Part shown: positions 1-57,452 of the stretch, piece by piece
Position numbering within the stretch: position 1 is the stretch's first letter
Layout: each line of letters opens with the position of its first letter
Assembly: GCA_043744185.1 (NCBI GenBank)
Contig: JAYTVE010000400.1
Coordinates: 1-57,452, forward strand
Direction of reading: 5' to 3'
DNA: 57,452 nucleotides
Source: Gemmatimonadota bacterium
GTDB taxonomy: Bacteria; Gemmatimonadota; Gemmatimonadetes; Gemmatimonadales; Gemmatimonadaceae
The notes under the pieces: model-generated
What the model was told of the DNA's origin: nothing
Seen by the model: the letters and a program-made list of their open reading frames with translations, nothing else
Database searches by the model: none
Made by a program: the position numbers and the translations under genes

Positions 1-76
1 GACGCGCGGGATCACGATTCGCGGGGTGATCGTGCTCGAGGCGAGCTGAGGCCCGAGCGCCGCCGCGCTCCGTAGA

Positions 77-520
77 TTGCCCGACATGTGGGCCGACACC
101 TTGCTCGACGCGGAACGCGCGCACCTCCTCCGACTGGCCGTGTGGGCCACCGGATCAGTCCTTCTCGGGACCACCGGTGTAGCCACCCTGCGACTCCGCG
201 GCCGTGCTTCGGCCCTGCTCTTTCATTTTTTCCTCCAGACGGCCGCCTGGGGGGCTGTGGACCTCGCTATCGTGTGGGCTGCGCGCGCGTCACTCGCCCT
301 GCGCGACCTGTCGTCAGCCCGCCGCCTCGAACGGTTTCTCTGGCTCAACACTGGACTCGACGCGGGGTACGTCGCCGTCGGCGTGACCCTCGCCGTTGCC
401 GGGTGGACGATGGGTCGCCGACTCGGTGCCGTGGGAGCCGGCGTCGGGGTGATCGTCCAGGGACTCGCGCTTCTCTTGCTGGACCTCGTGATCGCGGACC
501 AGCTCTCGCGCATGGTGTAA
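77..520 (+). CDS. hypothetical integral membrane protein (about four hydrophobic helices)
   Basis: ORF opens right after an in-frame TAG (TTG at 77, first ATG at 86). The product is dominated by hydrophobic stretches (LRLAVWATGSVLLGTTGVA, FFLQTAAWGAVDLAIVWAA, YVAVGVTLAVAGW, GVIVQGLALLLLDLVI). No family recognised. Confidence 0.5.
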   Translation: MPDMWADTLLDAERAHLLRLAVWATGSVLLGTTGVATLRLRGRASALLFHFFLQTAAWGAVDLAIVWAARASLALRDLSSARRLERFLWLNTGLDAGYVAVGVTLAVAGWTMGRRLGAVGAGVGVIVQGLALLLLDLVIADQLSRMV

Positions 521-587
521 CGACGTACCCCGTGTGCGCGCGCCGCGCGCGCGCCATATTCCGGCGTCCACCCCGTCCCGACCTGAC

Positions 588-1211
588 ATGGCCATGCGCG
601 GCTACTCCGATCGCATCAACCACGCGCTCGCCTTCGCGGCCAAGCACCACGACCAACAGGTCCGCAAGGGCACGCGGTTGCCGTACCTCACGCATCCGGC
701 CAACGTCGCGTTGATCCTCACCCGATACGGGCAGGACGATGAGACGGTCGTCGCCGGCATCCTGCATGACGTGATCGAAGACTGCGTGCGCGACGGGTAC
801 ACGCGGGACTCGCTCGAGCAGCGCATCAGCGACAAGTTCGGCATCGACGTGCTCGAGACGGTGCTGGCCGTCACGCACCGCAAGGTGGACGACGACGGCA
901 TGGAGTTCTCGTCGGAGGAGAAGAAGACCGACTACCTCACGCGGCTCGATCGCGCTCCGGAGCGCGCGCGCTGGGTGTGCGCCGCCGACAAGATCCACAA
1001 TGGCAGCGCGATTCTCGCCGACCTGCGTCGCACGGAGTATCCAGAGCACGTGTGGAGCCGCTTCTCCGTGGGACACGAAGGCACCGTGAAGTGGTACCGG
1101 CAGGTACACGATCGCCTTGCGATGCTCGGCTTCCGCGCGGCGATCATGGATGAGCTGCGCGACGTGGCCGAGCAGCTCGAGCGCTGGACCGAACCGACGC
1201 GCACTCGCTGA
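588..1211 (+). CDS. HD-domain protein, RelA/SpoT-type (p)ppGpp-hydrolase-like small hydrolase
   Basis: Sequence YSDRINHALAFAAKHHDQQVRKGTRLPYLTHPANVALIL...VVAGILHDVIEDC is the classic HD metal-binding pattern (H...HD...D) of SpoT-like hydrolase domains. Start re-set to the ATG at 588 (MAMRGYS); the upstream part of the track ORF is Arg/Pro junk. Confidence 0.8.
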   Translation: MAMRGYSDRINHALAFAAKHHDQQVRKGTRLPYLTHPANVALILTRYGQDDETVVAGILHDVIEDCVRDGYTRDSLEQRISDKFGIDVLETVLAVTHRKVDDDGMEFSSEEKKTDYLTRLDRAPERARWVCAADKIHNGSAILADLRRTEYPEHVWSRFSVGHEGTVKWYRQVHDRLAMLGFRAAIMDELRDVAEQLERWTEPTRTR

Positions 1212-1227
1212 GCGCGCCCACCGGTGC

Positions 1228-2472
1228 CTACACGCCGACCGTCGTCGCGGCGGGGTAGGTGCGGCCGACGTAGTCCTCGAGAATGACGAGGAACTCCTCG
1301 ACGATCTTGTCGCCCTTGAGCGTCATCAGGAGCTTGCCGTCCATGTAGACGGGCGCCTTGGGCTCCTCGAACGTGCCCGGCAGCGAGATGCCGAGGTTCG
1401 CATGCTTCGACTCGCCCGGCCCGTTGACCACGCACCCCATGACGGCGACGCGCATCTCCTCGACGCCGGGATGCTTGTCACGCCACAGCGGCATCTGCTC
1501 GCGCAGGTAGCTCTGGATGTCTTCCGCCATCTTCTGGAAGTACGTCGATGTCGTGCGCCCGCAGCCCGGGCATGCCGTTACCTGCGGCGCGAACGACCGC
1601 ATGCCGAGCGACTGCAGGACCTGCTGCGCGACGTACACTTCTTCCGTGCGGTCGCCGCCGGGCTTGGGCGTGAGCGATACGCGAATCGTGTCGCCAATGC
1701 CTTCAGTGAGCAAGATGGCGAGGGCAGCCGAACTCGCCACGACCCCCTTGTTGCCCATGCCCGCTTCGGTGAGCCCGAGGTGAAGCGGATAGTCGCAGCG
1801 CGTGGCCAGTCGACGATACACATCGACGAGGTCGGGCACCAACGACACCTTGGCCGAGATCAGGATCTTCTCGTGCGCCAGCCCCGTCTCCTCGGCGAGC
1901 GTGGCGGAACGCAGCGCGCTCTCGAGCATTGCCTCGATGTACACGTCGCGCGCCGCCACCGGCTCCGCGAGCTTCGCGTTCGCGTCCATCATCGTCGTGA
2001 GCAGGTCCTGGTCGAGCGAGCCCCAGTTCACGCCGATGCGCACGGGCTTGTCGTGGTCCACGGCCACCTGCACGATCGTGCGGAAGTTGTCGTCACGATG
2101 GCGCGACCCGACGTTGCCGGGGTTGATGCGATACTTGGCCAGTGCGCGCGCCGCATCCGGATACTTCCGCAGCAGCAGATGGCCGTTGTAGTGGAAGTCC
2201 CCAACGATCGGGGCGCGCACGCCCATGTCATCGAGGCGCTGCCGAATCTCACCGACGGCGGCGGCGGCTTCGTCGTTGTTGACCGTGATGCGCACGACCT
2301 GTGAACCGGCGCGCGCCAACGCCGCCACCTGCGCGGCGGTACCGGCCGCGTCGGCGGTGTCGGTGTTCGTCATCGACTGGACGACGACCGGGTGGGAGGA
2401 CCCCACACCGACGTCGCCCACAAAAGCGGTCACGGTGGACCGGCGCTTCGAAAAGACCACGTGGCGAACCAT
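1228..2472 (-). CDS. ispG: 4-hydroxy-3-methylbut-2-en-1-yl diphosphate synthase (MEP pathway)
   Basis: Has the [15 protein letters not shown] signature, a C-terminal CPGCGRT Fe-S cysteine motif and full-length similarity pattern to GcpE/IspG. Start re-set to ATG 2472 (MVRHVVF); the 503-aa track ORF is an extension. Confidence 0.93.
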
Positions 2473-2611
2473 TCGTTTCGGGACGCCGGAAGATAGTCCG
2501 TCCCGTGGACGGTGGGATGCTCCACGGCTACCGCCCGGCGCTGCGCGCCGCCAGCTTGTCAGTCGCACCATGGGCCAGACGGCCCCCCTACCCCGACTGG
2601 AGTCGAATCCG

Positions 2612-3028
2612 ATGGCTGATGCCGCGACGGGTGCTGCCGCCCCGCCACCTCCCAGCTTCTTCCGCCGCCACTGGGGGAAGGTCACGATCGTCTCGATTCT
2701 GACGCTCGTCGTCGCCGTTCTGGCCGTCTGGACGGCCATCGCCGTGTTCTACACCTACTCGGACGGCGACCGGACGGGGTACCTGCAGAAGCTTTCCAAG
2801 AAGGGCTGGCTCTGCAAGACGTGGGAGGGCGAGCTCGCGATGTCCAACGTGCCCGGGCAGATGCCCGAGAAGTTCCTGTTCACGGTTCACGGGGACTCCC
2901 TCCCGCAGGTCATGCAAGCTCTGGACGGCAAGCGGGTGGTGATTTCGTACGCCCAGCACGTCGCCATTCCCACGACCTGCTTCGGGGACACGCCGTACTG
3001 GGCGAAGGGCGTCCGCGTTACAGAATAG
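2612..3028 (+). CDS. hypothetical membrane-anchored protein (single N-terminal TM)
   Basis: ATG at 2612 inside the longer track ORF 2225-3028. N-terminal TM segment [25 protein letters not shown] is followed by a ~100-aa soluble domain ([22 protein letters not shown]...). Divergent from ispG. No family recognised. Confidence 0.6.
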
Positions 3029-3122
3029 CCCGCTCCGTTAACGGTTGGCTGCGTTCGCGCGTCCGATCCGGTACTTCCGGGGTATCATCTGACGTCGTCC
3101 GCCAGACTTGAGGTTGTCTGCC

Positions 3123-3614
3123 ATGCGCTTCCCGTCTTCATTCATCGCTGCGTTGGCGATCATGTTGGCTGCGGCTTCCCTGCCCGCCCAGGAGAGCGCC
3201 GGTCACGGTCGTTTCGGGCGTAGCGGGGAGCGCGGTTCAGGTGGCGGGCGCGGCGCCGGCGTCGAGTCCACGCGCGCGCGCCGAGGGCGAATCCAGGACC
3301 GGGCCGAAGGGCGTGCTCCGGGCGATCGTGGCCCGGGCGAGGATCGGGGCAACGCCAGCGAGCGGCGCCGCGAACGCGACGCGGCAATGGCCCCGGAAGA
3401 CCGGGCGATGCTTGCCGACCGCATGCGCGGCCGTGTTGGAGGTTTGCGTGGGGCGCCGACGCCGGACCAGCAGGCGTTCGTGCAGGCGCTCCGCGACAAG
3501 CGTCGTGATCTGCGCGCCGCAGTGGCTGCAGGCACGCTCGACCGTCATGCCGCCGCCGAAGAGTTGCGCGCGTGGCTGCGATCGAATCCACCCGTGGGCG
3601 CATCGAACCCCTGA
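3123..3614 (+). CDS. secreted Arg/Gly/Asp-rich hypothetical protein
   Basis: ATG 3123 gives a clean signal peptide, MRFPSSFIAALAIMLAAASLPAQ. The mature part is charged and helical (QQAFVQALRDKRRDLRAAVAAG), vaguely like a Spy/CpxP periplasmic chaperone, but I cannot confirm this. Confidence 0.5.
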   Translation: MRFPSSFIAALAIMLAAASLPAQESAGHGRFGRSGERGSGGGRGAGVESTRARRGRIQDRAEGRAPGDRGPGEDRGNASERRRERDAAMAPEDRAMLADRMRGRVGGLRGAPTPDQQAFVQALRDKRRDLRAAVAAGTLDRHAAAEELRAWLRSNPPVGASNP

Positions 3615-3655
3615 CGACGGAGACGGCCATTCGTCGAGTCTGTACCCACCCCCGG

Positions 3656-4990
3656 TTGATCGCGCGTGCGGCCAGTCGCCTGTGCGCGCTCGTCGCGTGC
3701 CTGCTCGTGACCGCATCCGCAGCCAACGCCCAAGGCCAGACCGACACGCTCGCCCGCCGGGATTCTTCCGCGATGCGCGCGCGTGCACTCTCTGATTCCG
3801 CTGCGCGCATTCGGGCGATTGCCGACTCGATTCTCCTCGAGGACGAGCCCGACGACGAACTCGTGCTCGACGCACCGCCCGCGACGCGACAGTCGATCAC
3901 GATGCAGTCGCTCAACCGTGCCTACACCATCGGCAACAACCAGATCGCCGAGAACGTCGGACTCGTGTCGTACCGGTGGAGCGGACCCGAGTGGAAGCTG
4001 TTCGTGAGTGGATCACCGCTGCGCTACTCGGGCAGCAACACGACGATCACCGGCATGCCGCCCGTGACGGGTCGCATCGATTGGAGCTTCGCCAAGGGCG
4101 ACACGCTGCGCGTCTACGGCCGCAGCAGCAGCGTGCCCTCCGCCCTCGACTCGATGCAGGCCGCTGCCATCGGCGCCGTGAGCGTCTCGACCATCGACCT
4201 CGAGAGCTTCTCCCTCGGCACGCCCGCGATGTTCGGTACACGCGCCGCGTTCACGTTCGAGCTCGGTGAGCTGTCCCTCGGTCTCCACGGTGGGCTCGAG
4301 TACCAGCCGAAGCCCAGCGGTGCCTCCAGAGTGTACTGGACCGGCACGACGCTGCTCGGCGGCGCCTCCCTGTCGGGACTCTTGAGCGACGTGCGGTGGA
4401 CCGGCGCGTTCGACCTCAGCCAATCGAGTGCGGATTCCTTGCTGGTGCCAGGGGACTCCGTGGGCCGCAACTTGTTTCAAGGTGGCGGGTCGTTCAACGC
4501 GAGCCTCCAGTTCGACGGTCCGCTCACGGCTGACGGTGACGCGAGTGGCGTCCTCGGCCTCTGGTATCAGCGTCCGTTCGGGAATGATCGCCCGGACCAG
4601 CCGAACCGGTTGCTACCCGCGGGCGATACGTACGGGGCGTTTGTGTCGCTTGACCTGCCCATCCAGAGCCTCACGTTCTCTCCCAGTGTTTCGATCGCGC
4701 GCGAGTCAGCATCGGACGACGCACGCGTGACGCGGTTGCTCCGCTATCAGTATGATGCCGCGAGCTGGGCCGCGAACGTGGGCGCGGCGCTCACGATTCC
4801 GCTTGGCAGACACGTTGATCTGACGCCCGAGTTTGGCGCGACCTTCGGGGGCGCGTCAGCGCGATTCACAGCGACGTCGGCGGGATCGGGGAGCGGCAGC
4901 GGTCGTCGGCCGGGTCGGACCTCAACGACAGACCTGAGCGCCGGCATTCGTGGCTGGTGGGCAGGGCTGGAGATGACAATCAGCTTCTGA
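3656..4990 (+). CDS. putative outer-membrane beta-barrel protein
   Basis: In-frame TTG at 3656 gives the signal peptide (M)IARAASRLCALVACLLVTASAANA/Q. The body is Ser/Gly/Thr/Ala-rich with alternating hydrophobic residues. It ends in the aromatic residue typical of OMPs (GLEMTISF). The track start at 3572 overlaps the preceding gene. Confidence 0.6.
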   Translation: MIARAASRLCALVACLLVTASAANAQGQTDTLARRDSSAMRARALSDSAARIRAIADSILLEDEPDDELVLDAPPATRQSITMQSLNRAYTIGNNQIAENVGLVSYRWSGPEWKLFVSGSPLRYSGSNTTITGMPPVTGRIDWSFAKGDTLRVYGRSSSVPSALDSMQAAAIGAVSVSTIDLESFSLGTPAMFGTRAAFTFELGELSLGLHGGLEYQPKPSGASRVYWTGTTLLGGASLSGLLSDVRWTGAFDLSQSSADSLLVPGDSVGRNLFQGGGSFNASLQFDGPLTADGDASGVLGLWYQRPFGNDRPDQPNRLLPAGDTYGAFVSLDLPIQSLTFSPSVSIARESASDDARVTRLLRYQYDAASWAANVGAALTIPLGRHVDLTPEFGATFGGASARFTATSAGSGSGSGRRPGRTSTTDLSAGIRGWWAGLEMTISF

Positions 4991-5044
4991 CGCCCGCGTT
5001 GGCCTGTCAGCCGCGCCCGACGCCCGTGGACGCAAGCCCCGGTA

Positions 5045-5073
5045 TTGTCGAATGTTTGTCGTCTTACTATACT
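5045..5073 (+). promoter_or_regulatory. sigma70-like promoter of cspA paralog 1 (TTGTCG-N17-TATACT)
   Basis: TTGTCG at 5045-5050, exactly 17 nt of spacer, then TATACT at 5068-5073. This would give a ~145-nt 5' UTR ahead of ATG 5223, consistent with the long leaders of cold-shock genes. Confidence 0.45.
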
Positions 5074-5222
5074 CGTGACGTGGTACCTCGGCAAAGTCGC
5101 CGATGTCGCACGAAAGCGTGCGGGCCCGGCGCGGCGGGCCCCGAGAGTTCCGCGCAGTCACAGGTATTGTTGCAGGGTCCGGCGCGTGCTGCTCCCTGAA
5201 CAATCGTATCAGAGGAGTTGGC

Positions 5223-5438
5223 ATGCGTACGACCGGCAAGGTGAAGTGGTTCAACGATGCGAAGGGGTTTGGCTTCATTACCCCCGACAACGGGACCAAG
5301 GACTGCTTCGTGCACTACAGCGCGATTCAGGGCTCGGGCTTCAAGACGCTCGCCGAAGGCGAAGCGGTCGAGTTCGACATCGTGCAGGGCCAGAAGGGCC
5401 CGGCCGCTGAGAACGTGACGAAGGCCGGCGCGCAGTAA
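5223..5438 (+). CDS. cspA: cold-shock protein (CspA family)
   Basis: [14 protein letters not shown] (RNP1) and CFVHYSAI (RNP2) motifs. 71 aa. GAGGAG Shine-Dalgarno 7 nt upstream. Start re-set from the track ORF at 5103. Confidence 0.95.
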
Positions 5439-5468
5439 GCGAGCCAGATCCCGTTCCTGTTTTGCACG

Positions 5469-5504
5469 ACGGGGTGCCTCGCAAGAGGCACCCCGTTTGC
5501 GTTG
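5469..5504 (+). terminator. Rho-independent terminator after cspA
   Basis: Perfect 12-bp stem ACGGGGTGCCTC / GAGGCACCCCGT with a GCAA loop, followed by TTTGCGTT. Confidence 0.75.
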
Positions 5505-5532
5505 TCCTCACCGCCCAACCCGTCGCCTCGTC

Positions 5533-6831
5533 ATGAGCACCCCTCCCCATCGCGTGATCATCGTCGGCGGTGGCATTGCCGGCTTGGTCGCGGCCACCGA
5601 ACTCGAGCGCCGCGGTCGTCCGGTGCTGATGCTCGAGCGTGAGAGCGATCTGGGTGGCCGCGTCCGGACGCGCCGGGTCGGGGACTTTCGCATTGATCGT
5701 GGGTTTCAGGTGTTGTTCACGGCGTATCCGGTGCTCACCAGCTATCTCGATCTCGGAGCACTCGACCTGCGCCTGTTCGAGCCGGCCGCGAGGATTGCCC
5801 GGCCGAGCGGCACGAGCGTGATCGGCGATGCGCTCCGCCAGCCATCGCTCCTGTTCGAAACGGTGCTCTCGGCACACATCCCGGTCGGTGACGTCTGGCG
5901 CTTGCTGCGACTTCGGCGCCTTGCCACGCGGCTCTCGGAGTCCGCTTGCTACAGCGCCACATATGCGGATCGCTCCACGCGGGACTTCCTGAAGTCGTGG
6001 GGCTTCACGCCGCAGACAATCGATCGCTTCTTCGCCCCGTTCTATGGCGGCATCCTGCTCGACCGCTCACTTGAGACGAGCGCTTCGGTCTTGATGTACA
6101 CGTTCGGCATGCTGGCGCGCGGTGCCACTGCGGTACCGGCGCGGGGCATGGGGGCGATCGCCGAGCAAATGCGAACCCGCCTGCGTTTCGTGGAGGTACG
6201 CACGCACGCCGCGGCCGCCTCGATCCTCGTCGAAGATGGACGGGCTGCCGGAGTCGTGCTCGCCGACGGCTCCGTGGAGCGAGGGACGGACGTGCTGCTG
6301 TGCGCGGAAGCGCCCGCGACGGCAACCCTCGCGGCGACGGCAGGCGTCGAGATAGCGCACCTGCCCAGTCGCTCACTCGGATGTACCACCGTCTATCTCG
6401 CCGCGAACACGCCGTTGCTTCCTGGTCGCGCGCTCACGCTGAACGCGGCCGAACACCCGGTCATCAGTCACGCGATCACGATCAGCGATGTCGCGCCCGA
6501 GTACGCACCACCCGGGCAGCACCTGATTGCGATGACGGCGATTGGCGAGTCGGCTGCCCTCGGTGATCAGGCCATTGAACGTGCCGCAATCAGCGAACTG
6601 GCAATGATGCGGCGTGCCAGCGTCACCGCGGCAGTGCGCGTGGTCGCGATCGAGCGGGTCCCGTACAGTCAATTCGCTCAACCGCCGGGCGCGTCAACCC
6701 ATCGGCCAACGGCGGCGACTTCGATGGGCGGACTGTGGTACGGCGGCGAAGGGCTGCACTCGAGCTCTCTTGATGGTGCCGCCCGCGGTGGGCAGATGTC
6801 GGCAGCGGCGATCGCTGCCTCTATTACGTGA
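5533..6831 (+). CDS. NAD(P)/FAD-dependent oxidoreductase (amine-oxidase / desaturase-like fold)
   Basis: N-terminal dinucleotide-binding motif HRVIIVGGGIAGLVAATELERRGRPVLMLERESDLGGR. Size and layout match flavin amine-oxidase/phytoene-desaturase-like proteins. Substrate unknown. Confidence 0.8.
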   Translation: MSTPPHRVIIVGGGIAGLVAATELERRGRPVLMLERESDLGGRVRTRRVGDFRIDRGFQVLFTAYPVLTSYLDLGALDLRLFEPAARIARPSGTSVIGDALRQPSLLFETVLSAHIPVGDVWRLLRLRRLATRLSESACYSATYADRSTRDFLKSWGFTPQTIDRFFAPFYGGILLDRSLETSASVLMYTFGMLARGATAVPARGMGAIAEQMRTRLRFVEVRTHAAAASILVEDGRAAGVVLADGSVERGTDVLLCAEAPATATLAATAGVEIAHLPSRSLGCTTVYLAANTPLLPGRALTLNAAEHPVISHAITISDVAPEYAPPGQHLIAMTAIGESAALGDQAIERAAISELAMMRRASVTAAVRVVAIERVPYSQFAQPPGASTHRPTAATSMGGLWYGGEGLHSSSLDGAARGGQMSAAAIAASIT

Positions 6832-6854
6832 TACTTTTCACGCCAGTATAAATG

Positions 6855-6875
6855 CACTGTAAAGTCACTACAGTG
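6855..6875. terminator. AT-rich hairpin between convergent genes
   Basis: CACTGTA-aagtcac-TACAGTG, a 7-bp perfect stem in the low-GC spacer 6832-6880. It overlaps the TAG stop (6868-6870) of the minus-strand ORF. Confidence 0.4.
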
Positions 6876-7269
6876 ACACAATCGCCAGAACGCGACGCGC
6901 TGGCGGTCTTCCACGCCTCACCTCGGTTGCGCGCGAAACAGCAGCGTCCAACGCCGCCCGAATGCGACGCCTCGCGTCGACAACATCGAGACTGAGTGAC
7001 AGCATTCCCGCACCCAAGCGAATCGAAGCTCCGTTGGAGCGGATCAGCTGGTGCGCAAGAGTTACGGCGGCCTCGCTCGTGACTCCGACGTCCGCAATCA
7101 GCGAATGCGCGACGGCCAGGCAGACGACCGCGTCCGCGCTCAGTCTTCGCCGGAACCCCTGTCGGCCTCGAACAACTCCGGCAACAGGGAAGCGCGTCAG
7201 GAGCGACGAGATCCACGCCTCAGGAACATCGATGGCAACGGAAGCAATCCGCGTATCGTAGCGTGCCAT
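6868..7269 (-). CDS. hypothetical 133-aa protein with atypical (low GC3) codon usage
   Basis: ATG at 7269 lies next to a 60-bp AT-rich promoter-like island. The ORF uses many T/A-ending codons (gat, att, gtt, gga, cgt, tca), unlike its neighbours. No family recognised. Confidence 0.5.
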   Translation of the reverse strand: MARYDTRIASVAIDVPEAWISSLLTRFPVAGVVRGRQGFRRRLSADAVVCLAVAHSLIADVGVTSEAAVTLAHQLIRSNGASIRLGAGMLSLSLDVVDARRRIRAALDAAVSRATEVRRGRPPARRVLAIVSL

Positions 7270-7301
7270 TTAATTATCGAATGAACGTTTGATAATTATA
7301 T
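7268..7301. promoter_or_regulatory. 11-bp imperfect inverted repeat (ATTTAATTATC-N12-GATAATTATAT) over the start codon of ORF 6868-7269
   Basis: Arms match 10/11. It lies in the most AT-rich stretch of the window and overlaps ATG 7269-7267 and a TATAAT hexamer on the minus strand. Confidence 0.4.
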
Positions 7302-7365
7302 TCATCTGGTACTCGTGAACGCAACACGTTGCAGGTTGTGGTCTTGTACAAAATGCCATACACGG

Positions 7366-7405
7366 AAAGCACAAAGGGCGTGACCGACAGGAGTCGTTCG
7401 CGCCC
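7366..7405 (-). terminator. Rho-independent terminator after argH
   Basis: On the minus strand: GGGCGCGAACGAC-tcct-GTCGGTCACGCCC (11 of 13 positions paired), followed by TTTGTGCTTTC. Sits 24 nt after the argH TAG. Confidence 0.6.
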
Positions 7406-7428
7406 TCTGGCCAATGCTCTTGCAGCCT

Positions 7429-8886
7429 CTAGTCCGTGATCGACAACTCATTCCCGCGCGGGATTTCCTGCTGCGATGCGATCGCGGCACGCGCGGAAGC
7501 AACTTGCGCCTTGACGGACGAAAAGGCAGTGCCGCCGACGACCGCTCGGCGCGCCACCGAGGCCTCGGGGGAAAGCGCGGCATGCACTGTCGCCGGGGTA
7601 AAGAGCGGGTGTGCCGCCGCCATCACGTCGGACGAGAGGGCGCCGAGATCGACGCCCTGCTCCTCGGCCTCGCGGACAAGGCGACCGACCGCGGCATGCG
7701 CGTCGCGGAATGCGATCCGCTGATCGACCAGCCAGTCGGCGAGATCGGTGGCCATCATCGTGCTCGATAGCGCCGCGCGCATCCGGGCGGCGTCGAACCG
7801 AAGCTCTTCCACGGCGCCGCTCACTGCCGGCAGGATCAACTGCATGACGTCGACCGCGTCGAACAGTGCGCGCTTGTCGTCCTGCAGGTCCTTGTTGTAG
7901 CCACTCGGCAATCCCTTGAGCGTCACGAGCAGCGCCGTGAGGTCGCCGAGTATGCGGGCCGGGCCCCCTCGCGCGATCTCGAGCACGTCCGGATTCCGCT
8001 TCTGGGGCATCATACTCGAGCCGGTCGAGTAGCGATCACCGAACTTCAGGAACCCGAACTCGCTCGTCCCGTAGAGGATCAGGTCTTCGGCCAAGCGCGA
8101 GACATGCACCCCGAGCAACGTCAGCGCATAGAGCAGGTCGGCAATGAAGTCACGATCGCCGACGGCATCCATGCTGTTGGGCGCCACGTGGGCAAACCCC
8201 AGGCTCTCCTTGAGCAAAACGCGCGAGACTGGGAAGGCGGACCCTGCAATCGCGCCGCTCCCGAGCGGGAGCGAGGACGCATTGCGTCCTGCTTGCGCGA
8301 TGCGCGAGCGATCGCGCTCGAGCGGCCAGAAGTGCGAGAGCATCCAGTGCGCGGCGGCGACGGGCTGCGCGCGCTGCAGGTGAGTGAACGCCGGCATCAA
8401 CACGCCGTCGCTCTCGAGAGACGTCGCATGCTGCAGCAGCACGCCTTCGAGCCCACGCACCGATTCGTCCAGCTTCAGGCACGCATCCATCACCCACAGC
8501 CGCGTGGCCGTGGCCACCTGGTCGTTGCGGCTGCGTCCGGTGTGCAGCTTCCCGGCGACATCGCCGACCTCCTCATGCAAGAGGCGGTCGATCATGGTGT
8601 GGATGTCCTCGTCCGTAGGCTCGGGAACGGCACCCGCTCCGAGACGGGCTGCCACCGCACCAAGGCCACGTTCGAGCGACACGCTCTCCTCCATGGCGAG
8701 CACCCCCGCGTTCCATAAGGCGAGCGCCCACGCCTTTGACAGCTGGATGTCGAAGGGCCACAGCCGGAAGTCGGTACCGATCGACCGGTTGAGGGCATCA
8801 AGTTCGGGCGCACTCGTGCCGCCGAATCGTCCGCCCCACAACCGATGGTTCTTGCCTTGGGCCGCCGGCGGAATCGTCACAGTCAC
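7429..8886 (-). CDS. argH: argininosuccinate lyase
   Basis: N-terminal HRLWGGRF and the fumarate-lyase signature GSSMMPQKRNPD. GTG start at 8886 overlaps the argG TGA (GTGA). The 652-aa track ORF is a false extension running through argG. Confidence 0.93.
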   Translation of the reverse strand: MTVTIPPAAQGKNHRLWGGRFGGTSAPELDALNRSIGTDFRLWPFDIQLSKAWALALWNAGVLAMEESVSLERGLGAVAARLGAGAVPEPTDEDIHTMIDRLLHEEVGDVAGKLHTGRSRNDQVATATRLWVMDACLKLDESVRGLEGVLLQHATSLESDGVLMPAFTHLQRAQPVAAAHWMLSHFWPLERDRSRIAQAGRNASSLPLGSGAIAGSAFPVSRVLLKESLGFAHVAPNSMDAVGDRDFIADLLYALTLLGVHVSRLAEDLILYGTSEFGFLKFGDRYSTGSSMMPQKRNPDVLEIARGGPARILGDLTALLVTLKGLPSGYNKDLQDDKRALFDAVDVMQLILPAVSGAVEELRFDAARMRAALSSTMMATDLADWLVDQRIAFRDAHAAVGRLVREAEEQGVDLGALSSDVMAAAHPLFTPATVHAALSPEASVARRAVVGGTAFSSVKAQVASARAAIASQQEIPRGNELSITD

Positions 8887-10145
8887 GGAGTCCCGGCCGA
8901 GGCCTTCGACGGTCGGCCGCCCGTTTCCGCCGCTTGGACGAGCGCCAACTCGCGGTCCTTGAGCGCGCGCACGCGATTCGAGAGTCCGAAGAGTCGGATG
9001 AAGCCTGCCGCATCGCTCTGCTCGTAGACGTCGTCCTCGCCAAATGTGACAAAGCGCTCGTCGTAAAGGGCGTGAAGGCTCGTGCGCCCGACGATCGTGA
9101 TGTTGCCCTTGTAGAGCTTGAGCGTGACGGAGCCGGTAACGCGTTCCTGTGTGACGTTCACGAAGGCATCGTACGCCTCGCGCTCGGTGGTCCACCAGCG
9201 ACCCTCGTACACGAGGTCGGCGTAGTGTGGCGCGATGAGATCCTTTGCGGCGAGCGTGCGGCGGTCGAGCACCAGCTGCTCGAGCTCCGAGTGCGCGGCG
9301 TAAAGCAGGGAGCCGCCCGGTGTTTCGTACACCCCGCGCGATTTCATGCCCACCAGTCGATCCTCGACGAGGTCGATGCGACCGCACCCGTTGCGCCCGC
9401 CGATAGTGTTGAGCGTCGTGAGCAGGTCGACGCCGTTCATCGTCTTGCCGTTCACGGACACGGGCGTGCCGTGCTCGAAGGCGATGGTCACCTCTTCAGG
9501 CGTGTTCGGCGCGTCCTCGGGATCGGCCGTCATCTGGAAGAGATCCTTCGGCGGACCCTGCGACGGATCCTCGAGCACGCCACCCTCATGGGAGAGATGC
9601 CAGATGTTGCGATCGCGCGAGTAGATCTTGGTCGTGGTGGCCGCCACAGGGATGTTGCGCGCGGCGGCGTATGCCAACGCGTCCTCGCGTGAGCGGATGT
9701 CCCACATGCGCCACGGTGCGATGACCTCGAGGTCAGGCGCGAAGGCCATGTAGGTGAGCTCAAAGCGGACCTGATCGTTCCCCTTGCCGGTGCACCCGTG
9801 CGCCAGCGCATCGGCGCCCACCTGCTTGGCAACATCGACCTGCCGCTTGGCGATGATCGGCCGCGCGATGGAGGTGCCGAGGAGGTACTTGCGACCGTAG
9901 ATGGCGCCCGCACGCAGCATCGGGTAGCAGAACTGCTCCACGAACTCGTTCCGCATGTCCTCGACGTAGCAGGCGTCCGCGCCAGAGGCGATCGCCTTGG
10001 CCTTCACGCCGTCGAGTTCATCGCCCTGTCCGATGTCGGCGGCGACGCAAACAACCTTGGCACCGGGGTAGTGCTCCTTGAGCCAGGGCACAATGATCGA
10101 AGTATCAAGCCCGCCGGAGTAGGCTAGGGCAATGGTCTTGGGCAT
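8883..10145 (-). CDS. argG: argininosuccinate synthase
   Basis: MPKTIALAYSGGLDTS ATP-binding signature and full-length ArgG pattern. Start re-set to ATG 10145. Confidence 0.95.
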   Translation of the reverse strand: MPKTIALAYSGGLDTSIIVPWLKEHYPGAKVVCVAADIGQGDELDGVKAKAIASGADACYVEDMRNEFVEQFCYPMLRAGAIYGRKYLLGTSIARPIIAKRQVDVAKQVGADALAHGCTGKGNDQVRFELTYMAFAPDLEVIAPWRMWDIRSREDALAYAAARNIPVAATTTKIYSRDRNIWHLSHEGGVLEDPSQGPPKDLFQMTADPEDAPNTPEEVTIAFEHGTPVSVNGKTMNGVDLLTTLNTIGGRNGCGRIDLVEDRLVGMKSRGVYETPGGSLLYAAHSELEQLVLDRRTLAAKDLIAPHYADLVYEGRWWTTEREAYDAFVNVTQERVTGSVTLKLYKGNITIVGRTSLHALYDERFVTFGEDDVYEQSDAAGFIRLFGLSNRVRALKDRELALVQAAETGGRPSKASAGTP

Positions 10146-10271
10146 GGGGGCAATACCGAGAAGGAAGGGACAGCGACAACAAAACCGTGATGGCACCGAC
10201 TCGCAATTTTATGCAAGTTCGTGGCGCTGGTCAATGAACCATGCTTCCGCTGCCGAACGCGGTTCGACGGA

Positions 10272-10733
10272 TCAGCCCTCGACGCCGGCGAGTGTGCGGA
10301 GCCGCTTCATGAGCTTCTCGCGCGCGGCGTCCGAGCGCGTAATGATCAGGATGGTGTTCTCGCCGCCGACCGTGCCGATGACATCCGGAAACCCGGCGGC
10401 GTCGATGGCTTCCGCCACCGGCTGCGCACCGCCGGCGGTGGTGGTGAGAACGATCAGTTCGCGGACACCGTCCACCGTGTGGAAGAACTGCTCGAGGAGC
10501 GTCTCCAGCGTGGCGCGCTGCTCGTCGGCAGCGCCCTCCAACACCGCATAGCGAGATCCCTCGGGGCCGGGCACGCGGGCGACCCGCATCTCGCGAAGGT
10601 CGCGCGACAGCGTCGACTGCGTGACGTCCCACCCCTTGGCGAGCAGGAGGTGCCGCAACTCTTCCTGGCTGCCGACCACCTGCGCGGTAATGAGGCCGAG
10701 GATCGCGCGATGCCGGTCGGTCTTGTTGGCCAT
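10272..10733 (-). CDS. argR: arginine repressor
   Basis: Winged-helix N-terminus (RHRAILGLI...SQEELRHLLLAKGWDVTQSTLSRDLREM) and an ArgR C-terminal oligomerisation domain (GTVGGENTILIITR). Start re-set to ATG 10733. Confidence 0.9.
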   Translation of the reverse strand: MANKTDRHRAILGLITAQVVGSQEELRHLLLAKGWDVTQSTLSRDLREMRVARVPGPEGSRYAVLEGAADEQRATLETLLEQFFHTVDGVRELIVLTTTAGGAQPVAEAIDAAGFPDVIGTVGGENTILIITRSDAAREKLMKRLRTLAGVEG

Positions 10734-10815
10734 GGATGATGAACGCGGGGAGGGGTGATGTAGCGCGGGAACGCTACCACCGGCTGGGAGCGAAGGGCAG
10801 GGTGCATGCCGCAGG

Positions 10816-10865
10816 TTGACTTTGGGCTGTTGCAAGAATATTCGTTAAGTGTGCATAAAATACCG
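10816..10865 (+). promoter_or_regulatory. argC promoter / candidate ArgR operator region
   Basis: TTGACT (10816-10821), 17 nt of spacer, then TATTCG (10839-10844). The palindrome GAATATTC lies at 10836-10843 and TGCATAAAATA at 10852-10862. This is the only AT-rich patch in the argR-argC divergent spacer. Confidence 0.4.
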
Positions 10866-11810
10866 GTCGGAGTACTCGGCGCCTCGGGGTATGCGGGGCG
10901 CGAGCTCTGCGCGCTCATACAGTCCCACCCCCGCTACACACTGGCCTTCGCTTCCGCGAATGCCCAGCGCGGGGAGACCGTGCACATCGGTGGCCGCGAA
11001 GTCACCTTCGCGGCTCCTGACGATGTGCGACTCGCCGACGCGACGCTCGTCTTTTCCGCCCTTCCGCACGGCGCCAGTTCCGATTGGGTGGCCCGGGCCG
11101 AAGGGGAGGGCTGTGCGGTCGTCGACCTCTCGGCCGACCTGCGCGTTGGCAATGGGTCGCGTGCGGTGCCGTACGGACTGACGGAAGTGACGCGCGCCGA
11201 AATCACCGGTGCACGCGTCGTCGCCAACCCCGGCTGCTATCCCACGGCGACACTGTTGGCGCTGCTGCCGCTGCTCGAGGCGGGGCTCGTGGCGCCCGGG
11301 GCCACGGTCACGATCAACGCGGCGAGCGGCGTGACCGGCGCCGGCATGGCGCCGCGCGTGGACCTGCTGTTCGGCGAAGTGACCGAGAACTACCGGGCGT
11401 ACGGCGTCGGCAACGAACATCGCCACCTCAACGAGATGCGTGCCATGGTGTCGCGCGCCGGCGCGGATGTGGATCTCCTGTTCACGCCGCACCTGTTGCC
11501 GGTGGCGCGCGGAATTCTTGCCACGATTGCCGTCCCGCTCGTAGCACCGCTCGCCGACCCGCTTTCGCCTCTCCGCGCGCGCTGGAAGGGCGAACCCTTC
11601 ATCGAGGTCACGGCGGCGCTGCCCACGCTGCAGGATGTCGTGCATCGGAACGTCGTCCGGTTGCACGCGCGCATGGCCGCTCACCTTCGCACGCCCACGC
11701 TGCTCGTGTTTGCGGCAATTGACAACCTCGTGAAAGGCGCTGCGGGACAGGCGGTCCAGAATGCGAACCTGATGTTGAGCGTGGGCGAACCGCTCGGGCT
11801 GCCGCGATGA
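10851..11810 (+). CDS. argC: N-acetyl-gamma-glutamyl-phosphate reductase
   Basis: VGVLGASGYAGREL Rossmann motif a few residues from the GTG at 10851, as in characterised ArgC N-termini. Catalytic NPGCYPT motif present. The ATG at 10806 lies upstream of the TTGACT promoter element, so I reject it. Confidence 0.9.
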   Translation: MHKIPVGVLGASGYAGRELCALIQSHPRYTLAFASANAQRGETVHIGGREVTFAAPDDVRLADATLVFSALPHGASSDWVARAEGEGCAVVDLSADLRVGNGSRAVPYGLTEVTRAEITGARVVANPGCYPTATLLALLPLLEAGLVAPGATVTINAASGVTGAGMAPRVDLLFGEVTENYRAYGVGNEHRHLNEMRAMVSRAGADVDLLFTPHLLPVARGILATIAVPLVAPLADPLSPLRARWKGEPFIEVTAALPTLQDVVHRNVVRLHARMAAHLRTPTLLVFAAIDNLVKGAAGQAVQNANLMLSVGEPLGLPR

Positions 11811-12562
11811 TGCGCGTCATCAAGATCGGCGGGCGCGCGCAGGGCGACGCGGCGCTCCCCGGCGCGCTCGTGGCGGCGTGGCGCGCGACGCCGGGTGCGC
11901 TCGTGGTTGTGCATGGCGGCGGCGACGAGGTGAGCGCGCTGCAGCGCGCCCTCGGCGGCGAGCCGACATTCTCGGGCGGGCGACGCGTCACAACGGAGCG
12001 CGACCTTGATGCCGTACGCATGATGCTCTCGGGCACGATCAACAAGCGGCTTGTGGCGCAGCTGCGGGACGCGCAGGCGGTCGGCATCTCGGGCGAAGAC
12101 GCGGGGCTGCTCGAAGCCGCTGTCACCGACGCGACCCTGGGCCGCGTCGGCACGCCGCAGCGCGTCAATCCCGCTCTCTTGGCGCGACTCCTCACGGGCG
12201 GTTTCCTGCCCGTCGTGAGCCCGCTCGGCCGCGATGCGAACCACCCCGACGCCGCAGGGCTCAATGTCAACGGCGACGACGCGGCCGCGGCGATCGCCGT
12301 CGCGCTCGCGGCGGATGAACTGCTGCTCGTCGCGGACGTCGCCGGCGTACTCGACGACGAAGCGCTTATCCCGACGCTTGATCCGGGTCAGGCCCGTGCG
12401 CTGATCGTCAGCGGCGTCGCCCAAGGCGGCATGGCAGCGAAGCTGCAGGCGGCGTGCGCCGCGCTCGACGGCGGCGTGGCACGCGTCCGCATCGGTTCGA
12501 TTGCCGCCATCACCGATTTCACGGCGGGGACGATTGTGTCCAGAGCTCCCCACACGGCCTGA
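11807..12562 (+). CDS. argB: acetylglutamate kinase
   Basis: MMRVIKIGG...LVVVHGGGDEVS amino-acid-kinase motifs. ATGA overlap with the argC stop. Confidence 0.9.
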   Translation: MMRVIKIGGRAQGDAALPGALVAAWRATPGALVVVHGGGDEVSALQRALGGEPTFSGGRRVTTERDLDAVRMMLSGTINKRLVAQLRDAQAVGISGEDAGLLEAAVTDATLGRVGTPQRVNPALLARLLTGGFLPVVSPLGRDANHPDAAGLNVNGDDAAAAIAVALAADELLLVADVAGVLDDEALIPTLDPGQARALIVSGVAQGGMAAKLQAACAALDGGVARVRIGSIAAITDFTAGTIVSRAPHTA

Positions 12563-12573
12563 GGGCCGCTTTC

Positions 12574-13818
12574 ATGTCGATTACGCTTCGCGCTCCAGCC
12601 CAGTCCGTTCCGTCAGTGCCGCCCGCCATCACGTCGCCCGTCACGCCGGCGTCGGCTGGCGTGCCGGGGCCGCTCGCCAATACCTACAAGCGAGCGCCCG
12701 TCCCGATCGTACGCGGCGAGGGCGTAACCTTGATCGACGCGGATGGAAAACGGTACCTCGACCTCGCGAGCGGCATCGCCGTCAACGCGCTGGGCTACAA
12801 CGATGCCGGCGTGAAGGCCGCGATTGTCGCCGCGCTCGAGAGCGGCCTCGTCCACACCTCGAACCTCTTCCGCACCGAACCGGGCGAGCAGCTCGCTGCG
12901 GCCCTCGTCGCGCATTCGTTCGCCGATCGTGTCTTCTTCTGCAATTCGGGCGCGGAGGCCAACGAGGGGGCGTTCAAGTTCGCGCGAAAGTGGGCGCGCA
13001 CGATCGGCTCGCCGGCCAAGCACGAGATCGTGTCGCTGCGCGGGGCATTCCATGGGCGGCTCTTCGCGAGCGTGGCGGCGACCGATCGTCCCGCGTATCG
13101 CCTGCCGTTCCGGCCGCTGGCGGGCGGAATCACGATCGCGGAGCGCGATGAACGCGAGCTCGATGCGATGCTCGACGCCGAGACCGTTGCGGCGGTGATT
13201 GTCGAGCCGATCCAGGGCGAAGGTGGGGTCCGCGTCATCGACCCGGCGTTGCTCGCGTACCTGCGCGCGGTGACCACGGAGCGGCGGATCGCGCTGATTT
13301 TCGACGAGATCCAATGCGGACTCGGACGCACGGGTCACCTCTTCGCGTACGAGGCGACGGGGGTGGTGCCCGACATCGTGACACTGGCCAAGCCGATGGC
13401 CGGAGGACTGCCAATGGGCGCGATCCTGCTGTCGGAGTCGGTGGCATCGGCGCTCGAGCCGGGTGAGCACGGCACGACGTTCGGCGGGGGACCGTTCGTC
13501 GCGAGCGTGGCGCTGCACGTCTTCGAACGCCTGTCGAGTCCGGCGCTTCTGTCACACGTGCGCGAGGTTGGCGCGTTCATGGGCCGCACGCTTCACGGCA
13601 TGATGGAGCGAAGCGCGAAGGTGCGCGCGGTGCGCGGCGCCGGCTTCATGTGGGGCGTGGATGTAGTGGAGCCTGCCGCTGCCGTGGTGGCGCGCGCGCG
13701 CGAGGCCGGCGTGCTCATCCTCTCCGCGGGCGATCACACGCTGCGATTGCTGCCGCCGCTCGTGATGAGTCAGGACGACATCGCCAGCGGGATTGCCACT
13801 TTGGAGACGGTGCTCTAG
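12574..13818 (+). CDS. argD: acetylornithine (class III) aminotransferase
   Basis: Contains FDEIQCGLGRTG and the PLP-lysine region VTLAKPMAGGLP. Start re-set to ATG 12574, 12 nt after the argB stop. Confidence 0.9.
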   Translation: MSITLRAPAQSVPSVPPAITSPVTPASAGVPGPLANTYKRAPVPIVRGEGVTLIDADGKRYLDLASGIAVNALGYNDAGVKAAIVAALESGLVHTSNLFRTEPGEQLAAALVAHSFADRVFFCNSGAEANEGAFKFARKWARTIGSPAKHEIVSLRGAFHGRLFASVAATDRPAYRLPFRPLAGGITIAERDERELDAMLDAETVAAVIVEPIQGEGGVRVIDPALLAYLRAVTTERRIALIFDEIQCGLGRTGHLFAYEATGVVPDIVTLAKPMAGGLPMGAILLSESVASALEPGEHGTTFGGGPFVASVALHVFERLSSPALLSHVREVGAFMGRTLHGMMERSAKVRAVRGAGFMWGVDVVEPAAAVVARAREAGVLILSAGDHTLRLLPPLVMSQDDIASGIATLETVL

Positions 13819-13847
13819 TCGCCCTGTAATGCAGCGCACAGTTCAGG

Positions 13848-13878
13848 TGATCGGCGCGCGCTGAGCGCGTGCCGATCA
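13848..13878 (+). terminator. stem-loop after argD
   Basis: 14-bp stem TGATCGGCGCGCGC / GCGCGTGCCGATCA (one G-U pair) with a 3-nt loop. No clear U-tract follows. Confidence 0.45.
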
Positions 13879-13968
13879 GCGTCCGTCGGGGTACTTTGGG
13901 GTACCTGCGCGCATGCCGGACGACGACGAGCGTCGAACCGGCGTGCGTGGCCCTTGTCCCACGACGCC

Positions 13969-15594
13969 ATGTCGCGCGCCCTGCGCCTGTTGCTCGCCCC
14001 CTTGTTCATCGCGGCCTGTGCGCTCGCCCGCCCGCCGCATGGCGCAGCGGCCTCGTCGGCTGTCGTCACAGCGCCTGCGCCGACGGCGGCGGCGCCGACG
14101 CTGGTGGTGTTCATCACGGTCGATCAGCTCCGCGGGGCGTATCTCGCGCGCTACGGGCCGGCGCTGACCGGGGGGCTGAAGCGATTGCTGGGCACCGGCG
14201 CGGTGTTCGCCAACGGATTCCAGGATCACGGCATCACGGAAACCGCGCCCGGCCACGCGAGCACGATGAGCGGTCGCTTTCCTGTGCACACCGGGATCAT
14301 CATGAACTCGCAGGGGGTCAACACCCGCGAGTATCCGCTCTTGGTCGGCTCGGCCGGTCCCGGCGCGGCTCCCTACCGCTTTCAAGGCACGACGCTGACG
14401 GACTGGATGCTGGCGGTCGACAAGGACACGCGGATTCTCTCCGTCTCGCGCAAGGATCGCGGCGCGATCCTCCCCATAGGTCGCAGCAAGCAACAGGTGT
14501 TCTGGTATGCCCCCGAGGGCGAGTTCAACACCAGTACCTGGTACATGGACGTGCTGCCCGAGTGGGTGAACCAGTTCAACAACGAGGCAACGCCGCGCAA
14601 GTTCGCCGGACAACGCTGGACGCTGCTCCGACCGGCCAGCGAGTACCCTGAGCCGGACTCGGTGCCCACAGAGGGGCGCGGCAGCGACTTCGTGTTCCCG
14701 CACATCGCGCCGAGGGACTCGGACGCCGCCGCCGCTTCGTATCCGAACTATCCGATGATGGATTCGCTCACGCTCGCCTTTGCGCTGCGTGGGTTGAACA
14801 CGATGCAATTGGGTGCGGGATCGCGTACCGACCTCCTCGCGATCTCGCTCTCGACGCTCGACGCGGTCGGGCACCGCTACGGGCCGGACTCGCGCGAAGT
14901 CCGGGACCAGATGTTCCGCCTCGATCGCTACCTCGGGCAGTTCCTCGACTCGCTGTTCACGTTGCGCGATTCCACGCGCGTGATCATCGCCCTCACGGGT
15001 GATCACGGTATTACGCCGTTTCCCGGTGTCACTCGCTACGACCCGAACCAAGGCGCGCGCGTCGTCTCCCTCGACCCGGTGGCAGAGGAGATGGCGGCTC
15101 GCATCAAGGGACGCGGCCTCGAGCCGGCCAAGCTCTTCAGCTGGGACGACGGCGTGTTCATCGTGGACCCGGCCTACGCGCGCTCGTCGCGGATCGACGT
15201 GGATTCGCTGAGCGCGGCCTTCGCGAGCGGGGCGCAGAAGGTGCCCGGCGTGCTGCGCGTGGACCGCATGCGCGACCTCGCCAAGGCCGACACGGTGCGT
15301 GATGCGATTGCGCGACGGTGGCTGCACATGTTCGACCCCGAACGGACGAACGTGCAGCTGGTAGTGACGCTGCAGCAGTGGAGTGTCTGGTCGCTCGCGA
15401 ACATCGCCATGCACGGCAGCCCGCACGACAACGACGCGAACGTACCCGTGGTCTTCTGGGGCGCGCCGTTCCAATCCGGCGCCTTCGCCGACACGGTGCG
15501 CGTGGTGGACATGGCCCCGACGCTTGCAAAGGTCCTTGGCGTCAAGCCGCTCGAGAAGCTCGACGGGCGGCCGCTCCTGCGCGCAATCCGCTAG
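13969..15594 (+). CDS. alkaline-phosphatase-superfamily phosphodiesterase / phosphatase (secreted)
   Basis: Signal peptide MSRALRLLLAPLFIAACALA. Metal-site aspartate in VVFITVDQLR, nucleophile region TAPGHASTMSG and the distal LTGDHG motif. Confidence 0.8.
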   Translation: MSRALRLLLAPLFIAACALARPPHGAAASSAVVTAPAPTAAAPTLVVFITVDQLRGAYLARYGPALTGGLKRLLGTGAVFANGFQDHGITETAPGHASTMSGRFPVHTGIIMNSQGVNTREYPLLVGSAGPGAAPYRFQGTTLTDWMLAVDKDTRILSVSRKDRGAILPIGRSKQQVFWYAPEGEFNTSTWYMDVLPEWVNQFNNEATPRKFAGQRWTLLRPASEYPEPDSVPTEGRGSDFVFPHIAPRDSDAAAASYPNYPMMDSLTLAFALRGLNTMQLGAGSRTDLLAISLSTLDAVGHRYGPDSREVRDQMFRLDRYLGQFLDSLFTLRDSTRVIIALTGDHGITPFPGVTRYDPNQGARVVSLDPVAEEMAARIKGRGLEPAKLFSWDDGVFIVDPAYARSSRIDVDSLSAAFASGAQKVPGVLRVDRMRDLAKADTVRDAIARRWLHMFDPERTNVQLVVTLQQWSVWSLANIAMHGSPHDNDANVPVVFWGAPFQSGAFADTVRVVDMAPTLAKVLGVKPLEKLDGRPLLRAIR

Positions 15595-15625
15595 GCGCAC
15601 GGCAGTGCCGCGTCCCTCGCGCCCG

Positions 15626-16207
15626 ATGGGCACGGTGCTCGCGGCCCTCGACGAGGTGCGCTACGGTGCGGCGAACATTCTCAACTTGCGAGAGTCGCGG
15701 CCGACCGTGGCGGATGCGGTGGCGCGCGCAGAGAGTTGGTTGCGCGCGCGGCAGGTCGCGCGCGCGCTCGAGGTGCTGATCATCACCGGACGCGGCAACG
15801 GCAGCGCGGACGGCATTGCGGTGGTGCGCGCCGGCGTGGAGCGCCTCTGCGGGCAGCTCAAGCGCCGGGGCGTCGTGGCCACCATGCGCGAGCACTCGCC
15901 TGGGGCGCTGCTCGTCGCGCTGGCGCCCGTTTCCGCCTTGCTGGCGCCGCCCGCCCGCGCGAGGCATCCGCAGAAGTCCCTGACCGCAGATCCGCGTACG
16001 CTCGCGGGTCTCGCCCCGGCAACGCGCGCCGCACTTCGTGCCCTTGCGGAGCGCTCGCTCGACGACCTCGGTGCCCGACTCGATGATCCGGCGCTCGTCG
16101 AGGGCGAGATGCTTCGTCTGTTTGCCCAGCTGTCGCCAAGCGCGCCGACGGAGCCGGAACTGCTTCGCTTGGTGGCGATGACCCGGGATGAGTTGGACGC
16201 GCGCTGA
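15626..16207 (+). CDS. Smr-domain protein
   Basis: LNLRESRPTVADAV...LEVLIITGRGNGS matches the Smr (MutS2 C-terminal-like) core. Start re-set to ATG 15626. Confidence 0.75.
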   Translation: MGTVLAALDEVRYGAANILNLRESRPTVADAVARAESWLRARQVARALEVLIITGRGNGSADGIAVVRAGVERLCGQLKRRGVVATMREHSPGALLVALAPVSALLAPPARARHPQKSLTADPRTLAGLAPATRAALRALAERSLDDLGARLDDPALVEGEMLRLFAQLSPSAPTEPELLRLVAMTRDELDAR

Positions 16208-16237
16208 CACTGCGCGTCGATCGTATAGCTTGGTGCC

Positions 16238-17416
16238 ATGAGTGCGCAGCCTGCCGGGCCCCCGACCGTCCCCGCGGCCCCCATGACGGGCGCCGAGCTC
16301 GCGCGGTACCGCCGCCAGATCACGCTGCCCGAGGTGGGGGTGATCGGGCAGGAGAGGCTGCGCGCTGCGCGCGTTCTGGTTGTCGGCACGGGCGGCCTCG
16401 GATCGCCCGTCGCGCTCTACCTTGCCGCAGCCGGTGTGGGGACGCTCGGCCTCGTGGACTTCGATCGAGTCGACGCCACAAACCTGCATCGGCAGGTGCT
16501 CCACGGAACGGCAAACGTCGGCATGTCCAAGGTGGCGTCCGCTGAGACGCGGTTGCACGACCTCAATCCCCACGTGCGCATCGTCACGCACGACGTCGCG
16601 CTCACCTCGGCCAACGCGCTCGACATCATGCGCGACTACGACGTGGTCATCGACGGAACCGACAACTTCCCGACGCGCTACCTGCTCTCGGACGCCTGCG
16701 TGTTGCTCGGCAAGCCGAATGTCTACGGCAGCGTCCAGCGGTTCGAAGGACAGGCGTCGATCTTCTGCACGCCCAACGGACCGTGCTACCGCTGCCTCTT
16801 TCGCGAACCACCGCCGCCCGGGATGGTGCCCAACTGCGCGGAGGCGGGAGTCTTTGGCGTGATGCCAGGTCTCGTCGGCATGATCCAAGCTACCGAGGCG
16901 ATCAAGTGGATTCTCGGGATCGGCACGACGCTCGACGGGCGACTCATGCTCATTGACGCCATGAAGATGACGACGCGCACGATCACCCTGCGCCGCGATC
17001 CCGAGTGTCCCGCGTGCGGCACGCGCACGATCACGCAGTTGGTGGATTACGAGGCGTTCTGCGGTGTGCGACACGATGGCTCTGCCCTGGAGGCGGTGAT
17101 GCTGCCCGATGAGCTCTCTCCCCGCGAGGCCGCCGAGCGTATCGCGGCCGGCGCATTCCTGCTCGACGTACGCGAGCCCTTCGAGGCCGAGATCGCGGTC
17201 ATCGCCGGGTCGGTCCTCGTGCCGATGCGGACGGTGCCGGCGCGCCTGGCCGAGATCCCGCGCGACCGCGACGTGATCGTGCACTGCCATCACGGGATGC
17301 GAAGCCGTTCGGTCGCCGACTTTCTCAAGGCGCAGGGCTTTACGCGCGTCGCCAACCTGGCCGGAGGGATCGACCGATGGAGCGCGGACATCGACCCCGC
17401 TGTTCCAAACTACTAG
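16238..17416 (+). CDS. moeZ: ThiF/MoeB-type adenylyltransferase fused to a rhodanese domain (MoeZ-like)
   Basis: YRRQITLPEVG, GTGGLGSP nucleotide loop, CYRC...CPAC zinc motif and a C-terminal rhodanese domain with the active-site loop VHCHHGMRS. Confidence 0.88.
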   Translation: MSAQPAGPPTVPAAPMTGAELARYRRQITLPEVGVIGQERLRAARVLVVGTGGLGSPVALYLAAAGVGTLGLVDFDRVDATNLHRQVLHGTANVGMSKVASAETRLHDLNPHVRIVTHDVALTSANALDIMRDYDVVIDGTDNFPTRYLLSDACVLLGKPNVYGSVQRFEGQASIFCTPNGPCYRCLFREPPPPGMVPNCAEAGVFGVMPGLVGMIQATEAIKWILGIGTTLDGRLMLIDAMKMTTRTITLRRDPECPACGTRTITQLVDYEAFCGVRHDGSALEAVMLPDELSPREAAERIAAGAFLLDVREPFEAEIAVIAGSVLVPMRTVPARLAEIPRDRDVIVHCHHGMRSRSVADFLKAQGFTRVANLAGGIDRWSADIDPAVPNY

Positions 17417-17427
17417 ATCCATAGTTG

Positions 17428-18333
17428 ATGTTCTGGCCCGACTTGCTCATGCTCGCGGCAGCTCTCGTCGCGCTGGCGGTCGTCGCACGCCAGGTCGTGC
17501 GTCGTCGCATCGAGCGCGCGGTCGAGTCACGACTCGGTCCGCCCGGCCCCGACGGCATTCTGGCGGGTGCCGGATCGATCGCGCTCGACGCCGGTCCCCG
17601 TGCGGCCCTCCTGCTGCACGGCTTCGGCGACACCCCGGAATCGCTCGACGGGCTCGCGCACGCGCTGCACGCGCGCGGATGGACCGTGCGGGTGCCGCTC
17701 TTGCCGGGGCACGGTCGCACGATCGCGGCGTTCGAGGCGAGTTCGGCGGCCGAGTGGGAGGCCGCGGCGGCGGCGGCGCATGCGGAGCTGCGCGAATCGG
17801 GCCATTCCGTCTCGCTCATCGGCCAGTCAATGGGCGCCGCCCTCGTGGTGCGGCTTGCCGCCCGAAATCCGGACACGCCCGCCATGGTCTTGCTTGCGCC
17901 GTTCCTGTCGCTGTCGAGCACGCTCGTGCGAGGCGCCCGCTGGTGGCGGTTCGTTCGAATGCTCCAGCCGTTGATGCGCAGTACGGACGACCGCTCGATT
18001 CACGACCCTGTGGCGCGCGAGCACGCACGTGGCCCAGGCGTCATGCCCGTGCGACTCGTGCCGCAGCTCGTGGGCCTGGTGCGCGCGGCATGCGCCGACC
18101 TTCCGCGGGTGCGCGTGCCCACTCGGATCGTGCAATCGCGGGAGGACAATCGGGTGACTCCTGCGGGCACCGAGGCGGCGTTGCGCACGATCGGCTCGGC
18201 CACGGTGGATTGGGCATGGAGGACCGGGGCCGGGCACGTGCTGTCAGTGGATTACGGACACGACGAGGTGTGGGGGCTCGTCGCCGACTGGATGGAGCGG
18301 CACACGGTTGCCGCCGAGCCGCGCACTGCCTAG
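17428..18333 (+). CDS. alpha/beta-hydrolase (carboxylesterase / lysophospholipase-like)
   Basis: LLLHGFGDTP oxyanion region and the nucleophile elbow GQSMGA, preceded by an N-terminal TM/signal segment. Confidence 0.8.
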   Translation: MFWPDLLMLAAALVALAVVARQVVRRRIERAVESRLGPPGPDGILAGAGSIALDAGPRAALLLHGFGDTPESLDGLAHALHARGWTVRVPLLPGHGRTIAAFEASSAAEWEAAAAAAHAELRESGHSVSLIGQSMGAALVVRLAARNPDTPAMVLLAPFLSLSSTLVRGARWWRFVRMLQPLMRSTDDRSIHDPVAREHARGPGVMPVRLVPQLVGLVRAACADLPRVRVPTRIVQSREDNRVTPAGTEAALRTIGSATVDWAWRTGAGHVLSVDYGHDEVWGLVADWMERHTVAAEPRTA

Positions 18334-18442
18334 AAATCTGCCCGGTTGAACAGACCTGCTCCGAGCGGTAGACGCTCGACCTGCGCGGGCGCATTATTCC
18401 TGAGTGAGTTCGAACGCCCCAACCATTTCGCCATCTTTCCGC

Positions 18443-19549
18443 ATGCACGTTGTTGTACTGAAGGAGACCGCCGAGCGGGAGCGCCGCGTAGGGCTCGTTC
18501 CCGACAGCGTCGCCCGGCTGCTGAAGGCCGGCGCGAGCGTGACGGTCGAGAGCGGCGCCGGCGTCAGCGCCGGCTACACCGACGCAGCGTACGAGAAGGC
18601 GGGTGCCACGATCGCGGCGAACGCGGCTGCAGCGACGGTGGGCGCACACGTGGTCGCCAAGGTGCAGAAGCCCACGCTTGCAGAAGCTGCGCTGCTGCCG
18701 GAGGGTTCGGTGCTCGTCAGCATGCTGCAGGCGAGCACGAGCGCCGACTTGCTGCCCGTGTTGGCGGCGCGGAAGGTCACCGCGCTCGCGCTCGAGAAGG
18801 TACCGCGCATCACGCGCGCGCAGAGCATGGACGTGCTCTCGTCGCAGGCGACGGTGGCGGGATACAAGGCCGTATTGATGGGGGCCACGCAGCTGCCGCG
18901 CTTCTTGCCCATGCTCACAACGGCCGCAGGCAACATCCCGCCGGCGAAAGCCTTCGTGCTGGGCGCAGGCGTGGCGGGGCTACAGGCGATCGCGACGGCA
19001 CGCCGACTTGGCGCGGTCGTCAGCGCCTTCGACGTGCGCGCGGCTGCCAAGGAGCAGGTGATGTCGCTGGGCGCCAAGTTCATCGCGGCCGAACTCGTGT
19101 CGAGCGGCGCGGAAACGAAGGGCGGTTACGCGAAGGAACAGGGCGAGGACGAACAGGCTCAGACGCTGGCCGCGATCGGCGCCGCAATTTCCGAGATGGA
19201 CCTCGTGATCTCGACGGCCGCAATCCCGGGCCGTCCGGCGCCGCGGCTGATCACCGCAGCCATGGTGGCCACCATGAAGCCGGGTTCGGTGATCGTGGAC
19301 GTCGCCGCCGAGACGGGCGGGAACTGCGAGCTCACCCAACCGGGTGAGACGATCGAGGTGAACGGCGTGACGATCATGGGCCCGCTCAACCTGCCGAGCA
19401 CGACGGCTGGCCACGCCAGTGCAATGTTCAGTCGCAACGTCCTCACGCTCCTGCAGCACCTCGCCCCGCAGAACACGCTCACGATCTCGCTGGACGACGA
19501 GATCACGGGCGCGATGGCCGTCACGCATGACGGCCAGCTTCGCGCTTGA
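18443..19549 (+). CDS. pntAA: NAD(P) transhydrogenase subunit alpha part 1
   Basis: Alanine-dehydrogenase/PNT fold with the Rossmann motif VLGAGVAGLQAIATARRLGA. Start re-set to ATG 18443 (MHVVVLKE). Confidence 0.92.
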   Translation: MHVVVLKETAERERRVGLVPDSVARLLKAGASVTVESGAGVSAGYTDAAYEKAGATIAANAAAATVGAHVVAKVQKPTLAEAALLPEGSVLVSMLQASTSADLLPVLAARKVTALALEKVPRITRAQSMDVLSSQATVAGYKAVLMGATQLPRFLPMLTTAAGNIPPAKAFVLGAGVAGLQAIATARRLGAVVSAFDVRAAAKEQVMSLGAKFIAAELVSSGAETKGGYAKEQGEDEQAQTLAAIGAAISEMDLVISTAAIPGRPAPRLITAAMVATMKPGSVIVDVAAETGGNCELTQPGETIEVNGVTIMGPLNLPSTTAGHASAMFSRNVLTLLQHLAPQNTLTISLDDEITGAMAVTHDGQLRA

Positions 19550-19565
19550 TCCCCTCGGAGCACCG

Positions 19566-19871
19566 ATGACGACCACGTACATCCTGCAGCTCTACGTCTT
19601 CATTCTGGCCGGCTTTGTCGGCTACAGCATCATCACGCGCGTGCCGCCCCTGCTGCACACGCCGCTGATGTCGGCCACCAACGCCATCTCGGCGATCTCG
19701 ATCGTCGGCGCGCTCGTGGTGGCGGGCTCGAAGCACGGACTGCTGTCCTCGATCCTCGGCACCATCGCGGTGACCTGCGCGACGATCAACGTCGTCGGCG
19801 GCTTCATCATCACGGACCGCATGCTGAGCATGTTCAAGCACGCGACCGGAAAGAAGGAAGAGGCGAAGTGA
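19566..19871 (+). CDS. pntAB: NAD(P) transhydrogenase subunit alpha part 2 (membrane)
   Basis: 101-aa three-helix membrane protein with the characteristic LHTPLMSATNAISAISIVGAL segment. Confidence 0.9.
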   Translation: MTTTYILQLYVFILAGFVGYSIITRVPPLLHTPLMSATNAISAISIVGALVVAGSKHGLLSSILGTIAVTCATINVVGGFIITDRMLSMFKHATGKKEEAK

Positions 19872-21310
19872 CCGGCATCGGCTTCCTCTCGGTCGCAGCG
19901 ACGGAGGTGGGTGAGGGATCGCTCGTCCGCACGCTGCTGACGCAGGGCACGTACCTCGCGGCCGGCATCTTCTTCATTCTCGGCCTCAAGTCGCTCACGC
20001 ATCCCGACTCGGCGCGAAAGGGCATGCAGCAGGCCGCGATCGGCATGCTGCTCGCCATCATCGGCACGCTGATCGTCGAGGACATCGTCGAGTACCAGTG
20101 GATCATCGGTGCGCTGATCGTCGGCACCGTGATCGGCTATCCGCTTGGCACGCGCGTGCCGATGACGGCGATGCCGCAGCGCATCGCGATCTCGCACATG
20201 TTCGGCGCTCTCGCGGCGTCACTTGTCGGCATCGCCGAGTATCTGCACCGCACGGCCGATGGCGGCACGGTGCCGCGCGCGCAGATGGCTGCGCTGGGCT
20301 TCGAAGTGCTGTTCGGCTCGCTGACGGTGACCGGGTCGTTCATGGCGTTCGGCAAGCTGCAGGAGTTCCTGCCGGGCCGGCCCGTGACCTACAAGGGACA
20401 GAACGCGGTCAACATCTCGGCGTTCATCGGCGCGCTGGGGCTGTGGCTCTGGCTCATCGTCGACCCGACGGCCGCGTGGGCATTCTGGAGCATGACCATC
20501 CTGGCCTTCATCATCGGCGTCTCGATGGTGCTGCCGATCGGCGGCGCCGACATGCCGGTGGTCGTCTCGTTGCTCAACTCGTACGCGGGCCTCGCGGCGA
20601 GCGCCACGGGCTTCGCGATCGGCAACACGGTCTTGATCATCGCGGGAGCGCTCGACGGTGCGAGCGGCTTCATCCTGTCGCTGATCATGTCGAAGGCGAT
20701 GAACCGGTCGTTCGGCAACGTCATCTTCGGCGCGTTCGGTGCGGCTCCCGAGTCCACCGCCAAGAGCAACGCCGGTCTCACGGTGAAGTCGATCAGTGCA
20801 GAGGACGCCGCGATCCAGCTCGCGTATGCCCAGAAGGTGATTGTTGTGCCCGGGTATGGCATGGCGGTCGCGCAGGCGCAGCACACCGTTCGCGAGCTCG
20901 CCGAGTTGATCGAGAAGAAGGGTGGCGAGGTGAAGTACGCGATTCATCCGGTGGCCGGGCGCATGCCGGGCCACATGAACGTGCTGCTCGCCGAGGCCAA
21001 CGTGCCGTACGAAAAGCTGTACGACATGGAGGAGATCAACGCCGAGTTTCCCACGGCCGACGTGGCGCTCGTGATCGGCGCGAACGACGTGGTGAACCCC
21101 GCCGCGAAGCACGACAAGGGGTCGCCGATTTACGGCATGCCGATTCTCGACGTGGATCAGGCCAAGTCGGTCATCGTGATGAAGCGCTCGATGAACGCCG
21201 GCTTTGCGGGCATCGAAAATGAGCTCTTCTACGACCCCAAGACGAGCATGCTGTTTGGCGATGCCAAGACGTCGCTCATGAAGCTCGTGAGTGAAGTGAA
21301 GGCGCTCTAA
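19868..21310 (+). CDS. pntB: NAD(P) transhydrogenase subunit beta
   Basis: GTG start overlaps the pntAB TGA (GTGA). Polytopic N-terminus plus a C-terminal NADP(H) domain with VVPGYGMAVAQAQH and GANDVVNPAA. Confidence 0.95.
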   Translation: MTGIGFLSVAATEVGEGSLVRTLLTQGTYLAAGIFFILGLKSLTHPDSARKGMQQAAIGMLLAIIGTLIVEDIVEYQWIIGALIVGTVIGYPLGTRVPMTAMPQRIAISHMFGALAASLVGIAEYLHRTADGGTVPRAQMAALGFEVLFGSLTVTGSFMAFGKLQEFLPGRPVTYKGQNAVNISAFIGALGLWLWLIVDPTAAWAFWSMTILAFIIGVSMVLPIGGADMPVVVSLLNSYAGLAASATGFAIGNTVLIIAGALDGASGFILSLIMSKAMNRSFGNVIFGAFGAAPESTAKSNAGLTVKSISAEDAAIQLAYAQKVIVVPGYGMAVAQAQHTVRELAELIEKKGGEVKYAIHPVAGRMPGHMNVLLAEANVPYEKLYDMEEINAEFPTADVALVIGANDVVNPAAKHDKGSPIYGMPILDVDQAKSVIVMKRSMNAGFAGIENELFYDPKTSMLFGDAKTSLMKLVSEVKAL

Positions 21311-21455
21311 CTGCCAGGCAGTGTGGCAGCAGCGCCACACCGACGTGTAACGCTCGCACGGCTGTAACCGACGCTGGACGGGTGCTCTTTCACTGCGGGC
21401 TCCGGACGCTCCGCAGAGGCAGGCGCAGGTGGCCAAACCAAACCCGACCGATGAA

Positions 21456-21482
21456 CGCCACCGTGCGATGTGCACGGTGGCG
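21456..21482 (+). terminator. perfect 11-bp hairpin downstream of pntB
   Basis: CGCCACCGTGC-gatgt-GCACGGTGGCG, followed by TCCTGTTATCC. A second 7-bp hairpin, CAACGAG-ttat-CTCGTTG, follows at 21503-21520. Confidence 0.5.
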
Positions 21483-21672
21483 TCCTGTTATCCGCCGCGT
21501 GACAACGAGTTATCTCGTTGAACACGAAGAGTCGAGCTTGTGCGGAAACACGAGCGGTCAAGGTCACATACCTGACATTCTTGAGTTGCTGTGGGAGGGC
21601 GAGCGAGTTCAGTCGCTGGGCTGGCTCACCCATCGAAAGTGCCGCGAATTCTGCCACCTCGCAGGAATTGCA

Positions 21673-21688
21673 CGGCAACCTTCTTGCA
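21673..21688 (+). promoter_or_regulatory. candidate sigma54 (-24/-12) promoter upstream of the fibre operon
   Basis: cGGCAA-ccttc-TTGCA matches TGGCAC-N5-TTGCW at the invariant GG (21674-21675) and GC (21686-21687) with correct spacing. Lies ~65 nt upstream of ATG 21753. No enhancer-binding protein gene is seen in the window. Confidence 0.3.
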
Positions 21689-21752
21689 CTGATGAAGACC
21701 CGGCGGAGCATCTGGCGTCCGTTCAACCCCGTACCTCACAGGAGTGCACTCC

Positions 21753-22265
21753 ATGGTTGGTCTCTTTCGTTCTACGCGGGTCCTTGCCGCTGCGGCGCTC
21801 GCGTTGGCCGCGAGCACGGGCACGGCGCGCGCGCAGCTGGCCGTCACCGCTTCGGTGAATCCGGCCCTCGCCGTGACCAGCCCCGCCGGACTCGACTTCG
21901 GCGCCGTAACCAAGCCCTCCGTCACGACGATCGCGTTCAACGCGGCGAACACCGGTATCCTGCAGATCGTCGGCGCGCAGAACGCCGACATCCTCGTCAC
22001 CTTCCCGCTCACCGTCACGTTCAACGGCCCGGGTACCCCGCCGGTGTACGCCGTACTGCCGAGCTCGGTGGGCGCCAAGACGATCTCGAGCGGCACCTGC
22101 GATCGCCCGGGCGTCTCCGGTGTTGACGTCACGACCGGCACGCTCAACCCGAACATGGGTTCGGGTGGCATCCTCTGTTATACGGTCGGTGGTCGTCTCA
22201 CCACGACGAACGCCACGACGAGCGGTGTCTTCAGCGGCACGCTGGTCCTGACCGTCAGCTACTAG
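21753..22265 (+). CDS. secreted fibre subunit, DUF4402 / spore-coat-U-like (putative major pilin)
   Basis: AGGAG 8 nt upstream of ATG 21753. Signal peptide MVGLFRSTRVLAAAALALAASTGTARA/Q. Ser/Thr/Val/Gly-rich all-beta sequence with one Cys pair and the C-terminal motif GVFSGTLVLTVSY, typical of DUF4402/SCPU subunits. Confidence 0.7.
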   Translation: MVGLFRSTRVLAAAALALAASTGTARAQLAVTASVNPALAVTSPAGLDFGAVTKPSVTTIAFNAANTGILQIVGAQNADILVTFPLTVTFNGPGTPPVYAVLPSSVGAKTISSGTCDRPGVSGVDVTTGTLNPNMGSGGILCYTVGGRLTTTNATTSGVFSGTLVLTVSY

Positions 22266-22314
22266 TCGTCTCGCCAGGGAGTCGGCGCGTTGCGTCGGCT
22301 CCGCCCCACCCCTG

Positions 22315-22353
22315 ATGGTCGGCCCTGTCGCGCGCGCGCGCTGGGCCGACCAT
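22315..22353 (+). terminator. intra-operon stem-loop after the first subunit gene
   Basis: Perfect 11-bp arms ATGGTCGGCCC / GGGCCGACCAT around a 17-nt (CG)n loop. Sits 50 nt after the pilin stop and 30 nt before the next gene. Confidence 0.55.
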
Positions 22354-22382
22354 TTGGCTATCAGGCCTCGACTCGCGCATCG

Positions 22383-22958
22383 ATGATTCGCTTCCTCAAG
22401 CATTGGCTGCGTTGCACCTCCATGCTCCGCCCGCGGGCGGTGTGGCGCGCTGGTGCGTGGGGTTGGGTGTTGTCGGTCGCGGGCGCGGCGCTGGCAAGCG
22501 CACCTACAGCGCACGCGCAACCCGGCGTGCAGTCGGTGCTGACCGCGACGGTCCTCGTGTTGCCGCTCCGTCCGCTCGACTTCCAAGCCGTGCTGCCCGG
22601 CATCGGCAAGAGCGTGGACGCACTCGATCCGCACGGCGGCGTGCTCGAACTGCGCGGCGACCCGACGCGCCAAGTCCGCATCACCCTCACCCTTCCGCCC
22701 GTGATCGTGACCACCGGTGGCGTCTTCATGCCAATCACGTACGGTACCAGCGACGCCATCCTTTCGACCGTGTTCGACCCGACGATCGGCACGCGTTTCG
22801 ATCCGAATGCAGCGCGACTCGCGTGCTTCAATCCGGTGACCGGCTCGCTCTTCGTGTTTCTCGGGGGTCGCGTCCTGCCGCGCCCGACGCAGCGTCGGGG
22901 CGACTATACCGGCACCGTGGTCGCGAACGTGACGTACACGGGGGCACCATGCCCGTGA
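22383..22958 (+). CDS. second DUF4402/SCPU-like fibre subunit (minor or tip subunit)
   Basis: Signal peptide ...WGWVLSVAGAALASAPTAHA/Q (alternative ATG at 22422). All-beta sequence with the same C-terminal motif class as the first subunit (GDYTGTVVANVTYTG). Confidence 0.65.
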   Translation: MIRFLKHWLRCTSMLRPRAVWRAGAWGWVLSVAGAALASAPTAHAQPGVQSVLTATVLVLPLRPLDFQAVLPGIGKSVDALDPHGGVLELRGDPTRQVRITLTLPPVIVTTGGVFMPITYGTSDAILSTVFDPTIGTRFDPNAARLACFNPVTGSLFVFLGGRVLPRPTQRRGDYTGTVVANVTYTGAPCP

Positions 22959-23788
22959 CGCGCCGCGGCCCCTGGTGCGCGCTACTCCTCGCGACGCTGT
23001 GCGCGGTGGGAACGGCGCGCGCGGTGCTCGTCTCGCCACTCGCGATCTTCTTGGACGGCCAGACGCGCACAACCGAGGTGATGCTTGCGAATTCCGGTGC
23101 CACACCTGAGGAAGTGACCATCGATGTGCGCTACGGCTTTCCCACTACCGACACGCTCACGGAAACGATCGCGACGCCCACCTTCGCGCCCGACAGCGTG
23201 CTCGCCTCGGCGCCGTCGGCCGCGCGCTTCGTGCGCGTCTTTCCGCGGCGGGTGGTGCTGCAGCCAGGCCAGACGCAGCTCGTTCGCGTCTTCGCGTCGC
23301 CGCCGCCGGGGCTCGCAGACGGCGAGTACTGGGCGCGGTTCATGGCGACATCGAAGCAGCTGCCCGACACGGCGAAAAAGGAGACCGACCAGGTCGCCAT
23401 CACCTTCGCGATCGTGACGAGCATTCCGGTCTGGTACCGGAAGGGCGCCTTGAAGACGTCCATCGCGATCGACACGCTCACCGCCCGTGTCACGCGCGAC
23501 ACGCTCGAGGCGCGCGCGATGCTGACGCGCGGCGGATCCGCCAGCTGGCTCGGCACCGCGACGTTCACGCTCGCCGACGGAAAGGGGCGCACGGTGCGCG
23601 AGTGGCCGGTGATGACGGCCATCTTCCCCGCGCAGTACAAGCGTCGCTTCCGCTGGTCGCTCGAAGGCGTGGTCCCGGGTGCGTACACGCTGACGGCGTC
23701 GCTCAAGACCACGCGCGCGGACCTCCGCCCGCAGGACATTCTGTCGGCGCCAGAGGCGGCGCGCACCATTCCGGTCGTGGTGCCCTAG
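22949..23788 (+). CDS. PapD-like periplasmic pilus chaperone
   Basis: ATG 22949 overlaps the preceding gene by 10 nt. Signal peptide, then VLVSPLAIFLDGQTRTTEVMLANSGATPEEVTIDVRY and RVFPRRVVLQPGQTQLVRVF, the pattern of the PapD N-terminal Ig domain, followed by a second beta domain. The 461-aa track ORF is an extension. Confidence 0.7.
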   Translation: MPVTRRGPWCALLLATLCAVGTARAVLVSPLAIFLDGQTRTTEVMLANSGATPEEVTIDVRYGFPTTDTLTETIATPTFAPDSVLASAPSAARFVRVFPRRVVLQPGQTQLVRVFASPPPGLADGEYWARFMATSKQLPDTAKKETDQVAITFAIVTSIPVWYRKGALKTSIAIDTLTARVTRDTLEARAMLTRGGSASWLGTATFTLADGKGRTVREWPVMTAIFPAQYKRRFRWSLEGVVPGAYTLTASLKTTRADLRPQDILSAPEAARTIPVVVP

Positions 23789-23794
23789 CTCCGC

Positions 23795-26700
23795 ATGCGC
23801 GCTTCGCTCACACGCCTGCTGGTCGGCGCGACTCTCGTGGTCGCGTCGCTCGGCGTGCGTGGGGAAGCAGCGGGTGCACAGCCGGCCGTACGCGGGCGCG
23901 CCGCGACGGCCGCACGGCCGAGTTGGGCGCTCGGCGACAGTGCCGATGCGGACGCGATCGTGCGCGTCGTGATCGAAAACGGACCGCAGGTGACGCTCAT
24001 CGCGCTGGGCCGCGACACGATGCTGTTGCTGCCAGTGCGCCAGCTCTTTGCCCTGCTCGAGGTGGCGCTGACCGACGACGTCGACGAGAAGCGTCTGCTC
24101 GGCCTCGTCGCTCCGGATCGTCCCCCGGTCGGGTTCGACACGGAGCGCGGGCTATTGTGGGGCGGTCGCACGCCGGTGGCGTATCCCAGGGATGCGGTCA
24201 CGTGGCAGCAGGGCGAGCTCTATGTCTCCGCGAGGCTGCTCGCCGAGGCGCTGCGCGTGAAGGTGGACATTGACCAGTCGACGCTGACGGTCACGTACTT
24301 GGCGGTGCGCGATCTGCCCGTGGTGCGCCGGCTGGAGCGGCAGCGCCAGCGTGCCGCGCAGTGGCGCACCGGGGCGGTGATCCCGACCGGCGTTCCGGTC
24401 ATCGATCGTCCCGCGCCGTTCGACGGCGTGCAGATGGATTGGTCCTTTCTCAGTCCGCTCGAGAACCCGACCAACCTTTCCTCGGCGCGCATCACGCTGG
24501 GTGCGCAGCTCTTCGGTGGCGGCCTCGAGCTGCAGCAGCAGCAGATCGGTACGGAGTCTTTCCTGCGCGGGCAGACGACGTGGAGCTGGACGCGGGCGTG
24601 GCAGGATCAGAGGTGGGTGCGGCAGCTTGGCATCGGCACGGTGGTAGTGCCGGGTCGGCGCACTCGCCAGCTCGATGGCGCGCTGATCACGAACGTGCCG
24701 TACTTCCGTCCCGCCGACTACGCAACGTCGTACCTCTCGGGCGTGCTGCCCGCCGGCTGGGAGGTCGACGTGCAGCGCTACGGGCTGCCCCTCGCGAGCC
24801 TCCATCCCGACGCGAACGGCAATTGGCGGTACGAAGTGCCGGTGAGCTACGGCCCGAACGAAGTCGAACTCGTGGCCTATGGCCCGGGCGGCGCGAGCCG
24901 CCGCTGGCGCGCGAACGTGGTCGTGCCATTCGAGCGGCTGCAGCAGGGGCGCTTCGAGTATGTGGCCGGGGCCGGGGCGTGTCGCTTCGATCTCTGTCAG
25001 CGCGCGGCGAACGTGGATCTGCGCTACGGCCTCACCGACCAACTCACCCTGCAGGGTGGCACCAGCGAATACGCGCTGCTCGGTGGCAAGTCCGTCTCGA
25101 ATCCGTTTCTGCTGGCCGCGTATGCCGTGCGTCCGAACTTCAACGTGATCGCCGAGGTCGTGGGCGGCGGCTACACGCGCGCCGAAGCGGACTACCAGCC
25201 GACGACCGACTTCCGGATCACGGTCAGCGGGGCGCAGTTCGACACGACGATGTCGAGCCTCTTCGTCAATCGCCTGCGTTCGCGCTCCCGAGCGGATGCG
25301 CGCGTGTTCTGGCGTCCCTCCGAGGAGAACCGCGGTCTCTGGTTTGCGCTGCAGCTCTCTCGCGAAGAGCGCGGCGTGGTGAGCACGGAATCGCAGCAGT
25401 TGTCGGCGTCGTACCTGCGCGGACCGATGCGCCTGCAGGGCGGCCTGCTCTTCGATCGCACACAACTCGCCGGTGCGGCGAGTGCGTTCCAGCGTGTGCG
25501 TACGGAGCTCACCGTCGAGAGCAGCCTGCTGTCGCCCTGGAAGTTCACGCGCGGTCTCTACGGCCGCGCGACGACGCTCCTCGACGCCGATGGCTCGGTC
25601 GCGCAACTCTCGGCGAGCGTGTTCAACGCCGTCTCGCGCCGCTTCCGTTTTGAAGGGGGCATGCAGTGGGTTCGCGGCCTGAACACGCCGGTGGTGACGC
25701 TGCAGATGCAGGCCAACCTGCCGACCTTCCAGGCGGTCAGCACGATGCAGCAGGCTGGTGGCACCTTGGTCGGCGGGCAGACCTTCTCCGGCACGGCTGG
25801 CTACGACATAGGCACGCACAAGGTGAGTGTCGGCAATGATCTCGCCAACGGGCGCGGTGTCGGGTACGGCGCCGTCCAGGTGGACGCCTTCCTCGACGTG
25901 AACGGCAACGGCCAGCGTGATGCCGACGAGCCGCCGGTGCCAAACGTGAAGGTGACGATCGGTTCGCAGGGCGCGACGACCGACGCACTGGGCCTGGCGA
26001 CGGTGCGCACCCTCAATGCCTACGTCGCCTCGTATGTCGAGGTGGACACGGCGGGGCTGCCGAACCCGATGTGGGTGGTGGAACATCCCTTCATTGCCGT
26101 CGTCGTACGTCCGAATTCCGCGACGCGCCTCGCGGTGCCGATCCGTCCGGCAGGTGGCATCATCGGCCGCCTCGAATTCAGCGATGGCAGCGTCGGGCCC
26201 ACGGGCGCAGAGATCGAGCTGGTGAATGTGGAATCGCGCGAGGCACGCCGCGCGGTCACCTACTCGGACGGCTCGTTCGAAGCGTACAAGCTGCCGCCGG
26301 GACGGTGGGAGATCCGTCCATCGAATGCGACGTTGCGACGCACGCACTCGCGCGTGGACGTGGCCGTCGTGGATGTCACCTCAAACGGAGTCGAAGGCTT
26401 CCTCGAGACCGTGACGCTGCAGCTGATGCCCGTGCTCGTTGCCCCGCCGGCGGCTCTGCCCTCGATGCTGCGCCTCATGCCAGAACCGATCATGCGGCCC
26501 GACACGGCACGCCGACTCGACCTCCCGGTGCCGGCGCGTCCACGTCGCTCGGCGCTCGAATTGCGCGAGTTCGCGGCGGCGCGCATGCGCCTCGTGATCG
26601 CCGCTCGCGCCGAGGCACGTGCTGCGGCAGTGCGTGCGCGGCTTGCGGCGCCCGCGGCGGTTGCACCGGTGGTCTCTCGTGCGGTGGTACCGACGGCATC

Positions 26701-27226
26701 GCGTCCGGTACCCGCCCCGATGACGCCGCGCGCACCGGCGCGCGTGATCCCGCGTTCGCCTTTGTCGCCCGATGCGCGGCCGGGGGCGCCGCGTCCGCGC
26801 GCTGTTCGTCCGGTTCCGGGCAGGGCAGCGCCCTCGCGCGCCGTGCCGCCGCGTGCTGCGCCGGTGGGTCCCGACGCTCGTCCCCGGCCGGTTCGTCCGG
26901 CACCGCGCGATGGTGCGCTTCCAGCGCCGCGTGCCACCGCGCCGTCCGCCGCGCGCACGTCGGTGCCACGCGCCGCTACGCCGTCCGCCCCGCGTTCGGC
27001 GGTGCCACGCGCCGTAGCTCCGCGAGTACCGTCTCGCACCACGCCGTCGGCGCCATTCTCGCCGGACGCACGCCCCACCGCGCCACGACCGCGCGCGCGT
27101 CCGGCGCCTGCACCGACGGGCCCTGCTGCTGCCGCACCTCGGGGCACGGCGCCGAGAGGGCCGGGCGCATTGCCCAAGTCTCCCAAGTCCCCAACACGCG
27201 GCAGCACGGTCGTGCGTCCGGAATAG
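23795..27226 (+). CDS. usher-like outer-membrane assembly protein with extra C-terminal beta-sandwich domains and a Pro/Arg/Ala-rich tail
   Basis: Signal peptide MRASLTRLLVGATLVVASLGVRGEAAGA. The N-terminal domain resembles usher NTDs (VVIENGPQVTLIAL...VKVDIDQSTLTVTY). A plug/middle-like segment follows (GWEVDVQRYGLPLAS...VPVSYGPNEVELVAYGPGG), within a long beta-rich region. Then come an SdrD-B/CarboxypepD_reg-like segment (VDAFLDVNGNGQRDADEPPVPNVKVTIG; GRLEFSDGSVGPTGAEIELVN...GSFEAYKLPPGRWEI) and a ~270-aa low-complexity tail. The usher call rests on position, size and these patterns, not on a search. Confidence 0.6.
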   Translation: MRASLTRLLVGATLVVASLGVRGEAAGAQPAVRGRAATAARPSWALGDSADADAIVRVVIENGPQVTLIALGRDTMLLLPVRQLFALLEVALTDDVDEKRLLGLVAPDRPPVGFDTERGLLWGGRTPVAYPRDAVTWQQGELYVSARLLAEALRVKVDIDQSTLTVTYLAVRDLPVVRRLERQRQRAAQWRTGAVIPTGVPVIDRPAPFDGVQMDWSFLSPLENPTNLSSARITLGAQLFGGGLELQQQQIGTESFLRGQTTWSWTRAWQDQRWVRQLGIGTVVVPGRRTRQLDGALITNVPYFRPADYATSYLSGVLPAGWEVDVQRYGLPLASLHPDANGNWRYEVPVSYGPNEVELVAYGPGGASRRWRANVVVPFERLQQGRFEYVAGAGACRFDLCQRAANVDLRYGLTDQLTLQGGTSEYALLGGKSVSNPFLLAAYAVRPNFNVIAEVVGGGYTRAEADYQPTTDFRITVSGAQFDTTMSSLFVNRLRSRSRADARVFWRPSEENRGLWFALQLSREERGVVSTESQQLSASYLRGPMRLQGGLLFDRTQLAGAASAFQRVRTELTVESSLLSPWKFTRGLYGRATTLLDADGSVAQLSASVFNAVSRRFRFEGGMQWVRGLNTPVVTLQMQANLPTFQAVSTMQQAGGTLVGGQTFSGTAGYDIGTHKVSVGNDLANGRGVGYGAVQVDAFLDVNGNGQRDADEPPVPNVKVTIGSQGATTDALGLATVRTLNAYVASYVEVDTAGLPNPMWVVEHPFIAVVVRPNSATRLAVPIRPAGGIIGRLEFSDGSVGPTGAEIELVNVESREARRAVTYSDGSFEAYKLPPGRWEIRPSNATLRRTHSRVDVAVVDVTSNGVEGFLETVTLQLMPVLVAPPAALPSMLRLMPEPIMRPDTARRLDLPVPARPRRSALELREFAAARMRLVIAARAEARAAAVRARLAAPAAVAPVVSRAVVPTASRPVPAPMTPRAPARVIPRSPLSPDARPGAPRPRAVRPVPGRAAPSRAVPPRAAPVGPDARPRPVRPAPRDGALPAPRATAPSAARTSVPRAATPSAPRSAVPRAVAPRVPSRTTPSAPFSPDARPTAPRPRARPAPAPTGPAAAAPRGTAPRGPGALPKSPKSPTRGSTVVRPE

Positions 27227-27348
27227 GCCGCGGCACGCTTGTGCGGGTGTCCGCTCGCGAGCGCGCGGGCTAGTTTCCGCGAGCAATGCTGACCTTCCCG
27301 GCAGCGCGTCGATGACGCGCGCTCGGGCGCTGATCTTCCGCGTCTTCC

Positions 27349-28119
27349 GTGTACGACATGCTCGCATTCGGCAGTTGGGCCACCGTCTGGTGGAAGCCCG
27401 TCCTGTTCCTGCTGGTCGCGGGGCACCTCACGAACATCTGTGTGACCGTGTTCCTGCACCGGGCGCAGACGCATCGAAGCGTGCAGCTTCATGCGCTGGC
27501 GTCGATCCCGATGCGGCTCTGGCTGTGGCTGACCACGGCCACCGTGACCAAGGAGTGGGTGGCGTGCCATCGCAAGCACCACGCCTTTGCTGATCGCGAG
27601 GGTGATCCGCACTCGCCCGTGGTCGCCGGGCTGCGCAACATCGTCCTCAAGGGTGCCTTCTACTACCGCACAGCGGTGCGCCAGGAAGGGGTGCTCGAGA
27701 AATACGGCAAGGGCACGCCCAACGACTGGCTGGAGCGGCACCTGCTGACGCGCCGCAGCTCGCTCGGCATCGTCGTGATGGCCGCCTTCGATCTCTGGTT
27801 TTTTGGTTGGGTTGTGGGCCCCGTGGTGTGGGCCGCGCAGATGATCTGGATCCCGTTTTGGGCCGCCGGCATCATCAATGGCGTGGGCCACGCGCTCGGC
27901 TACCGCAATCACGACGTGAAGGATGCGAGCCGGAACATCACCCCGATCGGCATCATGATCGCGGGCGAGGAGCTCCACAACAACCATCACGCCGACCCGC
28001 ACAGCGCGAAGTTCAGCCATCGCTGGTTCGAGTTCGACATCGGCTGGATGTACATCCGCCTCCTGTCGTTCCTGGGCCTCGCCCGCGTGGCCTACGCGCG
28101 CGAAGGGCTGACGGAGTAG
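27349..28119 (+). CDS. membrane acyl-CoA/acyl-lipid desaturase (delta-9-type)
   Basis: Three histidine boxes, HRAQTHR, HRKHH and HNNHH, in the canonical order, plus hydrophobic helices. Confidence 0.88.
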   Translation: MYDMLAFGSWATVWWKPVLFLLVAGHLTNICVTVFLHRAQTHRSVQLHALASIPMRLWLWLTTATVTKEWVACHRKHHAFADREGDPHSPVVAGLRNIVLKGAFYYRTAVRQEGVLEKYGKGTPNDWLERHLLTRRSSLGIVVMAAFDLWFFGWVVGPVVWAAQMIWIPFWAAGIINGVGHALGYRNHDVKDASRNITPIGIMIAGEELHNNHHADPHSAKFSHRWFEFDIGWMYIRLLSFLGLARVAYAREGLTE

Positions 28120-28123
28120 CGGC

Positions 28124-28402
28124 ATGGCTGACGTGACCTGCCGTCGTTGCGGCAACACACGCGCCGGGTTCGAGAAGGCGCCGTTTCCCGGTGCGATCGG
28201 TGCCCGCATTCTCGAGGGCACGTGCCAGGAGTGCTGGGAGGAGTGGAAGAAGCAGCAGACGATGCTCATCAACCACTACGGACTCAACGTGATGGATCCG
28301 CAGGCGCGGAAGTTCCTCACGCAAAACATGGAGGCGTTCCTCTTCAAGACGGGGAGCAACGCCGACGTGGACACCACCAAGCAGGGCAGCATCAACTGGT
28401 GA
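28124..28402 (+). CDS. yggX: Fe(2+)-trafficking / oxidative-damage protection protein
   Basis: 92 aa. ...ECWEEWKKQQTMLINHYGLNVMDPQARKFLTQNMEAFLF closely mirrors the YggX core (W..W...QTMLINE..LN......R..L...M..FLF). Confidence 0.9.
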   Translation: MADVTCRRCGNTRAGFEKAPFPGAIGARILEGTCQECWEEWKKQQTMLINHYGLNVMDPQARKFLTQNMEAFLFKTGSNADVDTTKQGSINW

Positions 28403-28407
28403 CGCAC

Positions 28408-30267
28408 ATGCGACACGGAATGGGCCGGACGGCGGTGGCGCTTGGCGTTGCCGCCGCGATCGTTTCTGCTGTCGGCGTGGGCGCGGGACGCGCCGCCACG
28501 CCGCAGGTCGTCACGCGGAGCACCTCAGCCACGTCGCCGGGGCGATCACAGATCGGCGCGAAGTCCGGCTCGTGGACCGAACGCACGCTCAAGCGCATGA
28601 CGCTGCGCCGGAAGGCGGCGCAGCTTGTCTGGCCGTGGATCCTGGGGGACTATGTGCCCGAGGGATCGATGGAGTGGGCGCGCCTCATGCAGCTGATGCT
28701 CGACGACGAAGTGGGCGGCATCATCGTGTCGGTGGGGACGCCGACCGAGATCGCGTCGAAGGTGAACGCGCTGCAGCGGCTCTCGAAGCTGCCGCTGCTG
28801 GTGAGCGCGGACTACGAAACCGGCGTCGGCTTCCGTGCGCGCGGCGCGTATTTCGTGCCAAACGAAATCGATCTGGGCGGCGCCACGAATTTCCCCCTCC
28901 AGATGGCGCTCGGTGCATCGCGGGACAGTGGGCTCGCCTACGCCATGGGGCGTGCCACCGCGCGCGAGGCCCGCGCCCTCGGCGTGCAGATCGCGTTCGG
29001 GCCCGTGCTCGACGTGAACAACAATCCGCTCAATCCGGTGATCGCGGCGCGCTCGTTCGGCGAGGACCCGGCGAGCGTGGCGCGGCTTGGCGTCGCGATG
29101 ATGCGCGGACTCGAGGAGAACGGAGTGATCGCCACCGGCAAGCACTTTCCGGGGCACGGTGACACGGAGATCAACTCGCATCTCGCCCTGCCGACCGTGG
29201 CGGTGAGCCGCGCGCGTCTCGACGCGGTGGAGCTGCCGCCGTTTCGCGCGGCCGTGAAGGCCGGCATCGGCGCGATGATGACGTTCCACGGCATCCTGCC
29301 GGCACTCGACAGCACCGGCGTGCCGGCGACGCTCTCGAGTGCGGTGCTACAGGGGCTGCTGCGCGGCGAGATGGGCTTCCAGGGGCTCATCTTCACCGAC
29401 GCGATGGACATGGTGGGCGTGGTCCAGCAGTTTGGCGCGCGCGAATCGGTGAAGCGCGCGGTGGCGGCCGGCGCAGACGTTGTGCTCATGCCCAAGGACA
29501 CGAAAGGATCGATCGACGCCATCGTCGAGGGAGTGAAGGAGGGGCGCTACACCGAGGCGCGCCTCGACGCGAGCGTGCGCCGCATCCTCGCGCTCAAGGA
29601 GAGGATGGGGCTGCATCGCCATCGGCTCGTGTCGCTCGACTCGGTGCGCGTGGTGGTGGGCGACTCGGCGCACGTGGAGCTCGCACGGCGCATTGCCGAG
29701 CGCGGCCTCACGCTCGTGCGCGACTCGCTCACGCAGGTGCCGCTCGCAAGCGCACGAACGGCACCGCGCGTGCTCACCATCATCGTCACGCCGCGTGGTG
29801 ACCTCGCGGCCGGGCCGGCATTCACCAACGCGTTACGCGCGTCGTATCCCGGGCTCCGCTCGGAACTGATGATGCCGAACGTCGAACGCGACGGCGGCAA
29901 TGTCGCGCGGTTGCTCGCCGCCGCGGACTCGGCGGATCAGGTGGTGGTCGCGAGCTACATGATCCAGACGAGCGAGTCGGCGACGGCGGCGGCACCCGGT
30001 TCGCTGGGCACGCTCGTGCGTGGGCTCGTGGCACGAGGCAAGTCGCCCGTGGTGGTGGCGTTCGGGAATCCGTACTTGCTGCGGGAGATACCGGACGCGA
30101 GCGCATACCTTGTGGCGTGGGGCGGCTCGTCGGCGTCGCAAGTCGCGGCAGCGCGCGCGCTTGCGGGACAGGTGGCGATCACGGGTCGCCTGCCCGTGAG
30201 CATTTCGCCGCTCGTGCCGATGGGCGCCGGGGTGTCGCGCGCAGTTCGCACACCGTCGATTCCCTAA
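28408..30267 (+). CDS. glycoside hydrolase family 3 (NagZ-like beta-N-acetylhexosaminidase with C-terminal domain), secreted
   Basis: Signal peptide MRHGMGRTAVALGVAAAIVSAVGVGAGRA. Catalytic region motif GKHFPGHGDTEINSH. Start re-set from the track ORF at 28147, which overlaps yggX. Confidence 0.88.
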   Translation: MRHGMGRTAVALGVAAAIVSAVGVGAGRAATPQVVTRSTSATSPGRSQIGAKSGSWTERTLKRMTLRRKAAQLVWPWILGDYVPEGSMEWARLMQLMLDDEVGGIIVSVGTPTEIASKVNALQRLSKLPLLVSADYETGVGFRARGAYFVPNEIDLGGATNFPLQMALGASRDSGLAYAMGRATAREARALGVQIAFGPVLDVNNNPLNPVIAARSFGEDPASVARLGVAMMRGLEENGVIATGKHFPGHGDTEINSHLALPTVAVSRARLDAVELPPFRAAVKAGIGAMMTFHGILPALDSTGVPATLSSAVLQGLLRGEMGFQGLIFTDAMDMVGVVQQFGARESVKRAVAAGADVVLMPKDTKGSIDAIVEGVKEGRYTEARLDASVRRILALKERMGLHRHRLVSLDSVRVVVGDSAHVELARRIAERGLTLVRDSLTQVPLASARTAPRVLTIIVTPRGDLAAGPAFTNALRASYPGLRSELMMPNVERDGGNVARLLAAADSADQVVVASYMIQTSESATAAAPGSLGTLVRGLVARGKSPVVVAFGNPYLLREIPDASAYLVAWGGSSASQVAAARALAGQVAITGRLPVSISPLVPMGAGVSRAVRTPSIP

Positions 30268-30387
30268 ACAGGCGATCTGCCCCTTGCGCGGCGAACCCCG
30301 CGCGACGGATTGCCGCGTGACGCACGGGGCGGTAACGTCTCGCAGGCACAGTCGCCACGCCGGTCGCGTCACGCGCCGCGTCAGGGG

Positions 30388-30416
30388 TTGACTTTAGTTT
30401 CAGTTGGCTACTAATT
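30388..30416 (+). promoter_or_regulatory. sigma70-like promoter of the NrtR-like gene (TTGACT-N17-CTAATT)
   Basis: TTGACT at 30388-30393, 17 nt of spacer, then CTAATT at 30411-30416, ~40 nt upstream of GTG 30456. Overlaps the 16-nt motif described in the findings. Confidence 0.4.
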
Positions 30417-30455
30417 GCCCCCCGCGATGTCTGCCCCGCTCCTTCTCCGCCAGCC

Positions 30456-31133
30456 GTGACCGCCGCCACCCGGCGGGCGGCAGCCACGGCCACCCACAGC
30501 GTCGATCTGGTGCTGCTCGCGCCGCGTGAGGGCGCGCTGTACGTCCTCGTCGGCAAGGGCCCGCGCGGGACAAGCCATCTGCCGTGGGCCGCGCCCAAGG
30601 CCGGCGAGGCGCTGGCCACCGCAGCGCGGCATCTCGCCAAGCGCACATCGGGTGCCGAGCCCGGATGGATGGAGCAGCTTCAGGCCTTTGGCGACCAGCT
30701 CAAGCATCCGGCCGCGAGCGCCGTCAGCATCGCATACGTCGGGGTCGTGAGCGGCCCAGCGGCGGATGGACGGGTGGCGAGCGGTGCCGCGTGGGTGCCC
30801 GTCGCGCAGGCGGGCCTCGCAGGGCGTCATGGCGCGATACTCGAGGCCGCCCTCGACACGATGCGCACCCGGATCGATCACGCACCGGTCGCCTTCAAGC
30901 TGCTGCCACCCACCTTCACGCTCTCAGAGCTTCAGGGGATGTACGAGCTCCTGCTCGGCTGGGCGTTGCACAAGGCGAGCTTCCGTCGCTCGCTCCAGGC
31001 GGCCTACCTCGTCGAGCCGACCGACGAGTGGCGGAGCGAAGGGCGTGGCCGTCCCGCGCAGCTCTACCGGTTCGCCCCGCGCAAGCGCCGCCAGGGGCGC
31101 CGGGGCGTCCGCTTCGACGTGCTGGGCCAGTAG
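30456..31133 (+). CDS. NrtR-like regulator (degenerate Nudix domain + C-terminal winged helix)
   Basis: Nudix-fold N-terminus (VDLVLLAPREGALYVLV...LPWAAPKAGEAL) in which the catalytic REuxEE glutamates are replaced (ARHLAKRTSG). C-terminal PTFTLSELQGMYELLLG...FRRSL...LYRF is the NrtR-type wHTH pattern. Confidence 0.75.
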   Translation: MTAATRRAAATATHSVDLVLLAPREGALYVLVGKGPRGTSHLPWAAPKAGEALATAARHLAKRTSGAEPGWMEQLQAFGDQLKHPAASAVSIAYVGVVSGPAADGRVASGAAWVPVAQAGLAGRHGAILEAALDTMRTRIDHAPVAFKLLPPTFTLSELQGMYELLLGWALHKASFRRSLQAAYLVEPTDEWRSEGRGRPAQLYRFAPRKRRQGRRGVRFDVLGQ

Positions 31134-31255
31134 GCCCGCCGCACCCCCCCGCGAGGCCGTGGCGCACCCGTGACGGACCCCGGCTTGCGAAACGGGGTAC
31201 CCAGGGGTAATTAGTTGCAAGGTGTACATAACGTCAAACTCGGGGAGGGGAGCCG

Positions 31256-31588
31256 ATGTCCGCCTATCTCGACCGCCTCTGCCGCGCGCTCACCGACCGT
31301 GACGCGGCGGCCATCCGCACGCTGCTCGACGAGCCATCGGCGGCCTCGTTGCCGGCCGCCGTGCGCGCCGAGGCCGCGGCGCTCGCTGAGCAGCCGTCCA
31401 ATAGCGCACGAGCACCGCTGCAGGCCTTCGTGTTCGCCCATCGCATGGCGCAACTGATGGTGGCCGCCGGCGCGCACGGTCCGACTCCCGATGCGCCCCC
31501 GATGCCGCGCGACCACCGCATCGACGAACGGCACGAGGTAGCGCGACCAGCGCCCTCGGCGCGCGCACGACGCGCCACCGCCGCCTGA
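31256..31588 (+). CDS. hypothetical 110-aa Ala-rich protein
   Basis: ATG preceded by GGGGAGGGG. No family recognised. Coding status rests on ORF length, the SD-like element and a downstream terminator. Confidence 0.45.
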   Translation: MSAYLDRLCRALTDRDAAAIRTLLDEPSAASLPAAVRAEAAALAEQPSNSARAPLQAFVFAHRMAQLMVAAGAHGPTPDAPPMPRDHRIDERHEVARPAPSARARRATAA

Positions 31589-31606
31589 TCGCGACACCCC
31601 GAGCGT

Positions 31607-31644
31607 ACGACGCCCCGCGCGACCTTGGTCGTGCGGGGCGTCGT
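31607..31644. terminator. bidirectional terminator hairpin between convergent genes
   Basis: 16-bp stem ACGACGCCCCGCGCGA / TCGTGCGGGGCGTCGT (one G-U pair) with a 6-nt loop. Lies between the stop at 31588 (+) and the stop at 31665 (-). Confidence 0.65.
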
Positions 31645-31664
31645 GCGTTGACGGGGCAAACGGG

Positions 31665-33125
31665 CTACGGCGTGGGCACCGGTCGACCGTACATGTCGCG
31701 CACTTCGACCGGCGCCACGCGGAGCGCGCCGAGCGCGGGCACGAGTGACGCGCGATCGCCTGCAATGACGATCGTGAGTGCCGACGGATTGATATAGCGC
31801 GCAGCCACCCGGCGCACATCTGCCGCCGTCACCGCATCGACCTTGGCCTGATATGCACCGAGCTCAGAGAGGGGAATACCGAGCGTCGCCACTGCGGCAA
31901 TGCCACCAGCCACGTCGGACGTGGACTCGAAGCGATCCGCATACCCCAGCGTCAGGAAGCGCTTCGCCTTGCCCAACTCCTCGGCGGGCACCGTCTCGCG
32001 AATCGTCTTGAGCTCCTTGATGAACTCGAGCAGCGCGGAGTCGCTCTTCGCAGAGACGATCTCCGATCCCGCCGTCCAGGGTCCGACCGAGCGGCGCGTG
32101 GCAAAGCCGCTCGACGCGCCGTAGCTGTAGCCCTTGGTTTCGCGCAGGTTGTTGTTCAGTCGGCTCGTGAACGCGCCGCCCAGCACGGTGTTCATGACCT
32201 GCAGCGGATAGAAGTCGGGACTCGAGCGGTTGATGCCGACACCGCCAATGCGGAACGACGACTGCGCGGCCGCTGGCTTGTCCACGACGACGATGCGCGT
32301 GCTCGTGGCCGCGACCGGTGTCGTGACAACTGCACGTGCGGGAAGCGGTGCCTTCGCCCAACCACCAAACAGTCGCTGCGCCAGCGCAGTTGCGCGGTCG
32401 ACCGTCACGTCACCGACCACGATGAGCGCGCTGTTGTTCGGCTTGTACCACGCGGCATAGAAGGCGGCGACATCATCACGCGTGAGCGCCTCGGTCTCCT
32501 CCTGTGTGCCAGCCGTGCTCCGGCCATAGGGATGCGCGTCACCGAAGAGGAGCGCGGCAAAGGCGCGGTCCGCCATCGCCGGACCGCGATCCTTCTCCTG
32601 CAGCAGCGACGTCATACGCTCGTCGCGCAGGCGCGTGAACTCCTTCGCCACGAGTGAGGGACGCAGCGTGACATCGGCCATGAGTGTCATCGCCGAGTCG
32701 AGCACGGCCACCGGAGTGTGCAACGAAATCGTCGCACGGTCGAAGTTCGCGCTCGTCGAGAGCTGGGCGCCGAGGAAGGCTTGCTGTTCCGCGATGTCGA
32801 GCGACGCGCGACCATTGGCCCCTTCGTCGAGGAGGTTGGCCGTGAGCGTCGCGAGTCCGCCCTTGCCGCTCGCCTCCACATCACTGCCAGCGCCGATGAT
32901 CAGCGCCACGTCCGCGACGGGCAGGTCGTGTCGTTCGACGATCACGAGGCGCAATCCGTTGGCGAGCGTGCGCTCCTTCATTGCCGGGAGGACGAGGCGC
33001 TTCGCGGCGCCGAGCGTTGGGGGCTTGGTGCGGTCGAACGACTGCGTGCGCGCGATCGATGGCAACGCCAGCACGGCGAGCGCCGGCAGCGCGCGATACG
33101 CGACGGTCAGCAATGTGCGCGACAT
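31665..33125 (-). CDS. M16-family peptidase, non-catalytic (beta-like) subunit
   Basis: Signal peptide plus the insulinase two-domain layout, but no HxxEH motif in the N-terminal domain. Start ATG shares one base with the upstream gene's TGA (TGATG). Confidence 0.85.
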   Translation of the reverse strand: MSRTLLTVAYRALPALAVLALPSIARTQSFDRTKPPTLGAAKRLVLPAMKERTLANGLRLVIVERHDLPVADVALIIGAGSDVEASGKGGLATLTANLLDEGANGRASLDIAEQQAFLGAQLSTSANFDRATISLHTPVAVLDSAMTLMADVTLRPSLVAKEFTRLRDERMTSLLQEKDRGPAMADRAFAALLFGDAHPYGRSTAGTQEETEALTRDDVAAFYAAWYKPNNSALIVVGDVTVDRATALAQRLFGGWAKAPLPARAVVTTPVAATSTRIVVVDKPAAAQSSFRIGGVGINRSSPDFYPLQVMNTVLGGAFTSRLNNNLRETKGYSYGASSGFATRRSVGPWTAGSEIVSAKSDSALLEFIKELKTIRETVPAEELGKAKRFLTLGYADRFESTSDVAGGIAAVATLGIPLSELGAYQAKVDAVTAADVRRVAARYINPSALTIVIAGDRASLVPALGALRVAPVEVRDMYGRPVPTP

Positions 33126-34510
33126 CAGTCAGTTCCTCCCACGGCGAGTTCGGTCTTGCCCTGTGGCACGACGGTGAGGACCACCTTGCCGTTGCCCGCG
33201 AGCCAGCGCTGTGCGGCGCGTTGCACGTCGCCGGGCGTCAGCTTCTCGACCTCGGCCAGTTCCGATGCGAGACAATCCGGTGCGTTCCGCGTTGCCAGAC
33301 ATTCCCCCAACGACTGCGCGCGGCCCAGGGTGCTCGAGAGCGCGTCGAGCACCGACGCCCGCGTCTGATTCTTGTGACGTTGCAGTTCTCGTTCGGACGG
33401 TCCGTGCGCCGAAAGTTCGGAGATGGCCGAGTCGAACGCCGCCGCGAGCACGCGCGGGTGCACCCCCGGCTTTGGTGTGCCCTGCAACGCGAACGATCCG
33501 GCCAGTCGCTCGGTCGAGTTCGAGGCCCGCACGTCCTGTGCGACCTGTCGCTCGTACACGAGCGACTTGTAGAGGCGCGACGACTTGCCCTGTCCGAGGA
33601 TGGCGGCGGCGGCGTCCAGCGCCGCCTCATCCGCATGGCCGATGGGCACCCCGCGCCACGTCCAGCTCAGGCGCGGCAACTGCACGCGATCCTCGAGCAC
33701 GAGCACCGTGTCGCGTGCGAGCGGCGGGAGCGCGGCCGCCGTCGAGCGCGGCGGGGTCTCGGGATTGCGTGGCACCGCGGCGAAGTAGCGCGTGACCATG
33801 GCGCGCGCCGAGTTGGGGTTGAAGTCCCCCGCGATGACGAGGATGACGTTGTTGGGCGCGTAGTACTGACGGAAAAACCCCTTCACGTCATCGAGTGACG
33901 CGGCGGAAAGGTCGGTCATCGAACCGATGGTGCTCCACGAGTACGGATGTCCGGCCGGCCAGAGCGCGGCAAGGATTGTCTCGTAGGAACGACCGTACGG
34001 CGCATTGTCGTAGCTCTGTCGACGCTCGTTCTTCACGACATCGCGCTGCAAGTCGAGCTTGGCCTGATCCATCGTGGGCAGCAACCAGCCCATGCGGTCA
34101 GCATCGAGCCAGAGCATCAGTGGCAAGGCGTGCGCCGGCCCCGACTCGAAATAGTCGGTGCGATCCTGGTTCGTGGATCCGTTGTTCTGTGCGCCCGCGG
34201 CCTCCAGCCACTGGTCGAACTTGCCCACGGGCACGTTGGACGAGCCCATGAACATGATGTGCTCGAAGAGATGGGCGAATCCGGTACGGCCCACCTTCTC
34301 GTCCCCCGATCCAACCTTGAACCACTGATAGACGGTGACGAGGGGAACGGTGCGATCGACGTGGAGAATCACGTCGAGACCATTGGGCAATTGGAAGCGC
34401 TGATGGGGGAGCGCAACGCTGGGAGTCGTGGCACCCTGCGCGTGTGCGATCGCCGGCAACAGCAGGGCGGCGCCGCTGAGGCGCCGCAGGAAAGACGACA
34501 CGCGGGTCAT
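33125..34510 (-). CDS. M16-family zinc peptidase (catalytic subunit)
   Basis: Inverted zinc motif HLFEH in GFAHLFEHIMFMGS. Signal peptide MTRVSSFLRRLSGAALLLPAIAHA. Start re-set to ATG 34510. Confidence 0.88.
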   Translation of the reverse strand: MTRVSSFLRRLSGAALLLPAIAHAQGATTPSVALPHQRFQLPNGLDVILHVDRTVPLVTVYQWFKVGSGDEKVGRTGFAHLFEHIMFMGSSNVPVGKFDQWLEAAGAQNNGSTNQDRTDYFESGPAHALPLMLWLDADRMGWLLPTMDQAKLDLQRDVVKNERRQSYDNAPYGRSYETILAALWPAGHPYSWSTIGSMTDLSAASLDDVKGFFRQYYAPNNVILVIAGDFNPNSARAMVTRYFAAVPRNPETPPRSTAAALPPLARDTVLVLEDRVQLPRLSWTWRGVPIGHADEAALDAAAAILGQGKSSRLYKSLVYERQVAQDVRASNSTERLAGSFALQGTPKPGVHPRVLAAAFDSAISELSAHGPSERELQRHKNQTRASVLDALSSTLGRAQSLGECLATRNAPDCLASELAEVEKLTPGDVQRAAQRWLAGNGKVVLTVVPQGKTELAVGGTD

Positions 34511-34649
34511 CACAGGGGAAGGCGAGAGAAGGCGCTGGTGCGGCGGACGATGCTCATGCGACCCACAACTGAGCGGACAAGATCGCGCCGAAGCGGAGGC
34601 ACGACACAACTTCGCGTCCGTTGTCGGCACCACACAGGGGGAACAACAA

Positions 34650-34677
34650 CGCCCCGGCCTCTCGGGAGGTCGGGGCG
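34650..34677 (-). terminator. terminator hairpin after cspA paralog 2
   Basis: 12-bp stem CGCCCCGGCCTC / GAGGTCGGGGCG (one G-U pair) with a TCGG loop. On the minus strand it is followed by TTGTTGTT. Confidence 0.65.
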
Positions 34678-34708
34678 TTGCACGACAGCCGAGAGCGGAC
34701 GAGGCGTC

Positions 34709-34918
34709 TTACCCCGCCTTCGTCACGTCCGCGGCTTGCGGACCCTTCTGGCCCTGGACGATCTCGAACTCCACCTTGTCCCCTTCAGCAAGCGACTTGA
34801 AGCCACTGCCTTGGATGGCGCTGAAGTGCACGAACACGTCGGGCCCCCCCTCGCGCGAGATGAAGCCGAAGCCCTTGGCGTCGTTGAACCACTTCACACT
34901 GCCGGTGATCCTTGCCAT
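34709..34918 (-). CDS. cspA: cold-shock protein (CspA family), second paralog
   Basis: [14 protein letters not shown] and VFVHFSAI motifs. 69 aa. About three-quarters identical to the 5223-5438 product by eye. Confidence 0.95.
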
Positions 34919-35120
34919 ACGACGTTCCCTCGTCCCACTGGGACAATCATGGTGAAGCGAGACGTCGGTGCCTGGACGCAGGTGTGTCGCACACCAGCCG
35001 GCCAGATCCCGGCATCAGAAGTGCGGCTAGTATAGCGTTTTCTGGTCCGCAACGCACGACCGCCGATCACCCCGGGGGATGGTCGGCGGTCACAAAGGTC
35101 GGTTGGAACCCAGCGAGTGG

Positions 35121-35333
35121 TCAGGCGGCGCCGGCGATGTAGCGGGCGAATCGGCCGCAGTTGGTGCACGTCAGCGTGACGTGCGACAGGGGCGGCGGCG
35201 GTGCCTTGTTCGGGTCGCGCTTGATCTTTCCGGAGCAGCTCGGACAGCTCAACGCGGCTCCCTGACGATCACTCGTAATGAGGTGGAGGGCTTGGGCCGG
35301 ATTGAATGAATTCGGGCGCGGCTTCCGCATCAT
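35121..35333 (-). CDS. small Cys4 zinc-ribbon protein (70 aa)
   Basis: AGGAGG immediately upstream of ATGATG at 35333. CPSC...CTNC cysteine pairs. The N-terminal part of the track ORF was discarded. Confidence 0.55.
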   Translation of the reverse strand: MMRKPRPNSFNPAQALHLITSDRQGAALSCPSCSGKIKRDPNKAPPPPLSHVTLTCTNCGRFARYIAGAA

Positions 35334-35818
35334 GCCTCCTAGAGATGTCCCTTTCTCGGCGCGAGAACGACGCACCGACGAATAACACATCCTAACCACC
35401 AAGTTGCCTAAATTGAAGGGCCCCTTGCACTTGCACGCTTGTTCCTGAAAACGTCCTAGGCGAAGTCTTCTGTAATCGGACTATACAGTCCAGTCGTATC
35501 ATCATGTTTGGCAAGTGGTTGTACCATCCAGCTCAGAGTCGGCGTGCGCGAGATTAGGACCGAGAGTCCGAAACGAGGTCCGAGCGTTCGTCCGAATGGC
35601 AGCGGTCGTGGTCGCTTCTGGGCCGCGCGCGCGCGCCCGCGCGCACCCGCGCGCCATGCCGGCTCGACTCCGGGCACCGCTTGTACGAGGAACTGCAGTC
35701 TCGACCGGTGGCGAAGAACACGAATCACGCCACGCTCGACGCTGCGACCGCGGTGCGCGCTCAACCCCCGCCCTCACGCGCGCGTAGGCCTCGGCGCGCA
35801 GATCGCGAGGCGGCGCCC

Positions 35819-37357
35819 CTACCGGGCCCCGCTGCGCCCGATGTGTGCGAGCGCACCGCGCGCCGCCCGCACCCCTTGATCTTGCGCCTCCTCAAAGATC
35901 GAGAGCCCGCTCAGGTCGGCATGTCCGTACCAGATCGGACCGCGCGACGCGGCGAGCGCCGTCCGCCACGGCGCCGAGAGGAATCCCGGCTCCGGTCGCG
36001 CCATGGCGTGCGCGTACCTGCGAATGTCGACGCGCGACACGACGCGGCGCAGCGTCGGATGTGCGCGCTCGAGATCAGCCAGCACCAACTCGCTCGCCTG
36101 CGGAAAGCTGAGCGCGCGCAGTGCGCGTCGAGCCTCGAGCGGAGTCTGGTGCACGAGGGCGTGGTAGTACGTCCAGACCGTGGGGCCGCCGGAACGCGTC
36201 AGCCGCTGGTGCGTGGCGTTCACATACCCGAGTCCCGGGGAGTCGACCAAGGTGTTGTCCCACGCCGGCGAACTCCCCTGCTCGTCGGGCCATTCGCGCA
36301 GCGTGAGGTTGGCTACCAGCCACGGGGCCGTCGTCATGACGGGCGGCGGACCGAACCCATCGATCACGCGCGCGCCGACGAAGACGGGCGCCGCCCAGAT
36401 ACAGGCGTCGGCGGTGTACTCCTCGTGTTCCGTGCGCACGACGACCGTGCGCGATCCGCGCGGTTGCGAGACGGCGCGCACCGCGGCCCCAGTGCGCACG
36501 CGCGCACCGACGCGCTCGATCAGGCGCTCGACGATCCAGCCATTGCCCTGCGGCCAGGTCAGCGGCCCCTTTTCGTCCGACTCGCGCGCGACGAAGTAGT
36601 GAAGCCCCGCCCACGCCGACGCGTCGCGCGCCGACGTGCCATAATCGTCGCGAACTGCGTAGTCCGCATACCAGCGCAGCGCCCGCGTGTGGAAGCCCTC
36701 GCGGTCGAGCCACTGTGCAAGCGTCAGCGCATCGAGCGCGGAACGGGAAGGCCGCCCGCGCGAAACCGGAATGGTGAATTCTCCCGTCGCCCGTAACGCC
36801 GCAAGCCGCTCCTGGAAGCGGCGCCACTCCGAACGATCGACGGCGCTGTCGTTCAGCATGGCGTCGAACCCTTCGTGCCAAGCGCCTCGCCAGAAGAGGC
36901 GTTCCTGCGGTGACTGGCAGAGCACGCGCTCGTCCCATGCGCCATCGCGCAAGACGCCGACCTCCTCGAAGAACTTGCGCGCGAGGGTGGCACTCTTGCC
37001 GGGCACGGGCACATAGTGCGCGCCCCACGGATATGCGGAGACGTCGTTGCGCCCGCCGCGCGCATTGCCGCCCGCCTCGGCGCCGAGTTCGAGCACGACA
37101 TAGTCACGGAAGCCGCGCTTCTCGCACCACCACGCTGCCGAGAGGCCGGCAATGCCGCCGCCGACTATTACCAAGGGCACGCGTCGTCGCTCCCGCACGG
37201 GGCCCAATGCACGACTGTCGCGCAAGCGATGACCGGCGTCACCATCGTCTTCCGCGAAGCCGCCGGCGATGCCGCTGGCGCCCTTGCGCGACAGTCCGAC
37301 GAGCGCCGCGGCCGACGCCGCCATGAAGGCGCGCCGCGTGAGGGGCGAGGTCGGCAT
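35819..37357 (-). CDS. Tat-signal FAD-dependent oxidoreductase (amine-oxidase-like), last gene of the SPFH-polyamine operon
   Basis: MPTSPLTRRAFMAASAAALVGL is a twin-arginine signal. Dinucleotide-binding motif VPLVIVGGGIAGLSAAWWCEKRGFRDYVVLELGAEAGGN. ATG 37357 shares a base with the speE-like TGA (TGATG). Confidence 0.8.
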   Translation of the reverse strand: MPTSPLTRRAFMAASAAALVGLSRKGASGIAGGFAEDDGDAGHRLRDSRALGPVRERRRVPLVIVGGGIAGLSAAWWCEKRGFRDYVVLELGAEAGGNARGGRNDVSAYPWGAHYVPVPGKSATLARKFFEEVGVLRDGAWDERVLCQSPQERLFWRGAWHEGFDAMLNDSAVDRSEWRRFQERLAALRATGEFTIPVSRGRPSRSALDALTLAQWLDREGFHTRALRWYADYAVRDDYGTSARDASAWAGLHYFVARESDEKGPLTWPQGNGWIVERLIERVGARVRTGAAVRAVSQPRGSRTVVVRTEHEEYTADACIWAAPVFVGARVIDGFGPPPVMTTAPWLVANLTLREWPDEQGSSPAWDNTLVDSPGLGYVNATHQRLTRSGGPTVWTYYHALVHQTPLEARRALRALSFPQASELVLADLERAHPTLRRVVSRVDIRRYAHAMARPEPGFLSAPWRTALAASRGPIWYGHADLSGLSIFEEAQDQGVRAARGALAHIGRSGAR

Positions 37358-38853
37358 CACCGGTTGATCTGCTCGAACTCCCGTTCGTAGTAACGTACGA
37401 GCACCTGGTCGTTGAGCCGGTTGGGTTCCACGGATACGGCGCGCATGTCGAGCGGGAAGTCGAACATCGGGCCCAGCTGCGTCAAGCTCAGGAAGCGCAG
37501 CCCTGACGGCAACGCTTGCGGCATCACGTACGGCGCGGTCCCTGCGAGCACGAAGCCCCATTCGCCAAACGACGGCACGTACAGGTGGTACGGCGCCGTG
37601 GCAAACCCGGCCTCGCGCAGCGTGCGGTCGATGCACCAGAACGAGGCGCGCGCGAACAATGGCGAGGTGCTCTGCACGACGATGCGGCCGTTGCGCGTGA
37701 GATGTCGCTTGAGCAGGCGATAGAATGCCGTCGTGTAGAGCTTGCCGACCGCGTAATTGGACGGATCGGGAAAGTCGACGATCACGAAGTCGAACGTGTC
37801 GTCGTGCGCGTCGAGCCAGCTGAAGGCGTCGGCGTTGTGCACGGTGACGCGCGGATCGCTGAAGCTCCGGTGATTCAACTCGGCCAGATCGCGATGCGTG
37901 GTGAAGAGCTTCGTCATCTCGCCGTCGAGATCCACCAGCGTGGCCTTCGCGACGTTCGTGTAGCGCAGCACCTCGCGCAGCGCGAGTCCGTCGCCGCCGC
38001 CGAGGATCAGCACCCGCTGCGCACCGGGAAGTCCGGCCAGTCCCGGATGCACAAGTGCTTCGTGATAGCGGTACTCGTCTCGGCTGCTGAACTGCAGGTG
38101 GTTGTTCAGGAAAAGCCGCAGGTCGTCCTTCCAGACGGTGAGGACGATGCGCTGGTACGGCGTGTTGCGCGCGAAGATCACGTCGTCAGCGTAGAGGCCG
38201 CGCTCGGCCGCCGCCATGAGCCGGTCGCCGGCCACGAAACCGCCGATGAGGGTCGCGAGCACTGCCGCGCACGCGAGCCGCAACGCGCGCGGTGCCCCGA
38301 GCACATGGCGGAAGAGCCAGGTACTCCAAAGCGCGACGGCGGCGTTGACAATGCCGAAGCCCAGCGCGGCGCGCACCAGTCCCAGCTTGGGCACGAGCAC
38401 GAGCGGGAAGAGAATCGAGGCGATGAGAGCCCCGAGGTAGTCGAACGTCAGGACGTTGGCGACGACGTCCTTGAAGGCGAACCGCTCGCGCAGGAGTCGC
38501 ATGAGGAGCGGCACCTCGAGCCCGACGAGGGCGCCGATGATCGCCACGATCGCGTACAGGGCAACGCGAAACGATTCGGTGTAGGCAAAGGCGAGAAAGA
38601 GGAGCGTCGAGGACCAGCCGCCCACGACCGCGACGAGCAGCTCGATGGCGACAAAGCGCGCCGCGAGCCCACGGCCGATGTAGCGAGACAGCCAGCTGCC
38701 GATCCCCATCGAGGCGAGGTAGACCCCAATGACCGTCGAGAACTGCGTGACAGAATCGCCCAGGAGGTAGCTCGCGAGCGCGCCCGCGACAAGCTCATAG
38801 ACGAGCCCGCACGCAGCGATGAGGCAGACGGTGGCAAAAAGCGCCGCGGCCAC
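37357..38853 (-). CDS. speE: membrane-anchored polyamine aminopropyltransferase (spermidine-synthase-like)
   Basis: ~200-aa polytopic N-terminal domain, then a spermidine-synthase core with VLILGGGDGLALREV, VDLDGEM and IVDFPDPSN motifs. GTG start at 38853. Confidence 0.88.
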   Translation of the reverse strand: MAAALFATVCLIAACGLVYELVAGALASYLLGDSVTQFSTVIGVYLASMGIGSWLSRYIGRGLAARFVAIELLVAVVGGWSSTLLFLAFAYTESFRVALYAIVAIIGALVGLEVPLLMRLLRERFAFKDVVANVLTFDYLGALIASILFPLVLVPKLGLVRAALGFGIVNAAVALWSTWLFRHVLGAPRALRLACAAVLATLIGGFVAGDRLMAAAERGLYADDVIFARNTPYQRIVLTVWKDDLRLFLNNHLQFSSRDEYRYHEALVHPGLAGLPGAQRVLILGGGDGLALREVLRYTNVAKATLVDLDGEMTKLFTTHRDLAELNHRSFSDPRVTVHNADAFSWLDAHDDTFDFVIVDFPDPSNYAVGKLYTTAFYRLLKRHLTRNGRIVVQSTSPLFARASFWCIDRTLREAGFATAPYHLYVPSFGEWGFVLAGTAPYVMPQALPSGLRFLSLTQLGPMFDFPLDMRAVSVEPNRLNDQVLVRYYEREFEQINR

Positions 38854-38862
38854 GCGCCGAGC

Positions 38863-39072
38863 CTAGTGGATGCTCGCCGCGATGATGATGGAAATCCCGA
38901 TGCCCAAGCACCCCATGAGGATCGCGATGGCCGTGTTCTTCTGCTGGAGGATTTCGTTCCAGAGGTGGCCCGGCGTGAGCTTGTCGACGGCCATGAACGC
39001 ACCGAGCAGGATGACGATCCCCAGCACGGCGTAGATGGTGCTCGCGATGACGTTCTTCAGCAGGGTATCCAT
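38863..39072 (-). CDS. DUF350 (YjfL-like) small membrane protein
   Basis: 69 aa with two helices. NVIASTIYAVLGIVILLGAFMAVDKLTPG...NTAIAILMGCLGIGISIIIAASI matches the DUF350 repeat pattern. Confidence 0.8.
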   Translation of the reverse strand: MDTLLKNVIASTIYAVLGIVILLGAFMAVDKLTPGHLWNEILQQKNTAIAILMGCLGIGISIIIAASIH

Positions 39073-39085
39073 GGGGCGCTGTGCC

Positions 39086-39271
39086 TCACTTGCCGTAGGA
39101 AGTTCGGCCGCCGTAGTAGGTCGACCGATAAGAGCCGGGATTGCTGCGGATGGAGCGCGGGTCGCCGTGATTCTCGTGGGCGCCGGAGAAGCTGGTACCG
39201 GTGAACTCGAGCCATGCCGCGGTGGCCAGCACGAGCACGCCGAAAGCGAGGTAGAAGCGCGGCAGGGGCAT
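39086..39271 (-). CDS. 61-aa single-pass membrane peptide
   Basis: ATG 39271 shares a base with the upstream TGA (TGATG). TM segment FYLAFGVLVLATAAWLEF, then a Gly/Ser/Tyr/Arg-rich tail. The call rests on translational coupling and position. Confidence 0.5.
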   Translation of the reverse strand: MPLPRFYLAFGVLVLATAAWLEFTGTSFSGAHENHGDPRSIRSNPGSYRSTYYGGRTSYGK

Positions 39272-40596
39272 CAGTCGTCGGAGCTGGAGTCGTCGGAGTC
39301 GTCGTCGCTTGAGGCGCCGGCCTTGGGCGCGAAGTCGGACTCGGCCCATCGCGTCGTCTCGAAGGCGGCCGAGCGGAGGCTGACAAAGATGGGCGGCAGG
39401 ATGATCAAGCCGATGGCGATGAACCACCAGAGGAAGCCTGGCCGGTCGCGGTGCACGTCCACCGACCAGTCTATTTCGCGTCCTTGGTCGGGGCCGTCGA
39501 GCTCCATGCGCAGGAACCAGCGGCCGGCCGCCACCGCAGGCACGCGCGCCGCGTCGCTGCGCGAGCCCTCGCTCCACGATTCGCCGTCGTCCACGCCGTA
39601 GTAGTAGCTCACCTCGCGCCCCACCTCGAGCACCTGCCCCGTGGAGTCGTTCACGAGCGACATCCCGAGGTAGAGCCACGAGCCGTCCACGCTCGAATGC
39701 GTGGTGAGCTCCACGTTCGATGTGCGCCCCGTAAGACGGAAGGTGTCGGAGACAAAGGGTGCCTTGTCCTGCGCGTTACCGGGATGGAACGAACCCTCGA
39801 GGTGCGCGGCCACACGGTCGGTCGCCGTCGCCACGCGCCCGACGACGACCACGACGAGCGCGAGCATGAGGACGACGAAGCCCTTCCAGTATGCCTTGGG
39901 CTTCCCTGTACGCGGGTTGGGCTGGTTGGCGAAGGTGCCGCCCGGGGCGGGGAGCGGCTGCTCGACCTTGAACGCCGAGAGCAGGCGCTCGCCGGCGGTG
40001 TACTCGCCGAGTGACCAAGTCACCTCGTCCTCGGTCTCCTCGGCCGAGAGCATGAACGGCGGCGCGATGTAGTCGCGGACGGTCACCGTGTCGCCGACGA
40101 CGACCATCCAGGGGAATTCGCCGAGGGCGAAGACCGTGGTCGCGCGCGAGGTCTGGAAGAGCTTGAACGTCTCGTCGTGCCACGAGACGGTGGGATGGGT
40201 GCGCTGCGACCCCGCCGAGGGCACGCCGCGCACGGGCACGATGTCATTCCAGTGTCCCTCGTACTCCGAGAGGTAGCGATAGCCCCGGAACGGATTGAAG
40301 AGCAGGTACTCCTGCCAGTGATACTCGACGCCTTCGACCGAGATCTGGCGGACCTGGAAGCCGATGATGTCCCACGGATCGCCCTTCCACGTGCCGCGAC
40401 TGCCGAGCGGCAGCAGCGGTCGGTGGCGGCGCAGCTTGCTGTCGAAGGTCTGCAGGACGGCGACGTTCGCGTCGCTCGCGTCGAGCACGGCCAGGCAGGT
40501 ATCGCAGACGACGCTCTGCGAGAACTGGAAGCCGCGCAGCTGGATGGCCGCACCGCAACTCGGGCAGTTGAACCCGCGGACCTGAACCGAGCTCAC
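39271..40596 (-). CDS. zinc-ribbon + DUF4178 protein fused to a two-TM-bounded extracytoplasmic domain and an acidic Ser/Asp tail
   Basis: GTG 40596 overlaps the upstream TGA (GTGA). CPSCGAAI...CDTCLAVL ribbon. DUF4178-like core (WKGDPWDIIGFQVRQ...EYHWQEYLLFNP). TM segment VVLMLALVVVVV, a ~150-aa domain, a second TM segment FLWWFIAIGLIILPPIFV and the C-terminal SSDDDSDDSSSDD. Confidence 0.75.
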   Translation of the reverse strand: MSSVQVRGFNCPSCGAAIQLRGFQFSQSVVCDTCLAVLDASDANVAVLQTFDSKLRRHRPLLPLGSRGTWKGDPWDIIGFQVRQISVEGVEYHWQEYLLFNPFRGYRYLSEYEGHWNDIVPVRGVPSAGSQRTHPTVSWHDETFKLFQTSRATTVFALGEFPWMVVVGDTVTVRDYIAPPFMLSAEETEDEVTWSLGEYTAGERLLSAFKVEQPLPAPGGTFANQPNPRTGKPKAYWKGFVVLMLALVVVVVGRVATATDRVAAHLEGSFHPGNAQDKAPFVSDTFRLTGRTSNVELTTHSSVDGSWLYLGMSLVNDSTGQVLEVGREVSYYYGVDDGESWSEGSRSDAARVPAVAAGRWFLRMELDGPDQGREIDWSVDVHRDRPGFLWWFIAIGLIILPPIFVSLRSAAFETTRWAESDFAPKAGASSDDDSDDSSSDD

Positions 40597-41228
40597 CAGC
40601 CCTCGAATTCGCGGAGGTTGCGGAGTTCGAGTTGCCGCAACTCGACGGCGTCGCCCACGAAGAGGAGCGGCGGCGACTCGCTGTAGTCGATCGTCGCGAA
40701 GCCTCCGTCCGTCGTGCGGGCGTCGGCGAACGGCACGTCGGCCACGTCGTGGTACTCGAACGGGAGTTCGCCCTCGGTACCGACGTACGCGGCGCGCGTC
40801 ACGCTCGTGATGCGGTAACGCACGCGATCGTGGTTGAAGACGATTCCTGTGTGGAGCTCCTCGTACCCCGGGAGCGGTTCCTGCGGCGTCACGTGCCGCG
40901 TGAGCACGTACTCGGCCTGCGCATCGGAAAGCCACGCGCTCGTGTCATCGTCGAAGCGACAGTGCCATTCGCTCCAGCCGCCGCCGGCCCATCGGTAGAC
41001 GAGGCGGCCGATCACGGTGAAGCCGTGGCCGTGCCAGCGTCCCTCGGTGCCGAGCTGGAGCGGCGAGGGCGTGAGCGGTACCACTGTGCCCGTCCCAACC
41101 TTGGCAAGGTCGAGGTCATGCCGCACGAGGATGGAGTGGCAATACTCGCACGAAGCCTGCACCGCCTGCGCCCATCGGAACTCGATCGTCGCGCCGCAGT
41201 TCGGGCAGTTGGCGCGCACCCGGCTCAT
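40593..41228 (-). CDS. zinc-ribbon + DUF4178 protein (soluble paralog)
   Basis: CPNCGATIEF...CEYCHSIL ribbon, then GTEGRWHGHGFTVIGRLVYRWAGGGWSEWHCRFDD (DUF4178 pattern). ATGA overlap with the AdoMetDC stop. Confidence 0.8.
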   Translation of the reverse strand: MSRVRANCPNCGATIEFRWAQAVQASCEYCHSILVRHDLDLAKVGTGTVVPLTPSPLQLGTEGRWHGHGFTVIGRLVYRWAGGGWSEWHCRFDDDTSAWLSDAQAEYVLTRHVTPQEPLPGYEELHTGIVFNHDRVRYRITSVTRAAYVGTEGELPFEYHDVADVPFADARTTDGGFATIDYSESPPLLFVGDAVELRQLELRNLREFEGW

Positions 41229-41635
41229 TCGGCGCGAATGACCCGGACGGATACGGGCGTGGTGCGCGCGCGATGGTGTCCTTCAGGGCCGTACGCGCGT
41301 TCGAGGCAGCGCACCTGGGTGACCTGCGCGCCGAGAAGCGATCGCAAGATGGAGGCGAAGTCGAACTCGTCGCGCGGCTTGCAGCAGAACAGGTTGAGGC
41401 ACAGCGTGCCGTGCTCGGGGAAGGTGTGCACGGCGAGATGCGACTCCGCGAGCATCATGAGGCCGGTCACGCCTCCGGGCGCAGGAAAACGGTGCCACTG
41501 CGTGCTGCCCACCGGAGTGAGCTGCATTTCGGTGACGATGCGCGCAAAGAGCGACTCGAGTATGGCCTGGTCGGCGAGGCGCACGGCGTCCGCGCCGCGT
41601 GTCTCGATGATCCACTCCTGTCCGTACGTGGTCAT
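41225..41635 (-). CDS. speH: S-adenosylmethionine decarboxylase proenzyme (small pyruvoyl class, SpeH-like)
   Basis: Self-processing / active-site motif MMLAESHLAVHTFPEHG (Glu-Ser cleavage site). ~136 aa. Start is ATG 41635 (TGATG) or GTG 41638 (GTGA), overlapping the SPFH stop. Confidence 0.88.
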   Translation of the reverse strand: MTTYGQEWIIETRGADAVRLADQAILESLFARIVTEMQLTPVGSTQWHRFPAPGGVTGLMMLAESHLAVHTFPEHGTLCLNLFCCKPRDEFDFASILRSLLGAQVTQVRCLERAYGPEGHHRARTTPVSVRVIRAE

Positions 41636-42570
41636 CACGATCCGCTCGGCTTGGTGGTCGATTCTGGGGCGGCGGGCGGGGTAGCGGGCGGGGCTGGCGG
41701 TTGCGCCTGCGGGTTGAGTGCGTTGGTCATGGCGTTGCCAATGCCCATGCCCGCGGCCAGCCCGGCGCCCAGTCCCGCGATGCCGCCGCCGCCCGCATTC
41801 GCTGCGGCGATCGGCACGGACTGCGCGACCTGGAACTTCATATACTGGTCGAGGTTGCCGACCATGTTCATCTGGATGCGCTGGTCGAGCACCTTCTGCA
41901 GTTCGTCGGGAAGCGACACGTTCTCGACCATGAAGGAGTCGAGCGCGAGCCCCATGTCCGCGAAGGTGGGAGCGAGCAGCGCCTTCATCGCGTCACCCAT
42001 GGCAGGCGTGTTGGCCGCCATGTCGAGGAACGGTACGCCGCTCTGCGCGAACGCAGCGGAGACCGAGCCGACGATCGTGTTGCGCAGCTGCCCCTCGATG
42101 TCGGTGACGCCGTAGCTCTCGCGCGTGCCGGAGAGCTTCGTGTGGAACGCGACGGGATCGGTGAGGTGCCAGCTGTAGATGCCGAAGGCGCGCAGCCGCA
42201 CCGCGCCGAAATCCTTGTCGCGCACCGTGACGGGATTCTGTGTCCCCCACTTCTGGTTGGTGCGCGTGCGCGTCGAGAAGAAGTAGACGTCGCTCTTGAA
42301 CGGGGACTGGAAGAGCTTGTCCCAGTTCCTGAGGTTGGTCAGCAGCGGGATGGTGCGCGTCTCGAGGGTGTGGAGACCGGGGCCGAAGCCGTCGGCGATC
42401 TTGCCCTCGTTGACGAAGAGTGCGCGCTGCGTCTCGCGCACCGTGAGTTGCCCGCCGTACTGGATTTCCTGGTCCGCCATCGGATAGCGCCACGCGAGCG
42501 TGGTATCATCCGATTCGGTCCACTGAATGACGTCGACGAACTGCTTCTTCAGAAAGTTGCCGAGACCCAT
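41635..42570 (-). CDS. SPFH/Band-7 family protein, YdjI-like subfamily
   Basis: MGLGNFLKKQFVDVIQWTESDD...LAWRYP...QYGGQLTVRETQRALFVNEGKI is the typical N-terminus of YdjI/COG4260-type SPFH proteins. Gly/Ala-rich and Pro-rich C-terminal tail. I prefer the start at 42570 to 42606. Confidence 0.85.
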   Translation of the reverse strand: MGLGNFLKKQFVDVIQWTESDDTTLAWRYPMADQEIQYGGQLTVRETQRALFVNEGKIADGFGPGLHTLETRTIPLLTNLRNWDKLFQSPFKSDVYFFSTRTRTNQKWGTQNPVTVRDKDFGAVRLRAFGIYSWHLTDPVAFHTKLSGTRESYGVTDIEGQLRNTIVGSVSAAFAQSGVPFLDMAANTPAMGDAMKALLAPTFADMGLALDSFMVENVSLPDELQKVLDQRIQMNMVGNLDQYMKFQVAQSVPIAAANAGGGGIAGLGAGLAAGMGIGNAMTNALNPQAQPPAPPATPPAAPESTTKPSGS

Positions 42571-42603
42571 GGCCAGCTCCGGGAACGGGGCATACGCGTG
42601 GGA

Positions 42604-42627
42604 CATGCGCGCGGTAGTGCGCGCATG
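42604..42627 (-). promoter_or_regulatory. perfect 9-bp hairpin between the lipoprotein gene and the SPFH gene
   Basis: CATGCGCGC-ggtagt-GCGCGCATG (plus-strand reading). Located in the 62-nt spacer. No U-tract, so it is an attenuator or processing site rather than a clear terminator. Confidence 0.4.
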
Positions 42628-42632
42628 GACGA

Positions 42633-43502
42633 CTAGAAGCTCAGGATCGTAAGGAGGCGGAAGTCGCGACCGAGCACGGGCACCCGCGCCAAGGCATTGC
42701 CAAGCGCCTGCGCGGGATCAAACAGGGCGAAGCCGTCACCGCCGAGGTCGAAGAGGTAGACCTGCGTGTACGGATTCGGGATGCCGCCCTGCTCATTCCA
42801 CGCCGCGATGGCGCGACGGCAGAGCTCCGGATTGAGGACCAGGCGCACCTTTTCGGGCGTGGGCGTCGGGATGCGGCCGTCACGGCGCACGACGGAGTCC
42901 TGCTGCGCGTGCGGCGAGAGCGTCTCGACGAGGGCCCCGGCGATCCACGACGTGCTGACGTCGCTCGGACGACACGGCGTGACGCGAGTGGGGACGCGCA
43001 GGTCCTCGAGCTGCTGCAGGTAAAGCGCTTCGCCGGTGCGAAGCTCGAGATCGGTAGTGTACTGGAGCCCTCGCTGCACCTGCACGACGTGGCGCTCGCG
43101 CGTGAAGCCGATCGCGCGGACCTCGACCACCCGCTTGCCGGCCGGCACGTCCAACAGCGTGAAGCGTCCCGCCGCATCGGTCACGGTCGAAAAATTTGAC
43201 GGTGGCGCGAGGGGCGACGTGTCGGTTGTGGCGAAGACCAAGGCGCCGACAACCGGCAGGCCACTCGCCGAATCGGTGACCAACCCATGCACGTCACCCG
43301 TGCCCACTTCACCTTCCGCGCTCAGTCCGCCACGAACATTGCGGCCGAACGGGATCTCGAAGAGGGAAGACGGACGGCAGCCGCCGGCCGACGCCAGAAG
43401 AAGCAGGGCGAGGGCGTGAAGGGCGGTCGAACGACGGACGCGAGGGGCCACGGCATCCTGAGGGTGAAGCTGGAACGTACCCCTCGCCAGAGGACGCGGC
43501 AA
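42633..43502 (-). CDS. lipoprotein with a carboxypeptidase-regulatory-like beta-sandwich domain
   Basis: Lipobox-like LLLLASAGGC. GLVTDSASGLPVVGALVFAT...TDAAGRFTLLDVPAGKRVVEVRAIGF is the CarboxypepD_reg pattern. Confidence 0.6.
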   Translation of the reverse strand: MPRPLARGTFQLHPQDAVAPRVRRSTALHALALLLLASAGGCRPSSLFEIPFGRNVRGGLSAEGEVGTGDVHGLVTDSASGLPVVGALVFATTDTSPLAPPSNFSTVTDAAGRFTLLDVPAGKRVVEVRAIGFTRERHVVQVQRGLQYTTDLELRTGEALYLQQLEDLRVPTRVTPCRPSDVSTSWIAGALVETLSPHAQQDSVVRRDGRIPTPTPEKVRLVLNPELCRRAIAAWNEQGGIPNPYTQVYLFDLGGDGFALFDPAQALGNALARVPVLGRDFRLLTILSF

Positions 43503-43538
43503 CCAGACGGAAGCCCCCCAGCCCCCCGGGATTGTGGT

Positions 43539-44303
43539 CTAGTAGCCCAACCGATCCACGCAGTGGGGGAGCATCTTACGCCACCATGGCCAGTCGTGGT
43601 TCACGTCGTACCCCCACAGGTCGAGCTGGTGAGGAATCCCCCTGGCACCGAGGGCGTCGGCGAGCCGGCGTGAGGCATCGGGCACCTCATACGCGCCTTG
43701 GCCAGTCACGATGCAGATGCGGCTGTGATGGCGCAGCAACTCGAGGTTCCGACCGGACAGCCCCGACAGGTACCAGAGCGGGTTGTTGAAGAAACAGTTG
43801 TCGTCGGAGTAGCCGCGGAAGTACGACTTGGAGAGGTCGTAGAAACCGCTCATCGCGATGAGCGAATCGAAGAGGTCCGGACGACGCAGCATGCAGTTGG
43901 CCGCGTGAAAGGCGCCGAAGCTGGCGCCGGTCGTCAGGATCCGCGCGCCGCCGTCGCCGCACATGCGGCGGATGTGCGGCACGACTTCGTCCTCTACATA
44001 GCGCACGTAGAGCGCCTGCCGACGCGCCGACTCCGGGACCGGCACCTTCTTGTCCATCCAGGCATGCGCATTGATGGAGTCGATCGAGAAGACGCGCACG
44101 CGCCCCGCAAACAGGAGCGGCTCCAGTGCCTTGATCAGGAAGAAGCGTTCGTTTTCGAGATAGTCCGCCGCTGCCGTGGGAAAGAGCAGGATCGGCTTGC
44201 CCGCGTGGCCGTACTCGACGATCGGCATGTCCATGCCAAGAGCGGGGCTGCGCCAGCCGAAGAGAACGCGGCGCAGCGAAGGATCAACGAACTGGAAGGC
44301 CAT
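43539..44303 (-). CDS. esterase-family alpha/beta hydrolase
   Basis: Putative-esterase (esterase D-like) layout with the nucleophile elbow GASFGAF and no signal peptide. Confidence 0.75.
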   Translation of the reverse strand: MAFQFVDPSLRRVLFGWRSPALGMDMPIVEYGHAGKPILLFPTAAADYLENERFFLIKALEPLLFAGRVRVFSIDSINAHAWMDKKVPVPESARRQALYVRYVEDEVVPHIRRMCGDGGARILTTGASFGAFHAANCMLRRPDLFDSLIAMSGFYDLSKSYFRGYSDDNCFFNNPLWYLSGLSGRNLELLRHHSRICIVTGQGAYEVPDASRRLADALGARGIPHQLDLWGYDVNHDWPWWRKMLPHCVDRLGY

Positions 44304-44343
44304 GTCGGGTGGGAGGTTGGGCGGAGGGGGTGGGCCGAGGCGC

Positions 44344-44928
44344 TCAGCGCTGCTCGGCGATCTTCACTTGGACCATCGTGGCGATGCGCTTCTCGAGGTC
44401 GCCAAGGCTGGTGCAGCGGACGTCGGCGCCGCTAAACGAAACGGGACGACCGGAGGCCTGCACGAGAGTCGCGAGCGTGCTGGTTCCATCGCCGTTGTCC
44501 TTCACTTCGGATGAGACGGACATCGTGATCTGATAGCTGTCCGAGTTCGGTTCCCCGAGCTGAGCGCCACAATCGAGCAGCCGGCGCATCTGGAGCGACC
44601 CGAGGCGCGCCCGCGCCTTGAACTCGAGGTTGCCGAGCATCCGATCCTTGCTCACCATGGTGGTGACAGGGATGCTGAGCGCCTCGTAGGCGGCCGGCAG
44701 TGCGCCGAACACCTTGTCGACCGCGATCGCGATGCGCGTGGTGGCCGCCTGCACGACGGATGTCATCCCGCTCCCGATGGACATGCTGTTCTGTCCGCCG
44801 GTCTGGATGATGTTCTGCGTGTTCTGCACCACCATCACGGCGGGTTCGCTGGACGATTCGGTGGATGCGCCGCCCGAGGCACAGGCAACGAGCAGGAGGG
44901 CAGGGAGGCAGCGGGCGAAGCGAGGCAT
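44344..44928 (-). CDS. hypothetical lipoprotein
   Basis: MPRFARCLPALLLVACAS lipobox. Start re-set to ATG 44928. No family recognised. Confidence 0.6.
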   Translation of the reverse strand: MPRFARCLPALLLVACASGGASTESSSEPAVMVVQNTQNIIQTGGQNSMSIGSGMTSVVQAATTRIAIAVDKVFGALPAAYEALSIPVTTMVSKDRMLGNLEFKARARLGSLQMRRLLDCGAQLGEPNSDSYQITMSVSSEVKDNGDGTSTLATLVQASGRPVSFSGADVRCTSLGDLEKRIATMVQVKIAEQR

Positions 44929-45063
44929 GTCGGCAGCCGAGCTCGGGGGAGGCGGGATCCGGGCGCGCTGCGCTCGGAAGTGGCAATATGGAGGGCGGGC
45001 TCGGCCGCGCCAAATGGCCGTGCTGTCAGGTGAACCGGGACGGATCACTCACGGAGGAACACG

Positions 45064-46074
45064 ATGATGCGACGTGAAATGGCTGCATGCCTGCTGGCGA
45101 TGCTCTGGCCGCTCACTGCGCCCGCGCAGGGCGTGTCTGGATTGGTCCCGACGCATGAGTGGACCGTGCCGTGGGAGAAGTCGCGACCGCGCGATCCCGC
45201 GGTCGCGGCAGACGGCGCGATCTGGTTCGTGGGCCAGGTCGGGAACTACGTGGCCCGGCTCGACCCTGGCACGGGCACCTTCACGCGTTTCGAGGTAGAT
45301 CCCGACACGCACCCTCACACGGTGATCGTGGACAAGGCAGGCCAGATATGGTATTCCGGCAACGCGAACGGCATGATCGGACGCCTCGACCCCGCGACGC
45401 GCGTGATCACGCGCTACCCGATGCCTGATCCGAAGGCGAAGGATCCGCACACGATGGTGTTCGATCCCGCCGGTGACCTGTGGTTCACGGTGCAGAACGG
45501 CGGTTTCGTCGGGCGCCTCAGCGTCAAGAGCGGCGCGGTTCGCTTGATTGCCATGCCGACACCCGGCGCACGCCCCTACGGCATCGTGATGGACGCGTCC
45601 GGCCATCCATGGTTCTGCGAGTTCGGCACGAACAAGATCGGCACCGTGGATCCCGCGACCATGCTACTGACCGAATACGCGCTCGCCGACTCCAACGCGC
45701 ATCCGCGGCGCATCGCCCGAACCCGCGATGGGCGTGTGTGGATCGTGGATTACACACGCGGCTACCTGTCGGTGCTCGACCCCCGCACGAAGAAGGTCGA
45801 GGAATGGCTCGCTCCAATGGGAAAGGGCGCCCTGCCCTATGCGCTCACCGTGGACGACCAGGACCGGCTCTGGTTCGTGGAGACCGGCGCACAGCCGAAC
45901 CGCCTCGTGGGCTTCGACCCGCACACTCGGCAATTCACGACGCCGACGCCGATCGAGAGTGGTGGTGGCACCGTGCGCCAAATGGTCTTTGATTCGAAGA
46001 CGGGGACGATCTGGTTCGGCACCGACAACAACACGATCGGGAAGGCGGTGGTGCGCCCGAAGCCGATTTCGTAG
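45064..46074 (+). CDS. Vgb (streptogramin lyase)-like beta-propeller protein, secreted
   Basis: Signal peptide plus repeated blades of the form G.IWF....N.IGRLDP.TG..T.Y..P (for example NGMIGRLDPATRVITRYPMP and NKIGTVDPATMLLTEYAL). Confidence 0.8.
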   Translation: MMRREMAACLLAMLWPLTAPAQGVSGLVPTHEWTVPWEKSRPRDPAVAADGAIWFVGQVGNYVARLDPGTGTFTRFEVDPDTHPHTVIVDKAGQIWYSGNANGMIGRLDPATRVITRYPMPDPKAKDPHTMVFDPAGDLWFTVQNGGFVGRLSVKSGAVRLIAMPTPGARPYGIVMDASGHPWFCEFGTNKIGTVDPATMLLTEYALADSNAHPRRIARTRDGRVWIVDYTRGYLSVLDPRTKKVEEWLAPMGKGALPYALTVDDQDRLWFVETGAQPNRLVGFDPHTRQFTTPTPIESGGGTVRQMVFDSKTGTIWFGTDNNTIGKAVVRPKPIS

Positions 46075-46136
46075 CGCATCTTGTCATCATTGCGGCCGTC
46101 GACGTGTGACCGACGGTCGCGCGTCGCGATGCGTGA

Positions 46137-47717
46137 TCACTTCTTGGGAGCCAGCAACTCCCTTTCACGGCCGAGCGCCTGCAGGGCGGCTTCGACCTCC
46201 GGGTCGAGGAGCGCGCGCATGCGGTACGTCCCGCGTTCGTTCCCGACTGCGCCAGCGAGAGTGATCAGCAGGTTGCGTGTGAGCCGGGCCTCGTCCGCGT
46301 CGGCGGGCAGCGTTTGTCCCGCCTGCGACGCGAAGGTGCGGAAGGCGGCGAGCGCCCCGGCGGGCAGCTGCTTGGCCGCCTCGAGGGCCTCGAGCGTGGG
46401 CTTCGTGGTCGCGCCGTCCACGTAGGCACGCGCCCACCGCGTGATGATGTCCTCCTCGACGAGCCGCGCGAGCCAGGTGGGGGCGCCGACGCGGTCGGGG
46501 AGAAGAACGTCAGGTACGATGCCGCCGCCGCCGTACACGGTGCGACCGCGGTCCGTTTTGCACGTGGGGCGTCCGACGGTGTCGCGATCGGCGCGCGCGA
46601 GGCGGAAGTACTCGCGTCGCGACACGTCGCGATACGCCCGCTGCAGCGTGCGGCCGCACGGTGTCTGCACCGATCCCATGACAAGCACGATCGTGGAGCC
46701 GTCGGCCATCGGGAAGCCCTGCATCATGAGCGACTTGCCGAAAGACGGACGACCGACGATGACCGCACGGTCGTGGTCCTGCAGCGCGCCCGCGACCAGC
46801 TCGCTCGCGCTCGCCGTGCCACTGTTGACCATCACCGCAATAGGGTAGGCGCGCGGACCGCTCCACAGCGCGCGTTCAACTCGACCGGTATCGATCGCCT
46901 CCTTCTTGCGACCCTTGCTGGTGTAGACGATGGAGCCGCGCGGCAGGAACTCGCCTGCGATGTGCGCCGCTTCCTTCACGAGACCGCCGCCATTGTCGCG
47001 CAAGTCGAGCACGAGGCTCGTGATCTTCTGGGCGTCGAGTGTGGCCAGCGCCTTGTGGAGGTCGTCGGCCACCTTGTCGTTCGAGAAGGTCGTGATGCGC
47101 ACGTACCCGACGCCGGGTGCAAGCTGCATGACCGCAGGCACGGCCGTGGCCGCTGCTTCGCTGCGCTCGCGCCTCACGGTACGCTCGAGTCGCGCATATG
47201 TGCCGTCACTGCGCATGCGCTCGAACACGAGCACGAGCGTGCTGCCCTTCTGCCCCGCGAGCGTGAGGTCCAGTTCGACCGGGTTGTCGGCGACGATCGC
47301 CTTGCCGTCGACGAGCACGAGCTCATCGCCGGGCTGGATGTCGGCGCGGGACGCCATGGTACCCGGGTAGACGAACGCGACAGTCGGCGCTCCGCGCGAG
47401 AAGTCCCAGTCGATGGGCACCGACTCGATCTTCCTGTCGGCGAACTCCTTCTCCTTCTCGGGCGACATGCGAACGGCCGAGACCACGTACGAGTGTGGGT
47501 CAGCCGCGTGCACCATGCCATTGATCGCGGCCATGAACAGATCGTGCGTGTCGAGCGAGTCCGGGTGGTTGACCCGGATCTGGTTGAGCACCTGGCTGAA
47601 CAGCTGCAGGTCTTCGTACGCGGTGCGCTTCCGCGTCACGCGCGCGGTGGAGTCCTGCGCTCCGGCGGTGGCACAGGCAATCATGGCGATCGCCGCAAGC
47701 AGGACGGGGCGAGGCAT
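46137..47717 (-). CDS. S41-family (tail-specific / C-terminal processing) peptidase
   Basis: Ser/Lys dyad context VNSGTASASELVAGALQDHDRAVIVGRPSFGKS. Signal peptide MPRPVLLAAIAMIACATAGA. ATG 47717 shares a base with the upstream TGA. Confidence 0.88.
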   Translation of the reverse strand: MPRPVLLAAIAMIACATAGAQDSTARVTRKRTAYEDLQLFSQVLNQIRVNHPDSLDTHDLFMAAINGMVHAADPHSYVVSAVRMSPEKEKEFADRKIESVPIDWDFSRGAPTVAFVYPGTMASRADIQPGDELVLVDGKAIVADNPVELDLTLAGQKGSTLVLVFERMRSDGTYARLERTVRRERSEAAATAVPAVMQLAPGVGYVRITTFSNDKVADDLHKALATLDAQKITSLVLDLRDNGGGLVKEAAHIAGEFLPRGSIVYTSKGRKKEAIDTGRVERALWSGPRAYPIAVMVNSGTASASELVAGALQDHDRAVIVGRPSFGKSLMMQGFPMADGSTIVLVMGSVQTPCGRTLQRAYRDVSRREYFRLARADRDTVGRPTCKTDRGRTVYGGGGIVPDVLLPDRVGAPTWLARLVEEDIITRWARAYVDGATTKPTLEALEAAKQLPAGALAAFRTFASQAGQTLPADADEARLTRNLLITLAGAVGNERGTYRMRALLDPEVEAALQALGRERELLAPKK

Positions 47718-48931
47718 CAACGAAGCTCCGGAGGGTTGGTCGGCGGCGTGCCAATCGCCGCCATGCGCTCCAGTGCAAACGGTCGCTGCGCATCATCGCG
47801 GCGCGATCGTGCCAGAAAATCCCTGTAGAGCGTGCGCGCGTCGTCCTTGAGGTCACTTGAGTCATACAGACGAGCCAAGAGCATGTACGGGTCCGGGTAC
47901 CAAGGCTCCGTCTCGATCACCTTGCGCAATTCCGGCACGGCTTCGGGCAGGCGGCCCGCGCGCGTGAGGACCACGGCATACTGATAGCGCAGTACCGCGT
48001 TGTTCGGCGCGACCTCCGTGGCAAGCCGCAGCTCCGAGAGCGCCGTCGTCGTGTCGCCGGCGCCAAGCGCCAGGAGACCGATGCGCTGATGTGCCACGAA
48101 CAGCGAGAGGTCCTCCACCAAGGCACGGCCATAGGCTTCGCGTGCCTGAGCCAGATTGCCACGCATTTCGTGCACGAAGCCGGTCATGTACTCGTAGACG
48201 GCCTTCGGCTTGTAGAAGCGGACGAGGCGATCCTTGTTGCGCTCGGCGGCGCCGGCCACCTTGATCGCCTCGGCGAAGTACTTGAACGCGCTGTCCGGCT
48301 CGAGCAGTCGCATGTGCAGTTCGGCGCGCCGGGCAAGATAGGCATCGTTCTTCGGTTCCCTGCGACTTGCCAACGCGTAGAAGTCGAGCGCCTCCCGGTA
48401 GCGGCCGGCCGAGTAGAAGAGCCACGCCTTCCAGCTCGGGCCGAACGTGCTGATCTGCTCCTCGATCTCGCGCTTTGCCTGCATCGAACCGTCGCTGTGG
48501 ATGCGCAGGTCGTAGTAGGCGATCAGCAGCGTCTTGTCCCACACCCGCTGCAGGAACGGATCGAGTCCGAACGAGAGCGCGTAGATCGAATCCACCATCT
48601 TGTCGCTTTCACGCTCCTGCTGGTTGCCGCCGCCATCGAAGTGGATGGCGAGCAAGTCGTGATCATCGAGCATCTGCGCAACGACGCGCCCGTAGTGCGC
48701 GCTCGCGAGGTCGGGTTGCAGGCGCGCGGACCAGTAGAACGCACGCATCGCGACGCCCGCGTCATTCTCGAGCTCGCGGCGTCCAAGGTCGAGGTAGGCC
48801 TGTGCGTCGTTGGTGTCGACGCCGGTTGCGAGCTTCGGCCGCTTCGGATTCGGCTGCTGCGCCGCTGCACTCGGCGCCGCAAAGCCGAGCAGGAGCAGGC
48901 CCAACACAAAGGCGCGGAAAATCACGCGCAC
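47717..48931 (-). CDS. TPR-repeat protein, secreted
   Basis: Multiple TPR-like helices (AQAYLDLGRREL, YREALDFYALASRREPKN, LAQAREAYGRALVED, ...). GTG 48931 gives the signal peptide (M)RVIFRAFVLGLLLLGFAAPSAAA/Q. The longer starts at 49039 and 49075 cannot be excluded. Confidence 0.7.
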   Translation of the reverse strand: MRVIFRAFVLGLLLLGFAAPSAAAQQPNPKRPKLATGVDTNDAQAYLDLGRRELENDAGVAMRAFYWSARLQPDLASAHYGRVVAQMLDDHDLLAIHFDGGGNQQERESDKMVDSIYALSFGLDPFLQRVWDKTLLIAYYDLRIHSDGSMQAKREIEEQISTFGPSWKAWLFYSAGRYREALDFYALASRREPKNDAYLARRAELHMRLLEPDSAFKYFAEAIKVAGAAERNKDRLVRFYKPKAVYEYMTGFVHEMRGNLAQAREAYGRALVEDLSLFVAHQRIGLLALGAGDTTTALSELRLATEVAPNNAVLRYQYAVVLTRAGRLPEAVPELRKVIETEPWYPDPYMLLARLYDSSDLKDDARTLYRDFLARSRRDDAQRPFALERMAAIGTPPTNPPELR

Positions 48932-49093
48932 TCTCCAGACCGGGGTGGGGTCACGTGTGACAGCCTGCGCATCGTCGCGCGTAGCGTCGCCTTCATTCCA
49001 ATCTTGCACGCCGAGAGGGCGATACGCGAGAGGGGACATGCGCGCTCCACCTGACGGGACAGCGCATTGCGCCACCAGGCTGGCGAGAATGCC

Positions 49094-50068
49094 CTACCAG
49101 TCGTGCGGACGTCGCCAGACGCGCTTGTCCACCGGGAACGGCTTTCGCAGGCTGAACTGGCCGCCCCCGAAGTGCTCGTCGCTTGCGATCACCTCGGCCA
49201 TGCTCGATGCCTTGGCGCTCGACTCATCGGCCCAGTGCAGGATTTCCGCCTCCACCGTCATCGGCGGCACGGCGGCTCCGTACTCGGGAATGCCGTGGTG
49301 CGACTGGATGAAGTGGTGCAACTCGAGGGCCTGCGACTCGCTGACCGTGGCTGGCGGAAGCGTCAGCAGGCGACGCTCGAGCATGAGTGAACCGAGCACG
49401 ATGTGACCGAGCAGATACCCCGATTGCGTGAAGGTGAAGCCGCCCGGCTCGATGCCGTACGACTCGACCTTGCCGATGTCATGCAGCAACGAGGCCGCGA
49501 CGACCAGTTCGGCGTTCGCCCCCATGACGTTCGCGATCCCCTTGCCGATGCGTGCGACCTCGACGACGTGCAACAGCAGTCCGCCCACGAGAGCGTGATG
49601 GCCGCGCGGCGCACCGGGCGTGCGCTGGAACTCCGAGCGGAAGGCATCGTCCCGGAAGAAGAGCTCGACCACCGCCTTGAGCGGCTTCGACTTGATCGCG
49701 GCGAGTTCCTTGTCGATCCAGTCCCACAGCTTGACCGGATCGTCAGTGATGCTCGGCAGGAAGTCGTTCAGCGAGAGCCCGTCCATCGGGAGCAAGCGCA
49801 GCGGCCCGCTCAGGTCGAGCTGGCGCTTGTCCTTGTAGCTGGTGACCGTGCCTAGGACCTGGACGAGCTTGCCCGGCACGACGCCCTCGACCCAGTCGAG
49901 CTTTTCCTGCCACGTGGGGGCGACGTCGAGTGAACCCGTGCGGTTGCCGAGTGTGAGCGTGACGAACGGCTTGCCATCCTTGGTGGCGCGCTCGTCGCGG
50001 GCCTGCACCATGAGGGCATGCTGGACGCGGTCGCCTTTCTTGAGCTTGGTGAGGTCGAGGACGGACAT
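49094..50068 (-). CDS. OB-fold + HD-domain protein (YhaM-like 3'-5' exoribonuclease)
   Basis: N-terminal OB fold (DRVQHALMVQARDERATKDGKPFVTLTLGNRTG) and an HD domain (HHALVGGLLLHVVEV...ASLLHDIGK). Confidence 0.8.
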   Translation of the reverse strand: MSVLDLTKLKKGDRVQHALMVQARDERATKDGKPFVTLTLGNRTGSLDVAPTWQEKLDWVEGVVPGKLVQVLGTVTSYKDKRQLDLSGPLRLLPMDGLSLNDFLPSITDDPVKLWDWIDKELAAIKSKPLKAVVELFFRDDAFRSEFQRTPGAPRGHHALVGGLLLHVVEVARIGKGIANVMGANAELVVAASLLHDIGKVESYGIEPGGFTFTQSGYLLGHIVLGSLMLERRLLTLPPATVSESQALELHHFIQSHHGIPEYGAAVPPMTVEAEILHWADESSAKASSMAEVIASDEHFGGGQFSLRKPFPVDKRVWRRPHDW

Positions 50069-50134
50069 GGACGTCTGGTGGAGTGGCCGCGAGAAGACGA
50101 CGATGTACGAAATGCGGAGGGCGTCAGCCCACGG

Positions 50135-50359
50135 TCAGTTGGCGTACAGAACGTCACCCTCGTCGTCGAGCCCGAGCTCCGATTCCGCGCCGCAGACGCC
50201 GCAGCGGAGCATCACGTGCCACGATTCCTGCATTTCCTCCGACGCCGCCATCGTGGCCGGCGTGACCTTGACGCGCTTGTAGCTGTACTCGCCGCAACGC
50301 ACGCAGCCGTGGGCGCGCGCGATCTTTTCGGCCTGCTGTTCGGTGATGCGTTGCGTCAT
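50135..50359 (-). CDS. 74-aa Cys4 zinc-ribbon protein, translationally coupled to the SPFH gene
   Basis: CVRCGE...CGVCGA cysteine pairs. ATG 50359 overlaps the SPFH TGA (ATGA). Confidence 0.55.
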   Translation of the reverse strand: MTQRITEQQAEKIARAHGCVRCGEYSYKRVKVTPATMAASEEMQESWHVMLRCGVCGAESELGLDDEGDVLYAN

Positions 50360-51414
50360 TCGCGGCCCGGCTTCGGGCCTCCCTTCGGGTCGATGATGGC
50401 GCGGGCGGTGACCGCGGCCGTACGCGCGGTCGCTGCCACGTCATTCGCGGCGGAGTTGCTCTTGAGCAGTTCCTTGAGCCCACCGAGCGCCCCCATCACC
50501 CCTGCCGCTTCGGACGGCAGGAAGATCGTGGTCCCCTTGCCCTGCGCGATCTGGGGCAGGGCCTCGAGATACTTCATGCTGAGGAGGTACGTGGCCACGT
50601 CGCCATCCGGCAGCGCCGCCGCGATGCGCCGGATGGCTTCGGCTTCCGCGTCGGCCATCGCGATTCGCGCCTCGGCCAGGCCCTGTGCGCGCAGCACCGC
50701 CGCTTCCTTCTCGCCCTGCGCACGCAACGCCTGCGACTGCTGCGAGCCTTCCGACTCGAGGATTGCGGCGCGCTTGCTCGCCTCGGCGTTCGTGACGGCG
50801 GCGCGACGTTCGCGCTCGGCGCGCATCTGCAGCTCCATCGACTGCTGGATGTCGCGCGGCGGCTCGATGGATTGGAGCTCGACGCGCGTCACGTCCACGC
50901 CCCACGACACAGCCGCCTCTTCGATGACCTCGCGCATGCGCTTGTTGATCATGTCGCGCGAGGCGAGTGTCTGGTCGAGCTCGATCTCGCCGACGATGTT
51001 GCGCAGCGTGGTGCGCGTGAGCGTCTCGAGCGCGAACGGCAGGTTCTGCACGGCGTACGTTGCCTTCTGCGGATCGGCGACGCGATAGTACAGGACCGCG
51101 TCGATGTCGATCGTGACGTTGTCCTTGGTGATCACCGGCTGGCTCGGGAAGTTCAGCACCTGCTCGCGCAGGTCGATGCGCGCGGTGGAACCCGCCGTGA
51201 TCTTCTTGATCCCGCTGGGATCGGCCTCGAAGTAGCGCACGTCGATCGTGCGCGGTCGCTCGACGAGCGGCAGGAGAACGTTCAACCCGGAGCGTGCGAG
51301 GCGATTGAAGCGCCCGAAGCGCTCGATGACCATGACCTCCGCCTGTCCGACGATCTTGAACGACGACAGGAGCAGTACGGCGGCAGCGGCGACGACGAGC
51401 CCGATGAATAGCAT
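50356..51414 (-). CDS. SPFH/Band-7 protein (stomatin/paraslipin-like)
   Basis: N-terminal TM segment MLFIGLVVAAAAVLLLS, then KIVGQAEVMVIERFGRFNRLARSGLNVLLP and a coiled Ala/Glu/Arg-rich region typical of stomatin-type SPFH proteins. Start re-set to ATG 51414. Confidence 0.9.
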   Translation of the reverse strand: MLFIGLVVAAAAVLLLSSFKIVGQAEVMVIERFGRFNRLARSGLNVLLPLVERPRTIDVRYFEADPSGIKKITAGSTARIDLREQVLNFPSQPVITKDNVTIDIDAVLYYRVADPQKATYAVQNLPFALETLTRTTLRNIVGEIELDQTLASRDMINKRMREVIEEAAVSWGVDVTRVELQSIEPPRDIQQSMELQMRAERERRAAVTNAEASKRAAILESEGSQQSQALRAQGEKEAAVLRAQGLAEARIAMADAEAEAIRRIAAALPDGDVATYLLSMKYLEALPQIAQGKGTTIFLPSEAAGVMGALGGLKELLKSNSAANDVAATARTAAVTARAIIDPKGGPKPGRE

Positions 51415-51565
51415 GCGATGGGGTGGGTGGGGTCGTCGGATAGTACGCGGCACGCGGGGGCGCGCGGTAGGGGCATGGGCGGCAACCCTCACGCGTCCGG
51501 GGGTGCCCAAGTGCGTGAGGGCAGCACACGTTGTCCCGCACTACGCTCACATCCGAGGTCACCGC

Positions 51566-52612
51566 ATGCATGCTCGCGTCACCGCCCTTGTCGGCTGGTT
51601 CGTCCCGGCCCTGCTTGCCGCGCAGGGACCGCCGACCGGCGCACCGCGCGCGCCGCGCGTTACGCAGGCCCAGCTCACGCAGCGCCTCGCCGCCGCCATG
51701 GATTCGCTCACGAAGAGCGGGGCGTTCTCCGGCGTGGTGCTGCTGGCACGGGACGGCGCGCCGGTGTGGGAACGTGCGTACGGGATGGCCGATCGTGCCA
51801 ATAAGCGGCCGAACACGATCGAAACCGCGTTCAACCTCGGCTCGATCAACAAGCTGTTCACGCAGATCGCCATCCGGCAGCTCACCAACGCCGGCAAGGT
51901 GAATCCCGACTCCACCATCTCCGCGTATTGGCCTGACTATCCGAATCAGGCGATCGTCAAGTCGGTGACGATCCGTCAGTTGCTGACGCATCGGGCAGGG
52001 CTAGGCGGCAATATTTTCGGTACACTCCCCGGCCAGGCGCGCTCGTCCATCCGCCACAACCGTGACTACCTGCCGCTGTTCGTGAACGAGGCGCCAGCCT
52101 TTGCGCCCGGCACGCAGCAGCAGTACTGCAACGCCTGCTATGTCGTGCTGGGCGAAATCGTGAGCCGCGTCTCAGGCGAGGACTACTACGAGTATGTGCG
52201 AGCACAGATCTACGCCCCGGCGGGGCTTGTTCGCACGGCGGCATGGGCGCCGGACTCGTTGCCGCCCAACACGGCCATTGGCTACACCACCGGTCGCGAG
52301 GACGCCCCCTCCAACGCGCCGCTCAGGGCGAATACCGACGAACTGCCTGGGCGTGGCAGCGCGGCCGGCGGCGGCTACAGCACGGCGCATGACCTGATGC
52401 GCTTCCTGCAGGCGCTGCGCGCGCAGAAGGTGCCGGGTGGCCCTCCGCCCGGCGTCGGTGTGGCGGGCGGCAGCGGCGGCATGAACGCTATCCTCGAGGG
52501 CGCGCTGCCGGGTGGATATGACCTGATCGTACTCGCGAACCTCGACCCGCCGAGCGCCGAAAGGGTGGCGCGCATGGTGCGTGCCTGGCTCGGTGGTGGC
52601 GACGACAACTAG
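51566..52612 (+). CDS. serine hydrolase / class-C beta-lactamase-family protein, secreted
   Basis: Signal peptide MHARVTALVGWFVPALLAA. SxxK motif in LGSINKLF and a YxN motif (YCN). Start re-set to ATG 51566. Confidence 0.85.
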   Translation: MHARVTALVGWFVPALLAAQGPPTGAPRAPRVTQAQLTQRLAAAMDSLTKSGAFSGVVLLARDGAPVWERAYGMADRANKRPNTIETAFNLGSINKLFTQIAIRQLTNAGKVNPDSTISAYWPDYPNQAIVKSVTIRQLLTHRAGLGGNIFGTLPGQARSSIRHNRDYLPLFVNEAPAFAPGTQQQYCNACYVVLGEIVSRVSGEDYYEYVRAQIYAPAGLVRTAAWAPDSLPPNTAIGYTTGREDAPSNAPLRANTDELPGRGSAAGGGYSTAHDLMRFLQALRAQKVPGGPPPGVGVAGGSGGMNAILEGALPGGYDLIVLANLDPPSAERVARMVRAWLGGGDDN

Positions 52613-52621
52613 CGTCGGTGT

Positions 52622-52700
52622 GCCGTGCCTGATGCCGTGCCCGATGCCGTGCCCGATGCCGTGCCCGACGCCGTGCCCGACGCCGTGCCCGACGCCGTCA
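52622..52700. repeat. 12-bp tandem repeat, 6.6 copies (GCCGTGCCCGAY)
   Basis: Units at 52622, 52634, 52646 (ending GAT) and at 52658, 52670, 52682 (ending GAC), plus a partial seventh. Apart from the terminal Y position (T in the first three units, C in the last three), only one substitution (unit 1). It fills the gap between the TAG at 52610-52612 (+) and the TAG at 52701-52703 (-). Confidence 0.95.
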
Positions 52701-53768
52701 CTACGGCACCCAGTCCGCGATGAACAGGTTCGTCTCGCCTTCCTTCGTGTCGTAGCGATTGCTGGCCCAGACAATCTTCTTTCCGTCGGGACTGAACATC
52801 GGGAACCCGTCGAAGTCCTTGTTGAACGTCAACTGCTCCAGCCCGCTCCCGTCGAGGTTGACGAGATAGAGATCGAAATTGCGCGAGCGCGGATTCTTGT
52901 GGTTGCTCGAGAAGATGATCTGCTTGCCGCCCGGTGCCCACGAGGGACCGAAGTTCGCGCCACCGAGGTCGGTGATCTGGCGCTGGTTGCCGCCGTCCGC
53001 ATCCATCAGCCAGAGCTCCATCTTGCCGGGCCGCACGAGCCCCTGCTTGAGCAGCTCCTGGTAGGTGCGGCGCCCGGCCGTATCCTCGGGCGTGTAGTGC
53101 CAAGCGCGGTAGACGATCTGCTTCCCGTCCGGTGACCACCACGGACCGCCATCATAGCCCGGCTGATAGGTCAGCCGCTTGATGTCGGTGCCATCCACCT
53201 TCATGGTGTAGATGTCGAGGTCGCCGTCCTTGAGCGACGTGAACACGATGCGGGTGCCGTCGGGCGAGAGCACCCCCTCGGCGGTGTACACACCGTAGTT
53301 CGTGAGGCGCTTGAGCCCCGAGCCATCGCGATTGGCGAAGAAGATGTCGAACGGATCGAGCCGCCAGACATATCCCTTGCTCGGGTCCGGCCGGGGCGCG
53401 CAGGCGGTGTCGACGGCGTGCGACGAGCCGAAAAAGAGCCGCTTGTCGCCGGGCAGGAAGTAGCCGCACGTGGTCTTGCCCTGGCCCGTGGAGATGCGCG
53501 TGACCTTGGCGCTGGCCAGTTGCATCACGTACTGCTGGTCGCAGCTGCGGCCGTCGCGCGTGCTCTGGAACGTGAGCCACTTCCCGTCGTGGCTGAAGTA
53601 CGCTTCCGCGTTCTCGCCGCCGTCGGTGAGCTGCGTGATCTTGCGGAAATGGCGCTCGCCGGAATCGGACGGAATCGGGCGCGGGAGTGGACGCGCAGCC
53701 TGTGCGTACAGGGGGCCAAACGGAACCGCCGCGACGAGCGCGGCGGCGACAGCGGTGCGAAGGTTCAT
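52701..53768 (-). CDS. TolB-like PD40/WD40 beta-propeller protein, secreted
   Basis: Signal peptide MNLRTAVAAALVAAVPFGPLYAQA. Repeated PD40 motifs (FSHDGKWLTF, LSPDGTRIVF, WSPDGKQIVY, FSPDGKKIVW). Start re-set to ATG 53768. Confidence 0.8.
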   Translation of the reverse strand: MNLRTAVAAALVAAVPFGPLYAQAARPLPRPIPSDSGERHFRKITQLTDGGENAEAYFSHDGKWLTFQSTRDGRSCDQQYVMQLASAKVTRISTGQGKTTCGYFLPGDKRLFFGSSHAVDTACAPRPDPSKGYVWRLDPFDIFFANRDGSGLKRLTNYGVYTAEGVLSPDGTRIVFTSLKDGDLDIYTMKVDGTDIKRLTYQPGYDGGPWWSPDGKQIVYRAWHYTPEDTAGRRTYQELLKQGLVRPGKMELWLMDADGGNQRQITDLGGANFGPSWAPGGKQIIFSSNHKNPRSRNFDLYLVNLDGSGLEQLTFNKDFDGFPMFSPDGKKIVWASNRYDTKEGETNLFIADWVP

Positions 53769-53814
53769 GTGGTCCAGCCGCCCCGGTCGGGGCGGCGCGT
53801 AAAGCGTGGGGGGA

Positions 53815-55395
53815 TTACTGGCCGCTGCTCGCTGCACGGGCAGCGATGGCGAAGAGTTCCTTCTGAGACGGTCCCTTGCGCAGGATCTCGAGCGCACGAC
53901 GCAGCTGCACGTCGTCGTCAATGTCCCGGCGCTTGGCGGTGGAATCGCCAAAGGCAAACCGCGCCACGCGGTTCTCGATCAGGCGATCCATGTACTTCGC
54001 AGCGTTGTCGTACATCGGGCGATCGACCTTCACGCCCGCCGTCGTGATGCGGCGAAAAAGCGAGTCGCGCCAGGCCGGCGTCACCTTGAAATCCGCGCCG
54101 ACCTTGCCCCTCTGGCCGAGCGCGAACTCGTACAGCTGGATGTAGATCTCCTGCGACTTGGGTGCGATGGCCCTGATGAACGCCTGCTCGATCGTCGTGA
54201 ACGTGTCAGGGCGGATGATCAGATCGGGGGTGACGGCGCCACCGCCGTACACGAGGCGTCCACCGTCGGACTTGAATGCGGGACGTGCCTTGCGGGCGGA
54301 GTCGCTCTCGAGCGAATCCGGATGGGTTTCCACGAAGCGACCGTCGGCCAGAAGCTTGCGCTCCTTCTGGATCGTGCGGCCGCTCGGCGTGAACCACTTG
54401 CCGGTGGTCATCTTCAGCGCCCAGCCGCCATCGAGGTTGTACACCGTCTGCACGAGTCCCTTGCCGAAGGAGGTCGTGCCGAGGATGACCGCGCGGTCGT
54501 GATCCTGCAGGGCACCCGCCACGATCTCCGATGCTGACGCGGTGTAGCCATCCGTGAGGATGACCATCGGGATGGTGGGCGCGAGCGGGCGTCGCTCGGC
54601 CTTGTAGTGCTGCTCGGCGTCGCGGCCGCGCACCGAGGCGATCTCCTGTCCCTGCGCCATGAACATGTTGCTGACGGCCAGCGCTTGGTCGAGATAGCCG
54701 CCCGGATTGCCGCGCAGGTCGAGGATCAGCCCCTTGGCGCCCTCGGCCGTGAGCTTCTGCAACGACTTGGCCATATCCGATGCGGTGGACTCGTTGAACT
54801 GTTGCATCGGGATGTAGCCGATCTTCCCGTCGAACGTGATGGCGTACGGGATGCTCGGAATCTTGATGATGGCGCGCGTGAACGTGGCGGCGATGGGCTC
54901 GCTGATGCCCGCTCGCGCGAACTTCGCACTCACCTTGGTGCCCGGCGTGCCGAGCAGGCGCTCGGACACCTGGCTGGTCTTCCAGCCGCGCGTGGAGGAG
55001 GTATCAACCATGACAATGCGATCGCCCTCGGCGATGCCGGCGGCTTCGGCTGGCGTGCCCGGGAAGACGCGGCTCACCGTGATCTGGCCCTGCTGGTCCT
55101 CGATCTGCATGCCAACGCCGCCGTACTTGCCACCGGTGTTGCGCTGGAAGAGCGCCAGATCCTTGGGCGAGAGCAGCTCGCTGTATGGATCCTGCAACTC
55201 CTTCACGAGTCCGCGTGCGGCTCGCTCGTACAGCGCGCCGGCGCCGACGGTATCGACGAAGCGCTCGTTGACGAGCTGGTAGACCTCACCGAACAGCTGC
55301 GCACCATCGCGCGACTCGCGCGCTTGCAGGAAGAAGCCCCCGGCAAGCAGGGGAAGAGCGACGATGCCGGCGATGACGAATGGCTTGCGGCGCAT
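53815..55395 (-). CDS. ctpA: S41-family C-terminal processing peptidase with PDZ domain
   Basis: PDZ region (GGVGMQIEDQQGQITVSRVFPGTPAEAAGIAEGDRIVMVD) and catalytic context TDGYTASASEIVAGALQDHDRAVILGTTSFGKG. Confidence 0.9.
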   Translation of the reverse strand: MRRKPFVIAGIVALPLLAGGFFLQARESRDGAQLFGEVYQLVNERFVDTVGAGALYERAARGLVKELQDPYSELLSPKDLALFQRNTGGKYGGVGMQIEDQQGQITVSRVFPGTPAEAAGIAEGDRIVMVDTSSTRGWKTSQVSERLLGTPGTKVSAKFARAGISEPIAATFTRAIIKIPSIPYAITFDGKIGYIPMQQFNESTASDMAKSLQKLTAEGAKGLILDLRGNPGGYLDQALAVSNMFMAQGQEIASVRGRDAEQHYKAERRPLAPTIPMVILTDGYTASASEIVAGALQDHDRAVILGTTSFGKGLVQTVYNLDGGWALKMTTGKWFTPSGRTIQKERKLLADGRFVETHPDSLESDSARKARPAFKSDGGRLVYGGGAVTPDLIIRPDTFTTIEQAFIRAIAPKSQEIYIQLYEFALGQRGKVGADFKVTPAWRDSLFRRITTAGVKVDRPMYDNAAKYMDRLIENRVARFAFGDSTAKRRDIDDDVQLRRALEILRKGPSQKELFAIAARAASSGQ

Positions 55396-55467
55396 GGCGA
55401 ACCTAGGGCCTGAGAAGGTCGGAAGAATCTATTTCATTACGCGGCGGGACGGTGGAGTGTTCCGTCG

Positions 55468-56325
55468 TCAGGGTGCGACCGTGCGCGGCGTCACCACGTA
55501 CTCTGCCACCCAGACACGCTTTGCCTGCCGGATGGTTGCCTGCTTCACGAGTCCGGCGGTGAGCAGCATCTCGTGCGCCGGCTGCAACACGCGCGTCAGG
55601 TGCGACGGGTAGCGCTGCGTGAGAGGGAGCAAGGCGGCCAGCTTGTCGAGCGGCAGCTTCCACTGCGTATCGCCCTGTTCGCGGACAAGCTCGAGCAAGC
55701 GGTAGAGTCGGCGCGCGACCGGCGACGGAAGCGCCTTGTACGTCTGCACGTTGAGCGTGACGTGGTGGCCCGCGACGATGTTGCTGCGGATCATCGGGCC
55801 AATCGTCACGCGCGCATCGCCCGGTTCGCCTGCCGGCAGTGCCGGAAAGAGCGAGAACTGGTCGCGATCACCCGCGCGTCGCCGGTCGATCACGATCGAG
55901 GTGAGGATCGTGAATCGTCCGTCGAGCGGCATCGCGTTCGCGGCGTCGTAGTACGCCTGCTGCGACTCGAGGATGGTGCGTTCGAGACGTGCGAGCGCCG
56001 AGCGCAGCAGTTCGTACGTGCGCCCGTCCGCGCGCCGACCCATCGAGCGCAGGAAGTCGTGCAGCGTGAAGTGCACCACACCGTCCGTGGGCGACCCGGC
56101 GTCGTGCCAGCGGTGCATCAGCTCGACGTAGACGTCCTGATCGAAGGTGCCGGGCAAGCGATCACCCGGCGCTGGCAGGACGCGCCAGCGCACCCCTTCG
56201 CCTTCCTCCCAGACGATCGCACCCTCTTCGGCCGAGTCGCTCAAGCGGAATAGCGGGAGCCTCTCGAGCGCCCGGTCGAGGCGGATGGTGCGGACCATCG
56301 CGCGGCGGCGCTCGGCGAGCGTCAT
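55468..56325 (-). CDS. replication-initiator-protein-A (RPA/RepA)-like protein
   Basis: LERLPLFRLSD...VRWRVLP...GTFDQDVYVELM...VHFTLHDFLRSMGRRADGRTYELLRSALARLERTIL follows the hallmark order of plasmid RepA 'RPA' proteins (hP-F-sLs box, then a protected-region and wHTH-like segments). Start re-set to ATG 56325. Assignment from pattern memory only. Confidence 0.55.
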   Translation of the reverse strand: MTLAERRRAMVRTIRLDRALERLPLFRLSDSAEEGAIVWEEGEGVRWRVLPAPGDRLPGTFDQDVYVELMHRWHDAGSPTDGVVHFTLHDFLRSMGRRADGRTYELLRSALARLERTILESQQAYYDAANAMPLDGRFTILTSIVIDRRRAGDRDQFSLFPALPAGEPGDARVTIGPMIRSNIVAGHHVTLNVQTYKALPSPVARRLYRLLELVREQGDTQWKLPLDKLAALLPLTQRYPSHLTRVLQPAHEMLLTAGLVKQATIRQAKRVWVAEYVVTPRTVAP

Positions 56326-56365
56326 GGTGCGGCCGAGGGGCCGGGCGTGAGCGCTCGGCGCGAGG

Positions 56366-57058
56366 TCATCCGAGCCGTACCACCTGACCCGTGATCGCGC
56401 CGGCCGCCTCGCTCGCGAGCCACGACACGGTCGCTGCCACGTGGGCGCGCTCGACATAGTCGAACGTTGACCCCATGCTCGATTCATTGACCGCCGTACG
56501 GATTGCGGTGGGGGCCACGGCGTTCGCGCGTACACCGAACTCACGCTCCTCCTGCGCGACCGTGCGCATGAAGGCGAGCAGTGCCGCCTTCGAAGCGGCG
56601 TAGCCGCTCATGTGCTTCGTGATGCCGCCCTCGAGCACGGCCGCGGCGCCGAAGTACACGATCGCACCCCGCGCGGCGCGCAGCGCAGGCAGGAACGCCT
56701 GCGTGGCCACGAAGGCCGTCTCGAGCGAGATGGCGAGTTGGCGACGCATCACCTCGATATCGGCACCGATAACGGGACCGCTCATGGCGAACCCGCCGGC
56801 CATGTGGATGAGGGCGTGCGTGCGGGTGCCCACGGCCCGCGCCACCTCGGCCACGGCGGCGCTGTTGGTGAGGTCCGCCACGTGTGCGTGCACCGTGGCG
56901 CCATGCCCGGCGAGGTCGCGCGCGCGATCGGTTACCGATGGATCACGATCGACCAGATGCAGAATGGTGCCTGATGTCGCGAACGACTGCGCGACCGCTT
57001 CCCCCACCTGACCAGGCCGGCCGACGCCGGTGAGCACGACGATGCGCGTGTCGCCCAT
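56366..57058 (-). CDS. short-chain dehydrogenase/reductase (SDR)
   Basis: VVLTGVGRPGQVGEA cofactor loop and catalytic YAASKAAL (YxxxK). Confidence 0.85.
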   Translation of the reverse strand: MGDTRIVVLTGVGRPGQVGEAVAQSFATSGTILHLVDRDPSVTDRARDLAGHGATVHAHVADLTNSAAVAEVARAVGTRTHALIHMAGGFAMSGPVIGADIEVMRRQLAISLETAFVATQAFLPALRAARGAIVYFGAAAVLEGGITKHMSGYAASKAALLAFMRTVAQEEREFGVRANAVAPTAIRTAVNESSMGSTFDYVERAHVAATVSWLASEAAGAITGQVVRLG

Positions 57059-57060
57059 CG

Positions 57061-57452
57061 CTAGCGCGACAGCTGCCCGAGAGCCGCCCGAATCGCATCG
57101 CGGACGACGGCCAGCACGTCGTCGCGGGCCGCCGGCGAGTCGGCGCGAACGTGCAGCTCAATGCCCTCAGCGACCTGCGCGCGGCGCCACGGCGCGCCGA
57201 GCACGCCATCGTCGGCGGTGGCCGGCAGGGGTGCAGCGCTGAGCACGGGGGCGAGGGCCGTCGCGACGCGTCGCTCAAGCGCATCGCCCGTCGCGACGGC
57301 CATCTCCTTCTTGATCGTGTCGAGCGTCTGACCTTCCCGCTGACGGATCTTGATGGCGAGGAGTTGGATCAAGTGCTTGTAGCCATACGTGGCAGCCGTG
57401 CCGGCGCCCTCCGGCCGATCGAGCAGCCCGCTGGAGACGTAGAAGCGCACGG
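57061..57452 (-). CDS. MerR-family transcriptional regulator (5' end outside the window)
   Basis: RFYVSSGLLDRPEG...YGYKHLIQLLAIKIRQREGQTLDTIKKEM is the wing/second-helix and coiled-coil part of a MerR HTH domain. The ORF runs off the right edge. Stop is 2 nt before the SDR start. Confidence 0.7.
   Translation of the reverse strand, partial: VRFYVSSGLLDRPEGAGTAATYGYKHLIQLLAIKIRQREGQTLDTIKKEMAVATGDALERRVATALAPVLSAAPLPATADDGVLGAPWRRAQVAEGIELHVRADSPAARDDVLAVVRDAIRAALGQLSR

Follow-up and report, generated by a model that had tools for sequence, protein, structure and literature searches.

Four open reading frames, all on the + strand, occupy positions 21753-27226 of the window (the whole 57,452-nt stretch of DNA that was analysed), and their coordinates were confirmed by ORF and translation checks. 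g1 (21753-22265, +), with an AGGAG 8 nt 5' of its ATG, encodes a secreted DUF4402-type subunit of 170 aa and g2 (22383-22958, +; alternative ATG at 22425) a second such subunit of 191 aa, while AF2 models and Foldseek searches identify the product of g3 (22949-23788, +) as a putative periplasmic two-domain PapD-like chaperone of 279 aa and that of the whole gene g4 (23795-27226, +) as a putative outer-membrane usher of 1143 aa. Independent gene calls for the same proteins on another contig give the same lengths (170/191/279/1143 aa). The proposed signal peptides were recovered, a signal-peptide-like N-terminus being present in all four products (in the order g1-g4, ...TARA|QLAV, ...TAHA|QPGV, ...TARA|VLVSP and ...AAGA|QPAV). 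The genes had been described as co-directional and tightly spaced; they are co-directional, and g2/g3 and g3/g4 are tightly spaced (the predicted overlap of the former is exactly 10 nt, the g3 ATG lying at 22949-22951 and the g2 TGA at 22956-22958, and the gap in the latter is 6 nt), but the description is only partly true of g1-g2, because their gap is 117 nt. No extra copies of the four families are present within the window, and no adhesin gene lies 3' of g4 at the locus.

Profile matches place g1 and g2 in DUF4402 (PF14352) at the family level, as predicted. The model aligns with g1 over its entire length (1-129/129), yet the score (18.8 bits, E 2.7e-3) is below the curated cut-off of 25.2 bits, as is that of g2 (20.5 bits, E 7.9e-4); 43 of 45 subunit relatives match at E <= 0.01, the best at 1.6e-8. 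g2 scores 165 bits against the subunit family profile A5, and g1 orthologues share 58-92% identity. The shared C-terminal motif is found in both subunits: g1 ends with GVFSGTLVLTVSY followed by the stop, in accordance with GxFxGTLxLTVSY, and g2 carries GDYTGTVVANVTY, followed by TGAPCP and the stop (…VTYTGAPCP). With six residues after the Tyr that is usually terminal, g2 is a poor fit to simple carboxylate anchoring. Conserved features of the subunits are a Gly at -14 and an aromatic at the C-terminus or next to it. The N-terminal extension of g1 (Q28-A38) shows alternating V31/A33/V35. We assume that g1 and g2 adopt an incomplete Ig fold from which the G strand is missing, with g1 as the candidate major fibre subunit.

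The original prediction of a two-domain PapD-like chaperone at 22949-23788 is borne out by the AF2 model of g3 (pLDDT 88.3), which consists of two beta-sandwich domains and whose top PDB matches are without exception periplasmic chaperones of pilus systems (FimC, CupB2, CfaA, CsuC, PapD and Caf1M, E 4e-9 to 1e-7; 9fxb_C and 3sqb_C are among the best). By its modelled fold, g3 is thus a periplasmic chaperone. The Pfam PapD_N model matches g3 just below its cut-off (22.2 bits; cut-off 23) and is sub-threshold in 12/42 homologues; PapD_C does not recognise g3. Two residues of g3 are invariant, P99, located between two short strands, and R130 in the predicted F1 strand. The chaperone-usher (CU) chaperone superfamily has an invariant D1 proline, at the place where P99 sits, and in non-classical chaperones an Arg of the F1 strand is invariant (PMC4654587). 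At the positions of g3 aligned with FimC, a Pro replaces the classical carboxylate-anchoring Lys and the A1 strand has no Arg. Residues 147-155 form a conserved run of alternating hydrophobics.

g4 is an usher by its modelled fold. The AF2 model (aa 1-880, pLDDT 79.9) starts with an N-terminal domain and 6 strands, continues after an insert of six strands with 18 more, and ends in two beta-sandwich domains. FimD/PapC ushers fill the first 19 places among its PDB matches in Foldseek (E 1.1e-28 to 6e-09; target-normalised TM 0.4-0.6), led by 3rfz_B (E 1.1e-28). The N-terminal periplasmic domain (23948..24304, +; aa 52-170), delimited by the secondary structure of the model and a putative equivalent of the usher NTD proposed for the first ~120 aa, is followed by a helix (aa 175-191) and by the translocation barrel (24419..25807, +; aa 209-671), in which DSSP finds 24 long strands, as expected of the usher barrel predicted for this protein; structural matches of the barrel include the translocation domains of FimD and PapC (3ohn, 2vqi and 3fip). 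The plug-like insert (24716..24925, +; aa 308-377) separates barrel strand 6 from strand 7, is made up of six short strands and includes both GWEVDV (aa 321-326) and YGPNEVEL (aa 352-359), the motifs formerly proposed as a plug segment. No stretch of the usher family is more conserved than this insert, which provided the search pattern for related loci; hhalign places it colinear with the 'RLTLGD'-plus-plug region of FimD at a non-significant E of 0.11.

Downstream of the barrel, C-terminal domain 1 (25865..26104, +; aa 691-770) is an SdrD_B-type beta-sandwich with a conserved FLDxNGNGxxDxxE (Pfam SdrD_B, 22.2 bits; matched in 40/49 family members, with a PDB profile match to SdrD), and C-terminal domain 2 (26120..26431, +; aa 776-879) a CarboxypepD_reg/transthyretin-like beta-sandwich (Pfam CarboxypepD_reg, 26.5 bits; matched in 47/49 members, with a PDB profile match to a NOMO2 domain). 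The remainder, recognised by composition and by the tails of orthologues (26432..27223, +; aa 880-1143), is a tail of about 264-270 aa, about 60% Pro+Ala+Arg, which from its composition is likely disordered. Its conserved motifs are PDTARRLDLPVPARPRRSALE, the repeat (F/L)SPDARPxxPRPRA and, at the very end, PTRGxTxVRPE. The tail measures 201-281 aa in all g4 homologues of roughly >=50% identity and is absent from more distant ones (1-12 aa). The protein had been estimated as ~300 aa longer than classical ushers; the extra length is real (~270 aa), but it is this clade-limited tail, not an extra usher module.

Sequence models alone provide no significant link to known CU proteins, whether by Pfam, by PDB profile searches or by hhalign against FimC and FimD. 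The Pfam matches of all four proteins are below curated cut-offs, including those to DUF4402, PapD_N and Usher, three of the HMMs with which the original prediction proposed to search. The Usher match of g4 (13.3 bits) covers only aa 715-759, within C-terminal domain 1 (model positions 485-528), and PapC_N and PapC_C do not match g4 at all. Profiles of 42 chaperone homologues and of 23 or 82 usher homologues retrieved no chaperone and no usher, respectively, from the PDB, and hhalign of the g3 profile with E. coli FimC and of the g4 profile with E. coli FimD gave E 0.15 and 0.11. Standard models miss these parts because they are so diverged, and where such models stay sub-threshold it is the predicted structures that settle the CU identity.

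The operon is conserved. A gene-neighbourhood survey of related loci showed that at least 58 of the 59 informative ones in Gemmatimonadota keep the order subunit(s)-chaperone-usher, more than chance would give; those with enough upstream sequence comprise 34 SSCU, 19 SSCSU, 3 SSSCU and 3 other arrangements (S, subunit; C, chaperone; U, usher). Two distant metagenomic loci share the order, one of them with up to seven DUF4402 genes, and a Novosphingobium megaplasmid carries a homologous locus of the same order, in which the usher (hhalign probability 100%, E 1.4e-41) and the chaperone (98.1%, E 8.7e-14) stand beside DUF4402 proteins of 65 and 102 bits. It had been suggested that DUF4402 versions outside Proteobacteria lack an experimental description. 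Indeed no searchable paper mentions DUF4402, a family without functional annotation, but the restriction to non-Proteobacteria does not hold, and in view of the Novosphingobium locus the gap in knowledge concerns DUF4402 systems in general.

A candidate sigma-54 (-24/-12) element, GGCAAC-CTTCT-TGCA (21674..21688, +), lies about 65 nt 5' of the g1 start and coincides with an invariant block in the alignment of four orthologous upstream regions. When scored against GGCAC-N5-TTGCA, an element of >=8/10 occurs within 300 nt 5' of the first subunit gene in 44/61 related loci, 22 of which score 9 (background, 0.01 per 300 nt). The base preceding GG, a position outside the selection criteria, is T in 24/43 sites. 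This candidate element suggests that transcription of the operon is probably sigma-54 dependent.

Most likely, this operon of a soil bacterium (Gemmatimonadota) encodes a surface-fibre-building machine of the chaperone-usher kind, and we put the probability that the locus is a complete, functional CU system, of a very divergent family with DUF4402 proteins as the exported subunits, at about 80%. For this system, known from its genes and predicted structures, both the fibre and its assembly by donor-strand complementation and exchange are proposed. Transcription would probably initiate at the candidate sigma-54 promoter 5' of g1, and g1 and g2 would cross the inner membrane via Sec by means of their signal peptides. 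In the periplasm g3 would capture each subunit, its G1 strand (the alternating hydrophobics 147-155) inserting into the subunit and the C-terminal aromatic carboxylate of the latter being held in the interdomain cleft, where invariant Arg130 is a candidate for the anchor by comparison with non-classical chaperones. Chaperone-subunit complexes may then dock on the periplasmic domains of g4, the plug would exit the 24-strand barrel, the next subunit to arrive would displace the chaperone strand with its N-terminal extension (Q28-A38 in g1), and the growing fibre would be threaded through g4 to the cell surface.

CU systems also make capsule-like and spore-coat material, such as the Caf1 capsule and the Myxococcus spore-coat-U layer. 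A non-pilus product of the same machinery (a short, amorphous or sheet-like coat, or surface-displayed monomeric DUF4402 proteins) would agree with the small, single-domain nature of both window subunits, the lack of an adhesin-like two-domain subunit and the variation in subunit copy number, which ranges from 1 to 7 among loci and recalls polyadhesin or coat systems. We nevertheless regard it as unlikely, at roughly one chance in four by feel: the alternating N-terminal motif is conserved, and the first subunit of most related loci has ~12 N-terminal residues that are missing from the second, the pattern expected if the latter is a distal subunit without a strand to donate. Both points argue for ordered head-to-tail polymerisation.

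Slightly less likely still is an ordinary archaic (sigma, Csu/CupE/Mcu-type) system that drifted in a high-GC phylum, with DUF4402 as a divergent branch of the SCPU pilins. As in Csu of Acinetobacter baumannii (CsuA/B-A-B-C-D-E), Pseudomonas CupE and Myxococcus Mcu, small secreted all-beta subunits precede the chaperone and the usher, and archaic systems have been described beyond Proteobacteria; like the present one, they occur outside the beta/gamma-Proteobacteria. Archaic chaperones and g3 have in common the tandem Ig fold, the invariant D1 proline, the invariant F1 Arg of non-classical chaperones and the absence of the classical pair (Arg8/Lys112 in the alignment with FimC) (PMC4654587). 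The subunit C-terminus resembles that of CsuA/B (...GDYKDTLLVTVNF) in the pattern G-x-Y-x-x-T-x-x-x-T-V-x-(Y/F)-COOH; when the subunit profile was aligned with CsuA/B by hhalign, only the last 16 residues were paired (E 0.075). g3 also matches CsuC well in fold, though its fold matches favour CsuC no more than FimC or CfaA. The subunits differ in family, those of archaic systems being SCPU (PF05229), a model that matches none of the 45 subunits. Csu-type ushers fall within the Pfam Usher model, whereas among the 49 family ushers none reaches its threshold and only 4 give a sub-threshold match (best E 0.0024), and PapD_C likewise leaves g3 unrecognised. g4 also differs from archaic ushers in its SdrD_B and CarboxypepD_reg C-terminal domains and the Pro/Ala/Arg tail of its clade, and a two-domain tip adhesin such as CsuE, which follows the usher in Csu, is missing here. 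The predicted 'archaic (sigma-type)' layout therefore stands as a resemblance in gene order, not as clade membership.

That g4 is an unrelated outer-membrane protein (a TonB-dependent receptor, LptD-like, or a porin bearing Ig domains at the surface) beside unrelated secreted proteins is very improbable: no curated sequence model calls it an usher and its sole above-noise sequence matches are SdrD_B and CarboxypepD_reg, domains common in many surface proteins, but usher structures match at E 1e-28 against 6e-06 to 1e-4 (TM about 0.2) for TonB-dependent receptors and LptD, the barrel has 24 strands and its insert separates strand 6 from strand 7 instead of lying at the N-terminus, and the gene is strictly syntenic and translationally coupled with one for a PapD-fold chaperone.

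The best structural matches of g3 and g4 belong to the classical type 1 (FimC/FimD) and P (PapD/PapC) pili of E. coli. FimD and PapC have the same domain order as the g4 model (N-terminal domain, 24-strand barrel, plug between strands 6 and 7, two C-terminal beta-sandwiches), and the short helix of PapC between barrel strands 13 and 14 has a counterpart in the model (aa 486-490). The Gly at -14 and the penultimate or terminal aromatic of classical subunits recur in the g1/g2 family. Sequence identity to the classical system is, however, about 12-14% in structural alignments, the anchoring residues of FimC are not retained in g3, and the subunit family, the phylum and, given the sigma-54 element, likely the regulation are different. 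The subunits described here place DUF4402, a family without assigned function, in a putative chaperone-usher operon.

The four genes at 21753-27226 very probably (about 80%, in our estimate) constitute a functional chaperone-usher (CU) assembly system for DUF4402 subunits. They were recovered on the forward strand exactly where the original prediction had placed them, both as ORFs and by an independent gene call for identical proteins on another contig, which gave the same four lengths: g1 (21753-22265, +, 170 aa) and g2 (22383-22958, +, 191 aa; another possible ATG at 22425) code for the putative secreted subunits, g3 (22949-23788, +, 279 aa) for the putative two-domain chaperone, and g4 (23795-27226, +, 1143 aa) for the usher-like outer-membrane protein. 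AGGAG stands 8 nt 5' of the g1 ATG, the g1-g2 gap is 117 nt, g2 shares exactly 10 nt with g3, the g3-g4 gap measures 6 nt, and the N-termini of all four products are signal-peptide-like. On one side the locus is flanked by what we take, from the translations, to be pntAA/pntAB/pntB-like genes (18404-21310), and on the other by what is presumably, again from its translation, a fatty-acid desaturase-like gene (27349-28119). Family profiles found no extra copy of any of the four families in the 57-kb window. The G+C content of the window is ~67%; a 670-aa ORF on the reverse strand (26260-28272, -), opposite the g4 tail and the gene at 27349-28119, is most likely spurious, an artefact of high G+C.

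The g1 protein has only a small number of homologues, which are close to it. The subunit family was characterized in the loci around related ushers, from which 161 subunit genes were mined and 45 diverse ones aligned. The g1 and g2 products score 18.8 bits (the alignment covering the whole model) and 20.5 bits, respectively, against Pfam DUF4402 (cut-off 25.2), and 43 of the 45 aligned subunits match DUF4402 (PF14352) at E <= 0.01, the best at 1.6e-8. At the same threshold none of the 45 matches the spore-coat-U pilin family SCPU (PF05229). With hhalign, the subunit profile aligned to CsuA/B (a query sequence validated against 7zl4_A) only over the last 16 residues, at E 0.075, and for this reason a link to SCPU cannot be claimed. 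The C-terminal motif that had been pointed out in g1 and g2 is present in both proteins; across the alignment the C-terminus reads G-x-Y-x-G-T-V-T-L-T-V-x-Y(F), in which a Gly occupies position -14 and the last residue or its neighbour is aromatic; this spacing matches the classical pilin motif, and the ending resembles that of CsuA/B, ...GDYKDTLLVTVNF.

Two further elements of the subunits are conserved, an LxFG motif and a Gln directly after the predicted signal-peptide cleavage site, which is invariant (45/45; Q28 of g1, 21834-21836, +) and might provide an N-terminal pyroglutamate or have a role in recognition. The stretch from the mature N-terminus to LxFG measures 21-27 residues in the first subunit of most related loci, including an alternating I/V-x-A-x-A/V pattern, and only 11-15 in the second. 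Second DUF4402 genes lacking the putative donor strand, ~12 residues at the N-terminus, occur among L005-L080 of the related loci (e.g. L016:4143-4598, L078:4524-4979 and L015:5329-5862). Where a third subunit gene lies between chaperone and usher (19 loci), its product is of the long form again. Both g1 and g2 are of the long form, and the alternation is seen in g1 after the signal peptide (V31/A33/V35). These patterns are consistent with an incomplete Ig fold, missing its G strand, and with an N-terminal donor strand in the subunits; a short subunit without the N-terminal extension fits what would be expected of a distal, first-assembled unit. The g2 product and its close orthologues end in ...VTYTG(A/V)PCP (22938-22958, +), six residues past the usual terminal Tyr and including a Cys, for which the Cys of ARLACFNP is a possible partner. 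Such an ending is hard to square with a C-terminal carboxylate that is simply anchored in the cleft of the chaperone. As to the product, the subunits could be assembled into a coat and not a pilus, a reading that shares the CU machinery with our main explanation and departs from it in the final structure only; we regard it as unlikely.

The g3 protein was predicted to be a PapD-like chaperone, and the modelling bears this out. Pfam PapD_N (PF00345) gives 22.2 bits (cut-off 23) for residues 97-164 only, and PapD_C has no match in g3. In the AF2 model (pLDDT 88.3), computed from an alignment of 42 homologues, all-beta domains span residues 27-165 and 170-278, and the best Foldseek matches are the pilus chaperones FimC, CupB2, CfaA, CsuC, PapD and Caf1M (E 4e-9 to 1e-7). 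The predicted structure is thus that of a periplasmic chaperone of the PapD fold with two Ig domains. Among CU chaperones as a whole a single residue is invariant, a proline at the kink of strand D1, Pro59 in CsuC (PMC4654587). P99 of g3, invariant in the 42 homologues, sits between predicted strands 95-98 and 101-104 and falls at about position 57 of the PapD_N alignment (g3 97-164 to model 55-121); by alignment and secondary structure, rather than by superposition, it is the probable D1-kinking proline. Columns 147, 149, 151, 153 and 155 of the homologue alignment are hydrophobic in 79-100% of the sequences and the intervening, polar columns in 2-38%, the pattern of a putative G1 donor strand. 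A colinear hhalign alignment with Escherichia coli FimC, in which the F1-G1 region is set against FWMNV...LQLAIISRIKLYYRP, is not significant (E 0.15).

In CsuC the carboxylate anchor consists of R89 (strand F1, domain 1) together with Y196 and R174 of domain 2 (PMC4654587). Invariant in the g3 family are G125-E-Y-W-A-R130 of the predicted F1 strand and R256 of domain 2. Where g3 aligns with FimC, Pro stands in place of the Lys that binds the carboxylate in classical chaperones, and the A1 strand carries no Arg. Since the F1 Arg is invariant, the classical Lys has become Pro and an A1 Arg is missing, g3 looks non-classical, and it appears to resemble the archaic or alternative chaperones that use the F1 arginine.

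HMM searches with the four products, the check that had been proposed for them, thus gave sub-threshold matches to DUF4402 and PapD_N, and did so for g4 as well: 13.3 bits against Pfam Usher (PF00577, cut-off 27.1) over 45 residues, 22.2 bits against SdrD_B (cut-off 29.7) and 26.5 bits against CarboxypepD_reg (cut-off 32.3); with NCBIfam none of the four had a meaningful match. Among 49 diverse ushers of the family CarboxypepD_reg was detected in 47, SdrD_B in 40 and a sub-threshold Usher match in 4. Profiles of the usher (23 and 82 homologues), chaperone (42 homologues) and subunit (45) families recovered no usher, chaperone or pilin among all PDB sequences, the matches being to SdrD and NOMO domains only. 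With E. coli FimD, hhalign gave a colinear alignment below significance (E 0.11), in which g4 residues 267-426 correspond to the FimD 'RLTLGD'-plus-plug region. A search of 1.84 billion representatives returned 29,750 matches, a count inflated by the recurrence of SdrD_B and CarboxypepD_reg repeats in giant proteins, and a bridge to the classical ushers was not reached in the best 150 of the 29,750. No known usher is similar enough to g4 for a tree to be built from sequence, and by these searches the g4 family is outside the present sequence definition of ushers.

In the original prediction the layout of the locus was compared with that of archaic, sigma-type systems. Membership of the sigma clade (Csu, CupE, Mcu) is not established, because SCPU is absent from the 45 subunits and g4 is not recognised by the usher model. 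That the locus is a drifted sigma system is improbable.

The g4 fold was predicted by AF2 for residues 1-880 from an alignment of 23 homologues (pLDDT 79.9, pTM 0.62). In the model a mixed N-terminal domain (aa 52-170) and a helix (aa 175-191) are followed by six long barrel strands (aa 209-299), an insert of six short strands (aa 308-377), eighteen further long barrel strands, numbered 7-24 (aa 387-671), with a short helix (486-490) after strand 13 and before strand 14, and two beta-sandwich domains (aa 691-770 and 776-879). With its 24 barrel strands, interrupted after the sixth by the insert, the model agrees with the topology of PapC and FimD, which likewise comprises 24 strands, a 6/7 insert and a short helix from strand 13 to strand 14. 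Both segments earlier likened to usher modules, GWEVDV and YGPNEVEL, are found in g4. Foldseek against the PDB placed FimD/PapC at all of the best 19 matches (top 3rfz_B, E 1.1e-28), and the translocation domains 2vqi, 3ohn and 3fip matched at E 1e-14 to 6e-09. The matches to TonB-dependent receptors and LptD come in only from E 6e-06, at a TM of about 0.2, and are weaker than the usher matches by about 20 orders of magnitude; a TonB-dependent receptor (22 strands, N-terminal plug) and LptD (26 strands) were both rejected as identities for g4, the model having 24 strands and an internal insert instead. The modelled g4 thus has the full architecture of an usher, i.e. a 24-strand barrel, a plug insert, an N-terminal domain and two C-terminal sandwiches. 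Neither of the two outcomes named beforehand as refuting the original prediction, a g3 unlike PapD-like chaperones or a g4 fold without the 24-strand usher barrel, was observed. That g4 is an unrelated outer-membrane protein, as its sub-threshold Usher score would allow, is very hard to reconcile with 19 leading fold matches that are all FimD/PapC.

The first sandwich domain (aa 691-770; 25865-26104, +) carries the conserved FLDxNGNGxxDxxE of SdrD_B-type domains (D701, N703, G706, E712). In SdrD this motif binds calcium, and the periplasmic usher domain may therefore be calcium-dependent.

The ~300 aa by which g4 exceeds classical ushers were considered as an additional folded usher module and rejected as such: the extra length is a Pro/Ala/Arg-rich low-complexity tail (26432-27223, +; aa 880-1143; 266 aa), residues 878-1143 containing 22% Pro, 22% Ala and 16% Arg. 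Its conserved motifs are PDTARRLDLPVPARPRRSALE, (F/L)SPDARPxxPRPRA in 3-4 copies and PTRGxTxVRPE at the end; conservation of the last of these shows that the tail is translated. Every homologue of at least roughly 50% identity has a tail of 201-281 aa, and more distant ones have 1-12 aa. From its composition the tail is probably disordered, and it is expected to be periplasmic since the C-terminal domains of ushers are; it could possibly act as a spacer or contact the cell wall. A homologue from Novosphingobium carries ~440 low-complexity residues at its N-terminus instead (L084, a related locus, 9041-10370).

In an alignment of four orthologous upstream regions one block, GCGGCAAC..TCTTGC, is invariant and lies ~65-80 nt 5' of the start codon. 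It fits the sigma-54 -24/-12 consensus TGGCAC-N5-TTGCW, and the candidate element of the present locus lies at 21674-21688 (+; GGCAAC-CTTCT-TGCA). When the 300 nt preceding the first subunit gene were scanned in related loci (L001-L080), an element (T/C)GGCA(C/T)-N5-TTGC scored >=8/10 in 44 of 61, including a score of 9 in 22 (background for score 9, 0.01 per 300 nt); the base 5' of GG, a position not selected for, is T in 24/43 sites. A sigma-54 activator gene (GAFTGA motif) was not found in the window, a scan of 21200-27500 for sigma-70 promoters and intrinsic terminators gave 0 sites, and Rfam found nothing in the upstream and g1-g2 intergenic regions, hence no riboswitch there. Sigma-54 dependence of the operon is a well-supported prediction.

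With one genome scanned per GTDB species, 171 relatives of the usher came to light; the best 80 are all in Gemmatimonadota MAGs, the closest being 87% identical, which places the window in this phylum. Writing S for subunit, C for chaperone and U for usher, the gene order among related loci with enough upstream sequence is SSCU in 34, SSCSU in 19, SSSCU in 3 and other in 3. DUF4402 genes also flank homologous chaperones and ushers in L081, L082 and L084. In L081, a metagenome scaffold (relative P0026; 145-9798), seven tandem DUF4402 genes precede those for a chaperone-like protein (327 aa) and an usher homologue (1265 aa); this operon adjoins a 1717-aa CLIPPER/CarboxypepD_reg protein and is an expanded version of the system. 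The pattern is also kept in a second distant metagenomic relative, where DUF4402 is followed by 281-aa and 151-aa proteins and then by a 943-aa usher homologue. A tblastn search with a DUF4402 protein from a distant metagenomic relative led to L084, a DUF4402-DUF4402-chaperone-usher operon on the 1.16-Mb plasmid NZ_CP028348.1 of Novosphingobium sp. THN1 (record 61141-67161). Its two DUF4402 genes score 65 and 102 bits, its 302-aa protein is homologous to g3 (hhalign 98.1%, E 8.7e-14), and its 1306-aa protein, in which Pfam Usher has no match, is homologous to g4 over residues 445-1289 (hhalign 100%, E 1.4e-41). With this operon besides those of Gemmatimonadota, the system spans at least two phyla. 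The THN1 operon resides on a conjugative megaplasmid of a cultured alphaproteobacterium, which hints at horizontal spread.

CU pili are the best-understood bacterial adhesion fibres, and what is known of them comes almost entirely from Proteobacteria; Gemmatimonadota are an abundant, poorly cultured soil phylum. In the literature consulted, archaic CU systems are described in alpha- to delta-Proteobacteria and beyond these only in Cyanobacteria and Deinococcus-Thermus (PMC4654587). In the searchable literature no paper mentions DUF4402, PF14352 or IPR025514, and nothing relevant was found that links CU systems with Gemmatimonadetes/Gemmatimonadota or Sphingomonads; a paper on a cyanobacterial CT pilus proved unrelated. 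The predicted structures indicate a CU-type machine in Gemmatimonadota built from parts unseen by curated sequence models; since the Usher and PapD models of Pfam do not recognise these parts, the family would probably escape surveys based on them. DUF4402 gains a concrete, testable proposed function, that of a fibre subunit, and the culturable Novosphingobium sp. THN1, with its homologous operon, is a possible test organism. Questions on the anchoring and regulation of assembly arise from the unusual usher domains, from the tail, basic and of low complexity, and from the sigma-54 element. For specialists the interest lies in a large family visible only by structure, in a function for a DUF and in an organism amenable to culture.

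Six CU clades have been described, alpha, beta, gamma, kappa, pi and sigma. We tentatively propose, at somewhat less than even odds for the reading as a whole, that the present systems form a previously unrecognised major clade outside these six, 'DUF4402 fimbriae'. It would be characterized by its own pilin family (DUF4402), periplasmic usher domains of the SdrD_B type, which may bind calcium, and of the transthyretin-like type, long periplasmic extensions of low complexity and sigma-54 control, and it would range over at least Gemmatimonadota (171 species-level genomes, the best 80 all of this phylum) and Alphaproteobacteria. If true, this would give DUF4402 a function and add one more phylum to those with a CU pathway. 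The locus would extend a familiar type of system rather than introduce a new mechanism, since the principle of the CU system is already known; in its working principle the locus is closest to archaic or non-classical CU systems such as Csu.

Follow-up and report, generated by a model that had tools for sequence, protein, structure and literature searches.

The type of gene cluster considered here is already in the literature: the comparative-genomic notes half-remembered in the initial annotation of this locus correspond to Ravi et al. 2024 (PMC11237479), who cite Li et al. 2019. Ravi et al. describe related operons in which PspA/CesT or band-7 proteins occur with a seven-transmembrane SpeE fusion (7TM-SpeE), DUF350, DUF4178, AdoMetDC and a polyamine oxidase, with SPFH and PspA as alternative partners, and they assign the variant with band-7, AdoMetDC and oxidase to an ATP-grasp group rather than to the SpeE-fusion group (PMC11237479). 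In Bacillus subtilis, the pspA-ydjGHI (samGHI) operon is controlled by sigma-W, and its product YdjI is a soluble SPFH protein that is recruited by YdjG and YdjH. The 2019 study of Li, Kurihara, Kim, Liang and Michael (Biochem J 476:2579) reportedly found that spermidine is absent from bacteria with membrane-aminopropyltransferase fusions and that the fusion fails to complement E. coli speE, and it is said to have proposed a role outside polyamine biosynthesis.

The locus described here lies in a window of 57,452 nucleotides, meaning the whole stretch of DNA analysed, from a member of the Gemmatimonadota. The eight genes placed at 35819-42570 by the initial annotation are all present as minus-strand open reading frames, and each of the proposed domains, including SPFH, AdoMetDC, DUF4178 and DUF350, clears its profile threshold:

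42604..42627, unstranded: perfect inverted repeat with 9-nt arms and a 6-nt spacer, between the stop of the upstream gene and the start of G1
41635..42570, minus strand: G1, soluble YdjI-type SPFH protein (Band_7_1) of 311 aa with a Gly-rich low-complexity C-terminus
41225..41638, minus strand: G2, AdoMetDC of 137 aa, a class 1b pyruvoyl S-adenosylmethionine decarboxylase proenzyme
40593..41228, minus strand: G3, cytoplasmic Zn-ribbon and DUF4178 protein of 211 aa
39271..40596, minus strand: G4, DUF4178 protein of 441 aa with, in order, Zn-ribbon, DUF4178, TM segment, periplasmic beta-sandwich, TM segment and acidic tail
39086..39271, minus strand: G5, small protein of 61 aa with a single TM segment, from a conserved unannotated family
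38863..39072, minus strand: G6, single-repeat (2-TM) protein of 69 aa in the DUF350/YjfL family
37357..38853, minus strand: G7, aminopropyltransferase of 498 aa with a seven-helix membrane domain and a dcAdoMet-dependent catalytic domain
35819..37357, minus strand: G8, oxidase of 512 aa in the flavin amine-oxidase family, with an N-terminal twin-arginine motif

All seven junctions, when re-read, match the sequence exactly as claimed: GTGA at 41638-41635 between G1 and G2 (an alternative ATG would give TGATG), ATGA at 41228-41225 between G2 and G3, GTGA at 40596-40593 between G3 and G4, TGATG at 39273-39269 between G4 and G5, gaps of 13 nt before G6 and 9 nt after it, and TGATG at 37359-37355 between G7 and G8. 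Such stop/start overlaps demonstrate coupling but not stoichiometry, and the stoichiometric co-expression once read into them falls away.

The eight-gene set is a genuine, tightly packed operon that is conserved over several bacterial phyla. All eight genes stand in the same order in 28 of the 57 loci with enough flank, which come from Gemmatimonadota and Acidobacteriota. Far from being unique to this genome, the order recurs in dozens of genomes whose flanks are mutually unrelated, and the arrangement is thus far beyond chance. In the Longimicrobiaceae, G3 and G4 are fused into one protein of 633 aa, and on a Ralstonia solanacearum megaplasmid all families are present in rearranged form. Gemmatirosa kalamazoonensis and Paludibaculum fermentans are also carriers. 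The core members across the 57 loci are G2, G4, G6 (found in 55) and G7, whereas G1 and G8 are missing most often, each occurring in 45; this argues against the earlier proposal that the SPFH protein organises the whole module. G7 retains 62-87% identity across the two phyla, and such vertical conservation, unlike that of patchy defence islands, makes a role in anti-phage defence or another kind of conflict, with SPFH, Zn-ribbon and methyltransferase-fold proteins as its tools, highly improbable for this operon. One copy does lie on a megaplasmid, and the PADLOC model mad2 matches G7 residues 272-421 (E = 3.6e-19), but this match involves one protein in eight and a generic Rossmann methyltransferase fold, and no PHROG matches were found apart from AdoMetDC.

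The AdoMetDC and the aminopropyltransferase appear catalytically intact. G2 matches AdoMet_dc (PF02675; E = 1.1e-22) and scores 68.2 bits against TIGR03330, under the cutoff of 75.65; its alignment to the T. maritima AdoMetDC 1tlu shows the E-S cleavage site retained, along with the counterparts of the His and Cys. Judging from these processing and catalytic residues, G2 would make decarboxylated AdoMet (dcAdoMet) in the cytoplasm. G7 matches Spermine_synth (E = 8.9e-38) and has all of the dcAdoMet- and amine-binding acidic residues, including both Asp residues of the D-x-x-D motif, a motif that binding of a diamine or polyamine acceptor would be expected to require. It scores 680 bits against NF002956/PRK03612 (cutoff 472) and 131.8 against the TIGR00417 speE equivalog, below the cutoff of 249.55. 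The closest solved structure is the T. thermophilus triamine/agmatine aminopropyltransferase, and thermospermine enzymes are also near.

These properties bring to mind an ordinary free-polyamine pathway, in which spermidine or another free polyamine, such as aminopropylagmatine, thermospermine or norspermidine, would be made by SpeD and a membrane-anchored SpeE, exported through the membrane domain and turned over by the oxidase, with the remaining genes loosely associated. The complete catalytic motifs of G2 and G7, the status of NF002956 as the NCBIfam equivalog for polyamine aminopropyltransferase, the products of G7's closest solved relatives (aminopropylagmatine, long polyamines or thermospermine) and the resemblance of G8 to polyamine and putrescine oxidases are all consistent with this pathway. 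We consider it unlikely, though deserving of weight, because conservation and translational coupling extend across phyla to six more genes, because G7 falls below the speE equivalog cutoff, and because its membrane domain is conserved like the catalytic domain, beyond what an anchor would need. The work of Li et al. 2019, which Ravi et al. 2024 cite, reportedly points the same way, with no spermidine and no complementation; its argument that the fused enzyme makes no spermidine leaves a private spermidine route unsupported. The initial assignment of the pair as a full putrescine-to-spermidine route also finds no support in the sub-cutoff speE score, in nearest solved relatives that are agmatine/triamine and thermospermine enzymes, or in the "aminopropylation of other substrates" invoked by Ravi et al. 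2024 (PMC11237479).

The AF2 prediction for G7 gives seven helices joined to a SpeE fold. The membrane domain, for which no Pfam or PDB relative was detected, shows 80% column identity, equals the catalytic domain in conservation, and contains the invariant acidic residues E20, D33, E71, E113 and D138; the charge bias of its loops does not fix the membrane side of the catalytic domain. With slightly better than even confidence, we favour the view that the products of the operon make up a membrane-spanning system for aminopropyl transfer in envelope homeostasis, and not for housekeeping spermidine synthesis. As the transferase, G7 would hand the aminopropyl group to an amine that is probably something other than free putrescine feeding a bulk spermidine pool, and the equal conservation of its seven-helix domain, together with the invariant acidic residues, suggests that this domain may handle or translocate substrate, product or dcAdoMet.

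G8 matches the NAD_binding_8 and DAO profiles, and profile comparison with the PDB relates it to PAI, MAO-B, putrescine oxidase and Fms1 (E = 6.6e-10 to 5e-7). Its proposed identity as an amine oxidase is based on this profile-level likeness to MAO, putrescine and polyamine oxidases and on PF01593 matches in its homologues; the window protein itself gives no direct PF01593 match. Similarly, an [ST]RRxF twin-arginine motif is conserved in about 60 of 66 homologues and the Ralstonia flavoprotein has a textbook Tat signal, but G8 matches neither PF10518 nor TIGR01409, so the Tat assignment holds only at the level of the motif. If exported in this way, G8 may serve as an accessory that acts on the aminopropylated product in the periplasm, by oxidation or removal; with AdoMetDC in the cytoplasm and the oxidase exported, the pathway would have to cross the membrane.

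G3 and G4 match DUF4178 (PF13785; E = 7.8e-17 and 2.4e-20, respectively), and G3 is paralogous to the N-terminal half of G4, with 27% identity to residues 1-163 of that protein. The two-TM topology and extracytoplasmic domain initially assigned to G4 are backed by an AF2 model (pLDDT 91.3) that places TM helices at 232-257 and 389-418, on either side of a beta-sandwich (261-383), for which Foldseek returned generic jelly-roll and GOLD-like matches only. G5 has no Pfam or NCBIfam match and belongs to a conserved small-protein family newly recognised here, with about 21 small-protein clusters among 1.84 billion representatives, the motif P-[KR]-[ST]-[VI]-R-[DN]-N-P-G-[AS]-Y-R, homologues at the same position in 48 of the 57 loci, and a positional equivalent in Ralstonia. 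G6, with two predicted TM segments, matches positions 2-65 of the 133-position DUF350 profile (PF03994; E = 2.8e-12). From strict co-occurrence, translational coupling and the G3-G4 fusions, we infer that the co-conserved core membrane proteins G4, G5 and G6 and the cytoplasmic G3 form a complex with G7. Within it, sensing or reception across the membrane would fall to G4's periplasmic beta-sandwich together with the Zn-ribbon-DUF4178 modules on the cytoplasmic side.

G1 matches Band_7_1 (PF13421; E = 3.7e-74), has no predicted TM segment, and has a start at 42570 that is backed by the N-termini of its homologues. A YdjI-like C-terminal zinc ribbon (KFCxxCG...KFCPECG) is found in 56 of 61 homologues and, in the same comparison, is absent from the window protein and from those of two other loci, L005 and L006; in this respect the window copy departs from YdjI. 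By analogy with the Zn-ribbon membrane protein YdjG, which with YdjH recruits YdjI, soluble G1 might be recruited to the complex as an accessory scaffold.

The pattern [GT]GAAC-N15-18-CGT(T)ATA, in agreement with the SigW motif of B. subtilis (TGAAAC...CGTATA), occurs 26 times in 2.7 Mb, and 23 of these occurrences lie directly upstream of an SPFH gene. In these 23 acidobacterial loci the sigma-W-like ECF promoter motif, from which the operon would be transcribed, is immediately 5' of the gene, no more than 38 nt from the gene start wherever that start can be placed in full, and it points to envelope-stress induction. Thus, the initial envelope-stress or membrane framing is plausible and is strengthened by the acidobacterial homologues, although the window itself showed no ECF motif and no promoter that could be recognised. 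The inverted repeat upstream of G1 may be a terminator of the upstream gene or an operator; L005 has a GC hairpin of different sequence at the equivalent place.

The ECF-type promoter in relatives would also suit a system in which G7 aminopropylates a lipid head group or other envelope amine for exposure on the outer face, by an MprF-like logic of synthase plus translocating membrane domain, with the periplasmic oxidase as eraser and surface charge tunable under ECF control. The fusion of a conserved polytopic domain to a transferase, the conserved export motif of G8, the predicted periplasmic domain of G4, the interchange of SPFH and PspA in related operons, and the published argument that the acceptor is not a polyamine (PMC11237479 for the last two) are in keeping with this scheme. 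We regard it as rather improbable, as the search found no lipid-binding or flippase homology and the retained second Asp of D-x-x-D hints at an acceptor bearing a distal positive charge. It also counts against the scheme that we know of no aminopropylated lipid.

The window cluster overlaps in part with several known systems. The Shewanella oneidensis SO_3765 neighbourhood (PMC11237479) comprises PspA-CesT/Tir, a 7TM-spermine-synthase-like protein, YjfL/DUF350, DUF4178 and a lipoprotein. Operons of this type share with the window the 7TM-SpeE fusion, DUF350, DUF4178 and the logic of a membrane-dynamics partner, whereas the window lacks PspA, CesT/Tir, the Ctha_1186 lipoprotein and the RHH regulator. 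It carries SPFH (Band_7_1) instead, along with the 61-aa protein, a DUF350 of the 2-TM form and a pair of DUF4178 paralogues, of which one has a periplasmic domain. E. coli yjfIJKLMC, of the third group in PMC11237479, likewise combines DUF350 (YjfL), a membrane-remodelling protein and a polyamine-related enzyme, but its enzyme is an ATP-grasp glutathionylspermidine-synthetase-like ligase instead of an aminopropyltransferase, its partner is PspA/CesT-like instead of SPFH, and it is without DUF4178, AdoMetDC and oxidase.

The likeness to pspA-ydjGHI lies in a Band-7/SPFH protein that is soluble and has a low-complexity C-terminus (to which most G1 homologues add a zinc ribbon), in a Zn-ribbon membrane protein as candidate receptor, and in the SigW-resembling ECF-type promoter of the acidobacterial homologues. 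The window cluster differs in having no PspA, YdjH/TPM protein or NTF2-like YdjG domain, no zinc ribbon in G1 and no ECF motif, and the Bacillus operon has no polyamine-type enzymes. With canonical speD-speE the window shares two enzyme folds and their catalytic motifs, but G7 additionally carries a fused, conserved polytopic membrane domain, is sub-cutoff for speE and lies within an operon of six partners. The clusters of Li et al. 2019 resemble the window in reportedly combining class 1b AdoMetDC, a fusion of N-terminal membrane domain and C-terminal aminopropyltransferase, and DUF350. The Ralstonia solanacearum megaplasmid locus (CP144383.1, 1687802-1699688) is split into two divergent units with a livKHMGF-type ABC transporter between them, and has one DUF4178 gene, a 4-TM form of DUF350, an SPFH protein ending in a SHOCT domain, and a Gly/Ser/Tyr-rich tail in place of the RDNPGAYR motif of the 61-aa protein. 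Yet it brings together the same families, namely DUF350, SPFH, a DUF4178 membrane protein, the 61-aa TM protein, speD, a Tat-signal flavoprotein and a speE fusion with 57% identity to G7.

The eight genes at 35819-42570 are consecutive and all lie on the minus strand, and each junction was checked base by base.

Genes of the operon, first to last, each with its junction to the next gene
41635-42570, minus strand: G1, YdjI-type SPFH protein; GTGA at 41638-41635
41225-41638, minus strand: G2, predicted S-adenosylmethionine (AdoMet) decarboxylase; ATGA at 41228-41225
40593-41228, minus strand: G3, soluble Zn-ribbon-DUF4178 protein; GTGA at 40596-40593
39271-40596, minus strand: G4, Zn-ribbon-DUF4178 protein with TM helices; TGATG at 39273-39269
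39086-39271, minus strand: G5, 61-aa TM protein; 13-nt gap
38863-39072, minus strand: G6, DUF350 protein; 9-nt gap
37357-38853, minus strand: G7, predicted membrane-fused aminopropyltransferase; TGATG at 37359-37355
35819-37357, minus strand: G8, putative flavin amine-oxidase-family protein with a twin-arginine motif

Five stop/start overlaps and two gaps of at most 13 nt on a single strand constitute a translationally coupled arrangement, and codon-position GC supports the coding status of the larger genes. A scan of the operon gave no internal promoter or terminator signals above shuffle expectation. The eight-gene operon described in the initial annotation, with every one of its junctions, is thus borne out; the stoichiometric co-expression that had been read from it is unsupported.

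The closest homologues of the operon proteins are from Gemmatimonadota. The same eight genes occur in the same order and with equally tight junctions on a 1.3-Mb Gemmatimonadota contig, which has unrelated flanks, an RND efflux pump and PntAB; tight junctions are retained in homologous locus L001. A scan with a G7 alignment, using one genome per species, matched at least 565 loci or genomes, and all 8000 of the 8000 scored candidates in a protein search passed. The best 80 of these at least 565 loci are mostly from Gemmatimonadota and Acidobacteriota (including Bryobacterales, Vicinamibacteria, and Terriglobia). When six-frame ORFs of these 80 loci were compared with the eight window proteins, 57 loci had enough flanking DNA for gene counts: G7 was present in 57 of 57, G6 in 55, G4 in 54, G2 in 53, G5 in 48, G3 in 47 (often fused to G4), and G1 and G8 in 45 each. 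All eight genes occur in order in 28 of the 57 loci, so that the conservation on which the original proposal depended is found well beyond this genome. These frequencies point to a core of the AdoMet decarboxylase, the DUF4178-TM protein, the DUF350 protein, and the fused transferase, with the SPFH protein and the oxidase as frequent accessories.

The gene families are not confined to these two phyla. On the Ralstonia solanacearum megaplasmid the genes are split into two divergent units, one encoding DUF350, an SPFH protein with SHOCT, a DUF4178 membrane protein, a 61-aa TM protein, and speD, and the other livKHMGF, a speE fusion that is 57% identical to G7, and a Tat-signal flavoprotein. Both G7 and G4 were matched on plasmids of Novosphingobium, Burkholderia, and Tritonibacter, and G7 only in Alteromonas, Ensifer, Bacillus, and others. 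In Gemmatirosa kalamazoonensis the operon resides on a 1.1-Mb plasmid, and the window contains an ORF matching Replication initiator protein A (55468-56544, minus strand; PF10134, E = 2.1e-17); together these suggest that the window may derive from a megaplasmid or chromid.

Several neighboring genes deserve mention. The window encodes PntAB transhydrogenase (18404-21310, plus strand) some 15 kb from the operon, and in L001 the corresponding genes (13473-16465) adjoin it, which may be a remnant of common synteny. Arginine and ornithine are precursors of polyamines, and an arginine-biosynthesis cluster (8883-13818; argininosuccinate synthase, ArgR, ArgC-like, ArgB-like, and class-III aminotransferase) lies about 25 kb away; its proximity is probably coincidental. 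No other polyamine gene was found among the long ORFs scanned in the window. Downstream of G8 are a non-coding gap of about 480 nt, a small Cys-rich (CxxC...CxxC) ORF at approximately 35120-35335 (minus strand) and, about 900 nt from G8, a cold-shock-domain gene (34709-34918, minus strand); a second cold-shock-domain gene is at 5103-5438 (plus strand).

Clusters of this type have been recorded before, in comparative genomics and in a single biochemical study. Ravi et al. [quoted passage not shown] In the literature searched, DUF4178 was found in that paper only, and M. tuberculosis Rv2597-Rv2601 received no more than two incidental mentions.

Two of the core genes bear on what the operon makes. 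G2 matches AdoMet_dc (PF02675, E = 1.1e-22; 80.9 bits, cutoff 25) and falls slightly below the trusted cutoff of the equivalog TIGR03330, a borderline score (68.2 against 75.65 bits). Its LAESHLAVHTFPE...NLFCC aligns with ISESHLTIHTWPE...DLFTC of the Thermotoga maritima enzyme (1tlu), so that the Glu-Ser self-cleavage site and the equivalents of H68 and C83 are conserved, residues that we take to have the catalytic and processing roles generally ascribed to them in T. maritima. Thus, by profile match and conserved residues, G2 is a predicted class 1b pyruvoyl AdoMet decarboxylase; neofunctionalized SpeD homologues are documented in the literature.

G7 is, by family membership, a PRK03612-type membrane-fused polyamine aminopropyltransferase: it matches Spermine_synth (E = 8.9e-38) and, over residues 3-495, NF002956/PRK03612 (680.2 bits against a cutoff of 472). 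The GGGDG motif (G285-G289) and the D-x-x-D aspartates D360 and D363 show no variation across 55 homologues. An AF2 model has seven N-terminal helices in the first 215 residues followed by a C-terminal SpeE fold, and the top 50 Foldseek matches to it are all SpeE-fold enzymes. The nearest relatives of the catalytic half are the T. thermophilus triamine/agmatine aminopropyltransferase, Pyrobaculum SpeE, and thermospermine synthases. Both speE equivalogs are missed (TIGR00417, 131.8 bits against 249.55; NF002010, 157.3 against 260), which places G7 outside the score range of strict spermidine synthases, that is, putrescine aminopropyltransferases. The PADLOC model mad2 also matches G7 (residues 272-421, E = 3.6e-19). 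We attribute this match to the common Rossmann methyltransferase fold rather than to a defense function, and we reject an anti-phage role, which seems to us hardly credible.

The private spermidine route put forward in the initial annotation is unsupported. Thousands of class 1b AdoMet decarboxylase genes are reported to co-occur with a membrane-bound spermidine-synthase-like fusion and DUF350. The decarboxylases of such clusters are said to be active, spermidine is reportedly absent, and the fusion reportedly fails to rescue an E. coli mutant lacking functional speE. Ordinary synthesis of free polyamines coupled to export would account for a decarboxylase beside an aminopropyltransferase, and in light of the G7 scores and these reports we regard it as somewhat unlikely. 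Later papers from the laboratory responsible for that biochemical work (Li et al. 2019) cite the study, and the cluster itself is undescribed in them.

Taken alone, the membrane domain of G7 has no Pfam match and no PDB sequence relative, and no relative of it appears among the top 50 Foldseek matches of the full model. Its column identity (0.79-0.85) equals that of the catalytic domain (0.82), and E20, D33, E71, E113, R119, D138, and N170 are among its invariant residues; conservation of this degree is far beyond the needs of a mere membrane anchor. Loops 2, 4, and 6 have a mean of 8.3 Lys and Arg residues, compared with 0.7 on the other side (55 homologues), and by the positive-inside rule this bias suggests that these loops and the N-terminus are cytoplasmic. 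The location of the transferase domain would then depend on helix 7, which is as hydrophobic as the other helices, like a true TM segment, but is poorly conserved and is followed by an acidic segment. If helix 7 spans the membrane, giving seven helices with the N-terminus inside, the transferase domain would be periplasmic and export of decarboxylated AdoMet (dcAdoMet) would be needed; if it is a non-spanning linker, the domain would be cytoplasmic. The Ralstonia counterpart is less hydrophobic, which leans toward the linker.

With a periplasmic active site, the highly conserved, acidic-rich membrane domain would export dcAdoMet, and an envelope component would be aminopropylated and then deaminopropylated outside the cytoplasm by the Tat-exported oxidase, under extracytoplasmic function (ECF) sigma factor control. 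We consider this scheme quite unlikely, yet if true it would constitute transfer of an AdoMet-derived group outside the cytoplasmic membrane, and to our knowledge no such transfer has been described before. An MprF-like aminopropylation of the envelope or of lipids would likewise give a role to the conserved membrane domain fused to the transferase; it seems to us unlikely.

DUF4178 (PF13785; cutoff 25 bits) is matched by G3 (E = 7.8e-17; 62.1 bits) and G4 (E = 2.4e-20; 73.5 bits). The confident AF2 model of G4 (pLDDT 91.3) begins with a zinc ribbon and a beta-rich DUF4178 domain, continues with a TM helix and a beta-sandwich of about 125 residues, and closes with a second TM helix and an acidic tail, a topology in which the beta-sandwich must be periplasmic. 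Foldseek comparison of this model with the PDB returned only generic beta-sandwich, jelly-roll, or GOLD-like matches, with whole-chain TM-scores below 0.2 and no functional lead. The N-terminus of G4 has a soluble paralogue in G3. Longimicrobiaceae encode G3 and G4 as one protein of about 633 aa (8001-9902 in locus L003; also P0019, P0024, P0026, and other homologues), and such natural fusions argue that the two work together. The loci of this family have no SPFH gene and carry an extra G4-like gene of 230 aa between DUF350 and the transferase (L003, 10319-11011). G5 has no family by profile searches. It is a real gene: its homologues occupy the same slot in those 48 loci and have in common an N-terminal TM helix and the motif P-[KR]-[ST]-[VI]-R-[DN]-N-P-G-[AS]-Y-R, and about 21 clusters of similar small proteins exist among 1.84 billion representatives. 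G6 matches DUF350 (PF03994, E = 2.8e-12; 47.3 bits against 26) with a single repeat of two TM segments that covers roughly half of the profile.

The domain assignments of the initial annotation were recovered by profile for Band_7_1, AdoMet_dc, DUF4178, DUF350, and Spermine_synth, but not for the amine-oxidase family PF01593, which matches homologues of G8 and not the window protein itself (E <= 0.01). Pfam places G8 in the FAD/NAD(P) Rossmann families NAD_binding_8 and DAO. Its assignment to the flavin amine oxidases comes from profile comparison with the PDB, where it probably groups with 2b9w, MAO-A/B, putrescine oxidase, and Fms1 (E = 1e-8 to 5e-7 for MAO, putrescine oxidase, and Fms1). 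Of 66 homologues, about 60 carry a [ST]RRxF twin-arginine motif, and the Ralstonia flavoprotein has a textbook Tat signal; window G8 has a short h-region and no match to the TAT_signal profile.

The pathway appears to span the membrane, given a decarboxylase that lacks an export signal, an oxidase bearing a Tat motif, and the periplasmic domain of G4. Alongside the domain identities, G4 topology, co-conservation, and promoter motif that we observe, we lean toward a mechanism for which we infer the acceptor, the formation of a complex, and the direction of transport. G2 would supply the dcAdoMet with which G7 aminopropylates an amine acceptor other than the bulk putrescine pool; the G7 membrane domain, with G4, G5, and G6, would handle or sense substrate or product across the membrane; the SPFH protein would be a recruited scaffold; and the G8 oxidase would process the product outside the cytoplasm. 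Should the fused enzyme act on a non-putrescine acceptor, this would be a new use of dcAdoMet and would connect such chemistry with membrane maintenance of the SPFH and PspA type. Clusters of this kind are very widespread: they occur in soil Acidobacteriota and Gemmatimonadota, in Ralstonia, and, from published work, in Shewanella and Mycobacterium. What was a vague association becomes experimentally addressable in R. solanacearum, a genetically tractable carrier, through the division into core and accessory genes, the conserved G5 family, the fusions of G3 with G4, the predicted export of the oxidase, the ECF-type promoter of relatives, and the question of G7 topology.

Regulation in relatives fits an envelope function. 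In 23 acidobacterial loci (L010, L011, L014, L018, L020, L024, L026, L028, L029, L031, L040, L041, L045, L053, L055, L057, L066, L068, L072, L075, L079, L081, and L082), [GT]GAAC-N15-18-CGT(T)ATA is found a short way upstream of the SPFH gene, at most 38 nt from the start in those loci whose complete start could be placed; these account for 23 of the 26 matches in 2.7 Mb of sequence. A looser pattern is present in 21 of 48 upstream regions, compared with a background of 0.0034 per 160 nt. The position of the stricter motif just before the SPFH gene indicates that this gene is first in the transcript in those organisms. This motif is similar to the SigW promoter of B. subtilis, TGAAAC...CGTATA, and, as B. 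subtilis pspA-ydjGHI is under sigma-W control, suggests that in those organisms the operon belongs to an ECF-type regulon, presumably one for envelope stress. A second clade (L001, L060, L062, L063, L065, L069, L070, and L078) has a sigma-70-like TTGACA-N17-TA[GC][CG]AT (e.g., TAGCAT) about 50-65 nt before the SPFH start, and ahead of this promoter is a palindromic TGCAAT...ATTGCA-like element, a possible operator. Neither the ECF motif (GAAC-N16-17-CGTATA type) nor the sigma-70-like one is found upstream of G1 in the window and its nearest relatives, so these regulatory inferences do not transfer directly to the window. The envelope-stress role suggested initially therefore remains plausible through the ECF-type motif of relatives, but that motif is absent here.

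Between the upstream stop and the G1 start, the window has a perfect inverted repeat (42604-42627; CATGCGCGC / GCGCGCATG, 9-nt arms and a 6-nt spacer) that may be a terminator or an operator; locus L005 has a GC hairpin of different sequence at this place. Immediately upstream is a CarboxypepD_reg-domain gene (42633-43502, minus strand). From similar C-terminal coding sequence, it appears also to be the upstream neighbor in L005 and L006; in more distant operon-bearing loci it is not.

The SPFH protein offers the closest comparison with a known system. G1 matches Band_7_1 (PF13421, E = 3.7e-74; 249 bits), no TM segment was found in it, and its sequence has no match in the PDB. A second, unrelated SPFH/Band_7 gene (PF01145; 50356-51510, minus strand) lies 8 kb away and adjoins HD-domain, TPR, and S41 peptidase genes. 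[quoted passage not shown] Window G1, in contrast, ends in ...TTKPSGS without Cys pairs, the ribbon having been lost in it and its two closest relatives. SHOCT takes the place of the ribbon in locus L077 and in Ralstonia, and the C-terminal module is thus swappable (window 41635-41790; L077; L086, 9932-10963). Also unlike the B. subtilis system, no PspA gene accompanies G1 in the operon, and none occurs among the long ORFs scanned in the window. YdjH and the Zn-ribbon membrane protein YdjG bring YdjI to the membrane, and the likely receptor of G1, by analogy, consists of G3 and G4.
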